Shown here piece by piece: positions 1 through 64,000 of a stretch of 64,000 bases of DNA. Within the stretch, counting starts at the first letter, position 1; the number at the start of each line of letters is the position of its first letter. Made by a program: the position numbers and the translations under genes. The stretch lies in the NCBI GenBank assembly GCA_000002445.1, contig CM000208.1, positions 832,001-896,000 on the forward strand. The letters are read 5' to 3'. A model generated the notes under the pieces. The model saw nothing but the letters and a program-made list of their open reading frames with translations. It was not told where the DNA came from and did no database searches. Origin of the DNA: Trypanosoma brucei (taxonomy: Eukaryota).

Positions 1-293
<293 letters not shown>

Positions 294-1667
294 ACCCGCT
301 GTCTTTCTTGACATTAAAAAATAGCGGAGGAAGCAGATCAGAGGATTACAACTATCGTGAATAAAGCCCGGAAGGCAATCGTTGCAACACACACACACAC
401 ACAAGAAAAAAAAACGGATACCGAAGGAAAGTTAAAATTAAGGGATCAACGACATGAACATCAGCCTTGACAAAAGGCATTGAAGTATCGATACGGTGGT
501 GGTGAAGAAAATGGGAGTGGACACTCGACATGTTAAATGGCGAAAGAGGAACAAGCTAAAAAATGCAAAAAAATACGTCGGCGGGCGAATGGTAAGGAAA
601 AATGAGAAAAAAAATGTGGATAACATGAGGTGAAAGACGAAAATCAAAATAACAACAGAATAGTGGTGACGCGCCCCTCTCAACATTTAGAGAGTGCGTC
701 TCGTATTCCTTTTTTTTTCTTTGTTATATATATATATATATATATTATTTTTTTACCCTTTTAGTTTTGTAAGTAACACGTGTGCAGATTCCGCTTTCAT
801 GTTGTAAAGATGTGGAAGAGGAAAAAGGGAAGGAACTACAGACACAAAATATGTAGAAGTTCAGATTTAAAAAAAAAGGAATTCTCTTGTGCATGTGTGC
901 GTGTGACGGGATACCGTGGGGATGCGGCCGCTTCCTTATATTCCCCGTTACATTGTTGTTATCGATAAAATTTCCCCATGTTTGGCGTCTTAAATTATCT
1001 TTGTGTTGGTTTAATTACCATTATTGTTACCACTATTTATTTGGTTATTATTTTTTTTCCACGCAAATTGGGTCAATCGGTGTTCCATAAACAATGCAAA
1101 AAATCCGTCACGTGAGGGGCGCTAAAGGGTGAAGCGGGAATGGGAGGGGAGGGGAGAGCGACACAAAATGACGGTTTGTTTGATTGTAGACAGTTGTTTT
1201 TAGTGTTGTGTGTGAATAAAAAAAGAAGGAGGGCAATCGAAATTTAACATAAGAATAATGATAGTAGTGCAAACAATATATATATATATATATATATATA
1301 AAGTGATTTGTCGTGCGCCCTGAGGGGACATGCCATGTGTACTCTTCCATTTTTTCCTCTTTTCCCTTTGGTCATTATTTTCTTTTTTTTTTGTTTTCTT
1401 GTATTCCTGCTTTTAAGACACATCCACTCACTCTGATACAGACATATCGTACGGCAGTGACTAACAAGGGCAGTCTATTGAGTCGTGGAGTTTCTCGCAC
1501 CAGAGCAGTGCGCGCATTTTTCGGCGCAAGCCTCGTGCGGATTGCATAGCGAGATATCGTGTGGTTGAACGAAACAGCAGTCAGACACACGCACGCACGT
1601 ACGCACTCATACAATTTTATATACCTTTATTCGTCATCTCCATTCACGTTTATAAACCGCAACACTC

Positions 1668-2114
1668 ATGGCGAAAGGCAGAGACAGTACTGCTCATATG
1701 CGTGAATTTATCAAACGCCTCCGAGCCCGTTCCAACGTTTCTGAAAGTCCTCAGCCGCAAGAAGGGGAAGCGCCGCCCCGTTACGCTCGCTCTGCCATTA
1801 CTGGTGAGGTAAGAGTTGTTGGTCAAAAGGGACCTCTCACAACATCGTTTCCATCACCCCACCGCCGACTGTTGAGTCATGTGGAAAATATAACTGCCAC
1901 CACCACCTCGAAGCCCGAAGAACCTCCGCTGCCTCCTGCGCTTCAAATAGTGCCGGATGCCGCGGAATGGGAGCAGAACACCGGGACAAAACAACAAAGT
2001 TGCAGGGAGAAACCCGTAAACCCGGCAGCAAAGTCGGAGCCTCGACATGGTGCGAAAAAAGTCAGCAAATCAGGGAATGCCAGCGATGTATTGGAGAGAC
2101 ACAAGAAGCGATGA
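1668..2114 (+). CDS. hypothetical protein, 148 aa, non-repetitive, basic C-terminus
   Basis: ATG-initiated ORF (atg at 1668) with protein-like composition, lying between two polypyrimidine-rich spacers. No family recognised. Confidence 0.4.
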   Translation: MAKGRDSTAHMREFIKRLRARSNVSESPQPQEGEAPPRYARSAITGEVRVVGQKGPLTTSFPSPHRRLLSHVENITATTTSKPEEPPLPPALQIVPDAAEWEQNTGTKQQSCREKPVNPAAKSEPRHGAKKVSKSGNASDVLERHKKR

Positions 2115-2405
2115 AATGTCTAAGGTTGCAGCAAGCAGGAAAAAGAAGAAAAGAAAAGAGAAGAAAAGACACGAATGTTGCTCCGCGGCGCGAAAGTCTG
2201 AATATGAAACACATCAAGTATCAGAGTGATATCACAAGTTGGCGGAGTCGGGACTATTAAAGCATTGCTCTACATTTTTTCCCCCTCATCCGTGTTGTTG
2301 TGCCCTCGGTATCTTTTATAACCATTAGCGACAATGTGCGCGTGGGGGCAAATGGGTGGAGGGAAAGAACACGAGTATGTATATTTATATTTATTTATTT
2401 TATTG

Positions 2406-2441
<36 letters not shown>
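2406..2441. repeat. (TA)11 followed by (TG)7 microsatellite; further (TA)n tracts at 725-744, 1276-1300, 2990-3006, 4310-4330, 12527-12545, 18307-18320, 22545-22570, 29307-29330, 45652-45670, 46097-46116, 52335-52350
   Basis: Read directly. Nearly every intergenic spacer carries at least one (TA)6-12 tract. Confidence 0.9.
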
Positions 2442-4751
2442 AGGCTTATGTGTGTATATATGCGTGTATATACTCATACGTGTTATTGATAATGATTTTC
2501 CTCTTTTAGTTGTTGCTTTCGCTTAGTGCTGGGTTGGTGGTCAAGGTATTTAACCGTCCGCTCTCGCAGATATTTTTGTTTTTATTTTCAAAGCTGCTAT
2601 GATGTTATTTTTTTTTTTTACCATGTATATATGTATATTTATATCTTCTGTGTTTCTTGCGTCTAAAGCACTCTTTCTCAAACGATATTTTTATTCCCTG
2701 CGCGCATCGTCATTGGTATAATGCTTTCCTTCATTTAGCCTCGGATACTATTGTTTATGAGCACGTGGCAGTATCTTTTTTTTTTTTTACAAAAAGAAAA
2801 AGAAAAAGAGAAAGCAAAGAGATGGTTGGAAGAGAAGGGGAGTAAAAGGGTGTAGAGAGAGAGAAAGAGAGAAATGGACCGAGACTATTAGTTATAATCA
2901 GATGGAGAATTTATTTCATCCTTTTTTTTCTCATTTTTGTACCCCTTCCTGAATGTTATCTTCTAGTCAATGTTTTTTTTTATACAAATATATATATATA
3001 TATATGTATTTATATACGCTTATTTTTACTTTATTTTTCTTTTTGCTAGAATCTTTATTATTATTATTTGTGATTTTATGATGTGTGTCGTTTTTTCTTC
3101 TTTTCTTTTTGCATTTCAGTCGCTATCTTTTCCACGCGGTGGTGTTTGTACATTTTTGTCTGGTGATGCTAAAATACTGAGAATATTTTGTACAACTCGT
3201 CGCCACTCAAAGCTTCATCATGTGTATTGCAATTATTATTTATGCTTTGTCACGCTCTTTTATTATTATTATTCCCACACTATATTAATAAAGAAAAACG
3301 ATTATTTGTTTCTTTTTTTTTAAAAAAAAGCGGAAAAAAAGACAGTTTTTGCGTGCGTTTCCCTTTTTTTTGTTGTTGTTGTTGCTTTGTCATATCATTT
3401 TTTTTGACTACCCTCATTTTTTTTTATTTCTTCTGTTGTATGAGTGAGACAGAGGAGGGTAGTTGTTGCTCTTTTTTGTTTTTTTTCGTTTTCCCTTTCA
3501 CGTGTTGTTATACCTTTCAAGTCCTTTTTTCTTTTTTTTTTTTTAAAGGATAATAAAGGATTTGAGATGATGCTATTTGTATATATTTTCGTATTTGTCT
3601 TCTGTTTTTTTTTCTTTTCAGTTGCTTCAGGGAAGTTCCCCGGATGTGACTGCTGGATTTTCGTCGTAGTCTTTATTATTCCTTTTCCTTTTTCCTCATT
3701 TCCATCCTTCTGTCTCGCAGCATCGGTGATTTAAAAAAAAAAAAGAAATAGCAACCGATAAGTTATGGTGTGAGGGAGATTAGTTAGTGATGGAATGGGG
3801 ACGGGATGTGTTGGAGAAGTGATAATAATAAAAGAAAGAGATTAAATTTAATAAATACAAAAAAAAAAGCGACGGTGCAAGTGTATTCATGTAAAAGTAA
3901 TCCGTATCGCTGTTGGAGACAATATTCTCACCTTTTTTGTCTCCCTTCTTTTTTTTTAAAAAAAAAAACAATATGCTTTAACCATATTCCCACTAAATCA
4001 ATGACTAACTGACTACCTGTTTGTTTCCTCCTCATTTTTGCTATACGCATGTTTCCCTTCTTTTCTTTTCTCTTTTCCTTTCCTTTTTGTTTTGATTTAT
4101 TCTCTACTCACCATTCAGGTTCTTTGCATATAGATGTTCATATAAGGAATCTGATATGTGGTCAGGTAATTTTGACTAATGGTAGTAACATCCACATTTT
4201 ATGGACTCTTTCTTAATTATTTTTTTCTTTAAATAGTTTAACTACTCTGCGAGTGGACATTGCGAGAATTATTGAACCCTTGGCTAATAGATATATATTA
4301 TATGTATAAATAATATATATATATATATAATATATATTCATGTAATTTGTTTCGCCTGTGTGTTGCACTGGTACAGACCACCATAACTGATGTTACTACT
4401 AATGACAGTATTATTGTTGTCTCTACCTGCCACCTTTTTTTCTTTCTTTTTTTTTAAATACATTTTTTTTTTCCTGCACAGTCTTTTGACTCACGCGGAT
4501 ACGTGGTGAGGCATACAAGAGGAAGTTTTTTTTTTTAAAAAAAAGGGAGGAGGAAACTTGGAAGACGAAGGAAGGAGCTAAGAGTAGGCGAGGGAAGTAG
4601 AATTTGAGGCGTGTACGTATATTTGTGTGTGACAATAATAACATCGATATAAAAGGAAAACGAGTTGGAAACGGTTACGAGTAGGTTGACAGGAACAGGC
4701 GGAGGTCAAGTGATTAAGCTGTGTTTTTTTTTTTTTACACGCAACATAATA

Positions 4752-5873
4752 ATGAACAGTAATGCTCCGCTTATCTTTGATGTGCCTCCTGTGTTTAAGG
4801 TGGAGTCCATAATTGGGCAAGGCTCATACGGTGTGGTTTGCAAGGCGTTGTATGGAATTGATCAAATTGCCATCAAGAAAATACCGAACTACACGAAAAG
4901 TGACGAGACCGCGCGGCGTGTGTTACGTGAAATAGAAATTTTACAGAACTTACAGTTCTGCGAGCAGGTCGTAGAGTGCCGACTTCTTTTTCGGCCGACT
5001 AGTCGTGAAAAGGATGTGTATGTCGTAATGAACTTTCTTCCTTCTGACCTCTCCTCCGTTATCAAGAACAAATCCGTCCCGCTCAATGAGAAAATTATCT
5101 GCTACATTACATGTCAACTTTTACTAGCTCTTCGTGCCATGCACCGCTGTAATGTACTTCACCGTGACTTGTCTCCACGTAACATCCTCGTCAATCACGA
5201 TTCGCAGGTATTTGTGTGTGATTTCGGTCTCAGTCGTTTCTTTGATCCCGACGAGCAATTGTCATTTGGTGTTGTAACGCAGTGGTATCGGGCGCCAGAG
5301 ATTATTTTGGATGCCGAGTACGACGCTGCCAATGATATTTGGGGCGTTGGCGTTATCGTGTGTGAGTTGGTGCTCAGACGTCATCTTTTCCCTGGAAAGT
5401 GGAACGACTCTGCGGATCAACTTAATCACATCTTCCACCTTGTTGGCACCCCGCCAGCATCTGTGTTTGAGCAGGGGCAACCGTTTGCTAGGGCTTCTGC
5501 GAATGCAAGAAAATATGCTCTTTCTGTTGTGGAGAAGAAACCGTGCTCTCCGATGTTGCAGGAGTTGCTGAGAAGTTCACCACTTTTTCAGAGCAATGAG
5601 GTGGAGTCGCATTCGGTGATTGACCTTGCCGTAAAGCTTCTTTCATTTAACCCACGTGACAGACCGACAGCTGATGATGCGTTGCGTCACCCATGGTTTG
5701 ATCAGTTTCGCTCCTTCATTGGTGAAATGATTGAGACTCAGGACGGTCACGGTGTGGGGACTATGCAACTTTCAGCCTGTGGTACACTTCCTGTGGAGGA
5801 TGTGGTGAAGAGGATCGAGGAACTCGTTCCAATTTTCTCACAAGACCTACTAGTTAGCGATGATGAGGATTGA
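4752..5873 (+). CDS. CMGC-group (MAPK/CDK-like) serine/threonine protein kinase, 373 aa
   Basis: ORF-track start 4665 is TTG; the first ATG is at 4752 (MNSNAPLIF). Kinase motifs are present: glycine loop GQGSYGVV, catalytic Lys in AIKKI, HRDLSPRNILV, DFGLSR, and activation loop/APE VVTQWYRAPE (MAPK-like WYRAPE). The C-terminus is CMGC-like. Confidence 0.85.
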   Translation: MNSNAPLIFDVPPVFKVESIIGQGSYGVVCKALYGIDQIAIKKIPNYTKSDETARRVLREIEILQNLQFCEQVVECRLLFRPTSREKDVYVVMNFLPSDLSSVIKNKSVPLNEKIICYITCQLLLALRAMHRCNVLHRDLSPRNILVNHDSQVFVCDFGLSRFFDPDEQLSFGVVTQWYRAPEIILDAEYDAANDIWGVGVIVCELVLRRHLFPGKWNDSADQLNHIFHLVGTPPASVFEQGQPFARASANARKYALSVVEKKPCSPMLQELLRSSPLFQSNEVESHSVIDLAVKLLSFNPRDRPTADDALRHPWFDQFRSFIGEMIETQDGHGVGTMQLSACGTLPVEDVVKRIEELVPIFSQDLLVSDDED

Positions 5874-7079
5874 GAAGTGTATTGTGGGTCTTTCGGTACT
5901 ATTACTTTTATTATTTTTATTATTATCATCAATTATTTTTAATGTTTTATTATTCTCGTTTTCCCCCTTTGCTTTGTTTTACTTTACTCTGCTTTGTTCT
6001 GTTCTGTTCTGTTTTATTTTTATTTTTCTTTTTTATCTTTATCTCTGTGTCTGTGCATTTCTTTCTTCTCCATTGTCACGAGAGAACACATGGATATCGG
6101 TCGTTATTTAATAACGCATGTAAAGGGAAGAGATCGCCCCATTTCCCCGAGTTTTATACCCTTTACTGCATGTTTGTTTTCCGTTTTCCCACACCTCTGA
6201 GCGTACCGCCACACGTTCAATTTTTTTCTTTCTTCTCTTCCTCCATCTGAGAAGCCTCCTTATTTTTTTGTTTCTTAAAGAAACCACCACCGAAAGTAAG
6301 ACACAAGAAACAGGAGAGGGAGGAGTGAACAGTAGTTGGCATTTCATGCAAATAAACAAAACAAGGCTTTTCTTTTCTTTTTTTCTTTTCCTTTTCCTTC
6401 AATTTAAAGATAAACAAAAAGCAAAAGATGAGTTTTTTTTTCCTTAAAAAGAAAAAAGAAAAACAACAACAGCTGTACTGAAAAGCAACCTCATTGGTGT
6501 CAGCACTCGCAAGCAGCAGTAATGAGGCTTAACGTGCACACCAGTGGTGATGGCGGAGGTTTTCATTGGATGTTCCATCCTCTTCTGTTTTGTTTTGTTT
6601 TCCGTCTCTGGACTAAAGGAGACTCGATTAAAATTCTTCCTGTCTGCCTTTCTGTCTCTCCCTCTTTTTTTATTATGACATTAAACCACACCGTCAGTAC
6701 ATTTTTGCTTTGTTTTTCCATTCGATGTCTCGTGTCGTTCTGGTCAGCGATTACTTACTTTCTTTCGGATTTTATCTCTTTGTCTCTCCCTTTGTGTGTC
6801 TTTGTGTGTGTGCTTCACGACATTTCCGTATTATTATGCAATTTATTCTATTTAGGGCGCCTGCACTACGCGCACTCCAAACAAAGCAAGTGGGAGGGTA
6901 AAGGTGGTGAGGAGGGGTGGTGGTGAAGGGGAAGGAGAAAAGAAAAAGAAAAGAAAAGAGCAGACATAATAGCGAAAGCAAAAACAGTAACAGCAAATAA
7001 CGATCCATTGTAGGGTTGCTGCAATCTGCGTACAAGTTATATTAGCGTTCAAGCATAGACTGGCAACGTCAGGATCACG

Positions 7080-8003
7080 ATGCGATGTAGTTGCGCTTTT
7101 CTTGATAAGTCCGTGTTTGCGGCGAAGCGGCGTGTAATTGTGCCTATCCACCCGACACCGAACTTTCCTGCACATTTCATCAAATCAGCCTTCACAACAG
7201 ACCCGTTGAAGGAAAAGCAGAAGGCGCGTTTTTCCTCCGGTGGTGAGGCCATGCGTGAGGTTCAGGATATTCCCAAGAACCTCGAGGGTGAGCGATCAAG
7301 GCGGGACCTGGCCAGTCGCGGCGACACCGAGTTCCAAGCTCTTGTGGAATTCATAGAAGGTGCTTCATACGATCAACTTATCTCGGGGCGACGGTTTAAA
7401 AAGGTATATGACGTTTTATCGGAAAATGATGACATGTTCATTTGGTTGTGTCACACGGCAATGTCTGTCCTGAACCCAGGCGACATGCGGTCTCGCTTGA
7501 TATATAACCATCTGCGCATACTGGCAGAATCTGTCGCAAGTGGTGAGATGACTCAACGGACGGCGTTTCGCTTCTTTGAATCGGCAGTGCGCAGCCCAGC
7601 TTACCGTGAAATCGCAAAGCGGCAGCTCGAAGGTGGAGCGGCAACGCGACTCGCTGGCATTTCTGCAGCAGCAGACGTGATGCGACGAATGGGTCTTACA
7701 CGGCGGCCTATGTCATCATACTTTGAGTTGTATCAGCGGATTGTGGAGCGCTCCGAAGCCATGACACCGTGGGGATTTCCTCCATTGTTTCAATTTGAGG
7801 AGCGACTGTCGCTGGAGCCGCGGTTAAAGTTTTTCTCCCGTGCATCGCAACAATCACTTGAGCGGCGGCGGCGGGGGCATGTGATGACACCACACACAGC
7901 ACTTCACGGGCGACGCATATTCTGGATTCCACCCACGTGGAATCGTGCCGGTCGGTTCCTTGGCCCCCATGTGACACTTTACCCGGGAATGACTCCAGAT
8001 TGA
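7080..8003 (+). CDS. hypothetical protein, 307 aa (could alternatively start at internal Met, MREVQD about nt 7250)
   Basis: ATG-initiated long ORF with complex composition in a GC-rich block. Only small antisense shadow ORFs overlap it. Confidence 0.5.
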   Translation: MRCSCAFLDKSVFAAKRRVIVPIHPTPNFPAHFIKSAFTTDPLKEKQKARFSSGGEAMREVQDIPKNLEGERSRRDLASRGDTEFQALVEFIEGASYDQLISGRRFKKVYDVLSENDDMFIWLCHTAMSVLNPGDMRSRLIYNHLRILAESVASGEMTQRTAFRFFESAVRSPAYREIAKRQLEGGAATRLAGISAAADVMRRMGLTRRPMSSYFELYQRIVERSEAMTPWGFPPLFQFEERLSLEPRLKFFSRASQQSLERRRRGHVMTPHTALHGRRIFWIPPTWNRAGRFLGPHVTLYPGMTPD

Positions 8004-8585
8004 AGGTCTTGTATTTGTATTTTCGCAGTGGTGTAGTGGTGGATGTTGTAGGGATGAGAGAGGTGATGCAGGGAAGTGAAACAAAGGCCAATCTGCGTTA
8101 TTGTTGCGCCTTACTCTCACCTGTGAATACTGTTCGGGTTGTTTTTGTTTTGTGAAGCAACACCTTTCAGCACCTATTATTTACCTCCGACCCATTTGGT
8201 GGAACCGGCAGCGGAATGTAACGGCACATTACATTTTTTTGTTTTTGCGCAATCACAAAGGACTTTCTTGTATCTTTCACTGCTTTTCTTTTTTTGGACC
8301 CGACTCTTCTTCTCCCTTACACTCTTTACGATATCTTTTTTTTTTTCGTTTTTCTGGTTTCCGTTCTGTAAATAACCTTCAAATTGACTTTTCGCTAATA
8401 TTGTGCCTTTCAGCTGAGGAAAACCACCGAAAGAAAGGGGAAGGGAGGACACGTCAAGAAGAGAAGAATAGAAGGTAAAGGCTCGTAAAAACAAAGTTGC
8501 AAATAATACATAGCGTGTGACGTAGGCAAGCCGCAGAGTAATCATCGGCGAGTCGCAATCGCACGTTGTTTAAAGAACAAAAAAA

Positions 8586-10697
8586 ATGGGTGGCTGCGTT
8601 GCATCCCTTATTGAGAGCAGAAACACAAAATCTCTTGTCGATAACGATGACATTCTGCAATACAACAAACTGCCATGCCAAATCCGTGTAGTTGCGGGAA
8701 CAGAACGGGAGGATGCATCACCGGTCTACCGTAAGTTTGACGTTACTGATGAGGATTTCGAAAAGATGTCACATGATGCGTACCATGGGGAGCCACTAAT
8801 ACAACTAATCCGTGAGATTTGTGGGCTACGGGGGGAGAAGGTTGCAATGGCCTACCGCAATATGCAGCGGGTAGAGAGAAATGTGGTGAAGGATGCGAGC
8901 GGCAAGTCAAAAACGATGGATATGTATGTTTTCTCACCGGGGCGCCGAAATATAAGCTATAAGCAGCTTTGGGAAACCGTCGAAAATTTTTCTAAAGGTC
9001 TCTGTGAAATTGGGCTTCAGGAGCGACAATGCCTTGCTCTGTTTGAAGAGACGCGTTGGGAGTGGTATGCGTCGTTGCTTTCCGCCTGGTGCCACAACAT
9101 GATTGTGGCAACAGTGTACGCCAATCTGGGTGAGGATGCACTCCGTTACGCGTTAAGGGAAGCTCAATGCGGCTGCATCATCTGTAACGGGAAGAATGTC
9201 CCCGTACTCCTTGACAAAGTGAAGTTGAAAGAAATGGGAAATCCAGTGGTTATTTACTTGGATGATTTACCCACTAACGTAGATATTATGGACCTAAGGG
9301 TGTACAAATGGTCTACCGTGGTGGAGATGGGTGCGAAGAGCGAAAAGGCTCAGTTAAACATCCCAACTTGTGAAAATTGTGATGATACCGCTCTTATCAT
9401 GTACACAAGCGGCACTACGGGGGATCCAAAGGGTGTAGTGCACACACACGGAAGCCTTGCTAGTGGCGTCTATGCGCTCAGCATTCGACTGTCCGAAGTA
9501 TTTGGTGACCCACGAGATGACGAAACGTACTGCTCGTACCTTCCTTTGGCCCACATTATGGAACTGGCTGTGCTGTCAATCCTTATGCTCAGGGGATGCC
9601 TCATTGGTTTCGGTTCTCCTCGAACAATTACCAACACTTTTTCTAAACCACACGGTGATTTGGTCGAATATCGACCGTTTGTTCTCTCTGCTGTCCCGCG
9701 TGTGTTCGATACCATTAAAAAAAATGTTGAGGCAATGCTACCCAGTCCCGGGTCAATAAAGCGTACAGTCTTTGAAAGGGGATATCAGGCCCGTCTCAAG
9801 GCTCTGAGGGATGGGAAGGAGACTCCCTACCTCAATGAAAAAGTTTTCAATAAGGTCCGTCAGGCAACAGGTGGGAATGTGCGGCTTTACTTTTCTGGTG
9901 GGGCGCCACTGTCTCCAGCTACTCAGGAGTTCATCAACGTGGTACTGGGGACTGTTATTCAGGGTTGGGGCCTAACGGAGACTGTGTGTTGTGGAGGGAC
10001 TCAGTTCCCAGGCAGCCTCGAGTCCGAAAGTATTGGTCGGATGATCGACACTGTGGAGTTGCGCCTTCTCGACACTCCCGAATATCGGCATACGGATAAA
10101 CCAGAACCTCGTGGAGAAATTTTGTTGCGCGGGCCATTCCTCTTTAAAGAGTATTACAAACAGAAGGCCCTGACGGAGGAGGTTATTGATTCCGAGGGAT
10201 GGTTCCACACGGGTGATGTTGGCTGCGTTTCGAAAAACGGTACCTTGCGCATCATTGGTCGCGTGAAGGCCCTTGTAAAGAATTCCAACGGCGAGTATTT
10301 GGCTTTGGAGTCCTTGGAGGCCACTTACGGGCAAAACAAGTTGTGCACACCAAACGGCGTGTGTGTGCTCGTTCATCCACAGCGCAGTTATATAGCTGCA
10401 CTGGCCCTCACAACAGAGCAACTTATCATGCCCTTCGCAAAGGAGCATAAAATCCGCGGAACATATCCCGAGATACTCGAAAATGTTGAACTCCGCAAGA
10501 AGGTGTGTGAATCATTTCAAGAAACTGGAAGGGCCGCTGGAAAGAAAAGCTTCGAAATTGTGCGGGACGTGCGCCTACTGAGTGATGAATGGACCCCAGA
10601 AAATGGGGTTCTAACAGCGGCCGCCAAGTTGAAGAGGCGAATCATTGATGAACGTTACAAAGAACTGATCGAAGAGATATTCCGCAATGATGTTTGA
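8586..10697 (+). CDS. ACS: long-chain fatty acyl-CoA synthetase (AMP-binding superfamily), 703 aa
   Basis: Canonical AMP-binding motif I is present (IMYTSGTTGDPKGVVHTH), as is motif II/TGD (GWFHTGDVGCVSKNGTLRIIGRVKALVKNSNGEYLALESLE). Its 703-aa length matches the T. brucei ACS enzymes. The N-terminus MGGCVAS is a putative myristoylation/palmitoylation signal. Confidence 0.9.
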   Translation: MGGCVASLIESRNTKSLVDNDDILQYNKLPCQIRVVAGTEREDASPVYRKFDVTDEDFEKMSHDAYHGEPLIQLIREICGLRGEKVAMAYRNMQRVERNVVKDASGKSKTMDMYVFSPGRRNISYKQLWETVENFSKGLCEIGLQERQCLALFEETRWEWYASLLSAWCHNMIVATVYANLGEDALRYALREAQCGCIICNGKNVPVLLDKVKLKEMGNPVVIYLDDLPTNVDIMDLRVYKWSTVVEMGAKSEKAQLNIPTCENCDDTALIMYTSGTTGDPKGVVHTHGSLASGVYALSIRLSEVFGDPRDDETYCSYLPLAHIMELAVLSILMLRGCLIGFGSPRTITNTFSKPHGDLVEYRPFVLSAVPRVFDTIKKNVEAMLPSPGSIKRTVFERGYQARLKALRDGKETPYLNEKVFNKVRQATGGNVRLYFSGGAPLSPATQEFINVVLGTVIQGWGLTETVCCGGTQFPGSLESESIGRMIDTVELRLLDTPEYRHTDKPEPRGEILLRGPFLFKEYYKQKALTEEVIDSEGWFHTGDVGCVSKNGTLRIIGRVKALVKNSNGEYLALESLEATYGQNKLCTPNGVCVLVHPQRSYIAALALTTEQLIMPFAKEHKIRGTYPEILENVELRKKVCESFQETGRAAGKKSFEIVRDVRLLSDEWTPENGVLTAAAKLKRRIIDERYKELIEEIFRNDV

Positions 10698-11340
10698 TGT
10701 TTTCCTCCTTTTTACTTTTTTTTTGTCACTTCGTTATTTATTTTACGTTTGCGACTTTTCTCACTTCGTTTCTTTGGTCTCATTTTTTTTGTTTTCCCAT
10801 ATTACCTCTCCCTCACCTCTACCAAACTATTCTTTTCCTACCCTTTTTTTCACCTCATCTTTCATTTTCATTCAACTTCATTTTCGCCTTCTCCGAAATC
10901 TACTTTTTTTTCCCCCTCTCTCGTTTCATCGCGTTTTGTTTTTCTCGTCTTTTCGATTATCGTACTTGTACTAATGAGTCAAGTGGTTTGCTGTTACGTT
11001 TCTTTGCATTTGTAAAACCGTGTGTGCGTATGCGATTACCTTCCTACCGTTTCTCCTCCTTCACTGATTCTTCTTTTTTTTTTGTTTCACCCCTTCGATT
11101 CCACCCTTTCACTGTACCAATGCCACACATGTGGTGGCGAGATGCTCATTTTTTCTTTTTTGTTGAGAGTTGTGCCTGTCCCACCCGCGGTTCTATTTTT
11201 TTTTGTTTCTTACCCCCTTTTTTTCTTTTTCTTTATTGCCTTCATTTTTTCGTACCTTTACTTTGATTTTTTTTTCTTCTTTCGGTTACCGACAGGCGGA
11301 AAGTTAACTTTCTTCTCCATTCATCCTTCTGTTTCCCCCC
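10690..11340 (+). repeat. Polypyrimidine (CT-rich, about 85% Y on + strand) low-complexity 3'UTR/intergenic tract, about 650 nt
   Basis: Read directly from the sequence. Similar strand-asymmetric CT tracts occur at 3300-3720, 5880-6260, 6540-6840, 8140-8400 and 45300-45560. They fit + strand polycistronic transcription with trans-splicing/polyadenylation signals. Confidence 0.7.
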
Positions 11341-12844
11341 TTATCTTTGCGTTGCTTCACATCATTCGTTGCGCGTAGTGTATGATTATTTATTTATATA
11401 TGATATATGTAAAGATGGGAAGGTGAAGGTGCCTGCTCGCGTTTTTCAAAGGAAAAAAAATAAATAAAAGGGAAGAGAACTTCAATTAACTTTTTTTCTC
11501 ATTTGTTCGTAAACCGTTTGCATTCATAGGGGGTTGCATGTGGCAGGTCACTAAAGATATGACGCAGGGAGAGAAAAAAAAAGGGGAAGGTTTGTATGTA
11601 AAACTGCTGAGGTGAAGGAAAGAAACTAAATTAATATTGAAAAGAGAGAAGCCTTAGGGGAAAAAGGGAATTGAGAGAGAGAGAGAGAGAGACAACTGAG
11701 AGATGAATTAATACTGGAAAGAAATACTACAAGCGTACACACACGTGCAAAGAAAAAAAAGAAAAAAAAGAAGGAAAGGTTCGTGGGTTAGAGTGATCAA
11801 CTCTGAAACCAGGGAGGCAACTGGGGAAAACGTGATTTACCTTTTTTTTTTTTTGTTTTCCCTTCCCACCATTTCTGTTTGTTAGCAGCAGTGGATTCAC
11901 CAAATGGTCACGGGAATCATAGTGTGAGTAGTGACAAAAAAAACGGATAAGAAAAAGAAAACAGATGAATCAAATGCAATTAGAAGAAAAAAAAAAGGCA
12001 AAGGTGAGAGGAAAGAACCATATTTGAGAAATACCATAAGTGATAATGTTGTGCATGGTTTATTCTTATTCTTCTTCCGTGGTTCCTCTTCTGTAAATAT
12101 GGAGGGTGATTAGTAACGAGAAAAGGGAAACATATGGAGTGACGGAGGAAAATGTGCGGAAGGGGGGTGTTTATATACATATATTATTTTGCTTTCGTTA
12201 GAGGTTCGCTCAAGAAGAGGATGAGTGACTTCAACTTTCACAATGTACACACGTTGCAATCGTTGTGTCTGATGATGTCACTTGGGGGGGGGTTTTAGGG
12301 AGAGGTGAGGAGAGGACGTGGACGAAAAAGAGTAGTGTTGCTTAACCACGGTGTTGGGTTACCCACTACCATAACTGTTCCCTTTTGTTTTGTTTTTGTG
12401 GTTTAGCCTCTTTACGCCCTTTTTTTTCCCCCTACTTTTTCATGTTCATTATTTTGTCCTGTATAATTTTTTTCCCCGTCGAGCACTAACTCGTGCATCC
12501 ATGTACATGTGTGTGCATGTGCATATATATATATATATATATATATTGTTAATTTATATACGGCAATAAATCCCTTAAGTACACGCTAATATGATGACTT
12601 GTCTTCTCTTTTAGTCCTTCCTGTTACCCAAATGTTTACGGCGACTTTTAGTGTTGCTGAGGGCCGTGTGTGTATACGTCTGTGTGTGTGTGCGTGTGAT
12701 CGAAAGGATGTTGAGAGGAAGATGATTAAGGGAATTGTAGTGTTTGATTTGTCCGGTTGTTGGGCTCCTCCATCTTTTTTCAGAAGCCCATACCTGAGGT
12801 AATTACAAAAGTGGGAGAGGGCTGGCACCACTGGGACACAAATA

Positions 12845-13099
12845 CACACACACACACACACACCTCGTACAAATACAACCACAAACGCCAATGTGAAGTT
12901 GACGGCATCCGAAGAGGCGTGAGATGGATATGAAGAGACTACCGTAATCATAGGTTTGTTTGTTTGTTTTTTTAGGTATGAATGTTCTTTTCCTTCTTCC
13001 ATTGCAGCGCTGTGTGTAGGTGAGGTGATGGAAACAGTCACCACGTGGTGTTTGTGTTTGTACGAGGTGTGTGTGTGTGCGTGTGTGTGTGTGTGTGTG
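12845..13099. repeat. (CA)n microsatellite (12845-12863) and inverted (GT)n microsatellite (13067-13099) flanking about 200 bp; a further GT-rich tract lies at 12668-12700
   Basis: Read directly. The two dinucleotide tracts are reverse complements on the same strand and could form a stem or cruciform. Confidence 0.8.
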
Positions 13100-13393
13100 C
13101 ATGAGGAGGAAGGAGGACACTTGGTTCCCGTGACAACGCACACATGAACCCCCTAACAGATTTTTTGTGTGTGCGCAAAAACGCAGGGACACTGTATGAA
13201 TTTTACTACATAAATATCATGAGCTCACTGTTTTTGTGCTTCACATTTCTTCCTTTTACTGTCTTTCCTCCATGAAACATGCATCCTTATTGTTGGAGCC
13301 TATTAACTTGCGTAATTTTCACTGCACTGCATCCCTCTACGTTTTGCAGGTTTTATACACCGTAGACATCTTGTTTTCTTACGCTGACGGAGC

Positions 13394-13858
13394 ATGTTGA
13401 GGCGTGTCCGTCCACTTCGCGCTTGGAACAACCGCCAACACAGTGATAGGGAGCGTGACCGCATTGCCCGGGAGCGGCAGCGGCATATTCTGTACGACAA
13501 CGCCGGTAATGTGAAGCTGTATGGTATCTTGTTTCTGTTGTGGGAGGAATTCCGTGTTCCCATTATTGCAGTAGCCACAGGTTTCTTTGTTTTGCTCGCA
13601 TATAATAAGATTGTGCTGTATTACTCCGCACGGCAGCTAGCTGGTGAGCGGGAGCTTGATCAAAAGAGCGAGTCGGAGGCGAGGCTTTCTGGAAAACTCA
13701 AGGGTGATCGTTATTTGATCAAACCGTGGCGACAAGTCGAGGACCCCGACTTTTTAAACATCCCATCATACGCAGGTAAGGGAGTGTACTCAAGCAAATT
13801 ATTTGAGGATGACGTGGCAAGCACCGACCCACTTTTCAGTGAGCGACGCCGAAACTGA
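13394..13858 (+). CDS. hypothetical small protein (154 aa) with an Arg-rich presequence-like N-terminus (MLRRVRPLRAW) and one predicted transmembrane helix; possibly mitochondrial
   Basis: ATG ORF. The N-terminus resembles a mitochondrial targeting sequence, and there is a hydrophobic segment ILFLLWEEFRVPIIAVATGFFVLLAY. No family assigned. Confidence 0.45.
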   Translation: MLRRVRPLRAWNNRQHSDRERDRIARERQRHILYDNAGNVKLYGILFLLWEEFRVPIIAVATGFFVLLAYNKIVLYYSARQLAGERELDQKSESEARLSGKLKGDRYLIKPWRQVEDPDFLNIPSYAGKGVYSSKLFEDDVASTDPLFSERRRN

Positions 13859-14546
13859 GCGTGTGTGAAGTCATTACGAAGGCAATGTGAAGGAGAAGTT
13901 GATGTGTGACCACATACGCAAATACAGTGGCGACGGGAACCATAACCAAGTGAGCACAGTTTCGCGTCTGTGCTGCCGTCCCGAATAAGTTATATCATCA
14001 TATCTGCTTACGATGTGTTGTGCAGGGATTTTTATTTGTTAAGTTTATAGCGGTATCAAATATCTGTTATTATTATTATTATTATTATCGTCATTTCATT
14101 CATCTTGGGTGTGACGGCGTGGACCTCCCGTACAATAACGGGAGGGGCGTGGGAATGACGGGGAGCTCCCTCGCCTTCCCACTCGTGGTCTTTATTTTCT
14201 TGGTGATTCCCGAGTTGTGCGCGTCAGTAGATCCGAGTATCGTTCGTTAGTTGTACATTTGCAACGTGTTCCTCACATTTGTTTTTTTTTCCGCACTTGT
14301 TGGCCGTAGAGGAGGAGTGTTTATGCCATTACGGGTACTTGTACGTTGCTTCACAGCAGCACTTTTCTACTTCCGCCCTCTAAGATGTAGGCCCCATGCG
14401 TTCATTCCTGTCTGCTGATTCATACACATTACCTCGATACCAATAAGATTGTCGTAACAGTTTCCAACATTTACTTTTTTTTTTTTGTTTTATTTTATTT
14501 TTACTGCATGATTTAAACAGAGAAGCACCATTGCGAAGAAGGACAG

Positions 14547-14795
14547 ATGCCCCGAGAGATCAAGAACCTCAAGGAGTTCCTCGCCATTTGCAGCCGTAAG
14601 GACGTCCGCTGTGTGAAGGTTAAGCACAACCCAAAGGTAACCAAATTCAAGGTACGCTGCAGCCGCTACCTTTACACCCTCGTGATGGCTGACAAAAAGA
14701 AGGCTGACAAGATCGAGCGGTCCATTCACCCGACTGTGAAGAAGATAACCGTCACTGCTCGCTCCCACGCCAAGAAGAACACACCAAGCAAGTAA
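14547..14795 (+). CDS. RPL38: 60S ribosomal protein L38 (eL38), with a short basic C-terminal extension
   Basis: [55 protein letters not shown] aligns along its length with eukaryotic RPL38 ([55 protein letters not shown]). Confidence 0.9.
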
Positions 14796-15230
14796 GTTGT
14801 ACGACTCCGTGCGCTGGGTGGAATTATAGGGGGATGAAGGAAGAGCCGAGCAAAGTTTCACAATGGAGTGCTTTTGTAACCATAACCCATGGACGGTTGC
14901 TCTTTCCTTCGTCACCAAGAAAGTGGCACGCTTCTCAATCAATAGTTGCTTCGTTTTTTCCTTTTCCGTACTTTTTTTTTGTTTCATTTGAAAAATGAGT
15001 ACATTACTGTATTCAATCCCCACATCCCCTTGTCGATGTGCCCCTCTCTGTTCGCCTACACCAAATGGGCAGTACTTGTGCATTTGGTGACGCTCTGTGT
15101 TACTCTCACCTGGCGTTTTTGTCATTTCTTTTTTTCTCCTTTTCCATTCAACTATGGAACATGCCGCCTTCGGGTTCGTTTTATTAAAGTGCAGCACACT
15201 TTCGCCCGCAGGAACAAGCGGGATTTTATT

Positions 15231-16052
15231 ATGCGCAGCCTCCGCTCAATTTGCGCTTCGGAGCCCCGGTGCTCGCGCTTTAATACTCATAGTTTTCGGT
15301 TGAGAGCGGCGGGCACGTCTCCGGGGGCGGGAGTCTCCGCGTCTCGAACCACCGACTGCGTTACTGCCCTATTCGACGTGGGCGTGGGATCTGTGGAGGA
15401 GATATTTTCATTGCCTGCACCTCAATTGCAGAAAAATTGTGGGGATGTAGTGGGGTCTGTGTTCCGGAAGGAACTGAAAAACGCGAGAGTTGGTAATCAA
15501 GACTTTAGCGAAGTACTGTGGATGGCAACGACACGCGGGGAATTGCTTTCGGATATCAGGAAGCTTTTTCGCCACGCCGGAGTCGAGGAAGCATATGCAG
15601 ATCCCAACGTAACTACTCACCCCTCAGGAGTGCCGATTGGTATCAGGGACGAGCATAATGGTTGGTATTCCCAACAGCCACATTATTCCCCTCCAGTTTT
15701 TCCTTCTACGGCAGCAGTATCTCCTCGCAGTCCATGGGCAGCAGGAATGGATGTGTTTAGTTACGCTTTTGCGTATGGTTTTTGGCAGCAGCGGCGGGAG
15801 TCGCTTCAGCTGGCGCACCATCAGATGCAGAAACTTTCTTCCGATATTCAATATGTCAAAGAAGCTTTGGATGGGGACCACCGAAATAGACTGAGGTTAA
15901 GCTTGAGGCTGTGGTGCATGTTTTTATTCCCTTTCTCCTTGTTGGTTCTCCTCCTTCTATCCACAGATCAAATTCTCTACGTTGCAGAACTGAAACGAGT
16001 TGGTTTGTGTGATTATGATGCGTGGCAGAGGCGCTACCCCAGAGGCCGTTAA
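15231..16052 (+). CDS. hypothetical protein, probably tail-anchored (C-terminal TM helix LWCMFLFPFSLLVLLLLS), about 273 aa
   Basis: The ORF-track N-terminus (14946-15230) is a phenylalanine-rich translation of the CT-rich spacer. The first plausible ATG is at 15231 (MRSLRSICAS). There is a single C-terminal hydrophobic anchor. Confidence 0.5.
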   Translation: MRSLRSICASEPRCSRFNTHSFRLRAAGTSPGAGVSASRTTDCVTALFDVGVGSVEEIFSLPAPQLQKNCGDVVGSVFRKELKNARVGNQDFSEVLWMATTRGELLSDIRKLFRHAGVEEAYADPNVTTHPSGVPIGIRDEHNGWYSQQPHYSPPVFPSTAAVSPRSPWAAGMDVFSYAFAYGFWQQRRESLQLAHHQMQKLSSDIQYVKEALDGDHRNRLRLSLRLWCMFLFPFSLLVLLLLSTDQILYVAELKRVGLCDYDAWQRRYPRGR

Positions 16053-16518
16053 TTCTTATACGAGGTGCATGTGTTTCAGTTTTTCACAGGCATAATGCAG
16101 AGAAATACCTTTGCCCACATCCCCAACAATTGTTGTTGTCGCAGGCGACGGCGGTGTGGAGACAAAAGTTCTCCCACCATCTTTTTCACCTTTTACAATT
16201 ATTCGTGACGCTCATGTGTGATGTGCGGTTGTACACAGTTTCTCGTCGACGGATGTGGGTCCAACGTTTGAGTGTTGCGCGCACATGTGAGTCCATGGAA
16301 TAACAACGATGTCGTCTAAATATGGTGGAACTCAGTGCATATCTGAGTTATGTCTGCTCCACGGATTTCGAACGTGTGGACGCGTACGTTTAGGTCTGTA
16401 TACGTTCTGTAAATTTAGCTTTCTTTGGCCTCTTCCTTTCCTTCGGCGCATTTCTCTCTCCCTCTCCCTATATGGTAATGTCAATAGTAGGTTTTGACTA
16501 AGAGCTGGTGCCTACGGG

Positions 16519-18144
16519 ATGACAGAGGTAGCCGTTGATTGTTTCCCGACTCCAACCGTCAGCAGCCACAGTTTATCCAACGAAGTGAACAACAACGGGC
16601 GTGGTGGAGTGTCCTCTGGTGGCATGGTAGCGGTGGAAGACAAAGTGGCGCTGTTGCTGGCCGGTGCGAGGAAGTTGCTTGAGGAACCAACACCATCATT
16701 ATCGTGTCATGCCGAAGAGGTGTTGCCATGTGATGATGAGGAGGAGTGCCGACGCCGCTTGCGGTTTCTAGAGGCAGCCCATGCTTTTGTGGAGCAACAA
16801 CATGTAACTCAGAGGTATTTGAAGCGGGCTGTGGTTTCCTCACGATCAATAGGTGTGAACGCATGGACCAGCGAACAGACGCGAGGGGGCTTGCCTCACT
16901 GTTCAGCACGCGACTTGCCAGCAGTCGCTGTTATGATAGATGGGGAGCTAACTGATTGTGAAACTGAGGAGTGCCCAACAAGACACAACTTGTGCTTTTC
17001 CACTGTCTTACACATAAAGCCACGCGGTTTGTGGGCGAAGGACGCGGCTGTGCGGCGTCAGGGTCAGTACTGTAAGCAGTGCTTGGATCCGTTACACAGG
17101 TATAAGATCCCTCTTCCTGTGTGGAAGGAGGCTCGTTTTTGTTATTTCACTGGGATGTACTACTGTAATATGTGTAACTCTAGCCGCTATTCGGTGATTC
17201 CTGCGTTTGTTTTGAAGAAGTGGGATTTTAAACCGCGACCAGTGTGCAACGACGCGTATGAATTCTTGAAGTATCACCATAAGCATCCAATTTATCGCGT
17301 GTGTGCTCTTAATCCACGACTATACGAGCGAGTGGCACTGCTGCGGGTGGCCCGGAACCTGCGATCGCAGTTGATGAAATTGCGTGATGTGGGCATGAAG
17401 TGTGCTGTGCTGCGTCACCTTCTCTACCTTCACGACGCTCCTGTCGAACTTGAAAGGGACAGCAATCGTCGCCCCTCCAGAACCACAACCAACGCCTCAG
17501 CTACCAACCATGTAGCCACCTTTGTTGCCAGTGATGGTGATGCCGCCTCGTTTGCCGCTGATTGCTACGTGCCACGCACCCGGCGGTATTTATTGGAGAA
17601 CTGTGAACTTTGGTCATTATCTGACCTTGAGGATGTACGCCGTGGGCAGTTGTTGTTCCGTCAGGAGAGCGCTGGGCGCACAATGGCTTTTATAAAAGAT
17701 ACTTCCCTTATCTCGCAGTTGGCGGCATACAGCAAAGGTACAGCCGCTTTGTGTGGTGAATGCGATACGACTGTTTACCTCAAGCAAGTGCGATCTCGAA
17801 TTTTACGGCACATTCTTGTACACAGTTGTGCGACTTGCCTTGTTAATAGTGTTGACGTGTGTAGCATCTGTTGCCCTGCGGAGGTGGCTCAAAAGTTAGA
17901 GTGCATTAATGAGCAAACTCGAGGAGGTACACCGTTCGGAACCTGTGAGCATTTTTTTGGCTCGTTGATCAAAGATGTTTCAGTGTTGCCTTTTCTTGTT
18001 TATGTTTTCGACACATTGCATGTGTTCTGTTGCACCGGGTGTGGTAGTGCTTATCACAGACGCTGTTTTAAGGAAATGCAACATACCAAGGGCGATTTAA
18101 CATGCTGCCCGCGCTGCAGAGCAACACAGTTGATAAAAGAGTGA
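16519..18144 (+). CDS. Rubicon-homology (RH) domain / DEF8-like cysteine-rich zinc-finger protein, 541 aa
   Basis: FCYFTGMYYCNMCNSSRYSVIPAFVLKKWDFKPRPVCNDAYEFL matches the DEF8/Rubicon/PLEKHM1 RH-domain core ([44 protein letters not shown]). The C-terminal Cys/His cluster (CATCLV...CSICCP...CCTGCGSAYHRRCF...CCPRCRA) matches the RH zinc fingers. Confidence 0.8.
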   Translation: MTEVAVDCFPTPTVSSHSLSNEVNNNGRGGVSSGGMVAVEDKVALLLAGARKLLEEPTPSLSCHAEEVLPCDDEEECRRRLRFLEAAHAFVEQQHVTQRYLKRAVVSSRSIGVNAWTSEQTRGGLPHCSARDLPAVAVMIDGELTDCETEECPTRHNLCFSTVLHIKPRGLWAKDAAVRRQGQYCKQCLDPLHRYKIPLPVWKEARFCYFTGMYYCNMCNSSRYSVIPAFVLKKWDFKPRPVCNDAYEFLKYHHKHPIYRVCALNPRLYERVALLRVARNLRSQLMKLRDVGMKCAVLRHLLYLHDAPVELERDSNRRPSRTTTNASATNHVATFVASDGDAASFAADCYVPRTRRYLLENCELWSLSDLEDVRRGQLLFRQESAGRTMAFIKDTSLISQLAAYSKGTAALCGECDTTVYLKQVRSRILRHILVHSCATCLVNSVDVCSICCPAEVAQKLECINEQTRGGTPFGTCEHFFGSLIKDVSVLPFLVYVFDTLHVFCCTGCGSAYHRRCFKEMQHTKGDLTCCPRCRATQLIKE

Positions 18145-19198
18145 AAAAGTCTTGATGCCGATGCTGATGCGGGCGATTTCTGCCACCTGACTATGCCACC
18201 TCGCGCAACGCGGTGTGAAAGCAAGGGGGATGCTGTGGTGGCTTCTGCTATTTGTTTATTTGTATCAACTGTATTTTGTTTATTCTTTATTATTTGTTTT
18301 ATTATATATATATATATATTTATTTATTTATTTAAAAATTGCACGATTGTTATTTTACAATTATCATTGCGAGAGAGGAACTGAGGTGTGTGTGTGTGTG
18401 TGTGCCATAGGGAAGGAATGGCCGTGGTAGTTGTGAGCGTCGATTCTGTGGTGACCCCGTGGGCCACGAAAGCGTTACATTTGAAAGCTTTTTATTTTTT
18501 TTTCTTCGTCCCTACTCTCACCATGTATTTTGTGGGAATACTGTTGGGTCCATGAAGAAACATGTGCATTGTTAACGTTGATGTGAGTGGAAATATTGAG
18601 ATTTGGCAATGACAATCATTATTGCTGTTACTTTCTTGTCTTATTCTTTGTTGTTACTGCAGCCATTACCGTTACCTTCCACGGTGAAGGAATTATCTTT
18701 AATGGTGCTTCGTGCTAATTCGATTGCCACGGCGGGTCATTTCACCCTGCCGATCTTCCTTTGATGTAGCGGTCGTTTACTGCCATAGTTTCTGTTCGTG
18801 TGAGGACCGCTGTTGTGCACCCAGTGGGTGTTCACTCAGTAACCCCTTTTGTGACCCTCGATTATTTGTGTCACGCAGTTGCGTGACACCCCCTCCGCCC
18901 TCAATTAAATTGTTACCTAATGCGGCACCAGTTAAACTTTTGTTCTTTCTCCGTCTCGTATATTCCACACCCCCATCTCTTCCCCTTATATTCTCTACTT
19001 TCTTTTTTGTTGTTCTTTTACCTTCATCTTCCACCTAGTGGGTAGTGACCAAAAACATATTGTAGTAGCGCCACTCATACCGGTGGCGGCGGGAAACGTT
19101 GTTAACTAAGTGTCATATTAGTTCCCTCTAGTGGATACCTGGAATTGGCGCACGGCCATTTCTACTGCTTTGTCTAATTTGCCACCTCACACCACGCC

Positions 19199-22039
19199 AT
19201 GAGTACCGAGAACGAGGGCGAATCAAAAGAAAACCCCTCGTATCTCACTGTAGAATTAGAGCATGTCGGCCATGTCTCCATCGATGCAATTGAGCACCAC
19301 TACATGGAGTTGCAAAAGGAACTAGCGATGGAGCCACATTTGCGACCACTGCGTGAGGAATATGAGAAGATCCACCGCCTCCTCCGTAAAAGTCACGATG
19401 GGGAGAAGCGCTTGATGGCAAAGATAAAGGAATTAGATCATGACTTGATTACACATGCGGCGAACGTTGAAAGTGCGCTGAAACTCGCTCGGCAAGATGA
19501 GGACGTGATTGAGGCCCTGAGGAGGGAAATAGAAAAGGCCTGGTCACTTGCTGACAGCGCGCATGCTCGTGAAAAGGAAACGCGGGAACAAATACAGGAG
19601 TTGCGCCAGCAGGTGGTGCGTCTTAATGGGTTAGTGGATAAAAACACAAGCAGTACATTGGGACAGGAAAACTTTCTCCGCGATCTTATTAAGGCGAAGA
19701 AAGAGTTTGAAAACGAGCGTCTAATGGCACAAGCTAAGGCGGAGCGGCTCGTGGATGAACGGCTATTTGCTCAGAGGAAGATGCACAAACTGCGAGAGGA
19801 TAGTGAATGTGTGCGGCATAGCCTTGAGAACACGCTCAAGAACTATGAAGGCTGTCTACGTAACCTCTCCGATACCAAACGGGATCGCGAGAGTCTGGAG
19901 CAGCAGGTGCGGGAGTACCGTGTAGAAGCGGATGAACATTTGAAAGAGATAGCAAGCGTCCGTCAATCGGTGGCCGAGTTAGCAAAAGAGGAGGAAAAGC
20001 TGAAAGCACTTGCGCTTTCAGAACGGGATTCTGTGGGGCAATTAGCTAAGCAATTGGAAGAACAACAGGACCGATTTAAGAAAGAGGCTGACAAACTTGC
20101 CGCTGTTGAGGCGCACAATGCAGAAATGAAGCAGGAGATACCAAAGATGAGAATGACGCTAAAGGGCCGGCATGCAGAGGTGGAGCGACTTGCCTTATCC
20201 TTACGAAAGGCTCGTAAAGGAGCCGGGGTCCAGCAGACCGAAATAGACAAGCAGATGCAGACGAGGGCTTCGCTGATGGAACAAACGGAGAAAATGCACA
20301 CCGCTATTGAAGAGCTTCTGCGTACATTAGACGACCACGTCAAAGCGTTGCATGATGAAGAGGTCCGATTGAAGGGAGCCATGCCCATAAAAACAAAACT
20401 CCTCACTGAAAATTCGCGCGTTGATAGTGAGAAGGCTATGATGGAGGGCCAGCGGATGCTGGAAGAGGGTAAGCGACGTAACTTAACCCAACAACTAGAA
20501 AAACTTCTTCGGGATAACGAAACAATGCGAAAGAAAATATTTGAACTGGAACAAAATCAGGCGAAAATCCTTGACAATGGACAGCGAGAGGCTTTGCAGT
20601 ATCATCGGGTGCTTGAGCAAACACGTAAGCAACAAGGACAGGCTAAGTTACTGCAGCAGCAGTTGGAGGACAATGAAAAGCGTCTTAAAGCGCAACAGGA
20701 TTTGCTTGACCGAGTCTCCGCAGACCGCGCACGAACGGAAAAGCGGTTGAAGGAAAGTGAACTTGAGTGTTCTGGGTTGAAGCAGCGGTATAATCACAAT
20801 GGGGAGGAGATTCAGTTGTTGAAGATGCAAATTATAGGCAAGGAGGGCGCACTTTGCCGCATTCATATGGTACGCAAGCAACTTCAGCGTGACATCGCCA
20901 ATGCTGAGGAGCGCGCAAGCCACCTGAAGGAAGACGGTACGAGCGCTACCAACCGCTACGAGACGCTAAAGGGAGAGGTAAAGCAACTCAGTCACTTAAT
21001 AGCCGAGTGTGACGCAGAGAAGAGTAAGTACCAATCTAAATTTGCTGCACTTGTTAACGAACGGAATGTACTTGCTACCCAGTTGGTTCGTCGTAACGAA
21101 GAGCTGCGCCTCCTCCACAGCAAAATACGTTTGCAGGAGTGTAGTATTGAAAAAGGTGCGGAGGACTACAACAAGCGTGTGCGGGCTGTGATGGGGAAGC
21201 GAAGTGAACTTGAAGAGCTGCGACTGCGTTGTCGAGTTGCCCTTGCCCGCATGCTTCACGCGGAAAAACTGAGACGGCGAAAACAAAAAATCGAGCGTGA
21301 CCTCTTTACTGAAAAGCGTCGCTCTCGTGCCCTCGCTGACGAGCTTCAACGTCCTGTAAATGTGCACCGATGGCGGCGACTTGAAGGCAATGCCCCCGAG
21401 ATTCTCGACGGCATTTACAAAGTTCACACTCTAGAACGACAGATACTTAAGAAACAAGATTTGCTCGTGGAAAAGACAAAACAATTGGCTGCTCGCAATG
21501 CAGAATATGAGACTGTTAGGAAAAAGCTTGCCGAACTTCAAGGCCCGGAGGTAGCGGGGGAGTTGAGCTTATATGACGAAAACTTGCAATGTCGTCGCGA
21601 ACAAATACGGGGTCTTGACACCGAACTTCAGGAGGTTGAACAGCACGTGGACGTAGTGGCTGAGGAAGTGAAGCAACTGACAGTAGAGTTATGTGAGGTA
21701 AAGCGGCGGTATTATAATGCGAAGCATAAGAATGACCTGCTCCGCCGTGAGCAAGGTGCTTTCCGCGCCATGTGGGGTGGGTCTTCAGCGGTCGCTAGGA
21801 CTGCACTCGCCGCAATCGAAAACGCTTCGGAGCGCCGGCAGCTCCAGCAACAAGGATCAATTTCCAGTCGTCGGCAACCGCTATGGCGCACGCGGGCGCA
21901 AAAGCGCCGCGAGCAAATTAAACAGGAGGAACAAATCGTTCAGGTACTATCGACTGGTGCACCAGCGCCAAGTTTTCCTCTTCAAGTCCCACCAGGTCAG
22001 CGCATTTTCTTGGGGGGTGGTTTTGCGCTAACTCGGTGA
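19199..22039 (+). CDS. large coiled-coil protein (946 aa), probably cytoskeletal or flagellum/basal-body associated
   Basis: Heptad-rich E/K/R/L/Q composition continues for about 850 aa (strings like LKEIASVRQSVAELAKEEEKLKAL). No enzymatic motifs. Confidence 0.75.
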   Translation: MSTENEGESKENPSYLTVELEHVGHVSIDAIEHHYMELQKELAMEPHLRPLREEYEKIHRLLRKSHDGEKRLMAKIKELDHDLITHAANVESALKLARQDEDVIEALRREIEKAWSLADSAHAREKETREQIQELRQQVVRLNGLVDKNTSSTLGQENFLRDLIKAKKEFENERLMAQAKAERLVDERLFAQRKMHKLREDSECVRHSLENTLKNYEGCLRNLSDTKRDRESLEQQVREYRVEADEHLKEIASVRQSVAELAKEEEKLKALALSERDSVGQLAKQLEEQQDRFKKEADKLAAVEAHNAEMKQEIPKMRMTLKGRHAEVERLALSLRKARKGAGVQQTEIDKQMQTRASLMEQTEKMHTAIEELLRTLDDHVKALHDEEVRLKGAMPIKTKLLTENSRVDSEKAMMEGQRMLEEGKRRNLTQQLEKLLRDNETMRKKIFELEQNQAKILDNGQREALQYHRVLEQTRKQQGQAKLLQQQLEDNEKRLKAQQDLLDRVSADRARTEKRLKESELECSGLKQRYNHNGEEIQLLKMQIIGKEGALCRIHMVRKQLQRDIANAEERASHLKEDGTSATNRYETLKGEVKQLSHLIAECDAEKSKYQSKFAALVNERNVLATQLVRRNEELRLLHSKIRLQECSIEKGAEDYNKRVRAVMGKRSELEELRLRCRVALARMLHAEKLRRRKQKIERDLFTEKRRSRALADELQRPVNVHRWRRLEGNAPEILDGIYKVHTLERQILKKQDLLVEKTKQLAARNAEYETVRKKLAELQGPEVAGELSLYDENLQCRREQIRGLDTELQEVEQHVDVVAEEVKQLTVELCEVKRRYYNAKHKNDLLRREQGAFRAMWGGSSAVARTALAAIENASERRQLQQQGSISSRRQPLWRTRAQKRREQIKQEEQIVQVLSTGAPAPSFPLQVPPGQRIFLGGGFALTR

Positions 22040-22849
22040 CTTTGCTCTGCTTGTTTCACATCGTCGGGTAAAGGATGTGTGTAGAGAGTTTGTGAATGCT
22101 GTGGTGTTGTTCCTGCGTCTTATGTGTGAAAAATAGGCGTGGAAATGTGAGACTGGCGGGGCTCCCTAGTGTAATTATTGTATGAGTGACTGAGGGCATA
22201 TACAGAGGAGGCGAGGAAGTCAGCGGAGTGGATGAGACCCAAGCAACGAAAATGTCGTGCGATGATTATTCTCTCCCATTTTAATGTCCAACAGTAGTAG
22301 ACTATTCAGCTTTCAATGTATGCAATTTTTTTGTTGTTTTTTTTGTTGTGTCTCCTTCCTTGTTATCTTCGTTGGACCTGACGAATGGTGGGAGGGAGCC
22401 TGCGGAACATGAGGCGCACCCGTTCGTCCACTTGTCGCTGAAACCAAATTGGTATGTATATTACAGGGAGGGGGGAGAAAGGTGAGAGGTGTTGTTTTGT
22501 TAGCAGTCGTTGAGAAGGGTGTCGTCGTATACAGAATTATATAATATATATACATATATATATATATATTATGTATGGGAAGCATATACTTGTATTTACT
22601 GTGAGTGTATTGTGGACGTGTGTTGTGCGGTTCCTTTTGAACTTTTTTCTGGCGTAGGCGGCCATTCTGCCTTTTGTATTCCCCCCCTTCCTCTTCACCA
22701 AATTTTTACTACAACACCGAAAGGAAAAAAATAATTATTATTGGACGACGTAAGTCAAATGGCGGACTCAAATATTTTTGCATACCCTGTGCATGTGATT
22801 TATTATTATTTCGTCTTTCTATCCCAATATGACGTTTATATAGAATGCG

Positions 22850-24520
22850 ATGCGAGGGTGTGCAAAAGGCATCGGTGCTATATTTGCTGCTGATGCCTCG
22901 AATCATGTAAGGGGGAAATCCGTGAACGCGGATGAGAGCTGCTTTGGTGTTTTTCAAAATATGCATATCAACCCTTTTCCCGTTCGCGCCGCTATTGACA
23001 TTGGTACTGGTGGAATGATTACCATGGTGGTTGCTCGCGTTGACGCCGCAGCCAACGCCGTGCGCAATTTCATGTATCAGACGCAGCTACCGTTACACCT
23101 GGAATCTGTAGCCGCAGGGTTGGGCGACTCATCATCGTTCGTTCTTTCCGAAGCAACTCGAGCGGACATACGCAATAAAATGCGTGTGTTTCACGGTGCA
23201 CTCCGTCGTGATAATTATGATGGTCTTAGCGAACGTGCCGCTGTTATGTCGTGGCCGCTGTGCGAAGCCGCTGATGCACTGGCGTTAGCTGAGGACCTAA
23301 CGCGTGAGTTTAAGGTGGATGTGCGTGTTCTGGGGAAAACGTTTAATGTAAGTATGCCGTTCTGTGGTTCAGTTGGGTTATCAGCTAATGCGAGCCAGGA
23401 ATCAATGGAGGTTGACGTGCGGCGGGGTAGGCGCTGTTCTAATGCCTGCACCACTGCTGTTACTGGCGGCAGTGAAAGCGGTTCTGTTCAGTCTTTCTTG
23501 CATCATACTAATCGTCGTCGGAAGGAAAGGCAAGCGAAATTAGATTCACAGCGAGAGGTGCGTACTGTTACTGATGGTGATCGTGTGCCCAATGTACCGG
23601 CAGCTCAGCAGATGGAGCAGTTGGCCTTCCTTGCGCACGCCGCTGTGAGCAAGTGTGTTGCTCCGCAACGCTTGCTCATTCTTGCGGAGGATTGTCATAA
23701 AGGAATATGTGTGCTAGGCGCAGATACAGCTGAACCCGAAGAAGTAACCGACGACGAGACGGCGGCTAACACTAAAGGTATCAACAATAATAGCAAGGAT
23801 GCCGTTACGCACCAAGGAGTTGGGTCACCCACTGGATTACTTGTACATGCGTTGCCGGTCGATTTAGCGATGGCACACCGACTATTGGTTACGACGGTGC
23901 AACGTCGGTCGCAAACTACGGATGAAGGCGCCAACCAACGAAGCCCCAACCCTGTTCTTCGTGAGGAGTTTAGGAGGTTGCGCTGTCTGTTGGAGGAGGC
24001 AATGCACCACACATTGCCTCAGTGGGTTCTTGATAAGTCAAACACTGGTGGGGTCATATGTGGGTCAAGTTTTAACGGTGGCGTGCTAAACGTCGCTGCA
24101 CGAATAGCCCAGCGGTCTAGTGTCTCATTGGATCACCTCGAGACGCATGCGGAGATGCACTATTGTGGTTTAACGGATGTTCTGATGTCAGTCAACTATC
24201 CTAACGCGGCGACGGTAATACCCTGTGCTGCGCTGGCCAGTGCATTGTTACGGTCATTAGATGCACAGCGGTTTGAATATCTACCCGAGGTTCATATTCC
24301 TGCTGCTCTCCTCCTTCAGCCCTCACTGTGGACGTACACAAGGCGTGATCAGGTACGGAAGGCATTGAAGCAAAAACCATTTTACGCGGCCGGGAGCCTG
24401 CGGCGCACATTTCAGCGTCCCCACGCACGTGAAAATCCAACAGCTGCTCCAACGGCTTCGTGGCAGAAGAACAAGGAGTGGAATGCACTCTCATACGACA
24501 ATAGCACGAAAGGTACTTGA
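22850..24520 (+). CDS. ASKHA-fold (Ppx/GppA exopolyphosphatase-like) domain protein, 556 aa; alternative start ATG at 22961
   Basis: The N-terminal motif AAIDIGTGGMITMVVARVD resembles the Ppx/GppA phosphate-1 motif (AAIDLGSNSFHMVIAR). The rest is a divergent long extension. Confidence 0.5.
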   Translation: MRGCAKGIGAIFAADASNHVRGKSVNADESCFGVFQNMHINPFPVRAAIDIGTGGMITMVVARVDAAANAVRNFMYQTQLPLHLESVAAGLGDSSSFVLSEATRADIRNKMRVFHGALRRDNYDGLSERAAVMSWPLCEAADALALAEDLTREFKVDVRVLGKTFNVSMPFCGSVGLSANASQESMEVDVRRGRRCSNACTTAVTGGSESGSVQSFLHHTNRRRKERQAKLDSQREVRTVTDGDRVPNVPAAQQMEQLAFLAHAAVSKCVAPQRLLILAEDCHKGICVLGADTAEPEEVTDDETAANTKGINNNSKDAVTHQGVGSPTGLLVHALPVDLAMAHRLLVTTVQRRSQTTDEGANQRSPNPVLREEFRRLRCLLEEAMHHTLPQWVLDKSNTGGVICGSSFNGGVLNVAARIAQRSSVSLDHLETHAEMHYCGLTDVLMSVNYPNAATVIPCAALASALLRSLDAQRFEYLPEVHIPAALLLQPSLWTYTRRDQVRKALKQKPFYAAGSLRRTFQRPHARENPTAAPTASWQKNKEWNALSYDNSTKGT

Positions 24521-24870
24521 ATGTCGAAGTAGAAGGGGAAATGGGAGTAATGGTAGCGCTATCCTCCACTCCCCTGCCTCGTTCGCGCTCACTTCATATC
24601 CAATTCGCACATTGTGTGCGGTTGTATCATACCATTCCCCCCGTATTAAAGTTTCAGCGATACGTCATTGGAGTTTCGGTTCTGCAGACACTGATAACGC
24701 CAGCTCTCTTAGTACCCTTTCTCCCTTCTAATATATGGTGTTCATGCCACTTACTGGCGTTCCCGCCTCTTTTATGCTGCATTAAAAAAAGAAAACTATT
24801 CGTTACCTCCATCTCAATGCACGTTGGTGCGTGTGTGAAAAATCGTTTGTGTTCAGGTTAAGTTGTGTGT

Positions 24871-25920
24871 ATGCTTCTTATAGTGTTCGTAGTCGGATTT
24901 CTGCTCCTTCTTACTGCGTTCGTTGCACTGCAACTGCGGAGGAGTCAACAGTTCCCGACATTTAGCGATGCAACCCCATCTCGAGTTGCGGCGAGGCGTT
25001 CAGAAACGCGACGGAGTCAATACAATGACGGAGATTATTGGAGTAATGAAAGTTCTGATGAGGGTAGCGACGACGATGATAATGATGACTGTGAAGTAGG
25101 CCACAAACGTGAAGAGAGGCGTAAGCTGCGCGGTGGAACCAGTGGCAGCGCCGGACCATTGCGGCACCGCCGCACGAGGCGCGGTGCAGGGAATGCTGCT
25201 GAGGCAGACGGGGACGGTGAGGAAGATAAAAATGGTTCTCAGACGAAATTATCTCGATTACAAAGAAAGAAACAAGAAAAAGAGAGAGAACGACAGGAGC
25301 GGCAGCAGGCGCAGGAAGCACTGCTAGAGAATCGGCGAGTGAAGCAGGAGGAGGAGCAGCGGCAACAGAAAGACCGCGAGCGTGAAGAGAGGGAGCGAGA
25401 GATTGCCGAAGAAGCAGCACTGCAGGAGTTGCGCGAGGAAAAAAAGCGTCAAGAAGATGAGGAGTATGCAAAGTGGGTTGAAGGCATTGGGGTGGTAGAG
25501 CGCGGTGAAATTGGAGACGAGGAGCGAAAGAAGCATGACAATCTTGTCAAGTACTTAATCACCATGGCGGGTAACGGCGGTGAGCGCCAACAGCAGCGGG
25601 TGATTGATGCAGAAAACTTTGGTGAGGGTGAGAAGGTCGGTGACGAGACAATAACAAGGGGTACCGAGTCAAGCAGCCGTGGAAATATACTGATTCTCAA
25701 CGACGTCGCACGAACGCATGGGTTGTCAGTGGAAGTCACTGTTCAGGTGATAGAAAAGCTTTTGGAGGACGGTGTTATCAGCGGTGTTTTTGATGACCGT
25801 GGAAAGTTTGTTATGCTTTCCGAGGAGCACTATAAGCAAATCGCAGAGTTTGTTAAACTCCGCGGCCGCGTTTCGATGAAGGAGCTTGCACGAGAGTGTA
25901 ACAGGATAATCATGTTGTGA
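24871..25920 (+). CDS. DDRGK1: DDRGK-domain protein (DDRGK1/UFBP1 homologue; ER-anchored UFMylation adaptor), about 349 aa
   Basis: ORF-track start 24865 is GTG; the ATG is at 24871. There is an N-terminal TM anchor (MLLIVFVVGFLLLLTAFVALQL), a long charged E/R/K/Q-rich helix, and a C-terminal winged-helix region with DDRGK motif (DGVISGVFDDRGKFVMLSEEHYKQIAEFVKLRGRVSMKELARECNRI). This closely parallels human DDRGK1 ([42 protein letters not shown]). Confidence 0.8.
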   Translation: MLLIVFVVGFLLLLTAFVALQLRRSQQFPTFSDATPSRVAARRSETRRSQYNDGDYWSNESSDEGSDDDDNDDCEVGHKREERRKLRGGTSGSAGPLRHRRTRRGAGNAAEADGDGEEDKNGSQTKLSRLQRKKQEKERERQERQQAQEALLENRRVKQEEEQRQQKDREREEREREIAEEAALQELREEKKRQEDEEYAKWVEGIGVVERGEIGDEERKKHDNLVKYLITMAGNGGERQQQRVIDAENFGEGEKVGDETITRGTESSSRGNILILNDVARTHGLSVEVTVQVIEKLLEDGVISGVFDDRGKFVMLSEEHYKQIAEFVKLRGRVSMKELARECNRIIML

Positions 25921-26528
25921 CGAGAACCCCAGTCGTTGTTGACGGTCCTTCTGTTGTGCCATGATTTGGTTATTTGTACGCGACGTCTTGCCAAACCTCC
26001 TTATCTGGAAGCAGAATCCATAAACACTGAGAGGGAAAGCGGCGGGTCCGTTACTCGCCTTGTTGTTGTTCCCCAATGGCTGAATCTCTGCGGGGAAATG
26101 CACATGTTTGTGTTTGTAACCCTCTTGAGTTCACGGGTAAGTGATTGGTGGCGTTCGAAGTTTTGCCTTGAATTTTTCCCATGTGGTGCCCACAAATCCT
26201 AACCCTTCACCTTTCTTGCTCTGACATTTGTGTAAAGGAAAGTAAGCGTATACTCAGTCACTCCTCGCGTAAGATCACAAGTGGTCAAAAAATAAAAAGA
26301 ATACATATATTTGCACGTATCGTTGTCCTATTTGTGCTGAGCGTATTTGTAGAAGCGTACTGCGTAAACTGGAAACCGTGAGGAAATACTCGTTTAGGAG
26401 ACTGCTCTGCCAGAGGGGAGGGGGAAGAGTGAAGAGTGCTGACCGAGTGTTATCATCATCATTGTGTCAGCTTGTAAGGATACATTTAATTTTTTTTATT
26501 ATTGGAGCACCGTTAGCGTTACGACCAA

Positions 26529-29204
26529 ATGTCCTCACAGGACAGTGAAAGCTGGGGGAATTCGAGACAACATTATCAGTATTCGGATGCTTCCGAGGAG
26601 CATAGGCCAGAGGCGACAAAATTAAAATCTGAATGTTTTCAAAACGCTGGTCGCACCTCTCCAAATCGTCGCCGTGACTCCCCAGCGATACAGCAGGAAA
26701 GTAGTGACTTTGCGACAACATCAGATTCGCCTGTGCCTTGCCACTACAGCCAACGAGGGCCTGCAAGTCAAAACGCACAGCAGAAGGGGAAGGATAGAGG
26801 TGATGTTTTTTGCTCGACGGTTACGTCTTCAGACCTGTTTCCCACTGTTGAACTCGGCCCACGGATGCTTCCGACTAACTCCACGTCAATGAAAGGAGGA
26901 CGTTACGCCGCAGGCGACAGGTTACCCCAGACGCAGGAAACAGATAAAACTGACAAACCTGTACGTAACAGGTCTGAGCGCTCCGAAGGAACACCTCTTC
27001 CCAACTGTGGAACCGCACTTCGCGATGGTTCAAGACATTCTCATTCGCCAGCGAGTTCCTGCAGAGGGAACGACAGCTTAGTAACAAACGGGACTGCTAG
27101 CCAGAGAGAAACAAATGAAGAATCGTGCGATGTGTGTGGCAGCTGCTCAACACACTACGTGAGCGTTAGTCTGGGGTTGAGTGAGTGGGAGACGCTTTCT
27201 CCAAATCAAATAAAACTGCGGCAGTGTTTTGATGCGCCTATTGATTCGATCGCTGTGCCCTCTAGCGAAACGCACCGTTCATTAGCACATGAACAGCAGC
27301 GACAGCTACTGGAAACGATTATGCAAAAGCATTCAAGGAAACGGATCAAGAGGGTGACGGATTATATCCTTGGGCCCATCTGTGGTGAGGGTACATTAAG
27401 CACTGTTCGAGACGCGATTAACATATCATCAAACAATGTTGATCCGTTTCGGTTTCAACGTGTAGCCATCAAGTGCTATAAACAATCCGATTCTAAACTT
27501 AGCGAAGGGGCAGGCAGCTCTGATTGTTCACAACTGTCTTCACTGGCGTCTGCAACGAGGCGTCAGCAGGACGAGCTGCAGCGTTTGCGTGAGGCTGAGA
27601 AACGAAATTTGCAGTGCTTCTACTCCACAAATATTGTCCGCAGTATTGACGTCTTCTCGCATGAGGGGAAGCAGTACATCGTGCTACCTGCGGCTATTTG
27701 TAACTTGGAACAACTGGTGCAACTCGCCAAATGCCAGAACCGTTGTGCTTCTTGTGATTCAGTGAGAGGCAAACGAAATATGATTCCATCTTCAAAGGAT
27801 GGAGTTGATGGCAGATTTGAATTGATGCCCTCTCTGGGGAAACCAGCAGGAAAGTTGCCCCAAAATGATGTCAGCCTCTGCACAGGCGCTGCGAGTTTGC
27901 AAAAAATGTCCCCATATAGGAAAGTTACCTCACTTTTTGCGGCGGAGGTGGTGAGGAGCATTATGAACCAACTGCTTCGCGGAGTTGCATATTTACACCG
28001 TCAGGGCGTAGCTCACAATGACCTGAAACCGCAAAACATACTTCTGTTTGCCGATGGCTTGGTAAAGATAGGCGATTTGGCGAGCGTGTCTGTGAACTAC
28101 ACTGGTCATGGAACTCCAATGTACTTGTCTCCAGAGATCTGTAGATATTTTTATGATGCGGGGAATGAGACGAACGGTAGGGTTGCAGTGGTGGATGCCC
28201 TCAAGAACGACATGTGGGGGTGCGGCGCCATCCTTTACTATCTGTTGACGGGGAACACCCTGTGGGAGGACGGAGCGAACTGCCAGAACGTATATCAATT
28301 ATATCGTATAATTGCGGAGCGGAACACGCCTGTTAGCCTTTCTCATATTAATATACCTGCGGAAACCGAGGATGAACTGATATCCCGTCTTACAGAGTCA
28401 GAGAATATTTCTTTTAGGGCCACGGGTGGGTTGCGTCGCCCAACCGCTTTTCCACACACATCTCTTTTACACTTGGCGGCGGGTTTGTTGGACGTCAATC
28501 CCGCTACGCGATTAACTGCTGAGGAGGCTGTTCGACACCCATCGCTGCAAGCCCCTCCGGTAGATGATGTGCATGATGCCTTTCCAACTGATATGACACA
28601 AGGGGATGTGATGAAGGTGATGTTGGAGTCGCCGTATTACCAGCAGCTCATTAAGTGGGATCGGGAACGACATTTACAGTTTGCAGCGGAATGTTCCCAT
28701 GTTTTGGGTTTGCAGATACCAGAGGAGATATGCGTTTCAGCTCAAAAGCGTGCGGCCGATGGTTGTGGCATGGAGGCGGATGTGACGGACCCGCTGCTGA
28801 GATTACCAAGTTCAATTTACCGTTTAGTGGGGACTGTAAACCCTTCACTTTTCCTCCCCACGGATGAGTTTCATCACTACTTGAGGAAGTTGAAGGTGCC
28901 AAACTATGATGTATCGTCTCTAAGGGCAAATCCCTCTGCTGTGAAGATGATGGAGGATTATCTTCATACCGTGATGATGGAGTGCGGCTACACCGGAAGC
29001 GTCAATACACGGGAGCGGAGCGGGTCGAAAGAAGACCAAAACGGCATAAAGCTTTCGACAAGTCAGCTGACAACACGCTCCAGGGAGGACACGTCGCATG
29101 GTTTGGCCACTTTTAAAGACGATGATCAACCAGAAACTTTGGATCGTGTCTTAACTGACATGCCAAGTGACGGTCGCCCTAACTTCTGCTGCATTATCAT
29201 GTGA
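26529..29204 (+). CDS. atypical serine/threonine protein kinase with a 270-aa low-complexity N-terminal extension and insertions, 891 aa
   Basis: Catalytic loop HNDLKPQNILL, VAIKCYK lysine motif, and SPEIC in the APE position are present. DFG is replaced by DLA (KIGDLASV), and the glycine loop is degenerate (GPICGEGTLSTV). Confidence 0.8.
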   Translation: MSSQDSESWGNSRQHYQYSDASEEHRPEATKLKSECFQNAGRTSPNRRRDSPAIQQESSDFATTSDSPVPCHYSQRGPASQNAQQKGKDRGDVFCSTVTSSDLFPTVELGPRMLPTNSTSMKGGRYAAGDRLPQTQETDKTDKPVRNRSERSEGTPLPNCGTALRDGSRHSHSPASSCRGNDSLVTNGTASQRETNEESCDVCGSCSTHYVSVSLGLSEWETLSPNQIKLRQCFDAPIDSIAVPSSETHRSLAHEQQRQLLETIMQKHSRKRIKRVTDYILGPICGEGTLSTVRDAINISSNNVDPFRFQRVAIKCYKQSDSKLSEGAGSSDCSQLSSLASATRRQQDELQRLREAEKRNLQCFYSTNIVRSIDVFSHEGKQYIVLPAAICNLEQLVQLAKCQNRCASCDSVRGKRNMIPSSKDGVDGRFELMPSLGKPAGKLPQNDVSLCTGAASLQKMSPYRKVTSLFAAEVVRSIMNQLLRGVAYLHRQGVAHNDLKPQNILLFADGLVKIGDLASVSVNYTGHGTPMYLSPEICRYFYDAGNETNGRVAVVDALKNDMWGCGAILYYLLTGNTLWEDGANCQNVYQLYRIIAERNTPVSLSHINIPAETEDELISRLTESENISFRATGGLRRPTAFPHTSLLHLAAGLLDVNPATRLTAEEAVRHPSLQAPPVDDVHDAFPTDMTQGDVMKVMLESPYYQQLIKWDRERHLQFAAECSHVLGLQIPEEICVSAQKRAADGCGMEADVTDPLLRLPSSIYRLVGTVNPSLFLPTDEFHHYLRKLKVPNYDVSSLRANPSAVKMMEDYLHTVMMECGYTGSVNTRERSGSKEDQNGIKLSTSQLTTRSREDTSHGLATFKDDDQPETLDRVLTDMPSDGRPNFCCIIM

Positions 29205-29305
29205 GGTGGTTGATAGGTAGTTCAACTCATTGAATAACATGCAGAAAGACAAACTTCCTTTTTCGTTTGTTTTATCTATTATTTTACTTTCTCAAATATT
29301 ATGAT

Positions 29306-29336
<31 letters not shown>

Positions 29337-31909
29337 TTGTGTCTACGAGGTTCTGTTTTCTTAGCATCCCCTTCTCATCTTTGTGTTTGATTTAGCAGTT
29401 TTATGCTGGTGGTGCAGTTTTGGTACGTCTTTTTCTTCCATCTGTTATGTGAGCCATGTGAGAGTGAAAGGGATCGGAATTTATTTTGCAGGAATTGTTG
29501 CAGATACGAAGCGGCTAAACGTTGATACGTTACGGTGTGTTGGTTGTAAAATGAGGGGTAGCTGCTGATCTTCACTTGTGCATGCTTCGTTGCTTGCGCC
29601 CTTTTTTTTCTTTTTTCCCACAAATACTTTATGTTTCCTACTTTTAGTGGGTGCATCGCCACCGAGGTGCATTTTGCAAAGAGAAAAAGAAAAGACTGTA
29701 AAGTGGCTGTGCCTCACTTTTAAGTGGGAGCAAAATGGTTTGTTGTTAGTTAATGTACATGCTGAGGGAACTGTGTAGATGAGGGGGGAAATAGTCACAT
29801 GAGTAGGTTGTAATAACGGAACTAAGTTTTTGTAAACTCTTGTGGCGTTAGGGTAGAAAGAGAGGGGGAAATAAAGAATTACTTAAAATAATACAACTTT
29901 AGAGCACCATATACCAAGAATCCACAACTAGGGAAGATGCTTATTTAGTTTCCTTTTTTTTTAAATTTGCGCATGTGTTTGCTCTATTGATTTGAAGGAA
30001 GAAGTGAGGAAATGTATGCTAATAAATTTGTTACCTATGAATGTATGGAGGAGGGGTGTGGGGAGAGAAAATGCGTAAGTATTGTTCGCTCGTGGTATCG
30101 AGTACAGCACCGTGGTAGGCATCCTTCTATCGTGTTTATACTCGTAAAACTTATTTACTTTTTTGTTTATATATTTTGCTTATTGTTTTTTTTTAAAATA
30201 TTCTTCCTACTTCATCTCCGATATGTCATAACAATGAATCAGTGGAGGTAGGACTACCATATGCGCATACTCATGCAACCGTAGTACATATATGTAATTA
30301 TAAGTATGATATAATACTATTAACTATTTCACGCATAACTCGTGCAGTTGGTCACAATAATCTTCCAGACCATTTTTTTATTTTTCTTTTCAAATAGCCT
30401 TACCACTCGCGACATCCACTGAGACATCGAGCCAACTATTATTGTTATTATTTTTATCATAAACGTTACTATATTTATTCATCTACTTGGTTTGATTTCT
30501 TTCAGTTTTGATTCATTATGTTTATTGCTTTGGTGGATAGGTAGCATTTGCCTTACCTCCTTGCATATATGTTTAATGAAAAGAAAAAATAAAAGAAAAA
30601 AAAGCAACTGGAAGCTCCACCATTCAAATATCTCTTCCATCTTTTCTTTTCTGATGGTAATTTTATATTTAAAAAAAATGTGTTTTCTCCCTCCCTCCCC
30701 CTTTCCCTTTTTCTAGCAATCGATGTTTCTTCTCTTCTCTTTTCTTTTTTTTGTTTTTACCCGTCTCTGATTTTTTTTTTTTGAGGGAAAAATTTAGGGT
30801 GTCGGTATATTTACTCCCCTCTTCTCTCCCTTCCTTTCCTTTCCTTTCTTTCATTCTTTTGTTTTACAGGTGATCAACATAAAAAAATAGGACGATTTAG
30901 AAGTTTTAATGAGTCTGTGTCCAATATTTTTATTGGAGATTTGCTGAAGTGGAAATACCAAATCACCCTTGTGAATGAGAGAAAAATGGCAAAATCAAAT
31001 ACAAAAAAGAAGAAAAAGCCAAAATCAAATACAACAAGGAATTAAATTTATTTGTTTATTTAAAGACTATATGGCTTCTGGTCCATGTGTCAGTTAAGGC
31101 GTGTGAGGAAATATTAAATTGTGATGTATGATATCACATTATGGTGCGTGCGAACTGGACCATGTTATGCTCATTTTCTTTTATTTTTAATGAGGGGAGA
31201 TCATTTAATACTCCATTAATTTTCCTCAGTGATGTAATTTGCGTGGGCAGCTCTGCTTTATGTCGTGTTTATCATGGAAGCGTGTGTTTGTGTGTGGGAC
31301 ACAACGACAAAATATGATCCGTGTGGTTAAATACTGATACAAATGTATGCACATATGTAATATCGTTACTTAAAGTTGTGATAATTTAGTTGGAGTTTAG
31401 TAGAGATTTATTTCTTTCGTTTTCTCCCCCTTCATCTGGTGTGTTCCTGTTGTTGTTTCCCTATTTTTTTTTGTGTGGTAGCAGGCATATTCCAGCCCTT
31501 TTATTCTTTATTTTTATGTCGGAGAACCGCTTACTGGTGTCTGTTTTTTTTTAATTTTTAAATTTCGCACACACTATTGTTATCTAAGTTAATTCTTACC
31601 TCCTTGCTCTCTTTATTAATTTAATTTTTTTTTTGTGTCGAAAAGCGGTGAAACCGTCTGGAGTCATAAAGATGCATCTGCAAGCCCGGAAGTATTCCCT
31701 TTCTTCTCCGTATGTTTCTTGTTGTTCGTTTTTCTGCTGCTGCTGTTGCTTACTGGAAAGAGGGAAAAGAAAATTTAAAAAAATTACTCTTAACCTACTT
31801 TGGGGAAATAAGCAAACTAACTATACAGAGAAAGCGAAGAAGAAGAAATACAAAGAGGGAAAAAGAAAAGGGGGGGAAAAAAAAGAGGTGACAAGTGCGT
31901 CAAAAAGGG

Positions 31910-33547
31910 ATGTGCCAAACTTTAACTACGGACGGTCTGTCAGGTGAGGTGAGGCCCGCTTTCACTGAAGAGGAACAAAATCCCAACAGATGCAGCGATG
32001 ACTCCGGTGATGGCGTCAATTCAATGGAAACTCGAATGAAGGGAGATCCATGGCGTTTTGCTGTTGCTGCTATATTTTGCCTATTGTCCATTTCAAATGC
32101 CATGCAGTGGATTGCATTTGCTTCAATATTCGATGAAACACGTACCTATTTCAATATGACTGCCGTGCAAGTGAACTACCTTGCAACAACATACGTCATC
32201 GCTTACGTTGTTGCTGTGTTCCTCAGTTGTAAGTTGTTTGAGGTAACTGGACTAAAAGCGGGAATCCTTATTGCGGCGACAGCCAATGCTATTGGTGCAA
32301 GTATTAAACTTGTTGCAGTGTATGCATGGCCACATATGATTCTTTTGTTTCTCGCCCAGGCCTTTAACTCTGTAACAGAAATTCTCACGATTGCAACCCC
32401 GCCACTCATTGCTAATCGATGGTTTCCCGTGGAGGAACGTGTGGCCGCCAACGCTGTAATGACCATTTGTCTCAATGTAGGTTGTGGTTTGGGTGCATTA
32501 ATTCCCGTTTTCTTCGTTAGTCCTGAGAAACAGGAACAGCGCCACTTTGCTGCTCTCTTTTGGTTTCAATTTGGTCTATGTGCCGGCACGTTTGCACTTA
32601 CCTTTATTATTCCCCAGCTCCCACGGCAATCACCAAGCTACGCTGCTGACAGACAACAGAAAATGGAGGCGAAACGTTTGAGAACCTTACGTGAACGCCA
32701 GAACCGTCAAAGTGGTGCCGGAGCTCCCGCTGAAACGCAACCACCACTTGAAGTAGTAGAGGATGATAGACTAAATATGTATGACGATGATGATGTCGAG
32801 TCTGTCGCAGAACCCATCAATGTCTTCTCCACGCTGGGGGACACTTTCCGAGCGATGAGAACTAATTCCTCCTTTGTTTTTCTCTCAATTGCAAGCGCCG
32901 CAGAACTCGGTCTCATTTGGTCCGTGGCGACGGTGCTTCCGCAGTGCCTTGTGCCATTTGGTGTAACTGGATCCGAATCGGGGTGGATAAGTTTCCTGAA
33001 TCTTGTACTTGGCAGTGTTATAGCCCCAATTGTCATGCATTACTTTGGCCAAAATTGGAGGCACAAGCAGTCACTGCTTGTTATCTCTATCATACTTGTT
33101 GTAAATGTTTGCGCTTTGTGCCTTTGCTACTATTTTGGTCCTTCTGGCGACGACCACCGTATTTACTATGTCGTAGTTGTATTCCTTCTTTGGGGTGGAG
33201 TAGCCGGGCTTTGCCAAAACTTCATGTTGCCCATCATGTTTGATTTCGTTGTTGAGTTAACTTTCCCTATGAGGGAGTCCACAAGCGCACCAGTACTGAC
33301 GTGGGCGGCATGTTTGTCTAATTTGGTGTTGACCGTAGTTTTTGGTGAAGTGCTTGGGGAGAATCCTACGCGAACTGATTCAGCAAAGGTGCTTCTGGGA
33401 ACCGTCATTGTGTGTATTATCGGATGCGTTGCGCTCGTGTTGGTTCGCCCTCTCAAGAGGAGGGAGGAATTTGAACATCGTATGGAAGAGTTGGATCGTG
33501 CGGCATTGCAACTTCCGCAAGATGCCTCACACGAGAGAGTCAGATGA
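31910..33547 (+). CDS. multi-pass membrane transporter, MFS-like (about 12 TM helices with a central hydrophilic loop); alternative start at 32024 (METRMKG)
   Basis: ORF-track start 31895 is GTG; the first ATG is at 31910. Two six-helix hydrophobic bundles are separated by a charged loop (residues about 250-300), the typical MFS topology. Confidence 0.65.
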   Translation: MCQTLTTDGLSGEVRPAFTEEEQNPNRCSDDSGDGVNSMETRMKGDPWRFAVAAIFCLLSISNAMQWIAFASIFDETRTYFNMTAVQVNYLATTYVIAYVVAVFLSCKLFEVTGLKAGILIAATANAIGASIKLVAVYAWPHMILLFLAQAFNSVTEILTIATPPLIANRWFPVEERVAANAVMTICLNVGCGLGALIPVFFVSPEKQEQRHFAALFWFQFGLCAGTFALTFIIPQLPRQSPSYAADRQQKMEAKRLRTLRERQNRQSGAGAPAETQPPLEVVEDDRLNMYDDDDVESVAEPINVFSTLGDTFRAMRTNSSFVFLSIASAAELGLIWSVATVLPQCLVPFGVTGSESGWISFLNLVLGSVIAPIVMHYFGQNWRHKQSLLVISIILVVNVCALCLCYYFGPSGDDHRIYYVVVVFLLWGGVAGLCQNFMLPIMFDFVVELTFPMRESTSAPVLTWAACLSNLVLTVVFGEVLGENPTRTDSAKVLLGTVIVCIIGCVALVLVRPLKRREEFEHRMEELDRAALQLPQDASHERVR

Positions 33548-35907
33548 GACTCGCTGATGTTGTGTTTAGTGAGGTGCTCCATACATCAAATAAATGAATA
33601 TTTATTAATTTATTATTGTTTATTTACGCGTTATATAAACCGAAGTGTTTGTTTTTGTATTTGTTTAAAACCGTTTGCTTATAGGGAGCAAATGGAGCAT
33701 GATGGAAGAAAAAAATAAATAAGGACACATAGTGAGACTGATTGTGCTGTAATTGTGCGGTTGTGTGTTTTCTGTCACATCTGAAGAAAAGATAAGGTTC
33801 TTCTATTTTTTTATTTTTTCTACCGAAAGGGCGTAGTTTCCAAACAACGGCGGCGGCCTTTTGCAGTTGTGGAAGAAGGTGGGAAGGGAGTGGGAGGGGG
33901 ACGAGGTGTGTTACTGCTTTTAGTGAGAAAATATATGAGCACCGCATATATATTCTACCTTACTTTTTTTTCTATTCTTTTCTTGTTGCCACTCGCTCGT
34001 GGACTGTTGTCTAAACACACAGACAAATGTATATAATATATATATACTTATATATTTATTAATTTATTTATAATTGTGTCTGTATTTATATGTATGTTTG
34101 GTAACTGATCATGTGAAAGGAGGAAAAGGGAGATACGGCGGTGGAAGAGGAGAACGAAATAATAGAACGAAAATAAATGAAAAAGGAAAGGAAAAATGGA
34201 CATGAAGTGAGGTGAGAGGCAAATCACATTAAATCGAACACGAAATTTAGTAGAGTTTGTCATTGTTTGTGTTAGGGTGCTTGGAGGGAGAAAAGAAAGG
34301 TTTTTTTTTGTAGTGGTAGGAATGTTATAAACAGCCAAAATACATTAAGTGTGCCTTGCGTTCTCAGTTCTCAAGGGATTAGCACATTTACCTTTTTTTC
34401 TTCGTTTTATTTTGTTATTTCATGTGTGAGCACTTGTTCTCCCTTTTTTTTTCCCGCTTTTTTTTCCTGGTTCCTTAACTAACTCTCGTCGGCAATTCAG
34501 TCCTCGGTACCAGAGTATTTTTTTTTAATTTTTAGATAGGTTACTAACCCTTAATTACCCTCCTTAGTGAATTTCTACTTTTGTTTGCTTTTTTTAAATA
34601 TTATCTTTCATTTTTATTTTTATTTTTTACAATGCGGCGGGCGATGATACAAAAAAAAAAGAATTTCTCTCCCATGCTTCTTTTACTGTTTCATGTGTCA
34701 ACGCTGTGATACGTTATTATTGTTATCCGTTTATGCTCACATTTAAGCAGACGTGTGAAAGAAAGCAAAAAGGAAAAAGAAGTTTGGTAAAATGTTTGTT
34801 GAACGCATGCTACTGTATAACTTTATTTCGCATATCTGCATTTATTAACTCGTTGTTTCTTAGATTATATATTTGGTTTCCTTTTTTGTCTTTTTCTTTT
34901 ATTAAAGGGTAAAGTTGTTGTTTGCTGTTGTTTAGAATCAACATTCTCCCCCTCCTCCCCTCAATACTTGAAGCGGTAGTCACTCTTCTTCCTTTCCTTT
35001 CATGGATTCGTGACAAAAAAAAATTACCTCATGGAGGTATTAAAATGCGAAATGTTCCGTTTCACTCATTTCACTTCTCTGTGAAATTTTGTGTGGATGC
35101 AGAGATTCCTGTTCTTGCGGATGCGGGTATATATATAAATATATTTATATTACTTCTGATTATTTAGCAAATTGATGCAAGAGCATCATGGCTTGTAAGG
35201 CATGACTGTTAAGATTTCCTTTCGTTTCCTAAAGTGAAAATAATGAATATATGCGTTATTCCATCACTGAAGCATAGACATGAGCAGGTGCCACATGTTT
35301 GGACTGTGCTTCAACATATTGTTTGCGTTTGAATGTCGATTGGAGGTTTCGTTATTTGATTTAAACCTCTGTAAATTCTATAGGGTCTTCACTTTAGCTC
35401 GGGCAGAACGCAGTGAAAGTGAGGGATCTGTGGAACGAGGCAGCCGGCACTGTGTGGTTGGTGGTTTCGGTTCCTGAAACTTTGTGTATTTAAAAAAAGG
35501 AAATCACACACATAATCGTCACTATGAGCAATACATAGTGTGGCAGGTGTGTGGTTATTTATTGATTTATTTCGAATCTTCAGTATATGCAAGTTTTTTG
35601 GTACTTAAACGTCGCTACAACTGAAGTAGAGGTTCCTTCGTTTCCCCAATATTAGCTGTGTGGAAGAGGAGTTACTCCATATGTGGTGTTACGTGAGGAT
35701 TCTTCGGTTAATGAATCCATTTATATTCGAGAAAAGAAGTGATTTTTTTTCTTTGCTTCGATGTCTGATCTGCTGCGCTGGAAACTAAGGGAGTGTGGTT
35801 GTTGTCGTACTTCTCACATATACCTTCCCTTTTTCACATTGTTTGTTGTTGTCAATTATCCATATCAAAAGTTAAAGCGCAGGTAATAATTACATTAATA
35901 AAATCTC

Positions 35908-38730
35908 ATGCCGCGGTTGTTGTTACCGTGTGGTGTTGAGCTCATCAACAGCAGCACCTCACAACCTCATAATATGTTGGTGAATGAGGAACAGAGAGGA
36001 CTTGAGGAGCGATCGGTACTGAATGCCGAAATGGACTTTTTCACCGACGAGTATCTCTCCGCTCACGCAGGTGCCACCCGCCCTCACACCACCATTAGCG
36101 GGAACACAAGGGAGACATGCAATGGAGAGCAGGGATCGTGTGTTTCACAGGAAAGGACTACAGAGGGTTCAATCGCAGCTATCGATTGCGATGTTTCACT
36201 GCAACTCATTCAATCGGGCCGGGGCAGTGGCCACAGTGTTGTATACACTGTTCGTGTACCTGCGGCGGTCTCATTCTCATCCCCATCGACAGAATCGGAA
36301 TTGGCGGCTAACGGCTCTGCTACCTCTCTGCGCCTGCAACAAATTGTCAATTCAGAGTGGCGGAACAGGAAGGAGGAAATGACCAACATGGGTGGCGCAT
36401 GGGAGGGAAGGGAATCCACTCCAACTGCAGCCACCTGTTGTTGCGATGCATTTGATTGCGAAGAAGCTGCTGCTGGTCCCAACTACCCCGCTGACCGTTT
36501 TCGTGGCCGCAGGTTGGCGACGCCCAAAGCAACACCTTATGGAACGGGAGCCGATCCTTCTGCTACTCATTTCGAAGAAACTTTCCGTAACACTGCCTTC
36601 AGTATATCAGAGACTGGGATCAACCCTGTCTCACATCTGCCGCCCGTATGTGCGGTGCGGTTACCACCCGATTTTGTGTTCGGGTTACGACTTCCACCAG
36701 ATACGGAAAGGCGACTTGTTGAGCTGTACAATGGTGGATCGGTAACTCTGAGAGAGGTGAAAACACCAAAAATTCCCAAGTGGCTCACCGCTTTTTTCTA
36801 CACCTCGGGGGTGCGTTGCCAACTTTCCACACCACTTCCTTCGACTCCGGAGACCAGACTGGTCGGAGGGTTGATGAACAAGCTTTCCGCAGTTTCCGTG
36901 TTGGAAGGGTTTTGCATCGCCGCTCTCCATGTTGTTTCTCATATGGGTGAGTTACGGTTGCATAACGGGGGCCAGAAACTCCACGTGAGTGAAACGGCAG
37001 GGGTGGATGATGCACAGCGTTGCTTGCTGGATGAAGGTGGCATCTTTGCTCACACACAGGAGGAACAAATAAGGCTCTGGCTGCATCGTTATGTTCCGCA
37101 AGAGGCATACACAAATGGCAGGGATGGAGATGTTGCGCAAAGAGACGCAGATTCAACTTCCGTGTATCCATCAGCTGTGGCCGTTGTGTACTACATCGCC
37201 ATTGAACTAGCACGGGGACTGTTCCCCTGCATTCTTTCAGGGTTGGAAGCTACAATTCTTACTGCATTGCAGCCACTTGTCAGCGCACAGACTCTGATCC
37301 CAGAGGTTTCCGGATGCAGATCATCGCGTTTACCGCGGCCAGCGAGCCACAACCGTGCGATTTCGCTGCTGACACAGAGCCCTATGTCTTTATGGTGGTG
37401 GTGGCGGCAACGTGACTCCCACAGTGATGCTGTAGAGAGAGAGTGTAATGGGAAAAACAAGGCTCTTTCCTCCCTCCCAATTCGCTGTCCGAATGCAGTC
37501 GCCACTGCAAGGGGATATGGCGCGGTCCGATTTTTAAAGTTTTTTTCATTCTTCTGCGTAGAGCAAATCACGGCTGAGACACGGCACGTTGAAGAAGCGA
37601 GGGAGTTTTTCGAGGTGGCACAGTTCCTTGCTTCGTCCTCAGCACTTTTCAGTGAACTACTATTGGATCGTGAGGTAATGAGCGTCCTGGAGCGAACTAC
37701 AACAGAAGTTGGTAAACTCACTCGTAAAGAAGCAGAAGATTGCGGTCATGGTCGAGCCAATGCTGAGCCTACACAAGTAACGCGGATCCTAATGCGTTGC
37801 TTCGTTGTGCTTATCTGTTGGATGGCGTTTCGGCCCTCAGGGTACTCTCGTTCACTTGCGCGAACGTACTTTGCATATATTCTGCGCCCCGCCTCCTGCT
37901 TGTGTGAGCTGTCGATGAAAAGGGGAATGATATCCGATGCGGCTAAGAAGGATGGGGTAAATTCGGCATTAGTGGCTTGCGTGCACGATTACTTTTCAAA
38001 AATATCTTCGCTGTTGCATGCGGTTCGTGGCTTTAGCCGCCCGCAGCGCCGTCGAAGGCAGCAAGCGGATTTTCCTTCCCGAAACCCGTGGAGACCTCTT
38101 GGGTGTACTGAAGAGGTCAGTGTTCTTGGTAACGGCGATTGTGGTTGTAATGATGACCAAACAACTATTACTTCACGCAGTCATGCATCTGCAAGTTCCT
38201 TCCTCCCCACCCACTCTTCAAACGGCATTGCAACAAATCCCGCCCATCACCTGCTTACACGCGGTTTGTCTTGCGCTACTTCCGAGGATGAACTGATATT
38301 CTCGTCGCATTCGTTGCGACTTCTCCGCCACGCCATCCGCCATGCCCGTGGTGTTCTTCAGTCACTTAGAAGTGATGTGCTCGGAACCAGCGAATGCACG
38401 GCAGCTTTTGACGTGGTGACCGGTTCAAAGCGGTTCCGCGAGAGTTCGGGTACCAGTACCTTAGAAGGGGCATATGACCAATGTGCACCGCAGTGTGAGA
38501 TGAAATGCGCATGTGCCAAAACACCACAACTACATCATTTTTTGGGTGAATGCGAGGACCCTTCACTATATGTCGGAGGTGTCTTATGGAGCGTTTCAAG
38601 TGAAGATGAGGAGGATAGTGCCGGTATATTTACCACCTCCACCACAACCAACCCAACAACACCAACCACCGCGAGTGATAGTGGCACCGGCAGCGCGATT
38701 GAAGCCACATCGTGGCATTTTGTTGAATAG
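35908..38730 (+). CDS. hypothetical protein, 940 aa
   Basis: ATG-initiated 2.8-kb ORF with complex composition. No recognisable domain. Confidence 0.6.
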   Translation: MPRLLLPCGVELINSSTSQPHNMLVNEEQRGLEERSVLNAEMDFFTDEYLSAHAGATRPHTTISGNTRETCNGEQGSCVSQERTTEGSIAAIDCDVSLQLIQSGRGSGHSVVYTVRVPAAVSFSSPSTESELAANGSATSLRLQQIVNSEWRNRKEEMTNMGGAWEGRESTPTAATCCCDAFDCEEAAAGPNYPADRFRGRRLATPKATPYGTGADPSATHFEETFRNTAFSISETGINPVSHLPPVCAVRLPPDFVFGLRLPPDTERRLVELYNGGSVTLREVKTPKIPKWLTAFFYTSGVRCQLSTPLPSTPETRLVGGLMNKLSAVSVLEGFCIAALHVVSHMGELRLHNGGQKLHVSETAGVDDAQRCLLDEGGIFAHTQEEQIRLWLHRYVPQEAYTNGRDGDVAQRDADSTSVYPSAVAVVYYIAIELARGLFPCILSGLEATILTALQPLVSAQTLIPEVSGCRSSRLPRPASHNRAISLLTQSPMSLWWWWRQRDSHSDAVERECNGKNKALSSLPIRCPNAVATARGYGAVRFLKFFSFFCVEQITAETRHVEEAREFFEVAQFLASSSALFSELLLDREVMSVLERTTTEVGKLTRKEAEDCGHGRANAEPTQVTRILMRCFVVLICWMAFRPSGYSRSLARTYFAYILRPASCLCELSMKRGMISDAAKKDGVNSALVACVHDYFSKISSLLHAVRGFSRPQRRRRQQADFPSRNPWRPLGCTEEVSVLGNGDCGCNDDQTTITSRSHASASSFLPTHSSNGIATNPAHHLLTRGLSCATSEDELIFSSHSLRLLRHAIRHARGVLQSLRSDVLGTSECTAAFDVVTGSKRFRESSGTSTLEGAYDQCAPQCEMKCACAKTPQLHHFLGECEDPSLYVGGVLWSVSSEDEEDSAGIFTTSTTTNPTTPTTASDSGTGSAIEATSWHFVE

Positions 38731-40108
38731 TGTGGTTGGATTGTTGTTATCATTCACTTATTTTAAAGGGGGAAATATGCTCAAAACTAATCTCATTAAT
38801 ACTACCACCACTGCCTCCCTGCGGCTATAGCGTTTTAAGTGCATTGGGGGGTGGTACATAGACAAAACGTTTTCTCGTCGTTGTAGTTCGAAAATCTTCC
38901 CCCTTCTTATTTTATTTTCCCTTATCGCGCTTATCACTTCGTTCTTAACAGCGCTGATTACTTTCTCTAGCGGGTGTTGTGAAACTGCATGGAAGACTTT
39001 TCTTCTTTCTTTTTCTCCATACGATTATTTCTATCATTAAATATTTCGTTCTTTCTCTTAGTTATTTATACTGTGTTTATCTTCCCTCGTTTTCTAAAAA
39101 CAAAAATGCCTTCTCTGTGTTTAAGTTATTTTTTTTCTTTAAAAAATAAATTATTGTTATTATTATTTGTTGGTTACCGTGTATTCAGCCGTAGAGGCAC
39201 TTTAGTTCCCGCGTTTGAGAGTGAAACCAGAATATTTGTTTAATCTTCACATGCGTAACAAACAGAAACCCCTCGTTACGAGAAGGGATATGAATGCTCC
39301 ATGCGAGAAGAGTAAGCACAAGATTTTATCCCCTGCCACTTTTTTTCTTTTTACACTCCAGTTTCACAGAGTCATAGCACCTACTCCCGGAAGCGCCTCA
39401 CGTGTTCTGATATGGGAGTCACTTTTTCATTTCATTTCATTTTTAATTGCTATCTCTTTTATAAGTGATCCCTCTGTTTCATTAATTTCAAAATCGTTAT
39501 ATTAGCCTTTAAAAACTTTCAGTGTGATCTTTCCGTTGTTGTTTTACCATCCCTTATTCTTCCCACTTTTTTTTTGCTTTTTGATCATATGATCAATTTT
39601 TAAAAACAATATATTATTTCGATTCTTTACTTTATTGATTATTTTTGTTTCTTTTATTGTTTTCTTTACTGTTTGTTTGTTTGTTTTTTTCAGTTGATGA
39701 GATTGTGATTTTGACAGGTTTTGTTTTTTGTTTTGTTCCTCTCCTCCACACCAACGAAAACAGAATGGAATAAATATTCAACAAGGTGAGGAAAGGGAGA
39801 GAATGAGAGATGAGGTGAGGTGAAACGATGTGACATTGCCACTCTGCAGGAAAGATGGTAAAATAACCCATTTCTTGTAATATTATGGCGTTGCGCCTTT
39901 CACATTCGTCACAGCGAAGCCGATACATTTCTTCTTCCGCTTTCCACATACGTCAATTTCCTCTTTTTTTTTTTACCATATATTGATTAATTTTAACTAC
40001 CTAGACAATTGCCGTTTGTGTCAATTCACTTTCTATTACGTTCTTTTCTCTTGTGCCTCAATCTCATATTTTCAAAACCTAATGTAAAGGTTCTACTGTA
40101 AAGGGAGG

Positions 40109-40453
40109 ATGGCACAATCGATAAACCCTGCAGACACGTTAGCGTGTACATACGCTTCTCTAATGCTGAGCGATGCTGGTCTCCCCATCACTGCCGAGAG
40201 CATTAACTCCGCCTGCAAGGCTGCTGGTTTGGAAGTACGTGACACACTGCCCATCCTTTTTGCTCGTTTCCTTGAGAAGAAACCGATCGAAAGCCTTTTA
40301 GCTGCCGCTGCAGCCGTTGCTCCTCAAGAAGGAGCTCTTCCTGCTGCTCCGGCCGCTGCTGCCGCTGGTGGCGCTGCTCCTGCTGCTGCTGACGACAAGA
40401 AGAAGGAGGAAGAAGAGGATGATGACGATATGGGCTTCGGTTTATTTGATTGA
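40109..40453 (+). CDS. RPLP1: 60S acidic ribosomal stalk protein, P1-type (P1/P2 family), 114 aa, copy 1
   Basis: LACTYASLMLSDAGLPITAESINSACKAAGLEVRDTLPILFARFL matches the P1 N-domain ([46 protein letters not shown]). It has an Ala/Pro-rich hinge and the canonical C-terminus KKEEEEDDDDMGFGLFD. Confidence 0.9.
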   Translation: MAQSINPADTLACTYASLMLSDAGLPITAESINSACKAAGLEVRDTLPILFARFLEKKPIESLLAAAAAVAPQEGALPAAPAAAAAGGAAPAAADDKKKEEEEDDDDMGFGLFD

Positions 40454-40731
40454 GCACCCGTTTTGGCGGCGTCGCTTTGAGCAACCTACGACGGACCAAA
40501 GTTGTTTGATTTCATTTTCTTATTTTGTATCCCCAGAAGGCGTTGTGCACTCTTTCTTGTTTTGAATAACTTCTCCTTTGTTACTCGGTATCACGAGTCC
40601 ACACACTTTTCCAACCACACACTAGAGGCTACTCATCGCCGTAAACATTTGTGATGCACTTTGCTCCATCTCCTTTTTTCCTCGTTTGGTATTTGTATGC
40701 ACATGAATATATAGCAGTCTTGCACCCAAGG

Positions 40732-41076
40732 ATGGCACAATCGATAAACCCTGCAGACACGTTAGCGTGTACATACGCTTCTCTAATGCTGAGCGATGCT
40801 GGTCTCCCCATCACTGCCGAGAGCATTAACTCCGCCTGCAAGGCTGCTGGTTTGGAAGTACGTGACACACTGCCCATCCTTTTTGCTCGTTTCCTTGAGA
40901 AGAAACCGATCGAAAGCCTTTTAGCTGCCGCTGCAGCCGTTGCTCCTCAAGAAGGAGCTCTTCCTGCTGCTCCGGCCGCTGCTGCCGCTGGTGGCGCTGC
41001 TCCTGCTGCTGCTGACGACAAGAAGAAGGAGGAAGAAGAGGATGATGACGATATGGGCTTCGGTTTATTTGATTGA
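40732..41076 (+). CDS. RPLP1: 60S acidic ribosomal stalk protein, P1-type, copy 2 (100% identical CDS to copy 1)
   Basis: Identical 345-nt CDS, 623 bp downstream of copy 1. The ORF-track N-terminal extension from 40651 is spurious; the ATG is at 40732. Confidence 0.9.
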   Translation: MAQSINPADTLACTYASLMLSDAGLPITAESINSACKAAGLEVRDTLPILFARFLEKKPIESLLAAAAAVAPQEGALPAAPAAAAAGGAAPAAADDKKKEEEEDDDDMGFGLFD

Positions 41077-41481
41077 GCACCCGTTTTGGCGGCTTCGGTC
41101 GCCGTTGGTGTAGCTGGACACGTGGACGGCAACTTTTATTTCTTCCCCCTTTTTTCGCTTTCATCATTTTATTTACTGCATATTGTTCTTCGTCTTTGGG
41201 ACCAATGTGGTCGCGAAACGCATGCCGTCCGTACGCACTGTCAGATACTCGCTGCTCTTGTTCAACCGTATTTCATTCAATGAAATTGTTGGCACTATAC
41301 CCAATTTGTAATAATGATAATAATTATAACGACTTCATGCTATAGATTCGAGGTGGATTAGTAGTTTCATACCCTCTGTCATTTTTTGTCGTGTTGCCGG
41401 AAGGCGAGACAGGTAACTCCAATTAATACGATTGTTCCAACACAATCGGGGCGCCAAAGCATCCAGTTTCGCAGAGCCGCT

Positions 41482-44400
41482 ATGAGCGGCCGCGGAGGAT
41501 CTCGTGCACAGTCACCATGCGTGACCCCTTCGCGGTGTTTCTTAACGAACCCCTTCAAAATCTCACCTGCGCAAACACCGAAGACGACGTACCTCATGCG
41601 AATACTTGGCGAAAGTATACGGCGCTCAAGTAACGTCGTGGCAACAGTGGCAGCCACTGTCGTGTTACTTGAGGATGACGGCTTCTCCACCAATTCTGAG
41701 TTCTTGATGAAGTGGTGGCGTATGTTGGAGAGATGTCTCGGGGAGTTGGCGGGTGTCGTGAATAGCTGTGAAGAGAATATCAGGGAGAAGGACATGCGGG
41801 TTTTGCTTGCACTTTCACATGGTTTTGCTCTTGCAGCCCAATTGTCATCATTGGAACGTCGGTTCCTCGCCTGTTTACATCGTTTTGCCGAGGTTTGTGA
41901 AGGGGCTGAAACTGTTGGTGCGGGGGAGAAGCTATCTGGTGCATTGTCAGACATTACTTCCCTGCTGAAAGGGGAAGAAACGATACTGGTAGCGATTAGA
42001 AGACAGGAAGCAAATTACATCGAGAAAGCTATCGCACTCCAGGAAGAGGTATTTCGTGTGGGGGAGGAGGGTGAACCGTTTTTCGGCAAAGTGGAGGAGC
42101 CCGAGACGAGAAGGACGTACTTGGGGAGTCTGTGGCATGCTCTCACTGCGCCATTTGATGATTCGGAAGAGGTGAATAATGAACAACTAGTCGCTGCGGA
42201 CGGGGGCGATTGGAGTCAACTCATCTCCACCTTTGGCAGCGGTGGTGGGGCTTCAGTTTGCAATTGGGACGACTCAATGTTACTAAACTCAATCGTGGAA
42301 TGCGCCTTCGCGTCCGCGGAGCAGCAGCACACGCTTCTTTCGGAGCGCAATTTCGCAGTAGCGCTCTTCTTGTTTTCTACGAAATGTAACGTACTGGAGG
42401 AGTTGGTGGAAGTCTGCTTCCAGTTGAGACTCGGAAACGGTGGTCTGTTTGGATTTGAGAAACTAATGTACACCGATGTGTCATCACAGCGAGAAAGGAC
42501 GGTAGATTGGCTCTCTACCATTTTATCGCCGTTACGCGAAGATGTTTTGCATTTAGAACTTTGTGACGGCAACCCAAAACCCCCATATTTTGTGGCTGTA
42601 GTTTTCCTTACATTACTGTGGAATACAACATACTGCATGTGGAAGCGGGGGTGCATTAGGGAGGCATACGAGTGGTTGCGGGTAGTAGACTTGGGACAAC
42701 TGCGGCGGATGGCGAAGGCTGAGGATGAGAGGGGGATGAAGCGAGAGATATCTCCGGAAAGTGGAGTCAACAGTGAAGCCGAAGATGTAGGAAATGTACA
42801 AGAGGAGTTGAAGTACACTGGATCACTTTCGTGGGATTACATTGTGCACCGGGCAGCGGGGTGTCCGGGACCCGATCGGGCTAAACAAGTTCACAGACAT
42901 AGCGAAGTAGATTTTAGGCATGATAGGAGCGGACAACTAATGTGGTTCGTCCACCACATCAGTTGCCTGCGGAATGCTTGTGCTCTCGCTCTTCTTTGTA
43001 GTACCCCACATGATGTAATGTACATTATATCCAAATTTCATCACTCGCGCCGCTGGCAGTGGCGTCAATGTGTTTATTTACACGAAAGTGCGAAAGACGC
43101 CGGAGCTAACCTCTCGGCAGAGTTTGGAGTTGTAGATTCAAAGTTTGAAGTGTTATCCCTTACTAATTTTATCGTGGAGAACTATCTTGCAAGGCGTTCT
43201 GTGCGAATGTATCATTTTCGATCCCCGCCATCACCGAGGAAGGCAACGTCTTCAGACACGACTATTGAAGGGTCGGTTGTGCATGTGTGTGATGAGCTCA
43301 TTTGTAGCATGAGTTACGGCAGGTTCTCTGGAGTTAAGGAGATGGAGGAGGCGATGTTTTCTGAGTTGTTTGGTGCCTGTTGCGAGGGGGAAATCGGTGA
43401 GGAAACAGGAGGAGAAGCAACAACTGAAGGAGATGATGGTAGTCAGAGAAGACTTAATTGGTTGGAGGTGCACGTTGCCAAGGTGGCTGTCGCCTTCGCT
43501 CGGGATTTTCGCGGTAATATATATTTTCAAAACGCTTGGGTGGGAACTGAAAGAGGTGCAAGAAGTGAGAAACATTCGGGTGGTGGTGCCGAAGAGGCCA
43601 GTTGGTCCTCAGTGTTGCCGTTGGTTAAAGGTTTGCATGGTTCTGCTGCGCACCCACCGATGCCCACAGATGCTGGAGGAGGGAACCAACCCATTAACGC
43701 CTGCTCCCAGGGAACAACACACCATGAATTTGAAAAGGAGCCCCAAGGATTGTTGCGTCACGTCAGTTGTATGGTTCCAGTGCGGATGACACCTCCTCGG
43801 GTCGAGCATCAAGCAGAGAATGAGAGGTGCACCTTGTGGCTTCCTTCAAGAAAGGGCGTTGGACTACTTCTACTTCCAGAGGAAACTGATGTGAATGGAG
43901 AATACGATTCTTTCGGTGAGGTTGCGTTGCGATTGTTGGTTATTGCATGTCGATATTGTGACTCAATGAAACTACTCCCCCTGCACAGTCGTTTTTCCCA
44001 TCATGCAGTGCCAGAGGCCGGGAGAGTAGACGCTGAGAATAACGATCATTTAAGCGGATGGGACAGTTGTCATGCGTTGCTGCCCTCTGTCGTGCATGAA
44101 CTTAACGTTGGGCTTTCACTAATTACTGACGAGCTTAGGAGCAGCGCCGGGGGTGATGTTCTCTCGGTGTGGCATCAACAAAGGGACTCAAGCATTAGTC
44201 GTTTCCGTCTCAATCACTTAGTTAGCGTTACTTTGCATGGATTGTGCTCTGATGCGTTGACTTCGATAGAACTACAGATGCGGGAGGAGTCGTCTGTAAT
44301 TTCGGCTCGATGTACCATTAGCCAAGCAGTGGGTGCGGTACAGGAAAGCGATCAAGGTGAGCTTACCGTCATAGACTCATGCAGTACTCCTAGAGATCTT

Positions 44401-45300
44401 CTGTTGGATTCGTCGACAAGAAAAAGCAACGAACTGTTTATGCCCTCTCCAACAAGCCCATTTCATCTAGGGGATAAGAGGCAATCATCATCAGCGTTTG
44501 CTCCGGATCTTTCGTTTGACTTCTCTGCCTTTAATTCGGAGACATTGTACGCTACAAAGCAACTGGTGAGGGAACTTACGGAACGTGAGGAGAAATGGAG
44601 GCGAGCTACTGAGGACGATTCACTGCCTCCAAACACAGAAGAATGTGGCATTAGCGTCTTGCCTTGGGGAGCTCGAAAGTTGCTTCACGATCGGCTGCCG
44701 CTCATGTGGCAGTTTGCACCGTGGCGCCTTATATACGGTACGCGTTTCCACGGTTATAGTTACTCTAATATGATAAACGCGTGCCAGCGCGAAGTCAACA
44801 ACGCTAAGAGGGACGGGAAGCAGCCGAAAATGATATTGTTACTGGAGCTAGACATGTCAGCAGTGTGTTTGGAGGATGTCGTGACTGAAGAGGGAAACGA
44901 AAAAAAAGGAGGGTTCGTGATTGGTGTATGTATGTCACATCCTCTTTCTTTGGACAATAGGAGATTTTACGGTGGGAGCACAACGTTTGTTTTTCAAATA
45001 CGTATTCCTCCTTCTCCACAGGAACCCGCAATCCGAACCTTCCACGCCACGGGGAGGAATGAAAAGTTCATAAATTGTACTCCCCAAAGAATTGCCATAG
45101 GTGGAGGAGGTGGCTGTAGCCTTTTTCTCAGTAACTCTATTTCTAGTGGTTCCACTGCTGCATGCGTCACGTTTGACTCCCCACCACTAACGCACTGGAG
45201 AGATCCATCGTTGCCGTCGTTGAGCGCCGGTCCTTCCACCTCAGATAGCGTGAGCAGCTTTGATATTCGGACTGTTGAGGTGATTGTCGTTGGAGAGTAG
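41482..45300 (+). CDS. large TLDc-domain protein (TBC/LysM-associated, OXR1/NCOA7-like domain at the C-terminus), about 1272 aa
   Basis: ORF-track start 41386 is TTG; the first ATG is at 41482 (MSGRGGSR). The C-terminal 230 aa carry TLDc hallmarks: LPLMWQFAPWRLIYGTRFHGYSYSNMINAC ... GGFVIGVCMSH ... TFVFQI ... RIAIGGGGGCSLFLSNSISSGSTAACVTFDSPPL. Confidence 0.8.
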   Translation: MSGRGGSRAQSPCVTPSRCFLTNPFKISPAQTPKTTYLMRILGESIRRSSNVVATVAATVVLLEDDGFSTNSEFLMKWWRMLERCLGELAGVVNSCEENIREKDMRVLLALSHGFALAAQLSSLERRFLACLHRFAEVCEGAETVGAGEKLSGALSDITSLLKGEETILVAIRRQEANYIEKAIALQEEVFRVGEEGEPFFGKVEEPETRRTYLGSLWHALTAPFDDSEEVNNEQLVAADGGDWSQLISTFGSGGGASVCNWDDSMLLNSIVECAFASAEQQHTLLSERNFAVALFLFSTKCNVLEELVEVCFQLRLGNGGLFGFEKLMYTDVSSQRERTVDWLSTILSPLREDVLHLELCDGNPKPPYFVAVVFLTLLWNTTYCMWKRGCIREAYEWLRVVDLGQLRRMAKAEDERGMKREISPESGVNSEAEDVGNVQEELKYTGSLSWDYIVHRAAGCPGPDRAKQVHRHSEVDFRHDRSGQLMWFVHHISCLRNACALALLCSTPHDVMYIISKFHHSRRWQWRQCVYLHESAKDAGANLSAEFGVVDSKFEVLSLTNFIVENYLARRSVRMYHFRSPPSPRKATSSDTTIEGSVVHVCDELICSMSYGRFSGVKEMEEAMFSELFGACCEGEIGEETGGEATTEGDDGSQRRLNWLEVHVAKVAVAFARDFRGNIYFQNAWVGTERGARSEKHSGGGAEEASWSSVLPLVKGLHGSAAHPPMPTDAGGGNQPINACSQGTTHHEFEKEPQGLLRHVSCMVPVRMTPPRVEHQAENERCTLWLPSRKGVGLLLLPEETDVNGEYDSFGEVALRLLVIACRYCDSMKLLPLHSRFSHHAVPEAGRVDAENNDHLSGWDSCHALLPSVVHELNVGLSLITDELRSSAGGDVLSVWHQQRDSSISRFRLNHLVSVTLHGLCSDALTSIELQMREESSVISARCTISQAVGAVQESDQGELTVIDSCSTPRDLLLDSSTRKSNELFMPSPTSPFHLGDKRQSSSAFAPDLSFDFSAFNSETLYATKQLVRELTEREEKWRRATEDDSLPPNTEECGISVLPWGARKLLHDRLPLMWQFAPWRLIYGTRFHGYSYSNMINACQREVNNAKRDGKQPKMILLLELDMSAVCLEDVVTEEGNEKKGGFVIGVCMSHPLSLDNRRFYGGSTTFVFQIRIPPSPQEPAIRTFHATGRNEKFINCTPQRIAIGGGGGCSLFLSNSISSGSTAACVTFDSPPLTHWRDPSLPSLSAGPSTSDSVSSFDIRTVEVIVVGE

Positions 45301-47335
45301 CAATGTAACTCACCGCTTACTCCTGGCATCGTGTTTCTTTTTTTTTTTTTCCCTTCTCTCCCGTCTTCGTTTTTTTTCTTTTCCGTGCATATATCTTCTC
45401 TTAAGGGGGTTATGCTTATGTTTTATGGTCTCCTCTTCATTTCTTTGTGCACTGTTTGACCCTTTCAGTCTCACACATTATTCGTTTGCTTTTCATCTTT
45501 ATCGTATCATCTGATGGTCGTGTTTTTTCTTCTTCTTTTTACATCCTTTTGTTAATGGTGCCGGGTGCTATCAGTTCCCTTGTTCGTCACGGATGAGTTT
45601 TTTGCGCGCAAGGAGGAGACAAAATGCTGCAGTAACATTGTTGTTTCCCTTATATATATATATATATATATTTTCCTTACTGGCGCTTGTCTAAAGGCAG
45701 GCCACTACGTGCAAAGCATCATAGGAGAAGGTGTAGGGGAATGTCAGAACGAAAATGGCCACATCAACAAATAAAATATGGGCTTATAAACTTAGTGAAT
45801 TTCTTTCTTGCTGCTAATGACGCTTGTGGTGTCTTACCTCTCACCTCCCCCCTTGATTGTATTTTTTACCTTTATGGCTTGACAATCTTTTACCTCCTCT
45901 CTTTTCACTATTTATCTTTATTTTGTTATGCAGGCACTCGAAGGTGCACATTTAGACCTGTTGGACGATCGAATAAGAAAAAAAAACCGTGCGCAAACCG
46001 AGAGACAAAGCAAAATTAACTCGATTGTTTTAAGGGAAGAGGTTGTTGTACCACAAGGAAGGAAAGAAAACAAAGAGAGTGCGAGAAGCGATACTGATAT
46101 ATATATATATATATCACAAGCAAACACACACGCACCGGTATTTGAGAGGATTCGGGAACTCTTCGCGTGAGCCCAGTTGAAGCTTTCCTTTTAGCTTTAG
46201 TTTCAACACTTCGGGTAAGTGAAACTTAGCGGAGGGCACAAGTTGAGCGAAGAAAATTAAAAAAAAAAGAAGGAAGGACATCGAGGAGGAACCGCATTGA
46301 ACCTCCAAAATCGTGTGTTTATAGAAATCCCCGCACTCAGGTCCTCACTGACGTGAAGAAAAGAGAGGGGAGAGCCAACGAAACGTACACAGAAGAAAAT
46401 TTTTTGTCGCACAAATATATATATATTTAAATATTTATTTGTTTATTACATATACACATAAGAAAGGTACTTCAGATACCCAGTGAAGAAGAATCCTGGA
46501 AAAGTAAAAAAAAAAAGAAAGGAGAGAGCAAACAAAAAGAAGTTCGAAGCGTGTGCTTTAGAAGTAACCCACACCTTGAAAGAGTAAAACGTACGATACC
46601 GAAACCATTAGGTCGGATCGTTGCACACACGCGCAAAGAGAGAAACGAAGAGAGAGAGAGAGAGAGCGGGAAGAAAAAACAATAACAATAAGAACCACAT
46701 TAAGAACCTTCACCAGAAGCGGTTAGAGCGCCATTGGGTTAGATACGGCAGAAGTTCCATAGTGGTGCAAAGACACTGGACAGCAGCGAAAGGCACTAGA
46801 AGGGAGTGAAACACAAAAGAAAAAGAAACCGGCTACAATTTGAAAGAAGAAGGGAAAGGAAAAGGAAGGAGGAGGAGGATTTTTTTTTTTAAAGAAGTTG
46901 TAGCTCTTCGGTTAGCAAACTGATATCACAACTTAGGATACACTCACTCCTGACTCACTTAGAAGCGTAAGCAAGGAAAAAATAAAAAGATAAGACGGAA
47001 AACAAATTTCTCTCTAAGTGTGGTAAGAAACTGAACGGAACCGAGAAAGAAAAAAAAAAGAAGTCGCAAGCACAGAAAAGCAAGCGAATTGGTTGAACAC
47101 GAAAACAAGCAGGCGAAAAGGTTAACAGCAAAAAAAAAAAGGTCCACAGACGCACTACACTTACATTGTGAGGGCTCCACAAGCGTTTAGTTTTTTGTTT
47201 ACCTGCCCGTGGCACTACCTCGCGTATTACACGTTTAGGGGGGGGTTGATTCGGATAAGAAACTAAAATAGTAACAGAAGATCGTTTAGACAGACGTTTT
47301 TGATAAAGACCGTAAAAAGGGAGACAGCAGATCAG

Positions 47336-48697
47336 ATGGAGGCATCCGTGACAACAAATGAAATTACTGCTGAACCAGCTGCAAATCAAATGCAACTTTC
47401 TAATGAGTATGCAAGCAGTCGGTTTTCCTTAGCAGTGGCTGAGAAGGTTGGAAACAGAAGTCAAGAAGGCAGTGAAAGTCGTGACGTGGTTGATCACTGG
47501 GGTCAGAGTGTTCTTCAACTTTCAATTGTAGGCCTTGGAGGGTCCCGGGGAAGTTTCGGTAATTTTTCCATTGCTTCGGAGTTACTTTCGCTTGGGGAAC
47601 GCAACGAGGAGGAGCAATCTGTGATGCAGCAACGAGCGCCTCTCACAAATCCGGTTGGTGAAGTCGTGCATGCGACGAGTGGCGCGCGGGGGTTTGCGTT
47701 TTCCCCAGTCCAACGAATTCCCTCAGGTGTTTCTCAAAGAAACGAGGCGTCAATTGGGTATAATGATGACATTAGTCGTTCTTCCTCGTGCTCGTCCGGT
47801 AGTGAAGTGATGAGACAGGAGATGCGTCGTGGTGGCGTTCAAAGAACCGAAGTGAAATTGCATCTTTCGCATTCAAATGCTGACGTTGATGCTGAGGAGG
47901 AAGATATATCGACAATCAGGGCAACACCAACAGGTGGTGCGGTAGACACATTAAATGAGTTGTATGGTATTGATAGATATTTCACTTTTCACTACAACCC
48001 TGAGAGAGTGGTTACGCCAATCGATTGTGGTGATCAATGCAGCGGTGGAGGCAGTGGTGTTTCCACAGTCGCCACCGCTGCAGGATTGGAGAGTCAACGT
48101 GAAAGTGACGATAATAGGGTCGCTATGACCCATGAAGAAGATGAGATTGTGGGCGTGACGGCGGAAGGCGAATTTATTTACCGCCGTGATATTGTTGAGG
48201 GGCCAGACCGGCAGCGATGGCAGTCATTTTACCAGCCTATAAACAGACGGTCCAGTGAGCTCGGCGTTAACGAGTGCGTGCCATCCCTCATTCCCTCTAT
48301 GACCATTAATTCTGCACCAACAAGAGTTGAGTCAGGTCCTGCAACCACTACAGAGCCTTACCCTCAGGATCAGTACAATAACCGCTTTCACCCGCTTCAA
48401 AGTTTCGAACGGGTTGCCACTCAACTTCCGCATCTTTCCCGTGAAGCACCTCACGAGGGATTTACTGAGCGTGAGAGTGAGTGGACAGAAGAAGAAAGGG
48501 AGTCTTACCGGCTACTGATGCGGTACCGCCTGTGCGAAAATGAGGAAGAATTTGAATACGAGAAACTTCTCAATTCTGTGAGCACCTTGCGTGAAACTCT
48601 CCACCGGAAACCTATCGAAATGCTGCAACGGCGCCTTGAGGAAAGGCAGCAATTCGCCCGCTCAGGACTTGGAATGCCGCTTGCGCTCCGTTGGTGA
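47336..48697 (+). CDS. hypothetical protein, about 453 aa, acidic and Ser-rich
   Basis: ORF-track start 47300 is TTG; the first ATG is at 47336 (MEASVTTNE). Composition is complex. No domain recognised. Confidence 0.55.
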   Translation: MEASVTTNEITAEPAANQMQLSNEYASSRFSLAVAEKVGNRSQEGSESRDVVDHWGQSVLQLSIVGLGGSRGSFGNFSIASELLSLGERNEEEQSVMQQRAPLTNPVGEVVHATSGARGFAFSPVQRIPSGVSQRNEASIGYNDDISRSSSCSSGSEVMRQEMRRGGVQRTEVKLHLSHSNADVDAEEEDISTIRATPTGGAVDTLNELYGIDRYFTFHYNPERVVTPIDCGDQCSGGGSGVSTVATAAGLESQRESDDNRVAMTHEEDEIVGVTAEGEFIYRRDIVEGPDRQRWQSFYQPINRRSSELGVNECVPSLIPSMTINSAPTRVESGPATTTEPYPQDQYNNRFHPLQSFERVATQLPHLSREAPHEGFTERESEWTEEERESYRLLMRYRLCENEEEFEYEKLLNSVSTLRETLHRKPIEMLQRRLEERQQFARSGLGMPLALRW

Positions 48698-51600
48698 AGG
48701 TGTACTGGAGTCACGGAGCAAGGCGTAAAGGATCGTATATAACTATTCTCACCCCTTCGTTTCCATTAAAATAAAATGGTAATAATGGAGAAAACTGGAA
48801 AATGTGATTTTGGGGGGGGGAATTGTAAAAGAAATGAGCTGATGACGGCCTCTTCATGTTTGGCGGTGCTATCGGGTCTATTTCGTTCCACTCCTTTGCC
48901 CCTTTTCCAGTAACGTTCTCTTTATTTCTTTACGCCTTTCTTTTTTTGTTTATCATTACCAATATGATTAAACTTCTGTAATACGAAGCTTTATTCTTCA
49001 TAAAATTTTTCCTTTTATGTGGTAACTAGAATGAATCTTGCCCTTACAAGGGCACAAATTCCAGCTTAGCAAATCGTTTTTACATTTTCTTTCCCTTCCC
49101 TTCTCTTTTTTTATTGTTTGGCTACATGTTCCCCCTACCGTACCTTTACTTCCACTTGTACTCCACCTCCGTACAGAAAAAAATCGAGGAGTATAATTAA
49201 CCGACAAATAATAATTATTTATTGGTGCACTCCTTCCTTTCTTATTTTTGTCCCCTTCTCACCTCAAACCGTATTTATTGTGTAACCACATTTAACGTCG
49301 CAGTTCAGCTATCTTAAACACATTCCATATTTTGTACTTTTGTTTGTATTGTGTTACATCGGTTCATTCAAATGGCGTGCGTGTGTGTTTATCTTTATGT
49401 GGTGGGCTAATGAGATGCAAATACACATTTTCCGTTTCCCTTTCTGCGCTTCTCCCTTGTTGATGTTTTTTTTGTTTGTTTTCTCCCTTTCATCTCCTTC
49501 TCTTCCCCCTCCTCAACACATTTTGTGTATGTATTTCCCAAACAACTGCCGTTTTTCTTTCGCTCATCTCGTTCCCTTGTTTTTTTTTTAGAAGTGGGTG
49601 TCCACAGAAGTGACGGGAAAGGCGGCGGAGGTAAAACACAGTTACCGTTGAAACCCAATAGAAGATGAAGCGGATGAATACAAAAAGAAAAAAAATATAA
49701 TAGTTGTGAGGTGATAGGGAAATTGGAGAAACACATTCAGAATTGTTGTGTGGGGAAGATATAGATGGCTCTTTCTTTCTTTCTTTCTTTTTGTCGTTTG
49801 ATTTTATGCAACACTTTGTTGGTGGTACAGTAATACATGTGCTTTTCTTTAATTTTTTGCGTAAATGTTGTGCATGTACGGTGAAGGTAAGGAAGCGCAT
49901 TCAGTGTCGCATTTGCAGAAAATTAATAGCCGTAGTGTGGAGAAGAAGGAAAGAAAAAAAGATGATGATTATGATGATGGGCGATACGCTTACGCATATA
50001 TTTATTTACTTATATATTTATATACAAGCACATGGGGGGGGGGAGAAGACGAAGGAAAGGAAAATGGTGGTGTGGATTAGGAAAGTGGCGCAGCATATTG
50101 AGTTAAGTGTAAATGTATTTGCCACTTAAATATGTGATACATAGCGGTGTGACTCTTCACAGCGAAATCGGTAGCAAAGAAAAGGTGAGGAATGAATTTT
50201 TTTTTTTAAAAAAGAAAAAAATTGTTAAGGTTGCCATGTTGTTTGTCATTTCCCTCCCTCGTAATATCTCTCATTAGCTTTCAACCTGAATTTGTTGTAT
50301 ATGCCATTTTGGACACCTTCTCCTCCATTACTTCCCGTAGCGATGGCTTTGTAGGGAAAAGTGGAAGGAATTCTCATTCGTTTATTTATTTATATTATGA
50401 CAATGTTTGAGATACGTGTGTCCTGCTTTTTTTTTTTTTTTAGACATGATACAAACAAATACATCATATATTTATTTATATAATTATATGTTTGGAGGAG
50501 AATGGGTTCGGTAAGTGAGCGAGAGATATGTGAGGGAACGGTGTTGGCACTTGATTTTTTTTTTTCAATTTATGTTATTGCTTTTTTTTTGGGGGGGGAG
50601 GAGGGGGGCTTTTCATTATTAACACCCGCTGCGTTGAGTTTGCTTCGATATCCCATTTCCTTATTTATGGATGCATAAATAATAAATAATATATATATAT
50701 CTTTTAGAACCAGTGAGAGCAGATGAGGATTGGGAACGAGCAAGTGAATAGAATAAAGTGCGGGACATCGAATTTGTTTATTAATGAAAGCAAAATGTTT
50801 GATCAGTCGCCACCTCTTCGTTTGTCCTTTGTGTCTTTTATATTTTATTTCATTGCTATCCCTGTTCTTATTAACGTTATTATTCTCCTATTCGTGGTTG
50901 TTGGTATTCGTCGTACGTATTTGCGAATGCGTAATCACAAATAATAAAATTAATAACAACATTAATGAGGACAAGTAGCGATGATGGTATACGGTCATTT
51001 TATTATTTGATGATTTATCCTTTTATCTTTTTATTTATTTATTTTTCTTCCTTTCTTCTTTCCTTGTTTTGGAGCACGTCCTGTTCATATCTTTATTTAT
51101 TTATTTTTCCACCACCTCCCCCTCCCCTTCGTTCTTCCCTTTGATTTATTTTGTTGCCATCAATCATTTGCTGGTGGTAAAGTTATATTTGAAAATATAT
51201 GATATGAACTTAAATTGTGAAGGACGTGACGTGGGCAGGAATTTATTAATGGAGGGAAAGGGTAAAAAAAAAAAGATAGCACATTTATTTATTTATATTT
51301 ATTTATACATATGCGCCACAAACCGATGGGGAGAAATGAAAATATCCTTGATTTTGTTTGTGGTTTTCGTCCATTTACATTCATTTTTTTTTCTAATTTA
51401 TGGTCTCATTAACTCTTTCGTTTCTGTGACTTGTTTTTTTTTTTCAGTTGTCGTGGAAGAACCTGCATTATTTTGGTGTATTCAATTAGATATGACAATC
51501 CTCCCCTTTTATGCAATTAATTTCTTTATTATTGTTATTGTTTTGGTCCCGTTTGAAAATGTGGCACGCACCTTACTTTCGCTTCAAATTATAGCGCGAC

Positions 51601-54600
51601 TAAATACTTTTTTCTTTTTCTTTTTTTTGCTTTCCTTTTTTTTAAAAAAAAATATTTATATATATTTATAATCCTCACTAACGGCTTTGAAACCATCTTT
51701 TTATTATCATTTGAGTCGTGTCGTGTCTTTTTTTTTTCTGTTAAAAAAGTATTATTATGATTTTAATTTTTTCTGCAGCGGCATTATTTTAATTCCCTTC
51801 ATTTTTTTATTACCTTTCCGACCTGCCTTACAGGAAGGTTTTTTTTTAAAAAAAAAGAAAAACTGAAGCGGAAAATAATATAAGTAACAATAATAATGGG
51901 TTGAAGGATAATATCAATTTAAAATTATTATTGACATTATGACAGAGGAAATGAGATAAATGATTTATTTTACGTATTTGTTTTATTATCTTACTTGTAT
52001 TTGAGTGAAATTGTCAACTCTTATGTTTATAGAAACATCGCCTGATGTGACAAAGACTATTTTGAAGAAAAATGAAAGAAAAAGCAAACAAAACGTGTTG
52101 ATTTATTACTATTGTTATTATTATTATTATTATGTTGCTGCCGTTTTCATTGTGGATTATTTTCTTTTATTCCCCCTTTTGTATGGTGGTTGTTATAGAG
52201 TGCGTAAGAAAATGCACCCCTCTCTTTTTTTTTTTTAATTTCCGCCTACAGGGTTAAACATTCCTTTGAAAGTTGCGAAAAGCACAAATAAAATGATGAT
52301 AATAATAATAATAATACACCACCTTAAACTCACATATATATATATATATTTTCTCCCACCTTCCCTCCTCCCCTCGTGAATGTGTGTTTCCACACAAGTT
52401 AGCCCTCCTTATTTATTTCTTTTTTTTTTAAAAAAAAGAAATCAAAACAATACTATTTTTTTTTGTGTGTTTTATTTGTTTTATTTATAGAAGGAGGTAT
52501 TAGTGAATATCGTTCTGCATATATGATGTACTGCGGTGCATCATTTGTAGGCATGTTGATTGCTACCTATTGTGTAGTACTTTTTATTTTGATCTGAATG
52601 TTCACATGTATGCAATTCAGAAATTAAAAAAAAATAATGTATATATATATATAAGAAATAAAGGAGAAAAAAAAAGAAAAGAGGGAGGACAAAATGGAAA
52701 AGGAAATTCCGTCGTGTCAAAGTTGCGTTGTATCTCCGCCTTTGCTGCCTTTTTTCTTTCATTTCTTTTTCTTATTTTCCTTCTTTTTTTAATTTTTTTT
52801 TTTTTAAACGGGTGGTGACTTCCATCCTTTCATTTCATCACTCTTTATATTACATTTCATCTCTTCAAGAACTCATTTATTGGTGATGGTTTTGTGTTTG
52901 TTTGTTTTTTTATGCCATAATTTTTTTTTCTAAAAAAATAATAATAATTATTATTAACTATTGTTGTCATTGGGCTGCGTGTAACGCGCGTTGGAGAGTT
53001 TGTTTGAGCGGTATTCTCGACATTAAAGAAAGAAAAGGGGAAGAAAAGGCTGTGCGGACGAATAAATGACAAAACACGGAAGTAAACGAGTACGAACAAA
53101 AAGAAAAAGAAATATGTATTTATATTCATTTATATGTACCATATTTCTTTTTTTTTTTTACGTTTATTTTGTTCAACCATGCGCGTGTATTGTGTAGATG
53201 ATATTAGAAATTCTGTAAGTTTGAGTGGAGGTGACAAAAAAGCTCTTTTTTTTTTCTTGAACTTTCTTTTGGACCATATTTATTTGTTGTGAACTTATTA
53301 CTTGTTACAAAATAATAAAAAACTACCAATGCAAAAATGTTGGGGTTTGAATTATGGGGACGCACGTGTGCTCAAAAAGACAGGAGAAAATGAGGGACAT
53401 GCGGAAAAATAAAGGAGATTTTATGGGTGTTATGGTTTAGAGTTTCATTTTCTTATTGTTTAATTTTTACTTTTCATTTTTTTTTACTTTTTGTTATTAT
53501 TTGCGGTTACTTTTTTTTTTGTGTGCGAATACGCTGTGAAGGTAACTTGCAAGTGAGCCGCGTTGCCCATATTAATATGTTGTATTTTATCTTCCTTTTT
53601 GCTCCCTTTGTATATAGTTAGAGTCATGCATACCCGTATGTTTGTGTGACACTTTTTTGTTTTTTCTTCTTTTTCGATATATTTGTTCATGGGCTTTTGG
53701 CATTTTTTTTTCTGTTTTTATTTTTGTTTTTGTATGTATGTGAGGCATGACAGGCTTCTTAACTTTGTTTCTTCGTCTTCCTCCTCTCTTATCTGTCTTT
53801 TTTGTTACGAAGGAAATTTTTTAAAAAAAATTCCTTCGTTCTCTTTCCCTTTCCCTTTCTCTGTTTCTTTTTCTGTTTTTCCACATTCTATTTTTTTTAT
53901 ATGGTTTTTCATCTTATTTATTTAAGCTGCATGTTTACTTTTGTATAGATGGCGCATATCCGACTAGTTGCAGTGGTGCGAGAAAGAGAGGAAATAAAAA
54001 AAAAAAGAGAAGAAGAGAGGAAGCAAAAATAAATACAAAAGGAGAAAAAAATAAAGTGAGGGGGTTTGGGTTGGGTGGATGAAGGAGTAATCACTACTTT
54101 TTGTTTGTTTTTTTTAGCAATAATTCCGAAACGCGACGAATCAGCTTTAAGTGCTTTACGTACTGATGTTACATCTCAAAAAAAAAAAAGGAAAAAGGTG
54201 AACAAGATACACATACGCAATTTTATTGTCTTTTTTGTTGTTGTTGTTAGAGAGGGAGAGGAGTATGACTATTTGTGGACCCAGAAATAGATTGGCAATC
54301 TTTTTTTTTTTCCTATTTTGGTTGAAAAAGTTTGGCATTCTCAATGCCAAAGAGAACTGAGAAGAAGGTAACACATCATGTCATATATATTTTTTAAAAA
54401 AAGACGCATTGCTTCACTTGCTGCGGTGTATGATTTTGTGTGTATTTGTGGATGGGGATAATAGTGTTGTCACTATACTTAGTTTTGTTAAATCTCGATG
54501 TTAATGTTGTGTCTGTTATGACTATTGCCACTATTAGAAATATTTTAAGGTGATTTTGACATTTTTGTATGGCTGCGGTTTGTTTGTTTGTGTGTGTGTG

Positions 54601-55328
54601 TGTATTTGTGTGGAAGCTTGAGGCATCAGGAGGTTGTGAATCACGTGAAGAATATGCTGTTGTTTTTTTTTTCCGTTAGATGGAATAGTGATGACATCAC
54701 TATATTTCTTTACATCCTTCTTATATATTTTTCTTTTATTATTCTTTACAATACAATACAGCAAACAAATAAATATACAAACACAAACTCAAATTCCTCT
54801 GTACCACAAGGAACTTTATCTGTGAAGGATCTTGCAGTAATGAAAAGGAGGCACATATTTGTGTTTGTTTGCGTTTGAGTGTTTAAGTGGATAACACTGT
54901 TTAGACACCGCTTCAAGTGGTCCTATAGGGAGAATTGGACCATTATTTACAGATTGAAACACCATTCGTTAGGATGTGTTGCCGTCTCTTTGTTTTTTTT
55001 TCTTATCACTTTTGTTTTTATTTTTAAGTTTTCCCCCGTATACACCTATTTCGGATCTTCACGTCCATAATGAAACTCTTTGTACATACCACTCTTTTTC
55101 TTTTTGTGATGTTCGTCACTACTCTCCTGAAAATAAATGTCTCTTATTTTTCTTTTCTTGTGTAATTTAGCGTTTGCCTCCATTATATAAGGAAATACTC
55201 TCCCAAAGTAGCAATAAGTAAAGCCAATAGGGAGGGGAACTGGAAGCCACAGTATATAATACGAAACGCTTTAATATTATCCTTCTCAATATACAAGTGT
55301 CAGCTTTTTTTTTTCCGCTGTGGAGGTA

Positions 55329-57182
55329 ATGGTAATGGCTTGCGGTGCATGGTATGTGATGCGCTTTAATCTATTTATGCAATTATTAGCAGTATGCCTG
55401 ATTACATGCGGTACCACAACTGCCGATACGACCGCCTTTTGCCATGAACTGGAACCATTTTTGGTGCAGACACTTCCTCAGGCATCGGCTCATTTGTTAG
55501 AAACAGCAATCGCTAAGGAAGCCGCAGGAGATAATGTTAATGTAACGTGTGCACTAACGCCGGGGAAAAGTGTTGTTGTACTTTTAGGTTCATCCAATGT
55601 ACATCGCTTCAGCCCACTTCGTAACCCACCACCTGTTATCAAACTGGATACTGCTGATGGCGAGTTCACACATGAAGTCCGTGGCACATTCATGTTTAGA
55701 TATTTTCGCTCGTGGGTGAATGGCTTCCGGGCATATTCATGGACTGATCCTGCTTCCGTTGAGCGGTTCTTCTTCAAGCGACACATTTTCCTTCGGTTTC
55801 GAGTTAGTGATTCGACAGGCAACCCAAATGCGGATATTCACTTGAGTGCTAGTGAAGTGCTCACTATGGCAGGACTTCACAGCATTCGAGTCACCTCCTT
55901 CGCACCAGTTGCTGTGGAAATTCGGTTACGGGGAGGGAAAGAGCCCAAGGAGTGCTCAGACGCAACCTGCAGTAAATACGTTGACGCATTTGCAGAGCAT
56001 AGTGATAAAAGCGCGGGATTAACTCGACTCGAAGTACTTCCGCAGCGCTTCACGTGTTCTCCCGGTTATGGCGCCAATGGGTGGGGGTCGGGAGTTTCAG
56101 GAGGCCCCATGGATGGTGAGGTTTATGCTTTTGAAGAAATTGGTCCATACCGCGGTAGTAACTTGTGGATACCTCAATGGTTGTCTGCATGGCTGGGGCG
56201 GCGGCCTATGATGACTGTTTCTGAGAAGGTTGTGCTTGATGGTATGGGACGCCGTAAATTCCTTTTCCACGCTGAGATCCCCGCGGTTAAACCCGTGTGC
56301 CTTCGTCTCTCTGCCGTTAAGAATGACAATTTGATCGTGGAGTTGGAAGAGTCTACGGTGTTCGATACGTTTTGGCTCAAAATAATGCTACTGTTTGTGT
56401 TGCTGGTATTCATTAAGCCGTGGGTGGAGGAAATACCAGCACTCCAGATATTCATCGCCGGTCTTGGTAGCGTGACACTGCTTTTTGTAGTCACAATACT
56501 TTACGTGCTGAAAAGGTTGCAGGGAATGACTATTGGAAAGGTTGGTCTTGTTGCAATGGCAACACTGGGGGGCACCGCTCTTCTCGCTGAGACATTCTTG
56601 AGTGCTGTAGTTGCCCTTTACTATGCCTTTGTTCATTACGACAATGAGGCAGAGATGATTTTTTATGGGAGCGCCATGCTCCTCGTCTTTGGTCTTACTT
56701 GCGGTTTGCTTTCGAGGCATTACTGCGCCACTTATCTTACGGAGCTTACACGGTGGACATTGCGGCTACTGCAGCTCGCCGTCCTTGCATGTGCAATCAT
56801 GCAGAACCGCGAGGCAACGTTCGCAAGTTTCGTCGCCGCTCTTCTCTTTCACCCACCTCGCATTTTACGGCTCATTCAGTGGTTCTCCTCTTCCAGTTCA
56901 TTGGTGAATAACGAAAATGAACCTCAGGAAACATTTCCCAGTGAGGCGTTGCGCGAGGTTACGTATGTAACACCTCTCTGTATGGAGGGACGTACTGGAA
57001 GGGTTTCCACTATGGATTCGAGGGAAAGATTAGATTTGTATCGTATCAGTGGAAATGAGTACACACATCGTGCTCTTGAGGACCTCGCCTGCCGTGTGAA
57101 CAGCAATCCTGACCGTTACGCTTCAAAAGTGAATGATGCTGGAGGCGTTTTGAATTGGGCCAAAGGCTACCAGTACTCATAG
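55329..57182 (+). CDS. signal-peptide-bearing membrane protein with an about 330-aa luminal domain followed by about 7 TM helices (LUSTR/GPR107/TMEM87-like architecture), about 617 aa
   Basis: ORF-track start 55320 is GTG; ATGs lie at 55329 and 55335. There is a hydrophobic signal peptide (MACGAWYVMRFNLFMQLLAVCLITCG), a Cys-containing ectodomain, then a clustered run of hydrophobic helices from about residue 350. Confidence 0.6.
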   Translation: MVMACGAWYVMRFNLFMQLLAVCLITCGTTTADTTAFCHELEPFLVQTLPQASAHLLETAIAKEAAGDNVNVTCALTPGKSVVVLLGSSNVHRFSPLRNPPPVIKLDTADGEFTHEVRGTFMFRYFRSWVNGFRAYSWTDPASVERFFFKRHIFLRFRVSDSTGNPNADIHLSASEVLTMAGLHSIRVTSFAPVAVEIRLRGGKEPKECSDATCSKYVDAFAEHSDKSAGLTRLEVLPQRFTCSPGYGANGWGSGVSGGPMDGEVYAFEEIGPYRGSNLWIPQWLSAWLGRRPMMTVSEKVVLDGMGRRKFLFHAEIPAVKPVCLRLSAVKNDNLIVELEESTVFDTFWLKIMLLFVLLVFIKPWVEEIPALQIFIAGLGSVTLLFVVTILYVLKRLQGMTIGKVGLVAMATLGGTALLAETFLSAVVALYYAFVHYDNEAEMIFYGSAMLLVFGLTCGLLSRHYCATYLTELTRWTLRLLQLAVLACAIMQNREATFASFVAALLFHPPRILRLIQWFSSSSSLVNNENEPQETFPSEALREVTYVTPLCMEGRTGRVSTMDSRERLDLYRISGNEYTHRALEDLACRVNSNPDRYASKVNDAGGVLNWAKGYQYS

Positions 57183-57374
57183 GAATGGAAGAGAGAAGTA
57201 AATGAACTTCATTTCTGTGGGCACAGGTGCGTGTACATGTGGGAGAAAGAGAAATAAGTGTTATCGTTTCTGTACATTCAGTTGTTTTGTTTTTCTTTTC
57301 AGTTCTTTGCATCACTGATGCCTGTGTATGTGTATGTGTGCGGAAAGCATCTGTAACGGCCATGGGTTTTGTGT

Positions 57375-57393
57375 GGGGGGTGGGGGGTGGGGG
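57375..57393 (+). promoter_or_regulatory. G-run cluster (G6-T-G6-T-G5) with G-quadruplex potential, intergenic
   Basis: Read directly: gggggg t gggggg t ggggg. Confidence 0.5.
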
Positions 57394-57914
57394 AAAGCGA
57401 AGCTGGTGGATATTTCTTTTTTTTTTTCCTTCCTTTTTTGCCCACTTTAGTTTTCCCTCTCGAAAATTGCTAGACGTGCTTTCTTCACATTTCCCCTTTC
57501 TCTTTGTTTTGTTTTTGTAGTACACGTGTTCTTTCCCTCTTTTACCTTGCCTTTCGCGCGCACACATTTGTGTACTTACCTGCTTTGAGTTTCTGTAGTA
57601 TTTCCAACGCGCTAGCAAGGAGGGGGAAAATGACGGACAAAAGCATTTTTTTTTTTTACTTTCTTTAAATGATATTCCTCATCATACAATGTTGAGATCA
57701 CTTGTAATGGTTGGGAAGCGAAAGGAAACCGGAGGATATGCATATGTGTCTGTGCATACCTTTCGGTTGAGGCAGTGCCAAGGGTAAAATAAAACGTTAC
57801 TTGAACGCTTGAGGTGGGGCTCCCTTTTCATTTGTTTCATTTTATATTCTGTTAAAAGGTGAATGAGATCATTAACGTAAACACATTTTCCCTAGCATGC
57901 TTTGTGATGTGATG

Positions 57915-57962
57915 TTGTGTGTGTGTGTGTGTGTGTGTTTGTTTGTTTGTTTGTTTGTTTGT
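57915..57962 (+). repeat. (TG)12 followed by (TTTG)6 compound microsatellite
   Basis: Read directly. Confidence 0.9.
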
Positions 57963-58100
57963 GTGATCCGTTGGGTTTTGGTTCAGTTTTGTATTGTCTC
58001 CTGTTATGATTCACCGCACTGGAGTTGGTCGCACCCTGTTTGTCGGGTGTGGGCATAGACGATTAAGAAACCTTGTCAAAACACCTCGAAGCAAAGGAGA

Positions 58101-58123
58101 GGAGGAGGGGGGGTGGGTGGGTG
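58101..58123 (+). promoter_or_regulatory. Canonical G-quadruplex motif GGAGGAGGGGGGGTGGGTGGGTG, 215 nt upstream of the ankyrin-gene ATG
   Basis: Read directly. It has four or more G3 runs separated by single-nucleotide loops. Confidence 0.5.
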
Positions 58124-58337
58124 AAATGTAAGCATCTAAAGTTATTGAGAGAGTGTCACTTTCCCGCAGCCACAACTCCTTCTCGTTCTATTCTCTTGTA
58201 CAAAGAAAGATACCATCAGTGTCCTCATACAGCAGTGCGGACACCGAATTGGATTAAATATACGAAACGCACCGTTCGCGTGTTATCCTTTAGAGGGGGG
58301 GAAAAGGGACAAAAGTGAGGTTAGGACCAGCAAAGAA

Positions 58338-60763
58338 ATGTTGTCACCGATTGTGGACATGAAATCCGTTGGCACGGACGATGGCTTTGATATTTACCTT
58401 CCAGGGAGTGACGCATTCTATTTTAAACGTCAGTTACACTATCAACCATACACTCCGTGTGCTTTTCCTGTGGAGTGGCTTGGGCATCAGGGTAAGATGC
58501 ACAAAACATCCGTTCATATGCGAATATCACCTTCAAACCTAGAGGAGGCTTGCGCTTCCGGTAGTTTGGGGTACGTTATCATGTTCTGGGCTCAAGGACA
58601 GAATATTAAGGGCTGCGAATCCGTAGTTGGTGGTGGCGATACACTTCTCATGACAGCGGCGTATAAGGGCCATATACATGTCGTGCGTTTTCTTGTTGAT
58701 GCGGGCGCTGATATCAACGCAACGAATAGCGCAGGGTTCAGTGCCCTGCATATGGCAGCATCAGCAATTAACTACCACATTGTGCGATTTCTCTCGACCA
58801 CGGTGCTGATCCAACAAAGAAGAACCACCAAGGGTATAGTGCGTATTGTGTTGCTGTGCAGAACGCAAGTCTTCCTCTTTTGCTCTTGTTGGCAGAACAT
58901 CGTCCCATTGATATCCATGAGAGAGATGAAATGGGCCACGCACTGCTCCATTGGGCAGCATACAACAATTCTGTTGCCATATGTCAGTACCTTGTTGAGG
59001 TGTGCAAGATGGATATAAACGTCGTCGGTAAAGATGGACGCACTGCTCTTGTGTGGGCGGCACGTGAAGGTTATGCTGACGTTGTTGAATATTTACTTTG
59101 CGCTGGAGCCGATGTAGACGTGGTCGACACGGACGGGTATACCGCACTGAATTACGCAAAGCATCGGAATCACCCGGAGGTACAATATGTACTGGAAAAT
59201 TATCCTTTAGCACAAAGGGGAGCCACCGGAATGGCAGCGGGCGACGGATTATTGGGTAATCAGTCGCTGGTTAACGGGGGTTACGTCACCGCACATAATA
59301 TGCGATGCCGCGGAACATTTTCGATGCTCTACCACGAACCGTTCTTCGCTGCCATGTCTGTTCTTGGCGCGGTGCATGTGCTTTTGGCGCACTACTCCTT
59401 GATGCTGTTACCTCCGCTTTTTAGTTATGCACCGTTTGGCATGTTTTTCTTCCGAAACACGTTATGGATGGCGGTATTTGGTTACCCCGTACAAGGCGGC
59501 AAACCGGAACTAACCATCCTCCAACAGTCAGGAATTGGTCGCTCATTTTCCGACACCATCCGCGGCACGTGGCGTTTCCGCGATCGTGATGCGGCGTCAC
59601 TCTTTGCCTTGACGACCTTTATGTTGTTGCAGCTGCGAGCGTGGGCGCTTATGGGGTTTGAACCCTTTTTGCCGTTTCTTTCCACAAGTAACTCGGTAGT
59701 AAAACTAAATGCAAGCCTGAATACCACAGATAAGGATTTACACGATGGGGGGAGTCGTGCGGTTAATTTTATGCAGCCTGTAATGTGTTTTCTCACTCTA
59801 TTCTTGCTGGTATCCGTGGTACTATGTAAGTTGCTTTCCATGCGGTCCGTGTACAAGCCCGAGTTTGGTTCGTTGGTCACTTCTCCTGTTTGGAATATCA
59901 TTAAGCACCGTGCATATAATTGGCTCCATCCAAGAATTATCTTCATGGAACGACATTTGGTACTCCCTCTTCGTGCCTTCTACTGTTATGAAAAGGACGT
60001 TGTTATGGAGCGATACGATGGCTACAGTGCGGTAATGGATTGCCCCGTTGCAGCGAGTAACCACGCTTGGTTCTTTATAGCAGTTTTTTGTTTTATGGTC
60101 CTGCAGTGGTTAATATTCATTTCTGGGTGGAGGCAGGCAAGGGTCATGCTCAAGTGTCCTCGTAGTGATTCGCTCGGGGAATATATTTCCTCATCTGCGT
60201 GGAACCTTCTCGTCCATGCCCTACCGTGTCGTGATCCCACGACCATAGATGTAACTGGAAAATCATATTTTTGGGTGTTTATGTTTCGGTACATTATTCC
60301 AACAACAACCAACCGTCTTGGTGTATGGTTGCTTCACTATAGTCTAATTGCAGCAATCATATCTACGTATTGTTTTTATCGCCAACTAGTGGCAGCGGCT
60401 ATTGGTGCGACACGCATGGAGTTGGCAAACCGAACAGCAACCAGTGGTAATGGCGGGCTTGTCTCCATATTTCCACCCTCCTTTGTTCCTTTCAAGGACA
60501 CGAATAGTGCTGCTGCCACGTGGACGCCTCCAGAGGGCCACTGTGAGGGAATGTTAACTATTGTGGACGATTTGGCTGCCGGAAACGTTGCGCACCGAAA
60601 GGTCGGGTCGCATTGCATTTACGCTGACAGCAGGTTTTCTATTCTTAACATAATCTACTTTCTGTTGGGCATTTCTGGTCGCCGCTGGAGGGGCGCGGTG
60701 GCAGTATCTTCTTTCAATTCTCCGATAAGCAGTGTATCCCTGTTGGAAGGTCCTCTTGCTTGA
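58338..60763 (+). CDS. ankyrin-repeat (5-6 repeats) multi-pass membrane protein; the reading frame is broken by an apparent 1-nt deletion at about 58793-58796 (frame 0 ORF 58338-59018 continues in frame 2 from about 58790 to 60763)
   Basis: Ankyrin consensus is present (GDTLLMTAAYKGHIHVVRFLVDAGADINATNSAGFSALHMAAS...). It continues seamlessly only if one base is inserted in tttctctcg (VRFL|LDHGADPTKKNHQGYSAYCVAVQNASLPLLLLLAEH ... HALLHWAAYNNSVAICQYLVEVCKMDINVVGKDGRTALVWAAREGYADVVEYLLCAGADVDVV). Downstream there are 6 or more TM helices. No DHHC motif is found in this frame. Confidence 0.6.
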
Positions 60764-61349
60764 TTACTTTGAAGCGGGCGGTTGCCGGGCCTTTCCCGCT
60801 GTTCCTACCTAATGTTTCACAGATGTTTGTAGTGGATCGAAAAGGTGCGATAAAGCGTTGTGTTGGAGATGGCATACCGAAAGGGGCGAGCGAAGTTGTG
60901 CGAGAGCACAAAGAGTGTGTGGGGAGAAAAAGGTGTTGTCATGCGTCGCTTTTCACGCACACTCACATACTAATTATATATATAAAATATTCGTCATCCC
61001 AACTTGATTCTTCTGCCGTTTGCCTGTTTTGTACTAAAAGGCCTGTGATATGTACCTTTTGAGAGGAGGGCAGGTGATATCACTCAAAAGGGTGATAGGG
61101 CACGATATTATACTTTTTTTTTAATGTTTTGCGCTACAGTACTTCACGTCGGTGCTGCTGTACCTTTTTAACACCTCTCGCGTGTCACCTCCGCATCTTT
61201 CTTTATTTTTCTCTTTTAACTTCCCCTTACCCCCTCTTTGCGGGTATGCAAAGCAGAGGGACAGGGAGTAAGGGACGCCATCAGGCGCAAAATCATTTGC
61301 AACGACCTCTACGAAACATAGGGATTTACCTACTCCGCGTAGTTAATCG

Positions 61350-63416
61350 ATGATCAAAGGGAGTGATCCGCTGCACCATGGCCTAAGTGAGGGGGCCGGC
61401 GGCAATAGTCGCGGCGATGAGAATGACACGGTAGTTAATAGTAATGTTGAAGTAATGTGCCTAGATATGTCGCGATCGTCGTTGCTGGCAAACAGCACGA
61501 AGCCGCCGTCATCTTCTTGCAGCGACACCCCAAGTAGTTGCAGTGACTCCAACATGAGTGGGATTGATTTTTATTGTCGACAGGTACCCATATTCTCTCA
61601 AGGAGTTGGTGTGGATTACTTTGTTAACGGTATGGGGGGATATGAAGGTCATTTGCACCAGCAACCGCAAGGAGGGGAACTGGGATTCGATCAAAGGAAT
61701 AAGCAAGGTGGAAAATCATCTTCATCACCATCAAACTTTCATCACAATGTGAATGAGGAGTGTTCAGCAACCGTAGCTACGCGTTTAGCAGGTGGGCTGA
61801 GCGATGATTGCTCGGGAAACAATACAAGACGTAGAAACTTCAACCATTCGATGTGCAATTCGCCAGAGTTGCGATCATGTGGCGACGAATACGCTGCAGA
61901 AGCTCGTCGGAATGTGCCTGGATCAAGTAGAGGTGTAATGGCGGCCGTATCGCAAACACAATCCCTTGGAAAAAGGAAAATTGCTGAAGGCAACGTTCAG
62001 GCTAACCTTCCACTTCTCCGTGTGAGTGATTGTGGCACGAAGACAGTTCATATAATCCCTCTCGGCAACACAAATGTCACAAGTCAGTTTAAGTGTTCGT
62101 GTTGTGATCATGTTTTTGAGTTATCGTTTGTTACGAATCATGCAGATAGTTCAGCAAAGGAAAAAGATCAGGAGAGAGGACGAAATACTGAGGTAGGCTT
62201 AACGTGCACATACGGTAATGGATTAGATTCTAATACTGGTGAGGCAACCGCGGTTGACAGAAGTGCTGAATTCTTGTTTCGTCAACAACCCGATCGCGAA
62301 TCAACTTCATTATCACTTCTTGGAATGAAGTTTGACAAGGGTTTCAGAGTGAGCGCTGGCTCCGTCCGTGGTAATTACGGTTCCCACCCAGTGCAAAACG
62401 AAACCAATGCATCTCAGGGAGCCGTTCGTCACTCGCTTGAAGATCGTCGACGACGGTATCAGAGTGGAAGATTTTCGCAGGGAACACCAAAGGAAATAAA
62501 AGCTAACGACTCACTTTTCCCTTCGTTACCGACATTTAGTCCAACCTCGTTTGTTCGTGCGTACGTCGGTGAGGGAAACCTGCCATGGGAAGCAACCTTG
62601 GACAACGTACCCGCCGTTACAGTTTCCTGTTGTGTCGCCGCCTTGAACCTTATCGCTGTGCAATTCCTGCGGCATCACGTTATTGATACGCGTGATCATT
62701 TTTGTCTTTTTGCCACGGGAACGTATATGATATTTGCTAGCTATTTTGTTGCCTACTACTTTCTTGGGCACTACACGGAGTCATTCCGACGCATATCCCG
62801 TGATAAACAGTTTTACATCATTGCTAACCTTATCAAGGCCGGTATTCTTGCCTCGCTTGTGCCGTTCGCAACACTGCATCTAAGTCGCATTATTTTGTTT
62901 GATGAGTGGGACACCAACACACTCCGCAATCTGGGCTGCATATACACCATACCGGATTTTGTATCTATGCTTATTGTAAAACGCATGAGTTGGTCGACGT
63001 GGACCCATCACTTATGTGTCCTGTTGTTTAACTTCTTTAGCACAATGAACGATTACACACAAGAAAACGTCTGTCGCTGCGTTGTCGTTTATGCAGCATT
63101 TTCCACGTTTGCGTACTGCGTGAATGTATTGCTTGCTTCGCGTTTTCTAGGTGTTAAACCAGGCGTTGCGCGGATACTTTCACATGTTTCAGTCGTGGCA
63201 TATTTGTTTTTCTGCGGATTGAATTGGGTTTGGCAAACATATTACATTCACCGGTTGCTGTACGGTGGCAATGGCCACTGGACCGTTTACGTGTATATCG
63301 CTCTTGTGGGACTGGTGATGTACGACGATGTAACGCTTTGCCAATGGCTGATTCACAACGCAAGGAACACAGCATTCGCGGCTGCACATCACAAAGAACA
63401 ACGACGAAGGCAATGA
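61350..63416 (+). CDS. multi-pass membrane protein (C-terminal about 300 aa with 6 or more TM helices, TLC/TRAM-LAG1-CLN8-like features including a membrane-embedded HH pair), 688 aa; N-terminal half Ser-rich and soluble
   Basis: ATG is at 61350. There are hydrophobic helices from about residue 430, with WTHHLCVLLF and conserved aromatic/basic spacing. The family assignment is tentative. Confidence 0.55.
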   Translation: MIKGSDPLHHGLSEGAGGNSRGDENDTVVNSNVEVMCLDMSRSSLLANSTKPPSSSCSDTPSSCSDSNMSGIDFYCRQVPIFSQGVGVDYFVNGMGGYEGHLHQQPQGGELGFDQRNKQGGKSSSSPSNFHHNVNEECSATVATRLAGGLSDDCSGNNTRRRNFNHSMCNSPELRSCGDEYAAEARRNVPGSSRGVMAAVSQTQSLGKRKIAEGNVQANLPLLRVSDCGTKTVHIIPLGNTNVTSQFKCSCCDHVFELSFVTNHADSSAKEKDQERGRNTEVGLTCTYGNGLDSNTGEATAVDRSAEFLFRQQPDRESTSLSLLGMKFDKGFRVSAGSVRGNYGSHPVQNETNASQGAVRHSLEDRRRRYQSGRFSQGTPKEIKANDSLFPSLPTFSPTSFVRAYVGEGNLPWEATLDNVPAVTVSCCVAALNLIAVQFLRHHVIDTRDHFCLFATGTYMIFASYFVAYYFLGHYTESFRRISRDKQFYIIANLIKAGILASLVPFATLHLSRIILFDEWDTNTLRNLGCIYTIPDFVSMLIVKRMSWSTWTHHLCVLLFNFFSTMNDYTQENVCRCVVVYAAFSTFAYCVNVLLASRFLGVKPGVARILSHVSVVAYLFFCGLNWVWQTYYIHRLLYGGNGHWTVYVYIALVGLVMYDDVTLCQWLIHNARNTAFAAAHHKEQRRRQ

Positions 63417-64000
63417 AACTTCGTACGCGAAAGGGAAGTGCAATAGTCGGGATGTTGTTTTCACCTCTTCTCATTACATGCCGACTCAAGTAACACTTGT
63501 GACAATCACCAAAGTAGTGTAAATCATTGTTTGTGTTTCACCACGTGAACTTGCAGTGTACTTCGCGCGTCGTTTGTTTGTTAAGCTATTTATCAACTCT
63601 CGTGCCTTGCACTCCTCTTCACGAGGTTTTCTTCCATATCACCTTTGGTGTTAATTGCTGTGCTTGTTTGAACCAGCCTTAATGTCCACCCTCTCCAAGT
63701 TTTGGAGGTTGTGCTGAATTGTTTTTTTTTCTGCGTTTTCACAGGATATTGTTGTTGTTATTTGTGGAAGCAAGCCACAACCTTTCGCATTTCTCCTTTT
63801 TTAAAAAAATGCGTTTTCAACAAAACAGCGTGGAACAAGAACTGTGCCCCCTCCTCTTCCACGTGCTGCGGATACAGGTAATCACATCTCAATATAAGTA
63901 AAAGAAAAAGGATACATAAAGGATCATTACCATACATCTATATAGCATTGCCAATATTATTGTTATTACTGCTATTACTATTATTGTTGCTGTTGTTCAC

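Follow-up and report, generated by a model that had tools for sequence, protein, structure and literature searches.

The question raised by this locus of Trypanosoma brucei is whether a zinc-finger protein recognisable as a relative of animal Rubicon can also be expected to act as Rubicon does, on a late-endosomal Rab GTPase. The gene was examined within a stretch of 64,000 nucleotides (the window), whose long open reading frames (ORFs) lie nearly all on the forward strand and whose GC content is about 45%, features that fit a trypanosomatid polycistronic unit. Its product corresponds at 541 of 541 positions to XP_822581.1 / EAN77753.1 / UniProt Q38BR7 of T. b. brucei TREU927 and differs from the T. 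equiperdum entry by G142E. We take the gene to sit on chromosome 10, in agreement with the locus tag DPX39_100039300 of T. b. equiperdum. The polypyrimidine-rich tract upstream of the start codon (see the table) looks, from the sequence, like a typical trypanosomatid trans-splicing signal.

The original prediction called the product a Rubicon-homology (RH), DEF8-like zinc-finger protein and saw in it a conserved Rab7-effector module. The first part of this assignment is not new: the RH/DUF4206 label is already present in UniProt/UniRef, InterPro and NCBI, and the database names range from "hypothetical protein, conserved" through "protein of unknown function (DUF4206)", which in NCBI stands on the T. 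equiperdum twin, to the UniRef name "Rubicon Homology domain-containing protein".

That Q38BR7 is an RH-domain protein is as close to certain as an assignment by homology can be. The Pfam family RH_dom (PF13901 / DUF4206) matches it with 101.3 bits, where the gathering cutoff is 28.1 (E=8.9e-29), and is the sole significant domain in the Pfam search. When the protein was compared with the PDB by phmmer, the human Rubicon RH domain 6WCW_A was matched with E=5.7e-13, residues 202-316 being aligned with only one gap of a single residue, and no other entry fell below E=0.1. A phmmer search of 1.84 billion cluster representatives returned 1104 relatives at E up to 1e-3, the best 150 of which were all RH_dom by Pfam, and a profile built from 100 relatives matches residues 130-301 (156 bits) as well as residues 353-535 (E=1.9e-13). 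Judged from these alignments, the likeness to RH domains exceeds chance by far. All 16 of the family-conserved Cys/His positions, each shared by 45 or more of 50 relatives, are retained (C185, C188, C216, C219, C295, H431, C437, C440, C448, C451, C505, C508, H513, C516, C530 and C533), and the protein thereby carries the zinc-ligand signature of Rubicon, with its four clusters and its C-terminal set of 'nine Cys + one His'. Only two His are conserved across the RH family, whereas clusters 2 and 3 of Rubicon have been given as Cys2His2 (PMC7382272).

The predicted fold reproduces the L-shape of the Rubicon RH domain, with a FYVE-like cluster, a helical stalk and three clustered zinc sites, so that residues ~148-541 make up, by sequence and model, a complete RH domain with predicted zinc clusters. 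Thus the Pfam match, the 6WCW_A match and the predicted fold agree in placing the C-terminus in the RH/DUF4206 family, the check by which the original prediction had proposed to be judged. A chance or generic Cys-rich zinc finger of the PHD, RING, C1 or FYVE kind, with only superficial RH likeness, is hardly credible as an alternative and is effectively refuted by the Pfam RH_dom match together with the predicted fold; a FYVE domain as such (two-zinc fold; WxxD, R(R/K)HHCR and RVC motifs; PI3P-binding class) was not recognised in Q38BR7. A zf-RING_15 match (Pfam, E=0.28) and matches to internalin B LRR at residues 303-426 (phmmer against the PDB, E ~0.1-0.2) were set aside as noise.

Features of the RH gene and its product (positions are those of the window)
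Feature	Residues	Positions	Strand	Basis or remark
Polypyrimidine-rich tract, then AG dinucleotides		16419..16471	+	sequence inspection; ~50-100 nt 5' of ATG
Rubicon-homology zinc-finger CDS, complete	1-541	16519..18144	+	541 aa plus stop
N-terminal region, no Pfam domain, mostly low-confidence or disordered	1-147	16519..16959	+	Pfam, prediction
RH N-terminal half, pLDDT 90-98	148-305	16960..17433	+	Pfam, 6WCW_A match, own profile, prediction
44-aa block of the original prediction, best-conserved stretch of the RH family	207-250	17137..17268	+	6WCW_A match, relatives
Insertion 1 relative to human Rubicon, Ser/Thr/Ala-rich	306-347	17434..17559	+	alignment
RH motif YLLENxELWSLSDLEDVRRG, counterpart of Rubicon HLTEDLHLYSLNDL	348-376	17560..17646	+	alignment, profile
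Insertion 2, two short predicted helices of moderate confidence	377-414	17647..17760	+	alignment, profile, prediction
Return helix of stalk and first ligands of clusters 2-4 (H431, C437, C440, C448, C451)	415-452	17761..17874	+	
Insertion 3 (39 aa), between equivalents of Rubicon C894 and I900	453-491	17875..17991	+	alignment, profile
Last ligands of clusters 2-4 (C505, C508, H513, C516, C530, C533)	492-541	17992..18141	+	

The domain is considerably longer than its animal counterpart, at about 390 residues compared with about 250 in Rubicon. Its N-terminal half contains the FYVE-like zinc cluster 1 (C185, C188, C216 and C219), a WDF/IPA block and the stalk with C295, and C208 is also conserved there. 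The block of about 45 residues that had first drawn attention to the protein (FCYFTGMYYCNMCNSSRYSVIPAFVLKKWDFKPRPVCNDAYEFL) is indeed present in this half, and the terminal Cys/His cluster is found at residues 431-533. The likeness claimed for these elements is real, but simple collinearity with Rubicon is broken by three lineage-specific loop insertions of ~40 residues each, the first of which is predicted to be disordered (pLDDT <50 for residues 312-342). The segment with the return helix of the stalk includes the loop equivalent to the Rab7-contacting residues 883-890 of Rubicon, and the chain closes with a short predicted helix at residues 531-540. Residue 220 (17176-17178), which follows the second CxxC of cluster 1, corresponds to Rubicon H751; His is kept at this position in >90% of relatives, including T. 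congolense, and is replaced by Asn in the T. brucei group and in Cryptobia.

The N-terminal 200 residues had been described as having no partner domain. Their extent needs correction, since the conserved RH region begins some 50 residues earlier: the profile match starts at about residues 130-150 and the first CxxC of cluster 1 is C185/C188, which puts the onset at ~148-185 and leaves a domain-free part of about 147 residues. Cys and His are only scattered through residues 1-147, where two long predicted helices (residues 35-55 and 73-107; 16621-16839) are conserved in the Trypanosoma orthologues.

The absence of RUN and PH from Q38BR7 was confirmed by Pfam, which likewise detected neither C1 nor the Rubicon PI3K-binding domain (PF21054); for RUN, PF21054 and C1 there was no match even at E up to 10. 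This bears directly on the name that the protein had been given. DEF8 consists of C1 and RH and PLEKHM1 of RUN-PH-PH-C1-RH; both are metazoan and Rab7-associated, with late endosomes and lysosomes as the site. With DEF8 and PLEKHM1 the trypanosome protein shares the C-terminal position of the RH domain, and it is about as long as DEF8, but it differs from them in having no detected C1, PH or RUN. Among the best 150 of the 1104 relatives, RUN was found in 23, the PI3K-binding domain (RUBC_PIKBD) in 24 and C1_1 in only 7, and in the top 50 C1_1 was not found at all. Since C1 is missing from Q38BR7 and C1_1 is rare among its nearest relatives, it is by its domain content a generic RH-only protein and no DEF8 orthologue; the term 'DEF8-like' fits it only loosely, as a small protein with neither RUN nor PH, and in its stricter sense it is not supported. 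Some features do speak for a true DEF8 orthologue, a trypanosome equivalent of the metazoan C1+RH protein acting together with PLEKHM1 and Rab7: the 541-residue size, the absence of RUN and PH and the C-terminal RH domain of Q38BR7 all recall DEF8. Apart from the missing C1, however, Q38BR7 matches Rubicon-like proteins as strongly as C1+RH ones, and Rab7-contact residues that DEF8-like relatives retain are absent from it, so that such orthology is very improbable.

Relatives of Q38BR7 are found well beyond T. brucei. Within Trypanosoma they include T. congolense G0UVU6, T. vivax G0U5X2, T. theileri A0A1X0P9P5, T. grayi XP_009310719.1 and T. conorhini A0A3S5IT72, and among other Euglenozoa they comprise Phytomonas sp. 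EM1 CCW64010.1 and transcripts of Cryptobia (Trypanoplasma) borreli, of the prokinetoplastid Papus ankaliazontas and of the diplonemid Flectonema neradi. With representatives in kinetoplastids, a prokinetoplastid and a diplonemid, the gene is thus conserved across Euglenozoa. These orthologues or close relatives have a common RH-only architecture and lengths of 511-918 residues, the variation coming from N-termini and insertions, and no characterised member was found among the euglenozoan RH-only proteins in the literature searched. The Trypanosoma proteins have in common the N-terminal helices, the N443/S444/D446 loop and a large contact-loop spacer, while the Cryptobia orthologue differs from them in having no insertion 3 and Lys at the position of K887.

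Whether this well-preserved domain could bind Rab7 can be approached through the structure of human Rubicon (RUBCN; PDB 6WCW), whose grip on Switch II and helix alpha3 of Rab7-GTP comes from zinc clusters 2-4 together with the stalk end and the Arg-rich C-terminal helix alpha13 (Bhargava et al. 2020, PMC7382272). The Rubicon mutations T825D, L883D, K887D and F889D, as well as a four-Arg-to-Asp change, abolish Rab7 colocalisation and autophagy inhibition (PMC7382272). The 6WCW sequence was taken from its alignment with sea-urchin Rubicon (numbering is chain position + 695), and the Rab7 contacts were transferred to Q38BR7 with the invariant Cys as anchors. Of the 16 contact residues of 6WCW, one is identical in Q38BR7 (R931, which is R532) and about four are conservatively replaced, so that the contacts as a set are not conserved. 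N821, M822, T825 and R827 correspond to D290, V291, K294 and A296; in the loop, L883, A886, K887, F889 and I890 correspond to T439, V442, N443, V445 and V447; Q895 and E897 are paired with C452 and A454, a mapping that is uncertain because insertion 3 separates its two anchors; and I900, R934, R938 and R939 are represented by L493, A535, I539 and K540. Q38BR7 therefore departs from Rubicon not only in having neither its RUN nor its PI3K-binding domain, but also in its three insertions, in Asn in place of H751, in a truncated alpha13 and in the contact changes T825K, R827A, L883T, K887N, F889V, R934A and R938I. The helix at residues 531-540 is a shortened and mostly non-basic counterpart of alpha13. 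Because the T. brucei protein ends 8 residues and its T. congolense orthologue 1 residue after the last zinc ligand, the basic, Arg-rich helix is, as far as the sequence tells, essentially absent.

These losses are not simply what the family as a whole has undergone. In a Cys-anchored motif scan of 80 relatives with a complete C-terminal zinc motif (69 from outside Trypanosoma and 11 from Trypanosoma, the latter including five near-identical T. brucei-group entries and thus amounting in effect to about six independent species), position 887 is Lys or Arg in 57 of the 69 non-Trypanosoma proteins and in none of the 11 from Trypanosoma, all of which have Asn. At position 934 the same basic residues occur in 59/69 as against 2/11, and a spacer of at least 25 residues between the equivalents of C894 and C912 in 5/69 as against 11/11, where it measures 53-75 residues. 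In a smaller alignment, the DEF8-like C1+RH relatives keep L883, R887, R931, R934 and R938, which argues against general family divergence as the cause of the contact-residue loss; the loose regular expression for C1 also matches the C-terminal zinc region of RH and was used here only to select proteins with two matches. The divergence of the contact surface in Trypanosoma, as read from these alignments, thus exceeds ordinary family drift.

One way to understand this pattern is that the RH fold was kept in Trypanosoma while its Rab7 interface was re-tooled, so that the domain would either bind something else (a lipid, a different small GTPase or a protein peculiar to kinetoplastids) or bind Rab7 differently through the inserted helices. 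We put this forward tentatively, as an explanation with a real but lesser share of the probability. It would account for the replacement of basic and hydrophobic contacts, for the truncated alpha13 and for the long contact-loop spacer, and it agrees with the retention of the contacts in the DEF8-like relatives, by which the loss is not family-wide. Some of the replacements (N443, S444 and D446) are moreover invariant within Trypanosoma, and therefore the pattern points to a surface that is constrained but different. Against it, Rab switch regions are able to co-evolve with their effectors, and no result indicates an alternative partner. Insertion 3, which the Cryptobia orthologue and 64/69 other relatives do not have, varies in sequence from species to species, as would be expected of a tolerated loop and not of a new interface. 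The more specific proposal that the Trypanosoma RH domain has been re-targeted to a different GTPase, for instance the kinetoplastid Rab7-like Tb927.8.4620, or to a non-Rab partner, is unlikely on present indications, without being far-fetched; if true, it would be the first RH domain with altered specificity and would provide a way to probe the trypanosome endosomal system, which is unusual and continuous.

If Q38BR7 behaves instead like Rubicon, Pacer, PLEKHM1 and DEF8, its L-shaped domain would dock with its base against the switch regions of a late-endosomal Rab in the GTP-bound state, with TbRab7 (Tb927.9.11000) and its Rab7-like paralogue (Tb927.8.4620) as candidate partners. T. brucei Rab7 has been located on late endosomes (PMC8377397), and the paralogue is also present in T. 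brucei. Docking of this kind may direct the protein to late endosomes or lysosomes. Its two N-terminal helices could there attract a partner or sequester it, by which the traffic of endosomes or autophagosomes towards the lysosome would be tuned. As a whole, this picture of an RH-only protein that docks on a late-endosomal Rab and tunes the traffic of endosomes or autophagosomes to the lysosome seems to us evenly poised between right and wrong, and for its core element, that Q38BR7 acts as an effector of a Rab7-family GTPase, we would lean very slightly towards doubt. The 'conserved Rab7-effector module' of the original prediction is accordingly plausible in a weakened form and, as it was worded, goes further than the homology from which it was drawn: most of the contacts known from Rubicon have been replaced, the basic helix at the C-terminus is shortened and the contact loop accommodates a 39-residue insertion, each of which weakens the effector reading. 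With the PI3K-binding region missing from Q38BR7, there is no support for an inhibition of the Vps34 complex in the manner of Rubicon. The late steps of autophagy also depart from the animal model, STX17 and SNAP29 having been reported missing (bioRxiv 10.1101/2024.11.27.625582).

Full-text searches of the literature on RH, DUF4206, Rubicon, DEF8 and PLEKHM1 in trypanosomes and other protists yielded no study of Q38BR7 or of protist RH proteins, and no published localisation or interaction data for the protein were found there; the reviews of protist autophagy that name Rubicon refer to the host protein. Nor did a characterised Rab7 effector of T. brucei come to light, although the searches were not aimed at a systematic census of such proteins. 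Q38BR7 thus belongs to a known domain family, as an ordinary representative that has been annotated already but not studied. The RH class has been described as 'metazoan' (PMC7382272), and the euglenozoan proteins show that the domain is not limited to animals. As an RH protein found Euglenozoa-wide, it is a reasonable candidate for a part in the biology of late endosomes, lysosomes and autophagosomes, and what goes beyond routine annotation is only the Trypanosoma-specific remodelling of the surface equivalent to the Rab7-binding face of Rubicon.

Several other features of the window were observed alongside the RH gene. Directly downstream of it, at 19199-22039 (+), lies the gene of a 946-residue coiled-coil protein with a CFAP58 central coiled-coil domain (73 bits), which is probably a flagellar or axonemal protein; adjacency in a trypanosome polycistron implies no functional link. 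It is followed at 22850-24520 (+) by a 556-residue frame in which a class I/II aminotransferase profile matches the C-terminal third only (21.5 bits, cutoff 19.7), and whose product may be related to aminotransferases but degenerate or strongly diverged. The frame at 24865-25920 (+) carries a DDRGK domain (88.8 bits) and is a candidate DDRGK1/UFBP1-like component of UFMylation, and the 1304-residue frame at 41386-45300 (+) ends in a TLDc domain (71 bits), preceded by about 1100 residues that have no Pfam annotation. Five further forward-strand frames of 307-940 residues (7080-8003, 35908-38730, 47300-48697, 55320-57182 and 61350-63416) gave no Pfam match at E up to 1e-3 and likely encode kinetoplastid-specific or highly divergent proteins.

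AT-rich stretches at 2001-4000, 30001-32000, 34001-36000 and 50001-54000, with 31-36% GC compared with ~45-50% in coding sequence, are presumably long UTR or intergenic regions, and a 30-bp unit is repeated twice at 30980-31041. Finally, two overlapping forward-strand ORFs in different frames, 58338-59018 and 58856-60763, both contain ankyrin repeats (Pfam Ank_2/Ank_4), the first becoming nonsense-like at about the point where the second takes up the ankyrin sequence, and the second, in addition, matches DHHC below threshold (20.2 bits, cutoff 28.7). The pair (58338-60763) looks like an Akr1-like ankyrin-DHHC palmitoyltransferase gene that a frameshift has cut in two, perhaps as a pseudogene, perhaps as a strain variant, perhaps through an error in the assembly.

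What the first reader, a model, noticed from the sequence alone, without database searches (positions are those of the whole stretch)
24871..25920. DDRGK1/UFBP1 (UFMylation ER adaptor) homologue with complete three-part architecture in a kinetoplastid
The protein has the N-terminal TM anchor, the long charged helix and the C-terminal winged-helix region carrying the DDRGK signature (VFDDRGKFVMLSEEHYKQIAEFVKLRGRVSMKELARECNRI), all in the order seen in metazoan DDRGK1. In trypanosomatids only the Ufm1-Uba5-Ufc1 core has been characterised to my knowledge, and there it was reported as mitochondrial. A bona fide ER-anchored adaptor would imply a fuller, possibly ER-phagy or ribosome-quality-control-linked UFMylation branch in these parasites.
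Basis: partly seen in the sequence, partly recalled or inferred. Interest (0 to 1): 0.55.

Follow-up and report, generated by a model that had tools for sequence, protein, structure and literature searches.

The report
Trypanosome DDRGK1/UFBP1 orthologue, already annotated
The gene is a real, complete Trypanosoma brucei orthologue of DDRGK1/UFBP1, the membrane anchor of the UFM1 ligase, but public databases already name it so and a published survey of eukaryotes covers this protein family, so it is correct but not new.

Summary
Observation confirmed. Window 24871-25920 (+) is a 349-codon ORF, 100% identical to T. brucei brucei TREU927 XP_822584.1 (UniProt Q38BR4, already named "DDRGK domain-containing protein 1").

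- **Family match:** Pfam PF09756 scores 88.8 bits against a 27.8-bit cut-off.
- **Structure match:** the seven best Foldseek PDB hits are all human DDRGK1 chains (rmsd 1.6-2.1 A over 76-78 residues, 41-42% identity).
- **Architecture:** all three parts are present in the metazoan order. These are an N-terminal signal-anchor helix (residues 1-25), a charged helix of about 78 residues (129-206), and a winged helix with the DDRGK loop plus two C-terminal helices.
- **Functional residues:** human R265 and K267 map to R310 and K312. The hydrophobic core of the UFM1-binding motif is kept (F196/V198 map to I206/V208).
- **Only departure:** a net insertion of about 35 residues, seen in trypanosomatids, in the first loop of the winged helix.

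The most likely function is an ER-anchored partner of UFL1 in UFMylation of the 60S ribosomal subunit. This is inferred, not shown.

Novelty is low. All trypanosomatids have it, a 2023 survey of 153 eukaryotes searched for DDRGK1, UFL1 and C53 and used T. brucei C53 in binding assays, and a trypanosomatid UFL1 homologue was mentioned in 2011. I could not test localisation or the presence of UFL1 in this genome.

The parts
24871..25920 (+). Complete CDS (349 codons plus stop) of the T. brucei DDRGK1/UFBP1 orthologue
   Evidence: ORF. 100% identical to XP_822584.1 / UniProt Q38BR4. PF09756 88.8 bits, E 4.5e-25.
24871..24945 (+). N-terminal signal-anchor transmembrane helix (residues 1-25), followed by RR
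   Evidence: Kyte-Doolittle 19-residue mean 3.09, the only hydrophobic segment. AF2 helix 2-25 with pLDDT 93-96. The anchor is conserved in 30 of 33 orthologues, with 0 K/R before it and 1-4 after.
24946..25245 (+). Disordered linker (residues 26-125) with an acidic patch (56-76, net charge -10) and basic R-rich stretches
   Evidence: AF2 segments 29-96 and 98-125 have pLDDT below 50. Composition. Four of the seven substitutions against T. b. gambiense fall here.
25255..25488 (+). [quoted passage not shown]
   Evidence: AF2 single helix 129-206 with pLDDT above 90. The segment 126-215 is 57% K/R/E/D. It aligns with the metazoan charged helix.
25465..25515 (+). UFIM-like segment YAKWVEGIGVVERGEIG (residues 199-215), at the position of the human UFM1-interacting motif (196-205)
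   Evidence: Translation. Mapping is human Y189 to Y199, F196 to I206, V198 to V208; K193 is not conserved (V203). Human motif defined in PMC10937380. UFM1 binding was not tested.
25558..25680 (+). Lineage-specific insertion (residues 230-270, net about 35 residues) between helix H1 and strand S1 of the winged helix
   Evidence: Present in all named trypanosomatid orthologues and P0029. Absent from P0028, P0031-P0037 and from metazoan sequences. AF2 extends helix H1 to residue 249, then gives a low-confidence loop (pLDDT 52-57). Translation.
25687..25818 (+). Winged-helix domain core (WH1', residues 273-316), including the DDRGK loop
   Evidence: AF2 elements E273-275, H276-283, H287-300, E304-307 and E312-316, pLDDT 92-97. 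Superposes on human DDRGK1 at rmsd 1.6-2.1 A.
25792..25806 (+). DDRGK motif (residues 308-312). R310 corresponds to human R265 (UFC1/CDK5RAP3 contact) and K312 to human K267.
   Evidence: Translation. The columns are invariant or at least 97% conserved in 34 sequences. The role of R265 is from PMC10937380.
25822..25914 (+). Two C-terminal helices (residues 318-348), counterpart of the partial winged helix pWH' that pairs with the UFL1 N-terminus in the human complex
   Evidence: AF2 H318-331 and H336-348, pLDDT 86-94. G332, R333 and V334 are invariant and S335 nearly so. Aligned to human 273-302 in PDB chains 8c0d_B and 8b9x_A. The composite-domain role is from PMC10937380.

Best explanation
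This is the Trypanosoma brucei orthologue of DDRGK1/UFBP1. The proposed mechanism has five steps.

1. The very hydrophobic N-terminal helix, with no charge before it and arginines after it, inserts as a signal anchor. The rest of the protein faces the cytosol, most probably from the ER membrane.
2. The disordered linker and the charged helix of about 78 residues act as an arm that reaches from the membrane to the large ribosomal subunit.
3. The two C-terminal helices complete a composite winged-helix domain with the N-terminus of UFL1. This tethers the scaffold-type UFM1 E3 ligase to the membrane.
4. The DDRGK loop (R310) helps to position charged UFC1 or C53.
5. The I-x-V segment at 206-208 binds UFM1 once it is attached to uL24/RPL26.

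Shown here: homology, domain order, fold, and conservation of the named residues. Inferred from the human system: membrane identity, UFL1 binding, UFM1 binding and the ribosomal substrate.
For: - **Family and sequence:** PF09756 at 88.8 bits against a 27.8-bit cut-off. phmmer E 1.8e-14 to 2.9e-13 to human DDRGK1 chains from the UFL1/UFC1 and 60S complexes. BLASTP against verified human DDRGK1 gives 36% identity over 106 residues, E 8e-19.
- **Structure:** the AF2 model has a TM helix, a disordered linker, a 78-residue helix, a winged helix and two C-terminal helices. The seven best Foldseek PDB hits are all human DDRGK1, at rmsd 1.6-2.1 A over 76-78 residues.
- **Residues:** R265, K267, F196 and V198 equivalents are conserved. 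G332, R333 and V334 at the start of the UFL1-pairing segment are invariant in the 33-sequence alignment.
- **Anchor:** it is conserved with the same charge asymmetry in 30 of 33 orthologues, and is more hydrophobic (3.09) than the human one (2.37).
- **Partners reported in the literature:** T. brucei C53 binds UFM1 and ATG8 in vitro (PMC10183829). A TbUfm1-TbUba5 structural study is cited in a 2026 review. [quoted passage not shown] A possible trypanosomatid UFL1 orthologue was noted (PMC3021533).
Against: - No localisation data could be retrieved. The TrypTag supplementary files held are cut and gave no hit.
- The only experimental work on the pathway in trypanosomatids places Ufm1, Uba5 and Ufc1 at the mitochondrion of Leishmania donovani.
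- I could not confirm UFL1 in this genome. The search with human UFL1 listed only its best 120 hits, all mammalian where named.
- K193 of the human UFM1-binding motif is not conserved.
- The insertion of about 35 residues lies next to the predicted UFM1 pocket and could alter it.
Confidence: 0.72

Rival explanations
1. It is a true DDRGK1 orthologue, but its anchor sits in the mitochondrial outer membrane or at ER-mitochondrion contacts. There it would serve the mitochondrion-associated UFM1 conjugation reported in Leishmania rather than ER ribosomes.
For: Leishmania Ufm1, Uba5 and Ufc1 and their candidate substrates were reported as mitochondrion-associated (PMC3021533; PMC7600729). An N-terminal anchor flanked by basic residues on its C-terminal side is also the layout of signal-anchored outer-membrane proteins (general knowledge).
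Against: The anchor is very hydrophobic (Kyte-Doolittle 3.09 over 19 residues, above the human ER anchor at 2.37) and long. From general knowledge, that favours SRP and ER insertion. All ribosome-ligase elements are conserved. T. brucei C53, the ER-phagy receptor partner, keeps UFM1 and ATG8 binding.
Confidence: 0.12
2. It is a true orthologue that works with UFL1 in a role independent of UFM1 conjugation.
For: [quoted passage not shown]
Against: Trypanosomatids do have UFM1 and active E1 and E2 enzymes. The UFM1-facing elements of this protein (I206, V208, R310, K312) are conserved.
Confidence: 0.1
3. The N-terminal hydrophobic stretch is a cleaved signal peptide and the protein is lumenal or secreted, or the gene is a decaying relic.
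For: The hydrophobic segment starts at residue 1.
Against: - The hydrophobic core is about 22 residues, long for a signal peptide, and has no small residues at -3/-1 before the RR (read from the sequence).
- The topology signal is conserved from metazoa to kinetoplastids.
- The partner-binding domains are cytosolic in the human complex.
- The ORF is intact and conserved in every trypanosomatid genus seen. Six of the seven differences from T. b. gambiense lie in the disordered linker or the insertion.
Confidence: 0.03

Closest known systems
Human DDRGK1 / UFBP1 (C20orf116), PDB 8ohd_C, 8qfc_D, 8c0d_B, 8b9x_A
   Same: - Same order of parts: N-terminal anchor, disordered linker, long charged helix, UFM1-interacting segment, winged helix with DDRGK loop, and C-terminal partial winged helix.
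- 41-42% identity and rmsd 1.6-2.1 A over the C-terminal 76-78 residues.
- R265, K267, F196 and V198 equivalents are kept.
   Different: - 35 residues longer (349 against 314 aa).
- Net insertion of about 35 residues between helix H1 and strand S1 of the winged helix.
- K193 is replaced by V.
- The protein ends 2 residues after the last helix, where human has a 12-residue tail.
- The linker carries a strong acidic patch.
- No experimental data exist.
DDRGK-domain proteins of other trypanosomatids (T. vivax, T. cruzi, T. rangeli, Leishmania, Leptomonas, Phytomonas, Porcisia)
   Same: All match PF09756 and are 280-370 aa in full-length models. They share the anchor, the helix, the insertion and the C-terminal RGRVS..E..RECNR motif. 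Identity to the first (T. brucei) sequence of the alignment is 37-49%.
   Different: The insertion and the linker vary in length and sequence between genera. Three of the 33 aligned models (two trypanosomatid, P0008 and P0013) lack the N-terminal anchor, apparently through truncated gene models.
Unnamed relatives from environmental and transcriptome assemblies (P0028, P0031-P0037), whose organisms are not given
   Same: They share the anchor, the charged helix, the UFIM-like I-x-V segment, the DDRGK loop and the RECNR C-terminus.
   Different: They lack the insertion of about 35 residues, so the insertion is a derived feature of trypanosomatids.

Membership tests
DDRGK1/UFBP1 (Pfam PF09756) | Match to the DDRGK-domain HMM above the curated gathering score | tested here: met
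   88.8 bits against a 27.8-bit cut-off, E 4.5e-25. Two stretches, the best covering residues 273-347 and profile positions 113-187 of 188.
DDRGK1/UFBP1 (Pfam PF09756) | C-terminal winged helix (WH1') plus partial winged helix (pWH') with the fold of human DDRGK1 | tested here: met
   AF2 pLDDT is 92-97 over 271-340. The top seven Foldseek PDB hits are all human DDRGK1, at rmsd 1.6-2.1 A over 76-78 residues. The next hits, the mouse homologue 1wi9 and then MarR and PCI winged helices, are at least 1000-fold weaker.
DDRGK1/UFBP1 (Pfam PF09756) | DDRGK motif with the Arg (human R265) and Lys (human K267) | tested here: met
   D308-D309-R310-G311-K312. The columns are conserved in 33-34 of 34 sequences.
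DDRGK1/UFBP1 (Pfam PF09756) | Single N-terminal transmembrane anchor with the bulk of the protein cytosolic | tested here: met
   One hydrophobic segment at residues 1-22 (Kyte-Doolittle 3.09) with no charge before it and RR after it. AF2 helix 2-25. The same pattern is seen in 30 of 33 orthologues. This is an in-silico result only.
DDRGK1/UFBP1 (Pfam PF09756) | Long charged helix between the anchor and the winged helix | tested here: met
   AF2 helix 129-206 with pLDDT above 90. The segment 126-215 is 57% charged residues.
DDRGK1/UFBP1 (Pfam PF09756) | UFM1-interacting motif (human 196-205; K193, F196 and residue 198 important) | tested here: inconclusive
   The hydrophobic positions are kept (F196 to I206, V198 to V208, Y189 to Y199) but K193 becomes V203. 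The motif definition is from PMC10937380. Binding was not tested.
DDRGK1/UFBP1 (Pfam PF09756) | Forms a composite winged helix with the N-terminus of UFL1 | not testable with these tools
   No multimer prediction is available and the T. brucei UFL1 sequence could not be obtained. G332, R333 and V334 at the start of the pairing segment are invariant.
UFM1 ribosome E3 ligase (UFL1-UFBP1-CDK5RAP3) system | UFL1, CDK5RAP3/C53, UFM1, UBA5 and UFC1 encoded in the same genome | tested here: inconclusive
   From the literature: TbC53 was used in pulldowns, a TbUfm1-TbUba5 study is cited, and a possible trypanosomatid UFL1 was noted. My own UFL1 search returned only mammalian sequences in its 120 listed rows. 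No partner is encoded in this 64-kb window.
UFM1 ribosome E3 ligase (UFL1-UFBP1-CDK5RAP3) system | ER localisation and UFMylation of uL24/RPL26 | not testable with these tools
   No localisation or conjugation data were found. The reported Leishmania pathway is mitochondrion-associated.

The most novel reading that the evidence does not exclude
In trypanosomatids the conserved UFBP1 anchor has been retargeted, fully or partly, to the mitochondrial outer membrane or to ER-mitochondrion contacts. This would link a canonical UFL1-UFBP1 ligase to the mitochondrion-associated UFM1 conjugation reported in Leishmania. The insertion of about 35 residues beside the UFM1 pocket could contribute to altered substrate choice.
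Probability: 0.1. Interest if true: 0.6.

Novelty: already known. Interest (0 to 1): 0.2.

Why it matters
Tagging and knocking out this gene would test whether trypanosomes run the canonical ER-ribosome UFMylation pathway, which releases and recycles 60S subunits and feeds ER-phagy through C53. The alternative is the mitochondrion-associated pathway described in Leishmania, and the two may coexist. That is a modest open question in parasite cell biology.

The homology itself adds nothing new. The protein is already named in UniProt, and DDRGK1 was among the proteins searched for in a published survey of 153 eukaryotes. The insertion in the winged helix is a small structural variant of unknown consequence.

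Tried and rejected
1. **UFL1 in T. brucei.** Of 1312 significant hits only the best 120 are listed, and all the named ones are mammalian, so the search says nothing about trypanosomes. The representative-library and fold-library routes would be swamped in the same way, so I did not spend them.
2. **Literature on UFL1 or DDRGK1 in trypanosomes.** No experimental study of DDRGK1 turned up. One search was badly designed and uninformative.
3. **TrypTag localisation.** The supplementary tables held are cut. There was no hit for 'DDRGK' or for five guessed Tb927.10.33xx identifiers. I did not establish the gene's TriTrypDB identifier.
4. **NCBIfam.** Only sub-threshold, composition-driven matches to charged or TM-rich bacterial proteins, for example AuxB at 19 bits against a 300-bit cut-off. 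I rejected these as noise.
5. **eL24 and TRASH-domain PDB hits** (E 0.11-0.25) fall on the charged helix. I rejected them as low-complexity matches.
6. **Overlapping ORFs on the minus strand** (24962-25471, 25449-25739, 25726-26103). They have no support, and every ORF in the window with a family match lies on the + strand.
7. **Partner genes nearby.** None of the neighbouring large ORFs is a UFMylation component.

Full report
**1. Observation**

The window carries an ORF on the + strand from 24865 (GTG) or 24871 (ATG) to the stop at 25918-25920. From the ATG it encodes 349 residues. An exact-sequence look-up shows this product is identical, end to end, to T. brucei brucei TREU927 XP_822584.1/EAN77756.1, which is UniProt Q38BR4, and to T. 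equiperdum SCU66772.1. It lies on a 4,054,025-base record. From my own knowledge, not tested, that length suggests chromosome 10.

The window is therefore Trypanosoma brucei. The 11 large ORFs with a family match all lie on the + strand, as expected for a polycistronic unit.

**2. Homology**

- Pfam PF09756 (DDRGK domain) matches at 88.8 bits against a gathering score of 27.8, E = 4.5e-25.
- phmmer against all PDB chains finds human DDRGK1 from the UFL1/DDRGK1/UFC1 crystal structures and the 60S-bound cryo-EM structures at E = 1.8e-14 to 2.9e-13. The mouse homologue 1wi9 follows at 2.4e-5.
- BLASTP against human DDRGK1 gives 36% identity over 106 residues, E = 8e-19. My typed copy of the human sequence is 100% identical to 8ohd_C.
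- An AlphaFold2 model built on a 33-sequence alignment has mean pLDDT 75. The structured parts score 90 or more and the linker below 50.
- Foldseek against the PDB puts seven human DDRGK1 chains first, with E from 3.5e-7 to 2.1e-6. The C-terminal 76-78 residues superpose at 1.6-2.1 A with 41-42% identity. Generic MarR and PCI winged helices follow at E above 1e-2.
- NCBIfam gave only noise.

**3. Anatomy**

| Residues | Feature |
|---|---|
| 1-25 | Single transmembrane helix. Kyte-Doolittle mean 3.09 against 2.37 for the human anchor. No K/R before it, RR after it. |
| 26-125 | Disordered linker with an acidic patch (56-76, net -10) and R-rich stretches. |
| 129-206 | One continuous charged helix. 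|
| 199-215 | YAKWVEGIGVVERGEIG, at the position of the human UFM1-interacting motif. |
| 213-249 | Extended first helix of the winged helix. |
| 250-272 | Low-confidence loop. |
| 273-316 | Strand-helix-helix-hairpin core with the DDRGK loop. |
| 318-348 | Two helices ending two residues before the stop. |

The anchor and its charge asymmetry recur in 30 of 33 orthologues. The three exceptions look like truncated gene models.

The elements of human UFBP1 are defined in Makhlouf et al. 2024 (PMC10937380). These are the long helix, the UFIM at 196-205, WH1' with the DDRGK loop whose R265 contacts UFC1 or CDK5RAP3, and a C-terminal pWH' that forms a composite winged helix with the UFL1 N-terminus.

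The residue mapping is Y189 to Y199, F196 to I206, V198 to V208, R265 to R310 and K267 to K312. K193 maps to V203 and is not conserved. G332, R333 and V334 at the start of the UFL1-pairing segment are invariant across the 33-sequence alignment.

**4. The one departure**

Compared with human, trypanosomatid proteins carry a net insertion of about 35 residues (T. brucei 230-270, window 25558-25680) between helix H1 and strand S1 of the winged helix. It is present in Trypanosoma, Leishmania, Leptomonas, Phytomonas and Porcisia, and in one unnamed sequence. It is absent from a set of unnamed environmental relatives (P0028, P0031-P0037) and from metazoa.

Its sequence varies between genera. Two of the seven substitutions between T. 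b. brucei and T. b. gambiense fall in it, four in the linker and one in the winged helix. It looks like a tolerated loop, but it sits next to the predicted UFM1 pocket.

**5. Most likely mechanism**

This section is inference from the human system. The anchor inserts with the C-terminus in the cytosol. The linker and long helix reach the 60S subunit. The C-terminal helices pair with UFL1. The DDRGK loop and the I-x-V segment engage UFC1 or C53 and UFM1.

Supporting context from the literature:
- T. brucei C53 binds UFM1 and ATG8 in vitro (PMC10183829).
- A TbUfm1-TbUba5 structural study is cited in a 2026 review.
- A possible trypanosomatid UFL1 orthologue was noted in 2011 (PMC3021533; repeated in PMC7029713).

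From memory, not tested here, Swiss-Prot also holds 'E3 UFM1-protein ligase 1 homolog' entries for trypanosomatids.

**6. What argues against or remains open**

- The only experimental work in trypanosomatids places Ufm1, Uba5 and Ufc1 at the Leishmania mitochondrion. A mitochondrial or dual anchor is therefore a live rival, although the very hydrophobic, long anchor favours the ER.
- I could not retrieve localisation data.
- I could not confirm UFL1 in this genome.
- No partner gene lies in the window.

**7. Comparison and novelty**

Every sequence and fold criterion for membership of the DDRGK1/UFBP1 family is met. The UFM1-binding motif is only partly conserved, and the interaction and localisation criteria are untestable here.

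The identification is not new:
- UniProt names this exact protein DDRGK domain-containing protein 1.
- Orthologues in all trypanosomatid genera carry the same name and the precomputed PF09756 hit.
- Picchianti et al. [quoted passage not shown] The per-species panel is an image I could not read, so the T. brucei DDRGK1 call itself is unconfirmed.

No experimental study of DDRGK1 in a kinetoplastid was found in the searchable library.

**8. Verdict**

The finding is already known at the level of annotation and comparative genomics, and the function is uncharacterised experimentally. Interest is 0.2.

Noticed in passing
window 25558-25680 (residues 230-270 of the DDRGK1 orthologue): A net insertion of about 35 residues splits the winged helix between helix H1 and strand S1. 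It is found in trypanosomatid orthologues but not in related unnamed environmental sequences or in metazoa. Its sequence varies between genera and its function is unknown.
   Followed up: partly
window 16519-18144 (+): A 541-aa ORF with a clear Rubicon Homology domain (PF13901, 101 bits). This domain is linked to autophagy and endosome regulation in other eukaryotes. It lies about 6.7 kb upstream of the DDRGK1 gene, and nothing suggests a functional link.
   Followed up: no
window 22850-24520 (+): The 556-aa ORF immediately upstream has no convincing family match. It gives only a borderline Aminotran_1_2 hit (21.5 bits against a 19.7-bit cut-off, E 1.6e-4) over 134 residues.
   Followed up: no
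window 26529-29204 (+) and 4665-5873 (+): Two protein kinases. The one immediately downstream of DDRGK1 is 891 aa, with the kinase-domain matches confined to residues 347-671 and long unmatched extensions on both sides.
   Followed up: no
window 58856-60763 (+): An ORF with N-terminal ankyrin repeats and a sub-threshold DHHC palmitoyltransferase match (20.2 bits against a 28.7-bit cut-off). It is possibly a divergent ankyrin-DHHC acyltransferase.
   Followed up: no
window 35908-38730, 47300-48697, 55320-57182, 61350-63416 (+): Four large ORFs (465-940 aa) have no Pfam match even at E = 0.01. They may be kinetoplastid-specific proteins.
   Followed up: no
window 2001-4000, 30001-32000, 34001-36000, 50001-54000: Markedly AT-rich stretches (GC 0.31-0.36 against 0.44-0.52 elsewhere) lie between the large ORFs. 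They are probably intergenic or UTR regions of the polycistronic unit.
   Followed up: no
window 8586-10697, 19199-22039, 41386-45300 (+): Other neighbours with clear family matches: an AMP-binding (acyl-CoA synthetase-like) enzyme, a CFAP58 coiled-coil flagellar protein, and a 1304-aa TLDc-domain protein.
   Followed up: no

What the first reader, a model, noticed from the sequence alone, without database searches (positions are those of the whole stretch)
48698..55328. 6.6 kb gene-free, AT-rich, low-complexity interval inside a unidirectional gene array
Typical spacers in this window are 0.4-2.7 kb, yet this one is 6.6 kb with no ORF of credible composition on either strand. The only long ORF (51069-51671) is a Phe/Leu/Ile translation of T-rich sequence. 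It is packed with poly-T/poly-A runs, TTTA/TTTATTT iterations and several T(n)A(n) junctions. It also contains an isolated GC-rich pocket at 52960-53040 with the perfect palindrome AACGCGCGTT, and another at 53330-53420. Possibilities are an extremely long regulatory 3'UTR of the upstream gene (47336-48697), an unannotated non-coding RNA, a decayed retroposon (RIME/ingi/SIDER-like) footprint, or a chromatin boundary within the array.
Basis: seen in the sequence. Interest (0 to 1): 0.5.

Follow-up and report, generated by a model that had tools for sequence, protein, structure and literature searches.

The report
Known long 3'UTR of Tb927.10.3400
The 6.6 kb "empty" stretch is the unusually long untranslated tail (about 6.3 kb) of a Trypanosoma brucei messenger RNA, already recorded in a published supplementary table as a target of the developmental regulator RBP10, so it is real but not new.

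Summary
The window is T. brucei TREU927 chromosome 10. The interval lies between Tb927.10.3400 (CDS 47336-48697) and Tb927.10.3430 (CDS 55329-57182).

The spacer is 6,631 nt, 2.5 times the next largest. It has 33% GC and is T-rich on the sense strand. Homopolymer runs, T(n)A(n) junctions and UUAUUUAUU-type repeats are all far above chance. The "GC pockets" are only 42-46% GC, and the palindrome is not significant.

It is non-coding. The two reference ORFs inside it (Tb927.10.3410 and .3420) are broken in T. b. gambiense and T. equiperdum. Indels run at 7.5 per kb against none in the flanking CDSs. There is no Rfam, tRNA, Pfam or dispersed-repeat signal.

Mugo & Clayton 2017 (S2 Table) manually annotated a ~6260-nt 3'-UTR for Tb927.10.3400, with three UAUUUUUU motifs, which I recount exactly. 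They list the mRNA as RBP10-bound and call 3410 and 3420 "3'-UTR" and "not an ORF". The oversized spacer is syntenically conserved in T. conorhini (4.8 kb) and T. theileri (5.8 kb), without sequence conservation.

TriTrypDB annotates only 898 nt, ending at a strong internal polypyrimidine/AG. Alternative processing there remains possible.

Verdict: already known; low interest.

The parts
45934..47335 (+). Annotated 1,402-nt 5'UTR of Tb927.10.3400. It is purine-rich and contains no ATG.
   Evidence: The TriTrypDB table reproduced in PMC11612274 Suppl. Data 2 gives a 5'UTR of 1402 nt and the gene span 878,831..882,492. With an offset of +832,897 the 5' end falls on the first base after the AG at 45932-33, which follows a polypyrimidine tract. 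No ATG is present, against 11.3 +/- 2.6 in dinucleotide shuffles, and this is the longest ATG-free run in the window.
47336..48697 (+). CDS of Tb927.10.3400 (453 aa, Trypanosoma-specific, no known domain).
   Evidence: It is an exact match to EAN77763/XP_822591/Q38BQ7 of T. b. brucei TREU927. There is no Pfam or PDB match. Orthologues exist in T. congolense, T. conorhini and T. theileri.
48698..54957 (+). 3'UTR of Tb927.10.3400, about 6,260 nt. The 3' end is approximate.
   Evidence: Mugo & Clayton 2017 S2 Table sheet 2 gives '3_UTR length ~6260', 'UAUUUUU count 3' and 'manual'. My count of TATTTTTT in the interval is also 3. Adding 6260 to 48697 gives 54,957, which lies 28 nt 5' of the polypyrimidine tract that precedes the next gene.
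48698..49595 (+). Proximal 898 nt, the 3'UTR as annotated in TriTrypDB.
   Evidence: The annotated 3'UTR length is 898 nt. The end at 49,595 is the first base after the AG at 49593-94.
49440..49594 (+). Strong internal polypyrimidine region followed by AGAAG. This is a candidate internal trans-splice and polyadenylation signal.
   Evidence: It is 81% pyrimidine over 150 nt, the second most pyrimidine-rich 150-nt window in the 64 kb. It coincides with the database end of the 3400 transcript.
49806..50129 (+). Tb927.10.3410, a 324-nt annotated ORF that is not a gene.
   Evidence: It is the only 324-nt ATG ORF matching the listed cds_size. Mugo & Clayton annotate it as '3'-UTR of 927.10.3400'. 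The frame is broken by stops and frameshifts in T. b. gambiense and T. equiperdum.
51204..51671 (+). Tb927.10.3420, a 468-nt annotated ORF that is not a gene.
   Evidence: The sequence printed in S1 Text of PMC5568443, labelled 'probably not an ORF', matches the window at 51204-51671. S4 Table lists it as 'Not an ORF, 3_UTR'. The start codon is lost and an early stop appears in T. b. gambiense, and the frame is shifted in T. equiperdum.
52454..52461 (+). UAUUUUUU (RBP10 recognition motif), copy 1.
53889..53896 (+). UAUUUUUU, copy 2.
54388..54395 (+). UAUUUUUU, copy 3.
54985..55040 (+). Polypyrimidine tract with downstream AGs. It is the presumed signal for trans-splicing of Tb927.10.3430 and, by coupling, for polyadenylation of the long 3400 mRNA.
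   Evidence: It is 82% pyrimidine (sequence). The coupling rule is stated in the PMC9380746 abstract. Use of this site is inferred.
55329..57182 (+). CDS of Tb927.10.3430 (617 aa, multi-pass membrane protein of the nuclear envelope and spindle).
   Evidence: It is an exact match to EAN77766/Q38BQ4. The ID is assigned from position and from the published descriptions.

Best explanation
The interval is the very long 3' untranslated region (about 6.26 kb) of the Tb927.10.3400 mRNA, followed by about 0.37 kb of intergenic sequence and 5'UTR of Tb927.10.3430.

The array is transcribed polycistronically. The 3400 mRNA is trans-spliced at the AG at 45,932-33. In its long form it is polyadenylated just upstream of the polypyrimidine tract at about 54,985, which directs trans-splicing of the next gene. 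That gives an mRNA of about 9 kb: a 1.4-kb 5'UTR, a 1.36-kb CDS and a 6.3-kb 3'UTR.

The UTR acts as a large landing platform for RNA-binding proteins. RBP10 is shown to bind by pull-down. The many U-rich and UUAUUUAUU-type elements and the internal polypyrimidine tracts are inferred to recruit others. These proteins would set the stability, translation and processing of a low-abundance mRNA (about 1.4 copies per bloodstream-form cell).

Shown: the interval is non-coding; the published UTR assignment; the RBP10 association; the conserved spacer length. Inferred: the exact poly(A) site, which elements matter, and the direction of regulation.
For: (1) Identity. The flanking proteins exactly match TREU927 chromosome 10 proteins.

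(2) Published curation. In PMC5568443 S2 Table, Tb927.10.3400 is enriched at least 3-fold in both RBP10 pull-downs (3.36 and 3.69). Tb927.10.3410 is annotated '3'-UTR of 927.10.3400', and Tb927.10.3420 is 'not an ORF / 3_UTR'.

(3) Independent agreement. I find exactly 3 TATTTTTT in 48698-55328, all 3.7 kb or more past the stop codon. The CDS reads and the 3410 reads are co-enriched to the same degree (3.4-3.7 against 3.2-4.1), as expected if they sit on one RNA. Read density over 3410 is 73-74% of the CDS density in the unbound fractions (computed from counts).

(4) Non-coding. There are 49 indels against T. b. gambiense (7.5 per kb), 40 of them not multiples of 3. The two flanking CDSs have none. 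Both annotated ORFs are broken in sister subspecies. No six-frame similarity exists between the syntenic intervals of three species. Nothing in Pfam reaches its cut-off.

(5) Sense-strand T-richness (AT skew -0.18) matches the other 3'UTR and intergenic spacers of the array.

(6) The spacer after the orthologue is the local outlier in other species too. It is 4,792 nt in T. conorhini, where neighbouring spacers are 0.3-1.4 kb. It is 5,821 nt in T. theileri, where they are 0.6-1.4 kb.

(7) Such UTRs are a known class. The median T. brucei 3'UTR is 400-500 nt, about 6% exceed 2 kb, some reach 5 kb or more, and RBP10's is 7.3 kb.
Against: TriTrypDB annotates only an 898-nt 3'UTR, ending at 49,595 at a canonical polyY/AG. 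Some transcripts may therefore end there.

In the S5 table, read density over 3410 is only 29-31% of the CDS density in bloodstream forms (from counts).

Reads over 3410 fall in procyclic forms (log2 -1.12, padj 7e-6), while reads over the CDS do not (log2 +0.20, not significant). The CDS and the distal UTR therefore do not always behave as one unit.

The three UA(U)6 motifs are no more than composition predicts (expected 4.6-8.4). RBP10 RNAi did not significantly change the mRNA. Regulation by RBP10 is therefore not demonstrated.

The ~6260 figure is a manual estimate from read coverage, not a mapped poly(A) site. I could not inspect RNA-seq data myself.
Confidence: 0.85

Rival explanations
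1. The interval is processed in two parts. A substantial share of the precursor is polyadenylated near 49.5 kb and trans-spliced at the AG at 49,593. This would give a short-UTR 3400 mRNA plus a separate capped, polyadenylated, non-coding RNA of about 5.4 kb (the 'Tb927.10.3410/3420' transcript) derived from the UTR. This is compatible with the main explanation as an isoform mixture.
For: The database 3' end of 3400 falls on the first base after an AG that follows the second most pyrimidine-rich 150-nt stretch in the window. Four of the ten most pyrimidine-rich 150-nt windows lie in the interval. DRBD18 depletion is known to produce exactly such shortened mRNAs, plus trans-spliced 3'UTR-derived RNAs, for more than 200 genes. 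Reads over 3410 and over the CDS differ in their procyclic/bloodstream regulation. In main text 3410 is named, and 3400 is not, among eight RBP10-bound genes drawn from the 23 transcripts commonly changed during selection for monomorphism.
Against: Manual curation saw one continuous UTR. The CDS is co-enriched with RBP10 even though all UA(U)6 motifs are distal. The database boundary may only reflect an automatic rule around the annotated ORF 3410. No splice-site data could be inspected.
Confidence: 0.3
2. The interval is a decayed retroposon (ingi/RIME/DIRE/SIDER) footprint.
For: Only the general A/T-rich, run-rich look of the sequence.
Against: The ten longest ORFs give no reverse-transcriptase or endonuclease similarity. 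Stop codons occur about every 22 codons in the one frame checked on each strand (98 and 104 stops per ~2,210 codons). Only low-complexity (TA)n and (GT)n matches link the interval to the rest of the 64 kb. The long spacer exists at the same syntenic place in T. conorhini and T. theileri, so it predates any T. brucei-specific insertion. Direct comparison with retroposon consensus sequences was not possible.
Confidence: 0.03
3. The interval is an internal transcription-unit boundary or chromatin element, with termination and re-initiation inside a head-to-tail array.
For: The spacer is oversized and conserved in length across species. It holds many T(n)A(n) junctions and a short GT-rich patch at 54,578-54,623.
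Against: Genes on both sides are on the same strand. There is no tRNA gene. RNA from the interval is detected and co-purifies with the upstream CDS. The composition resembles the other UTR spacers.
Confidence: 0.03
4. The interval contains real small protein-coding genes (Tb927.10.3410, .3420) or a structured non-coding RNA gene.
For: The reference genome annotates two ORFs. There is a sub-threshold hairpin hit (MIR408, 29 bits against a gathering score of 64) at 52654-52781.
Against: Both ORFs are disrupted in sister subspecies. Their composition is non-coding-like. Nothing in Pfam reaches its cut-off. Rfam gives zero hits at gathering thresholds. The hairpin folds with z = -1.96 only and pairs a purine run with a pyrimidine run. 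There are no tRNAs.
Confidence: 0.03

Closest known systems
RBP10 (Tb927.8.2780) 7.3-kb 3'UTR and similar very long trypanosome 3'UTRs (e.g. ZC3H22)
   Same: It is a multi-kilobase 3'UTR in a polycistronic array. It is AT/U-rich, carries many internal polypyrimidine tracts and is bound by RNA-binding proteins. It belongs to a low-abundance mRNA.
   Different: The encoded protein is a Trypanosoma-specific protein with no recognisable domain, not an RNA-binding protein or kinase. No reporter dissection exists. No developmental regulation of the CDS reads is seen in the RBP10 data set.
RBP10 target mRNAs carrying UA(U)6 (Mugo & Clayton 2017)
   Same: It is listed among mRNAs enriched at least 3-fold in both RBP10 pull-downs and has three UAUUUUUU motifs.
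   Different: The motif count is at or below the compositional expectation. The mRNA is not procyclic-specific and did not respond significantly to RBP10 RNAi or ectopic expression.
DRBD18-dependent long-3'UTR mRNAs with cryptic internal processing sites
   Same: It has several strong internal polypyrimidine tracts. One coincides with an alternative annotated 3' end.
   Different: Membership in the DRBD18-affected set could not be checked, because no supplementary tables are held.
Class II AU-rich elements (overlapping UUAUUUAUU nonamers) of metazoan mRNAs
   Same: There are nine UUAUUUAUU nonamers and eight UAUUUAUUUA, 10-50 times the expectation.
   Different: They may be simple (TATT)n microsatellite slippage. 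Function in this UTR is untested.

Membership tests
Trypanosome long 3'UTR | Lies on the sense strand between a stop codon and the polypyrimidine/AG signal of the next gene in the same transcription unit | tested here: met
   The stop codon is at 48695-97. The next strong terminal polyY tract is at 54,985-55,040, ahead of the ATG at 55,329. All genes are on the + strand.
Trypanosome long 3'UTR | No protein-coding capacity | tested here: met
   Indel pattern and broken ORFs in subspecies. No cross-species six-frame similarity. Nothing in Pfam reaches its cut-off.
Trypanosome long 3'UTR | Continuous transcript coverage linking the CDS to the distal sequence, with one main poly(A) site at the distal end | not testable with these tools
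   This rests only on literature. Manual annotation gives '~6260', and 3410 and 3420 are called 3'-UTR. TriTrypDB disagrees with 898 nt.
RBP10 target mRNA | Enrichment in RBP10 pull-down, and UA(U)6 in the 3'UTR | tested here: met
   The motif was counted here: 3 copies. The enrichment of 3.36 and 3.69 comes from the paper's table. The motif is not over-represented.
RBP10 target mRNA | Abundance or translation responds to RBP10 loss or gain | tested here: not met
   In the published values, all four log2 changes are not significant (padj 0.19-0.96).
ingi/RIME/DIRE/SIDER retroposon | Remnants of reverse transcriptase or endonuclease coding sequence | tested here: not met
   Pfam scan of the ten longest ORFs gave only sub-threshold transmembrane-like noise.
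ingi/RIME/DIRE/SIDER retroposon | Dispersed repeated copies | tested here: not met
   Only low-complexity matches within the 64-kb window. This is a limited test, since one window is not the genome.
ingi/RIME/DIRE/SIDER retroposon | Conserved ~79-nt 5' signature, poly(A) tail and target-site duplication (defining features recalled from my own knowledge, not checked against a paper) | not testable with these tools
Rfam non-coding RNA families (snoRNA, snRNA, etc.) | Covariance-model score at or above the gathering threshold | tested here: not met
   Zero hits in the whole window. The best sub-threshold hit is 29 bits against 64.
Polycistronic transcription-unit boundary | Strand switch or tRNA gene at the site | tested here: not met
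Polycistronic transcription-unit boundary | H2A.Z/H4K10ac or H3.V/base J enrichment | not testable with these tools
   No chromatin data are available.

The most novel reading that the evidence does not exclude
The distal ~5.4 kb, from the AG at 49,593 to about 54,957, may be released as its own spliced-leader-capped, polyadenylated non-coding RNA. Its level would be regulated separately from the Tb927.10.3400 coding mRNA: lower in procyclic forms and lower after selection for monomorphism. Choice between the 0.9-kb and 6.3-kb UTR isoforms would then be a developmental switch. The oversized spacer conserved across Trypanosoma would be maintained for that purpose.
Probability: 0.15. Interest if true: 0.45.

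Novelty: already known. Interest (0 to 1): 0.2.

Why it matters
In trypanosomes almost all gene control is post-transcriptional, and very long 3'UTRs mark tightly regulated genes.

This UTR belongs to a Trypanosoma-specific gene of unknown function. According to published tables, RNAi against it reduces fitness, most strongly during differentiation, and it carries clade-specific changes in monomorphic lineages.

The practical lesson concerns annotation. Tb927.10.3410 and Tb927.10.3420 are not genes. Expression changes reported for 3410, for example in monomorphism selection, actually report on the 3400 3'UTR. The database UTR of 898 nt conflicts with manual curation of about 6.3 kb.

None of this changes current understanding of trypanosome gene expression.

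Tried and rejected
Searches that found nothing:
- Rfam at gathering thresholds on the whole window, and at lenient E-values on the interval, gave nothing real.
- tRNA scan found none.
- Bacterial promoter and terminator scans were at chance level and are irrelevant to a trypanosome.
- Pfam on the flanking proteins and on the ten longest interval ORFs gave nothing above its cut-offs.
- PDB sequence search with the 3400 protein gave nothing.

Cross-species comparisons:
- BLASTN and six-frame BLASTP among the T. brucei, T. conorhini and T. theileri intervals gave only low-complexity matches.
- A profile search for more orthologues of the downstream gene returned only the same two proteins, so no further species could be added.
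- The T. congolense orthologue has no contig on record.

Features examined and dismissed:
- The hairpin at 52645-52800 has z = -1.96, with 8 of 200 shuffles folding as well, so it is not convincing.
- The GC 'pockets' and the palindrome are not significant.

Literature dead ends:
- Accession-number search found nothing.
- Searches aimed at gene IDs through the DHHC/ankyrin neighbour failed.
- Supplements of the lncRNA catalogue paper and of the DRBD18 paper are not held.
- The nanopore lncRNA paper and PMC8982893 do not mention these genes in their held supplements.
Full report
**Identity of the window.**
The proteins encoded at 47336-48697 and 55329-57182 are exact matches to T. brucei brucei TREU927 proteins EAN77763/Q38BQ7 and EAN77766/Q38BQ4. 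Both lie on the 4,054,025-bp chromosome 10 contig (nearest relatives).

A TriTrypDB export reproduced in Supplementary Data 2 of PMC11612274 identifies Q38BQ7 as Tb927.10.3400. It gives the gene span Tb927_10_v5.1:878,831..882,492(+), a transcript of 3,662 nt, an annotated 3'UTR of 898 nt and a 5'UTR of 1,402 nt.

Together with the entry for CMF76b (window 19199-22039), this fixes the offset from window to chromosome at +832,897. The offset checks itself. The annotated 5' end falls at window 45,934, the first base after an AG that follows a polypyrimidine tract.

The downstream gene is Tb927.10.3430, a multi-pass membrane protein of the spindle and nuclear envelope.

**Checking the observation.**
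- The CDS-to-CDS spacer is 6,631 nt. The other spacers in the window are 0.34-2.69 kb.
- It has the lowest GC (0.330), the highest T (0.396) and the highest density of homopolymer runs of 8 or more (5.7 per kb).
- Against a first-order Markov model of the interval itself, T runs of 8 or more number 28 against 7.9, A runs of 8 or more 10 against 1.0, and T(5+)A(5+) junctions 6 against 0.46.
- TATTTATTTA occurs 8 times against 0.15 expected, and TTATTTATT 9 times against 0.7-0.9.
- The one long ORF (51069-51671) is 41% Phe+Leu+Ile and has 31% GC with no coding-like codon-position pattern.
- The 'GC-rich pockets' are only 0.46 and 0.42 GC. AACGCGCGTT (52983-92) is one of 27 ten-base palindromes, and about 0.5 GC-rich ones are expected by chance.

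The description is therefore accurate, apart from the emphasis on those pockets.

**Is anything encoded there?**
- No Rfam family reaches its threshold anywhere in the window.
- A lenient search finds only a sub-threshold plant-miRNA-like hairpin at 52654-52781. It pairs a purine run with a pyrimidine run and folds only marginally better than shuffles (z = -1.96).
- There are no tRNAs.
- There are no dispersed repeats other than (TA)n and (GT)n, and only short microsatellites.
- Nothing in Pfam reaches its cut-off on the ten longest ORFs.

The gap in accession numbers, and the gene calls in T. b. gambiense, showed that reference annotations do place hypothetical ORFs in the interval. In TREU927 these are Tb927.10.3410 (49806-50129) and Tb927.10.3420 (51204-51671).

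I aligned TREU927, T. b. gambiense DAL972 and T. equiperdum OVI across the locus. The interval carries 49 indels against gambiense (7.5 per kb, 40 of them not multiples of three). The two flanking CDSs carry none. Both ORFs acquire stops, frameshifts or a lost start in the sister taxa. The interval is non-coding.

**What it is.**
Supplementary tables of Mugo & Clayton 2017 (PMC5568443) settle most of the question.
- In S2 Table sheet 2 (mRNAs enriched at least 3-fold in both RBP10 pull-downs), Tb927.10.3400 has ratios of 3.36 and 3.69 and about 1.44 mRNAs per bloodstream cell. The entry gives '3_UTR length ~6260', 'UAUUUUU count 3' and 'manual'.
- Tb927.10.3410 (ratios 3.24 and 4.07) is annotated '3'-UTR of 927.10.3400'.

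I recount exactly three TATTTTTT in the interval, at 52454, 53889 and 54388. Adding 6260 to 48697 gives 54,957, just 5' of the polypyrimidine tract at 54,985-55,040 that precedes Tb927.10.3430. This fits the rule that trypanosome polyadenylation sites are set by the downstream splicing signal.

All three motifs lie 3.7 kb or more beyond the stop codon, yet the CDS reads are as enriched as the 3410 reads. The RBP10-bound molecules are therefore most simply the long isoform. This step is my inference.

**Evolution.**
The orthologue in T. conorhini is followed by a 4,792-nt gene-free spacer, where neighbouring spacers are 0.3-1.4 kb. In T. theileri the spacer is 5,821 nt including 148 N, where neighbours are 0.6-1.4 kb. 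In both species the next gene is the orthologue of Tb927.10.3430.

The three intervals share no nucleotide or six-frame similarity beyond low complexity. ORFs in the other two species' spacers have no Pfam match. Length and position are conserved, but sequence is not. This is what one expects of a regulatory UTR built from short degenerate elements. It argues against a recent insertion.

**Open point: isoforms.**
- TriTrypDB ends the 3400 transcript at window 49,595. This is the first base after an AG that follows the second most pyrimidine-rich 150-nt stretch in the 64 kb.
- Four of the ten most pyrimidine-rich 150-nt windows are inside the interval.
- Clayton's laboratory showed that such internal tracts are normally masked. 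When DRBD18 is depleted, more than 200 mRNAs switch to shortened 3'UTRs, and trans-spliced, polyadenylated RNAs derived from the 3'UTR appear.
- In the RBP10 paper's tables, read density over 3410 is 73-74% of the CDS density in one data set and 29-31% in another. Reads over 3410 fall about 2-fold in procyclic forms (padj 7e-6) while CDS reads do not.
- Tb927.10.3410, but not 3400, is named in main text among transcripts that change during selection for monomorphism.

A mixture of long and short isoforms, or a separate distal RNA, is therefore possible. I could not test it.

**Regulation is not demonstrated.**
The UA(U)6 count is at or below the compositional expectation of 4.6-8.4. RBP10 RNAi or ectopic expression did not significantly change the mRNA.

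**Comparison with known systems.**
Very long 3'UTRs are a recognised feature of T. brucei. The median is 400-500 nt, about 6% exceed 2 kb, some reach 5 kb or more, and RBP10's is 7.3 kb. They are mostly found on mRNAs for RNA-binding proteins and kinases.

This one is at the upper end and belongs to a Trypanosoma-specific protein with no detectable domain. That protein is flagged in published lists for a differentiation-biased RNAi fitness defect and for clade-specific mutations in monomorphic lineages.

**Verdict.**
The remaining value is a correction of annotation: 3410 and 3420 are not genes, and the 898-nt and ~6,260-nt UTR figures conflict. There is also a modest chance of regulated alternative processing.

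Noticed in passing
window 45,928-47,336 (+): The annotated 1,402-nt 5'UTR of Tb927.10.3400 contains no ATG at all. The ATG-free run of 1,408 nt is by far the longest in the window (the next is 399 nt). Dinucleotide shuffles give 11.3 +/- 2.6 ATGs, with a minimum of 4 in 1000. The run starts 5 nt before the splice-acceptor AG and ends at the start codon. The leader is purine-rich (A 0.40, G 0.24). The ATG-free leader is kept in T. b. gambiense (1,433 nt), and an 804-nt ATG-free leader precedes the T. conorhini orthologue.
   Followed up: partly
whole window; in the interval at 50197, 51636, 51839, 52420, 53817, 54390: T(5+)A(5+) junctions occur 11 times in non-coding DNA of the window: 6 in the interval (0.9 per kb) and 5 elsewhere (0.2 per kb). 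The reverse arrangement A(5+)T(5+) never occurs. Both motifs are their own reverse complement, so this is not a strand effect. The T. conorhini and T. theileri intervals have none.
   Followed up: partly
window 48,698-49,595 versus 48,698-54,957: The TriTrypDB 3'UTR annotation for Tb927.10.3400 (898 nt) conflicts with the manual estimate (~6,260 nt). Tb927.10.3410 and .3420 persist as 'hypothetical protein' genes. Expression changes reported for 3410 really concern the 3400 UTR.
   Followed up: yes
window 47,336-48,697 versus L001: The Tb927.10.3400 CDS differs from T. b. gambiense at 17.6 substitutions per kb. This is close to the rate in its own 3'UTR (22.4) and 2.7 times that of the neighbouring Tb927.10.3430 CDS (6.5). 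The protein is evolving fast, with conserved islands (GYNDD, GVTAEGEFIYRRD, a C-terminal helix ending LRW).
   Followed up: partly
window 40,106-40,405 and 40,729-41,028: Two 300-nt direct repeats, 100% identical and 623 nt apart, lie in the 38.7-41.4 kb spacer. By synteny with T. conorhini (two tandem Ribosomal_60s genes upstream of the TLDc gene), these are probably tandem acidic ribosomal protein genes that fell below my ORF length cut-off.
   Followed up: no
window 52,654-52,781: A purine run (GGAGAAAAAAAAAGAAAAGAGGGAGG) and a pyrimidine run about 70 nt downstream can pair into a long imperfect hairpin. This gives sub-threshold Rfam hits to plant miRNA precursor models (29 bits against a gathering score of 64). 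The fold z-score is only -1.96.
   Followed up: yes
L004 4180-10000: The T. theileri syntenic spacer contains 148 N (an assembly gap), so its 5.8-kb length is approximate.
   Followed up: no

What the first reader, a model, noticed from the sequence alone, without database searches (positions are those of the whole stretch)
58780..58860. Ankyrin-repeat membrane protein gene interrupted by a 1-nt frameshift in a CT dinucleotide tract
Frame 0 (58338-59018) and frame 2 (about 58790-60763) together encode an uninterrupted ankyrin array, VRFL|LDHGADPTKKN..., only if one base is restored within tttctctcg. As it stands, frame 0 drifts into nonsense (STTVLIQQRRTTKG) and stops at 59018. This could be a sequencing or assembly error in a short CT repeat, a strain-specific pseudogenising mutation, or a site of programmed or slippage-based frameshifting. 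The protein combines 5-6 ankyrin repeats with 6 or more TM helices, the architecture of ankyrin-DHHC palmitoyltransferases. No DHHC motif is visible in the downstream frame, so either the catalytic box is lost or the family is different.
Basis: seen in the sequence. Interest (0 to 1): 0.55.

Follow-up and report, generated by a model that had tools for sequence, protein, structure and literature searches.

The report
One-base break in ankyrin–DHHC-like gene
A conserved trypanosome gene for an ankyrin-repeat membrane protein, a palmitoyltransferase look-alike without the catalytic motif, is split in this reference sequence by one missing C that every related genome examined still has, so this is an ordinary strain- or assembly-specific lesion and not a recoding signal.

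Summary
Frame 0 (58338-59018) and frame +2 (open 58772-60763) join into one 808-aa protein if one C is restored in CTC^TC (58791-58795).

The window is Trypanosoma brucei brucei TREU927 chromosome 10, and the gene is Tb927.10.3450. UniProt holds only a truncated 510-aa model (Q38BQ2). A published table already notes "2 CDS for Tb927.10.3450".

Five other T. brucei-group loci read CTCCTC and encode an intact 808-aa protein. Orthologues across trypanosomatids keep the junction motif LLDHGAD. No other lesion is present, and codon differences run 15-18 synonymous to 6 non-synonymous, so this is not an old pseudogene.

There is no slippery heptamer and no stable downstream RNA structure, and the shift is not conserved. 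Programmed frameshifting is therefore very unlikely.

I could not tell a real TREU927 allele, possibly on one haplotype, from a consensus error. I lean slightly towards a real allele.

Interest is low to moderate.

The parts
58338..58793 (+). Upstream CDS segment in frame 0, codons 1-152 of the 808-codon gene (Tb927.10.3450). It ends ...V R F L.
   Evidence: Identical to the intact orthologues apart from known polymorphisms.
58791..58795 (+). Lesion site. It reads CTCTC here and CTCCTC in relatives, so one C is missing. Chromosome position is about Tb927_10_v5.1:891,690.
   Evidence: DNA alignment A1 against five T. brucei-group loci. It is the only coding indel in 8.4 kb compared with gambiense and IVM-t1.
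58794..59018 (+). Out-of-frame tail of the frame-0 ORF: 74 nonsense codons (STTVLIQQRR...) followed by TAA.
   Evidence: Searched together with the 10 in-frame residues before it, this tail has no relative among 5.8 billion protein clusters.
58793..60763 (+). Downstream CDS segment in frame +2, codons 153-808 plus the TGA stop. It is uninterrupted.
   Evidence: Against five related loci there are 15-18 synonymous and 6 non-synonymous codon differences over the whole repaired gene and no other lesion.
59231..60763 (+). The 510-aa gene model deposited for TREU927 (EAN77768.1 / XP_822596.1 / Q38BQ2). It is an N-terminally truncated model that lacks the ankyrin array.
   Evidence: The exact P0122 sequence is found in frame +2 starting at ATG 59231.
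58533..59221 (+). Ankyrin-repeat array of about 6-7 repeats (aa ~66-295 of the repaired protein). The frameshift falls inside the third repeat.
   Evidence: Pfam Ank_2 E 1.2e-35, Ank 1.3e-29, Ank_4, Ank_3 and Ank_5 on the repaired protein. Repeat boundaries were read from the sequence.
59315..60403 (+). Membrane domain with six long helices (residues 29-56, 67-83, 122-140, 168-201, 278-307 and 359-391 of the 510-aa segment).
   Evidence: AlphaFold2 model built from a 31-sequence alignment, pLDDT 83.7, pTM 0.86. The DHHC-enzyme fold is shown.
59975..60049 (+). Cytosolic beta-hairpin region that corresponds to the DHHC cysteine-rich domain. Most zinc ligands are lost.
   Evidence: Strands 249-273 in the model. 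Only 2 Cys and 2 His occur in the 47-residue stretch. Weak Pfam PF01529 match at aa 540-698, E 5e-4.
60017..60028 (+). GAT GGC TAC AGT = D-G-Y-S, the degenerate equivalent of the catalytic DHHC tetrapeptide.
   Evidence: hhalign places DGYS on DHYC (probability 95.6%) and on DHHC (probability 90.6%). Family variants are listed.
60404..60424 (+). G-A-T-R-M-E-L, a conserved G-x-T-x-x-E motif just after the last membrane helix. It resembles the TTxE motif of DHHC enzymes.
   Evidence: G392, T394 and E397 are invariant among 10 kinetoplastid orthologues, and E397 is invariant across all 31 family members. Equating it with TTxE is my inference from knowledge of DHHC20.

Best explanation
The feature is a non-programmed deletion of a single C (CTCCTC to CTCTC, window 58791-58795). 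It is private to the T. b. brucei TREU927 reference chromosome 10. It splits the otherwise intact 808-codon gene Tb927.10.3450 into a 226-codon ORF (152 real codons plus 74 nonsense codons) and a long downstream frame.

I commit, narrowly, to the deletion being a real allele of the strain, most probably carried on one of the two haplotypes and captured in the consensus. A ribosome scanning from the spliced-leader cap would then make only a short ankyrin fragment from that allele, and the membrane domain would be lost.

The normal product is an N-terminal ankyrin array joined to a six-helix DHHC-fold membrane domain. Its catalytic Asp-His-His-Cys box is replaced by Asp-Gly-Tyr-Ser and most of its zinc ligands are gone. 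It most likely cannot auto-acylate. By analogy with ZDHHC13, it probably acts as a membrane scaffold or substrate-recruiting partner for active palmitoyltransferases.

Shown here: the lesion, its privacy to this sequence, the intactness and constraint of the gene, the DHHC fold, and the loss of the motif. Inferred: that the allele is real rather than an error, and the scaffold function.
For: The lesion and its privacy. Five T. brucei-group loci carry CTCCTC and encode 808 aa.

Identity of the window: P0122 matches exactly. The offset to Tb927_10_v5.1 is fixed by Tb927.10.3400 and CMF76b and by the 681-nt CDS of Tb927.10.3450 at 891235.

Constraint and recency: 15-18 synonymous against 6 non-synonymous codon differences, no second lesion, and 656 open codons. 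The junction is invariant in 12 orthologues. It is the only coding indel in 8.4 kb.

Real allele favoured over error: Carnes et al. 2015 (PMC4288722) mapped TREU927 Illumina reads to this reference. They found 1630 CDS indels, of which only 58 were homozygous discrepancies (candidate reference errors). The rest were heterozygous, and they note that the reference holds one allele at heterozygous loci. The context is a CC pair, not a long homopolymer.

Against: There is no direct read-level evidence. TREU927 itself is not indexed in the contig look-up. The lack of any other assembly carrying the out-of-frame tail is therefore uninformative.

Many of the heterozygous indel calls in the Carnes table probably lie in repetitive or dubious ORFs, so the prior favouring a real allele is soft.

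The reference is Sanger-era, and 58 homozygous CDS indel discrepancies are documented. A clean single lesion in a strongly conserved gene is also what a consensus error looks like.

T. evansi's indel table lists nothing in Tb927.10.3450. The gene appears to have been excluded from that analysis, because it is on the 'not found in Tev' list.
Confidence: 0.5

Rival explanations
1. The missing C is a base-calling or consensus error in the Sanger-era TREU927 chromosome 10 sequence. The strain's DNA carries CTCCTC on both haplotypes and makes the full 808-aa protein.
For: The gene is intact in every other T. brucei-group locus examined and is conserved and constrained. There is exactly one lesion, with 656 open codons after it. 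Documented homozygous discrepancies between TREU927 Illumina reads and this reference include 58 CDS indels (PMC4288722). Annotators kept both ORFs under one gene ID ('2 CDS for Tb927.10.3450').
Against: Finished Sanger sequence rarely drops a base outside homopolymers or compressions. In the same study heterozygous CDS indels outnumber homozygous discrepancies about 27 to 1. The lesion is still present in the v5 coordinates cited in the 2015 table and the window matches v5.1 coordinates. That persistence is weak evidence, because the reference was evidently never corrected with Illumina reads.
Confidence: 0.42
2. The break is a programmed -1 ribosomal frameshift, or another recoding or editing event, that restores the 808-aa protein from the sequence as given.
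For: A -1 slip after the CTC at 58791-58793 would re-read C58793 and give exactly ...FLLDHGAD..., as the sequence shows.
Against: No X XXY YYZ slippery heptamer lies in frame 0 (CGA TTT CTC TCG). The 120 nt downstream fold no better than shuffles (z = -0.10). The shift is absent from all relatives, which are simply in frame. From established knowledge, kinetoplastid RNA editing inserts and deletes U in mitochondrial transcripts, not C in nuclear ones.
Confidence: 0.02
3. The gene is a long-standing unitary pseudogene decaying in the T. b. brucei lineage.
For: There is a frameshift early in the gene, at codon 153 of 808.
Against: There is only one disabling lesion. 656 downstream codons remain open. 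Synonymous changes outnumber non-synonymous ones 15-18 to 6. The gene is intact in T. b. gambiense, two T. equiperdum assemblies and three sequencing-run assemblies.
Confidence: 0.03

Closest known systems
ZDHHC13 (HIP14L), the ankyrin-repeat DHHC protein of vertebrates proposed to be a pseudoenzyme (bioRxiv 10.64898/2026.04.20.719575)
   Same: Both have an N-terminal ankyrin array, a six-helix DHHC-fold membrane domain and a degenerate catalytic tetrapeptide. [quoted passage not shown] A scaffold role that does not need the catalytic Cys is proposed for it.
   Different: Here the degeneration goes much further. Both His residues and the Cys are replaced (DGYS), and only 2 Cys and 2 His remain in the 47-residue stretch equivalent to the cysteine-rich domain, too few for two canonical zinc sites. 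The loss is fixed across a whole family of 31 sampled members, of which only 2 keep a Cys. Orthology with ZDHHC13 was not tested, and an independent origin is likely.
Akr1p / zDHHC17 / TcHIP (TcPAT1): active ankyrin-repeat palmitoyltransferases with DHHC or DHYC
   Same: The domain order is the same, ankyrin repeats followed by membrane helices with a DHHC-type cytosolic loop. A profile of the family reaches ankyrin + DHYC proteins (P0153; hhalign probability 95.6%).
   Different: Those proteins keep the catalytic Cys and the cysteine-rich domain. TcPAT1 is a separate T. cruzi gene (2610 bp, DHYC; PMC5967602), distinct from the T. cruzi orthologue found here (P0003, 801 aa, DGYS).
Interrupted coding sequences in finished reference genomes (authentic mutation versus sequencing error)
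   Same: A single-base indel splits a conserved ORF in one reference while relatives are intact. The annotation ends up with a truncated or two-piece model.
   Different: Nothing distinctive. This is one more instance, and the two-CDS state of Tb927.10.3450 is already recorded (PMC4288722, S2 Table).

Membership tests
DHHC (zDHHC) protein S-acyltransferases, Pfam PF01529 | Four-helix membrane core with a cytosolic beta-hairpin domain between TM2 and TM3 of the core (the DHHC fold) | tested here: met
DHHC (zDHHC) protein S-acyltransferases, Pfam PF01529 | Sequence match to the family profile above Pfam's gathering score | tested here: inconclusive
   The window protein scores 20.5-21.3 bits against a cut-off of 28.7 (E 3e-4 to 5e-4). 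Most orthologues carry a precomputed PF01529 hit. hhalign probabilities are 95.6% and 90.6% to DHYC and DHHC proteins. A PDB sequence-profile search found nothing.
DHHC (zDHHC) protein S-acyltransferases, Pfam PF01529 | Catalytic Asp-His-His-Cys tetrapeptide (known tolerated variants keep the Cys, for example DHYC) | tested here: not met
   The aligned position reads DGYS. Across 31 family members the variants are DSYS 10, DGYS 8, DGWS 3, DSWS 3 and single others. No member has His at the first His position, and a Cys occurs in only 2.
DHHC (zDHHC) protein S-acyltransferases, Pfam PF01529 | Cysteine-rich domain with two CCHC-type zinc sites | tested here: not met
   Only 2 Cys and 2 His occur in the 47-residue equivalent stretch. 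From established knowledge of DHHC20, the canonical requirement is 6 Cys plus 2 His.
DHHC (zDHHC) protein S-acyltransferases, Pfam PF01529 | Auto-acylation and acyl transfer to substrate cysteines | not testable with these tools
   This needs acyl-biotin exchange or click-palmitate assays.
Ankyrin-repeat palmitoyltransferase subfamily (Akr1 / zDHHC17 / zDHHC13) | N-terminal ankyrin array followed by six membrane helices | tested here: met
   Pfam ankyrin hits cover aa ~57-300. Six long helices appear in the model.
Ankyrin-repeat palmitoyltransferase subfamily (Akr1 / zDHHC17 / zDHHC13) | Orthology to Akr1, zDHHC17 or zDHHC13 by phylogeny | not tested
   There is only a profile hit to an unnamed ankyrin + DHYC protein (P0153). 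No tree was built.
Programmed -1 ribosomal frameshift sites | Slippery heptamer X XXY YYZ in the zero frame | tested here: not met
   The frame-0 codons are CGA TTT CTC TCG.
Programmed -1 ribosomal frameshift sites | Stable downstream stimulatory RNA structure | tested here: not met
   The 120 nt downstream fold at -27.8 kcal/mol, z = -0.10 against shuffles. Pseudoknots were not searched.
Programmed -1 ribosomal frameshift sites | Conservation of the frame change in relatives | tested here: not met
   All five T. brucei-group loci and 12 orthologues are in frame.
Decaying unitary pseudogene | Multiple disabling lesions and relaxed constraint | tested here: not met
   There is one lesion only, and 15-18 synonymous against 6 non-synonymous codon differences.

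The most novel reading that the evidence does not exclude
The deletion is real and homozygous in TREU927. The genome-reference, fly-transmissible strain that is also the parent of the TrypTag lines would then be a natural knockout of a conserved ankyrin pseudo-palmitoyltransferase. That would show the protein is dispensable through the whole life cycle and would provide a ready-made null background. Separately, the family itself appears undescribed: DHHC fold, no catalytic triad, found in all trypanosomatids sampled and in more distant sequences of unknown taxonomy. It would be an ancient parallel to ZDHHC13.
Probability: 0.15. Interest if true: 0.45.

Novelty: already known. Interest (0 to 1): 0.22.

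Why it matters
The value is mostly practical. The widely used TREU927 protein set carries only a 510-aa, ankyrin-less model of Tb927.10.3450 (Q38BQ2). Domain searches, proteomics databases, tagging designs and orthology tables built on that model miss half the protein. The intact 808-aa form from T. b. gambiense or T. equiperdum should be used instead.

If the lesion is a real allele, TREU927 is at least heterozygous for a null of a conserved gene. That matters for knockout and tagging experiments in this strain.

The underlying family is mildly interesting biologically. It is a lineage-wide ankyrin + DHHC-fold protein with the catalytic Asp-His-His-Cys replaced by D-G/S-Y/W-S. It could help test the idea, recently raised for ZDHHC13, that ankyrin DHHC proteins can work as non-catalytic scaffolds.

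Tried and rejected
(1) I looked for independent assemblies carrying the same frameshift. Exact look-ups of the 226-aa ORF, the 510-aa model, and the 635-aa and 610-aa downstream ORFs all returned nothing. A homology search with the out-of-frame tail also returned nothing. The intact 688-aa neighbour is likewise not on record, so TREU927 is simply not indexed and these negatives carry no weight.

(2) I tested whether Logan contigs L003-L005 are transcripts with a spliced leader. No spliced-leader sequence was found. L004 has 25 nt of unexplained sequence at its 5' end.

(3) A PDB search with a sequence profile of the C-terminal half gave 0 hits. Only structure comparison worked.

(4) The first AlphaFold2 run, with 10 sequences, was unusable (pLDDT 47). 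The second, with 31 sequences, was good.

(5) The afdb50 fold library was unavailable.

(6) I tried to find read-level evidence in the supplements of Carnes et al. 2015. The T. evansi indel table jumps from Tb927.10.3420 to Tb927.10.3500, with nothing at about 891,690. The gene seems to have been excluded from that analysis, because it is on the 'not found in Tev' list. This was uninformative.

(7) Searching for the gene ID through TrypTag supplements gave nothing. Tb927.10.3430, a 7-TM nuclear-envelope protein, turned out not to be this gene and is presumably an upstream neighbour.

(8) A literature search for 'DGYS' was unproductive.

(9) RNA editing and transcriptional slippage were considered and rejected on established knowledge: the gene is nuclear, the missing base is a C, and there is no long homopolymer.

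Full report
**What is in the sequence.** The frame-0 ORF runs from ATG 58338 to TAA 59016-59018 and is 226 aa long. Frame +2 is open from 58772 to TGA 60761-60763. Frame 0 reads ...NYHIVRFL and then turns into nonsense (STTVLIQQRRTTKG...). Frame +2 continues ...LDHGADPTKKNHQGYSAY..., which is the expected continuation of an ankyrin repeat. Inserting one base between 58790 and 58796 gives a single 808-aa protein. The truncated product is 226 aa, not 227. The context is a CC pair inside CTCCTC rather than a CT repeat.

**Where the window comes from.** The repaired protein is 99% identical over its full length to an 808-aa protein of T. b. gambiense DAL972 (CBH15348.1) and to an 808-aa protein of T. 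equiperdum. The same 90% cluster contains a 510-aa protein of T. b. brucei TREU927 (EAN77768.1 / XP_822596.1 / Q38BQ2).
- The 510-aa sequence occurs exactly in frame +2 of the window, starting at ATG 59231.
- A TriTrypDB-derived table places Tb927.10.3400 (453 aa) and CMF76b (946 aa) at coordinates that match window ORFs 47300-48697 and 19199-22039. This fixes window position x at Tb927_10_v5.1 position x + 832,897.
- A supplementary table of Carnes et al. [quoted passage not shown] That is exactly the 681-nt frame-0 ORF.
- The gene is therefore Tb927.10.3450, the lesion lies at about chr10:891,690, and the split state is already recorded in the reference annotation.

**Is the lesion shared?** It is not. 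Five related loci all read TTTCTCCTCGAC where the window reads TTTCTC-TCGAC, and all encode the 808-aa protein. The five are T. b. gambiense DAL972 chr10, T. b. equiperdum IVM-t1 chr10, and three assemblies of sequencing runs ERR7929161-3.
- Across 8.4 kb compared with gambiense and IVM-t1, every other indel is intergenic.
- Against those loci the repaired gene differs at 15-18 synonymous and 6 non-synonymous codons and has no second disabling change.
- The junction motif (R/S)(F/L/Y)LLDHGAD is invariant in orthologues from T. grayi, T. cruzi, T. rangeli, T. theileri, T. conorhini, Leishmania and Phytomonas.
- The gene is thus normally intact and under purifying selection. The lesion is very recent or artefactual.

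**Programmed frameshifting?** A -1 slip after CTC 58791-58793 would formally regenerate ...FLLDHGAD.... However, the zero-frame codons (CGA TTT CTC TCG) contain no X XXY YYZ heptamer. The next 120 nt fold no better than shuffled sequence (z = -0.10). No relative has a frame change at all. From established knowledge, kinetoplastid RNA editing acts on mitochondrial transcripts and on U residues. I put recoding at about 2%.

**Real allele or reference error?** I could not get read-level evidence. Exact look-ups of every plausible ORF of the frameshifted version, and a search with the out-of-frame tail, found nothing. The intact neighbouring gene is also not on record, so TREU927 is not indexed and these negatives mean nothing.
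- The best available prior comes from Carnes et al. 2015 (PMC4288722). They mapped TREU927 Illumina reads onto this reference and found 1630 indels in CDS. Only 58 of these were homozygous discrepancies, which are candidate reference errors. The remainder were heterozygous. They note that the reference holds one allele at heterozygous loci.
- Many of the heterozygous calls surely lie in repetitive or doubtful ORFs. Even so, this tilts the balance slightly towards a genuine allele on one haplotype, about 0.5, against a consensus error, about 0.42.
- The T. evansi indel table has no entry in this gene. The gene appears to have been excluded from that analysis, because it is on the list of Tb927 CDS 'not found in TevSTIB805ra'.

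**What the gene encodes.** Pfam finds a strong ankyrin array (Ank_2 E 1.2e-35) and only a sub-threshold DHHC match (20.5 bits against a cut-off of 28.7) at aa 540-698.
- A profile of the C-terminal 504 positions was searched against 1.84 billion representative proteins. It found 26 clear family members (E < 1e-30). At E 8e-5 to 9e-4 it also reached bona fide DHHC, DHYC and DHFC proteins, including an ankyrin + DHYC protein.
- hhalign gives 95.6% and 90.6% probability and lays DGYS directly on DHYC and DHHC.
- An AlphaFold2 model from a 31-sequence alignment is confident (pLDDT 83.7, pTM 0.86). It shows six long helices with a beta-hairpin domain between the fourth and fifth.
- The fold is therefore DHHC. 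The defining chemistry is absent, however. The tetrapeptide is DGYS here, and across 31 members it is DSYS, DGYS, DGWS, DSWS and similar. No member has the first His and only two have a Cys. The 47-residue equivalent of the cysteine-rich domain keeps only 2 Cys and 2 His.
- A G-x-T-x-x-E motif after the last helix is conserved. By my inference it corresponds to TTxE.
- The loss of the box is ancestral to the family and has nothing to do with the frameshift.

**Likely function (inferred).** The protein has no general base and no thiol nucleophile, so it should be unable to auto-acylate. The closest precedent is vertebrate ZDHHC13, an ankyrin DHHC protein with DQHC, DQHS or DHHS. A recent preprint argues that ZDHHC13 is a pseudoenzyme that promotes substrate acylation without its own catalytic Cys, probably by scaffolding other enzymes. 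I suggest the same kind of role here: ankyrin-mediated recruitment at a membrane. Confidence in this is low.
- The active ankyrin palmitoyltransferase of T. cruzi (TcPAT1/TcHIP; 2610 bp, DHYC) is a different gene. Surveys of trypanosomatid palmitoyltransferases select on the DHHC motif and so would not list this family. One possible exception is an ankyrin-bearing 'hypothetical protein 1' in an L. donovani catalogue, which I did not verify.

**Verdict.** The finding is real but ordinary. It is a one-base lesion private to a reference sequence, in a gene that is intact everywhere else, and the annotation already flags it as a two-CDS gene. Its practical consequence is a misleading 510-aa protein model. 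The side observation of a lineage-wide ankyrin pseudo-palmitoyltransferase is modestly interesting.

Noticed in passing
Orthologues P0002, P0003, P0005, P0006 (T. grayi, T. cruzi, T. theileri, T. conorhini): These proteins are named 'putative 6-phosphofructo-2-kinase/fructose-2,6-biphosphatase' in their source records. Their Pfam content is only ankyrin repeats plus, in most of them, a DHHC-like domain. This looks like a propagated mis-annotation, probably through ankyrin-repeat similarity.
   Followed up: partly
window 59231-60763: The deposited TREU927 protein (Q38BQ2, 510 aa) starts at an internal Met and omits the whole ankyrin array. The array lies in what that model treats as upstream sequence.
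   Followed up: yes
window 58614-58616 (codon 93): This codon is tri-allelic among T. brucei-group sequences. It is TGC (Cys) here and CAC (His) in gambiense, IVM-t1 and the ERR79291xx assemblies. T. equiperdum OVI has Arg at the protein level.
   Followed up: no
L004:1-25: The Logan contig from ERR7929162 begins with 25 nt (TCACAGGAAACTAGTTCGATGCTAG) that are not in the window and are not the T. brucei spliced leader. They are joined at about window 58305. This may be a chimeric end or an adapter.
   Followed up: partly
window ~57928 (also 57646, 58107, 58184, 61122): The intergenic TG/CA microsatellite is 20 nt longer here than in gambiense and IVM-t1. Several 3-4-nt intergenic indels are also present. 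All indels other than the frameshift are intergenic.
   Followed up: no
window 1-64000: All large ORFs with family matches lie on the + strand, so the window is one polycistronic unit. They are an AMP-binding enzyme (probably ACS5, Tb927.10.3260), a Rubicon-homology protein, CMF76b, a protein kinase (probably Tb927.10.3340), an MFS transporter and a TLDc protein. GC content drops to about 0.31 at 50-54 kb.
   Followed up: partly
Tb927.10.3410 / Tb927.10.3420, i.e. about window 49.9-51.7 kb: In the T. evansi indel table these two small 'genes' carry several heterozygous frameshift indels each, and they sit in or next to the low-GC stretch of the window. They may not be real coding genes.
   Followed up: no
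P0130-P0147 (hits of the profile search): These are family members of 290-880 aa and 24-32% identity to the window protein. Their source organisms are unknown, because the library carries no names. Two of them (P0140 with DGWC, P0143 with DSWC) keep a Cys at the catalytic position. P0130 looks like a mis-assembled duplicate.
   Followed up: partly
window 55320-57182 (620-aa ORF upstream): This ORF encodes a signal-peptide-like N-terminus, a large domain and several C-terminal hydrophobic helices, with no Pfam hit. It is a candidate for Tb927.10.3430, which two papers report as a 7-TM nuclear-envelope and spindle protein. The identity is not verified.
   Followed up: partly
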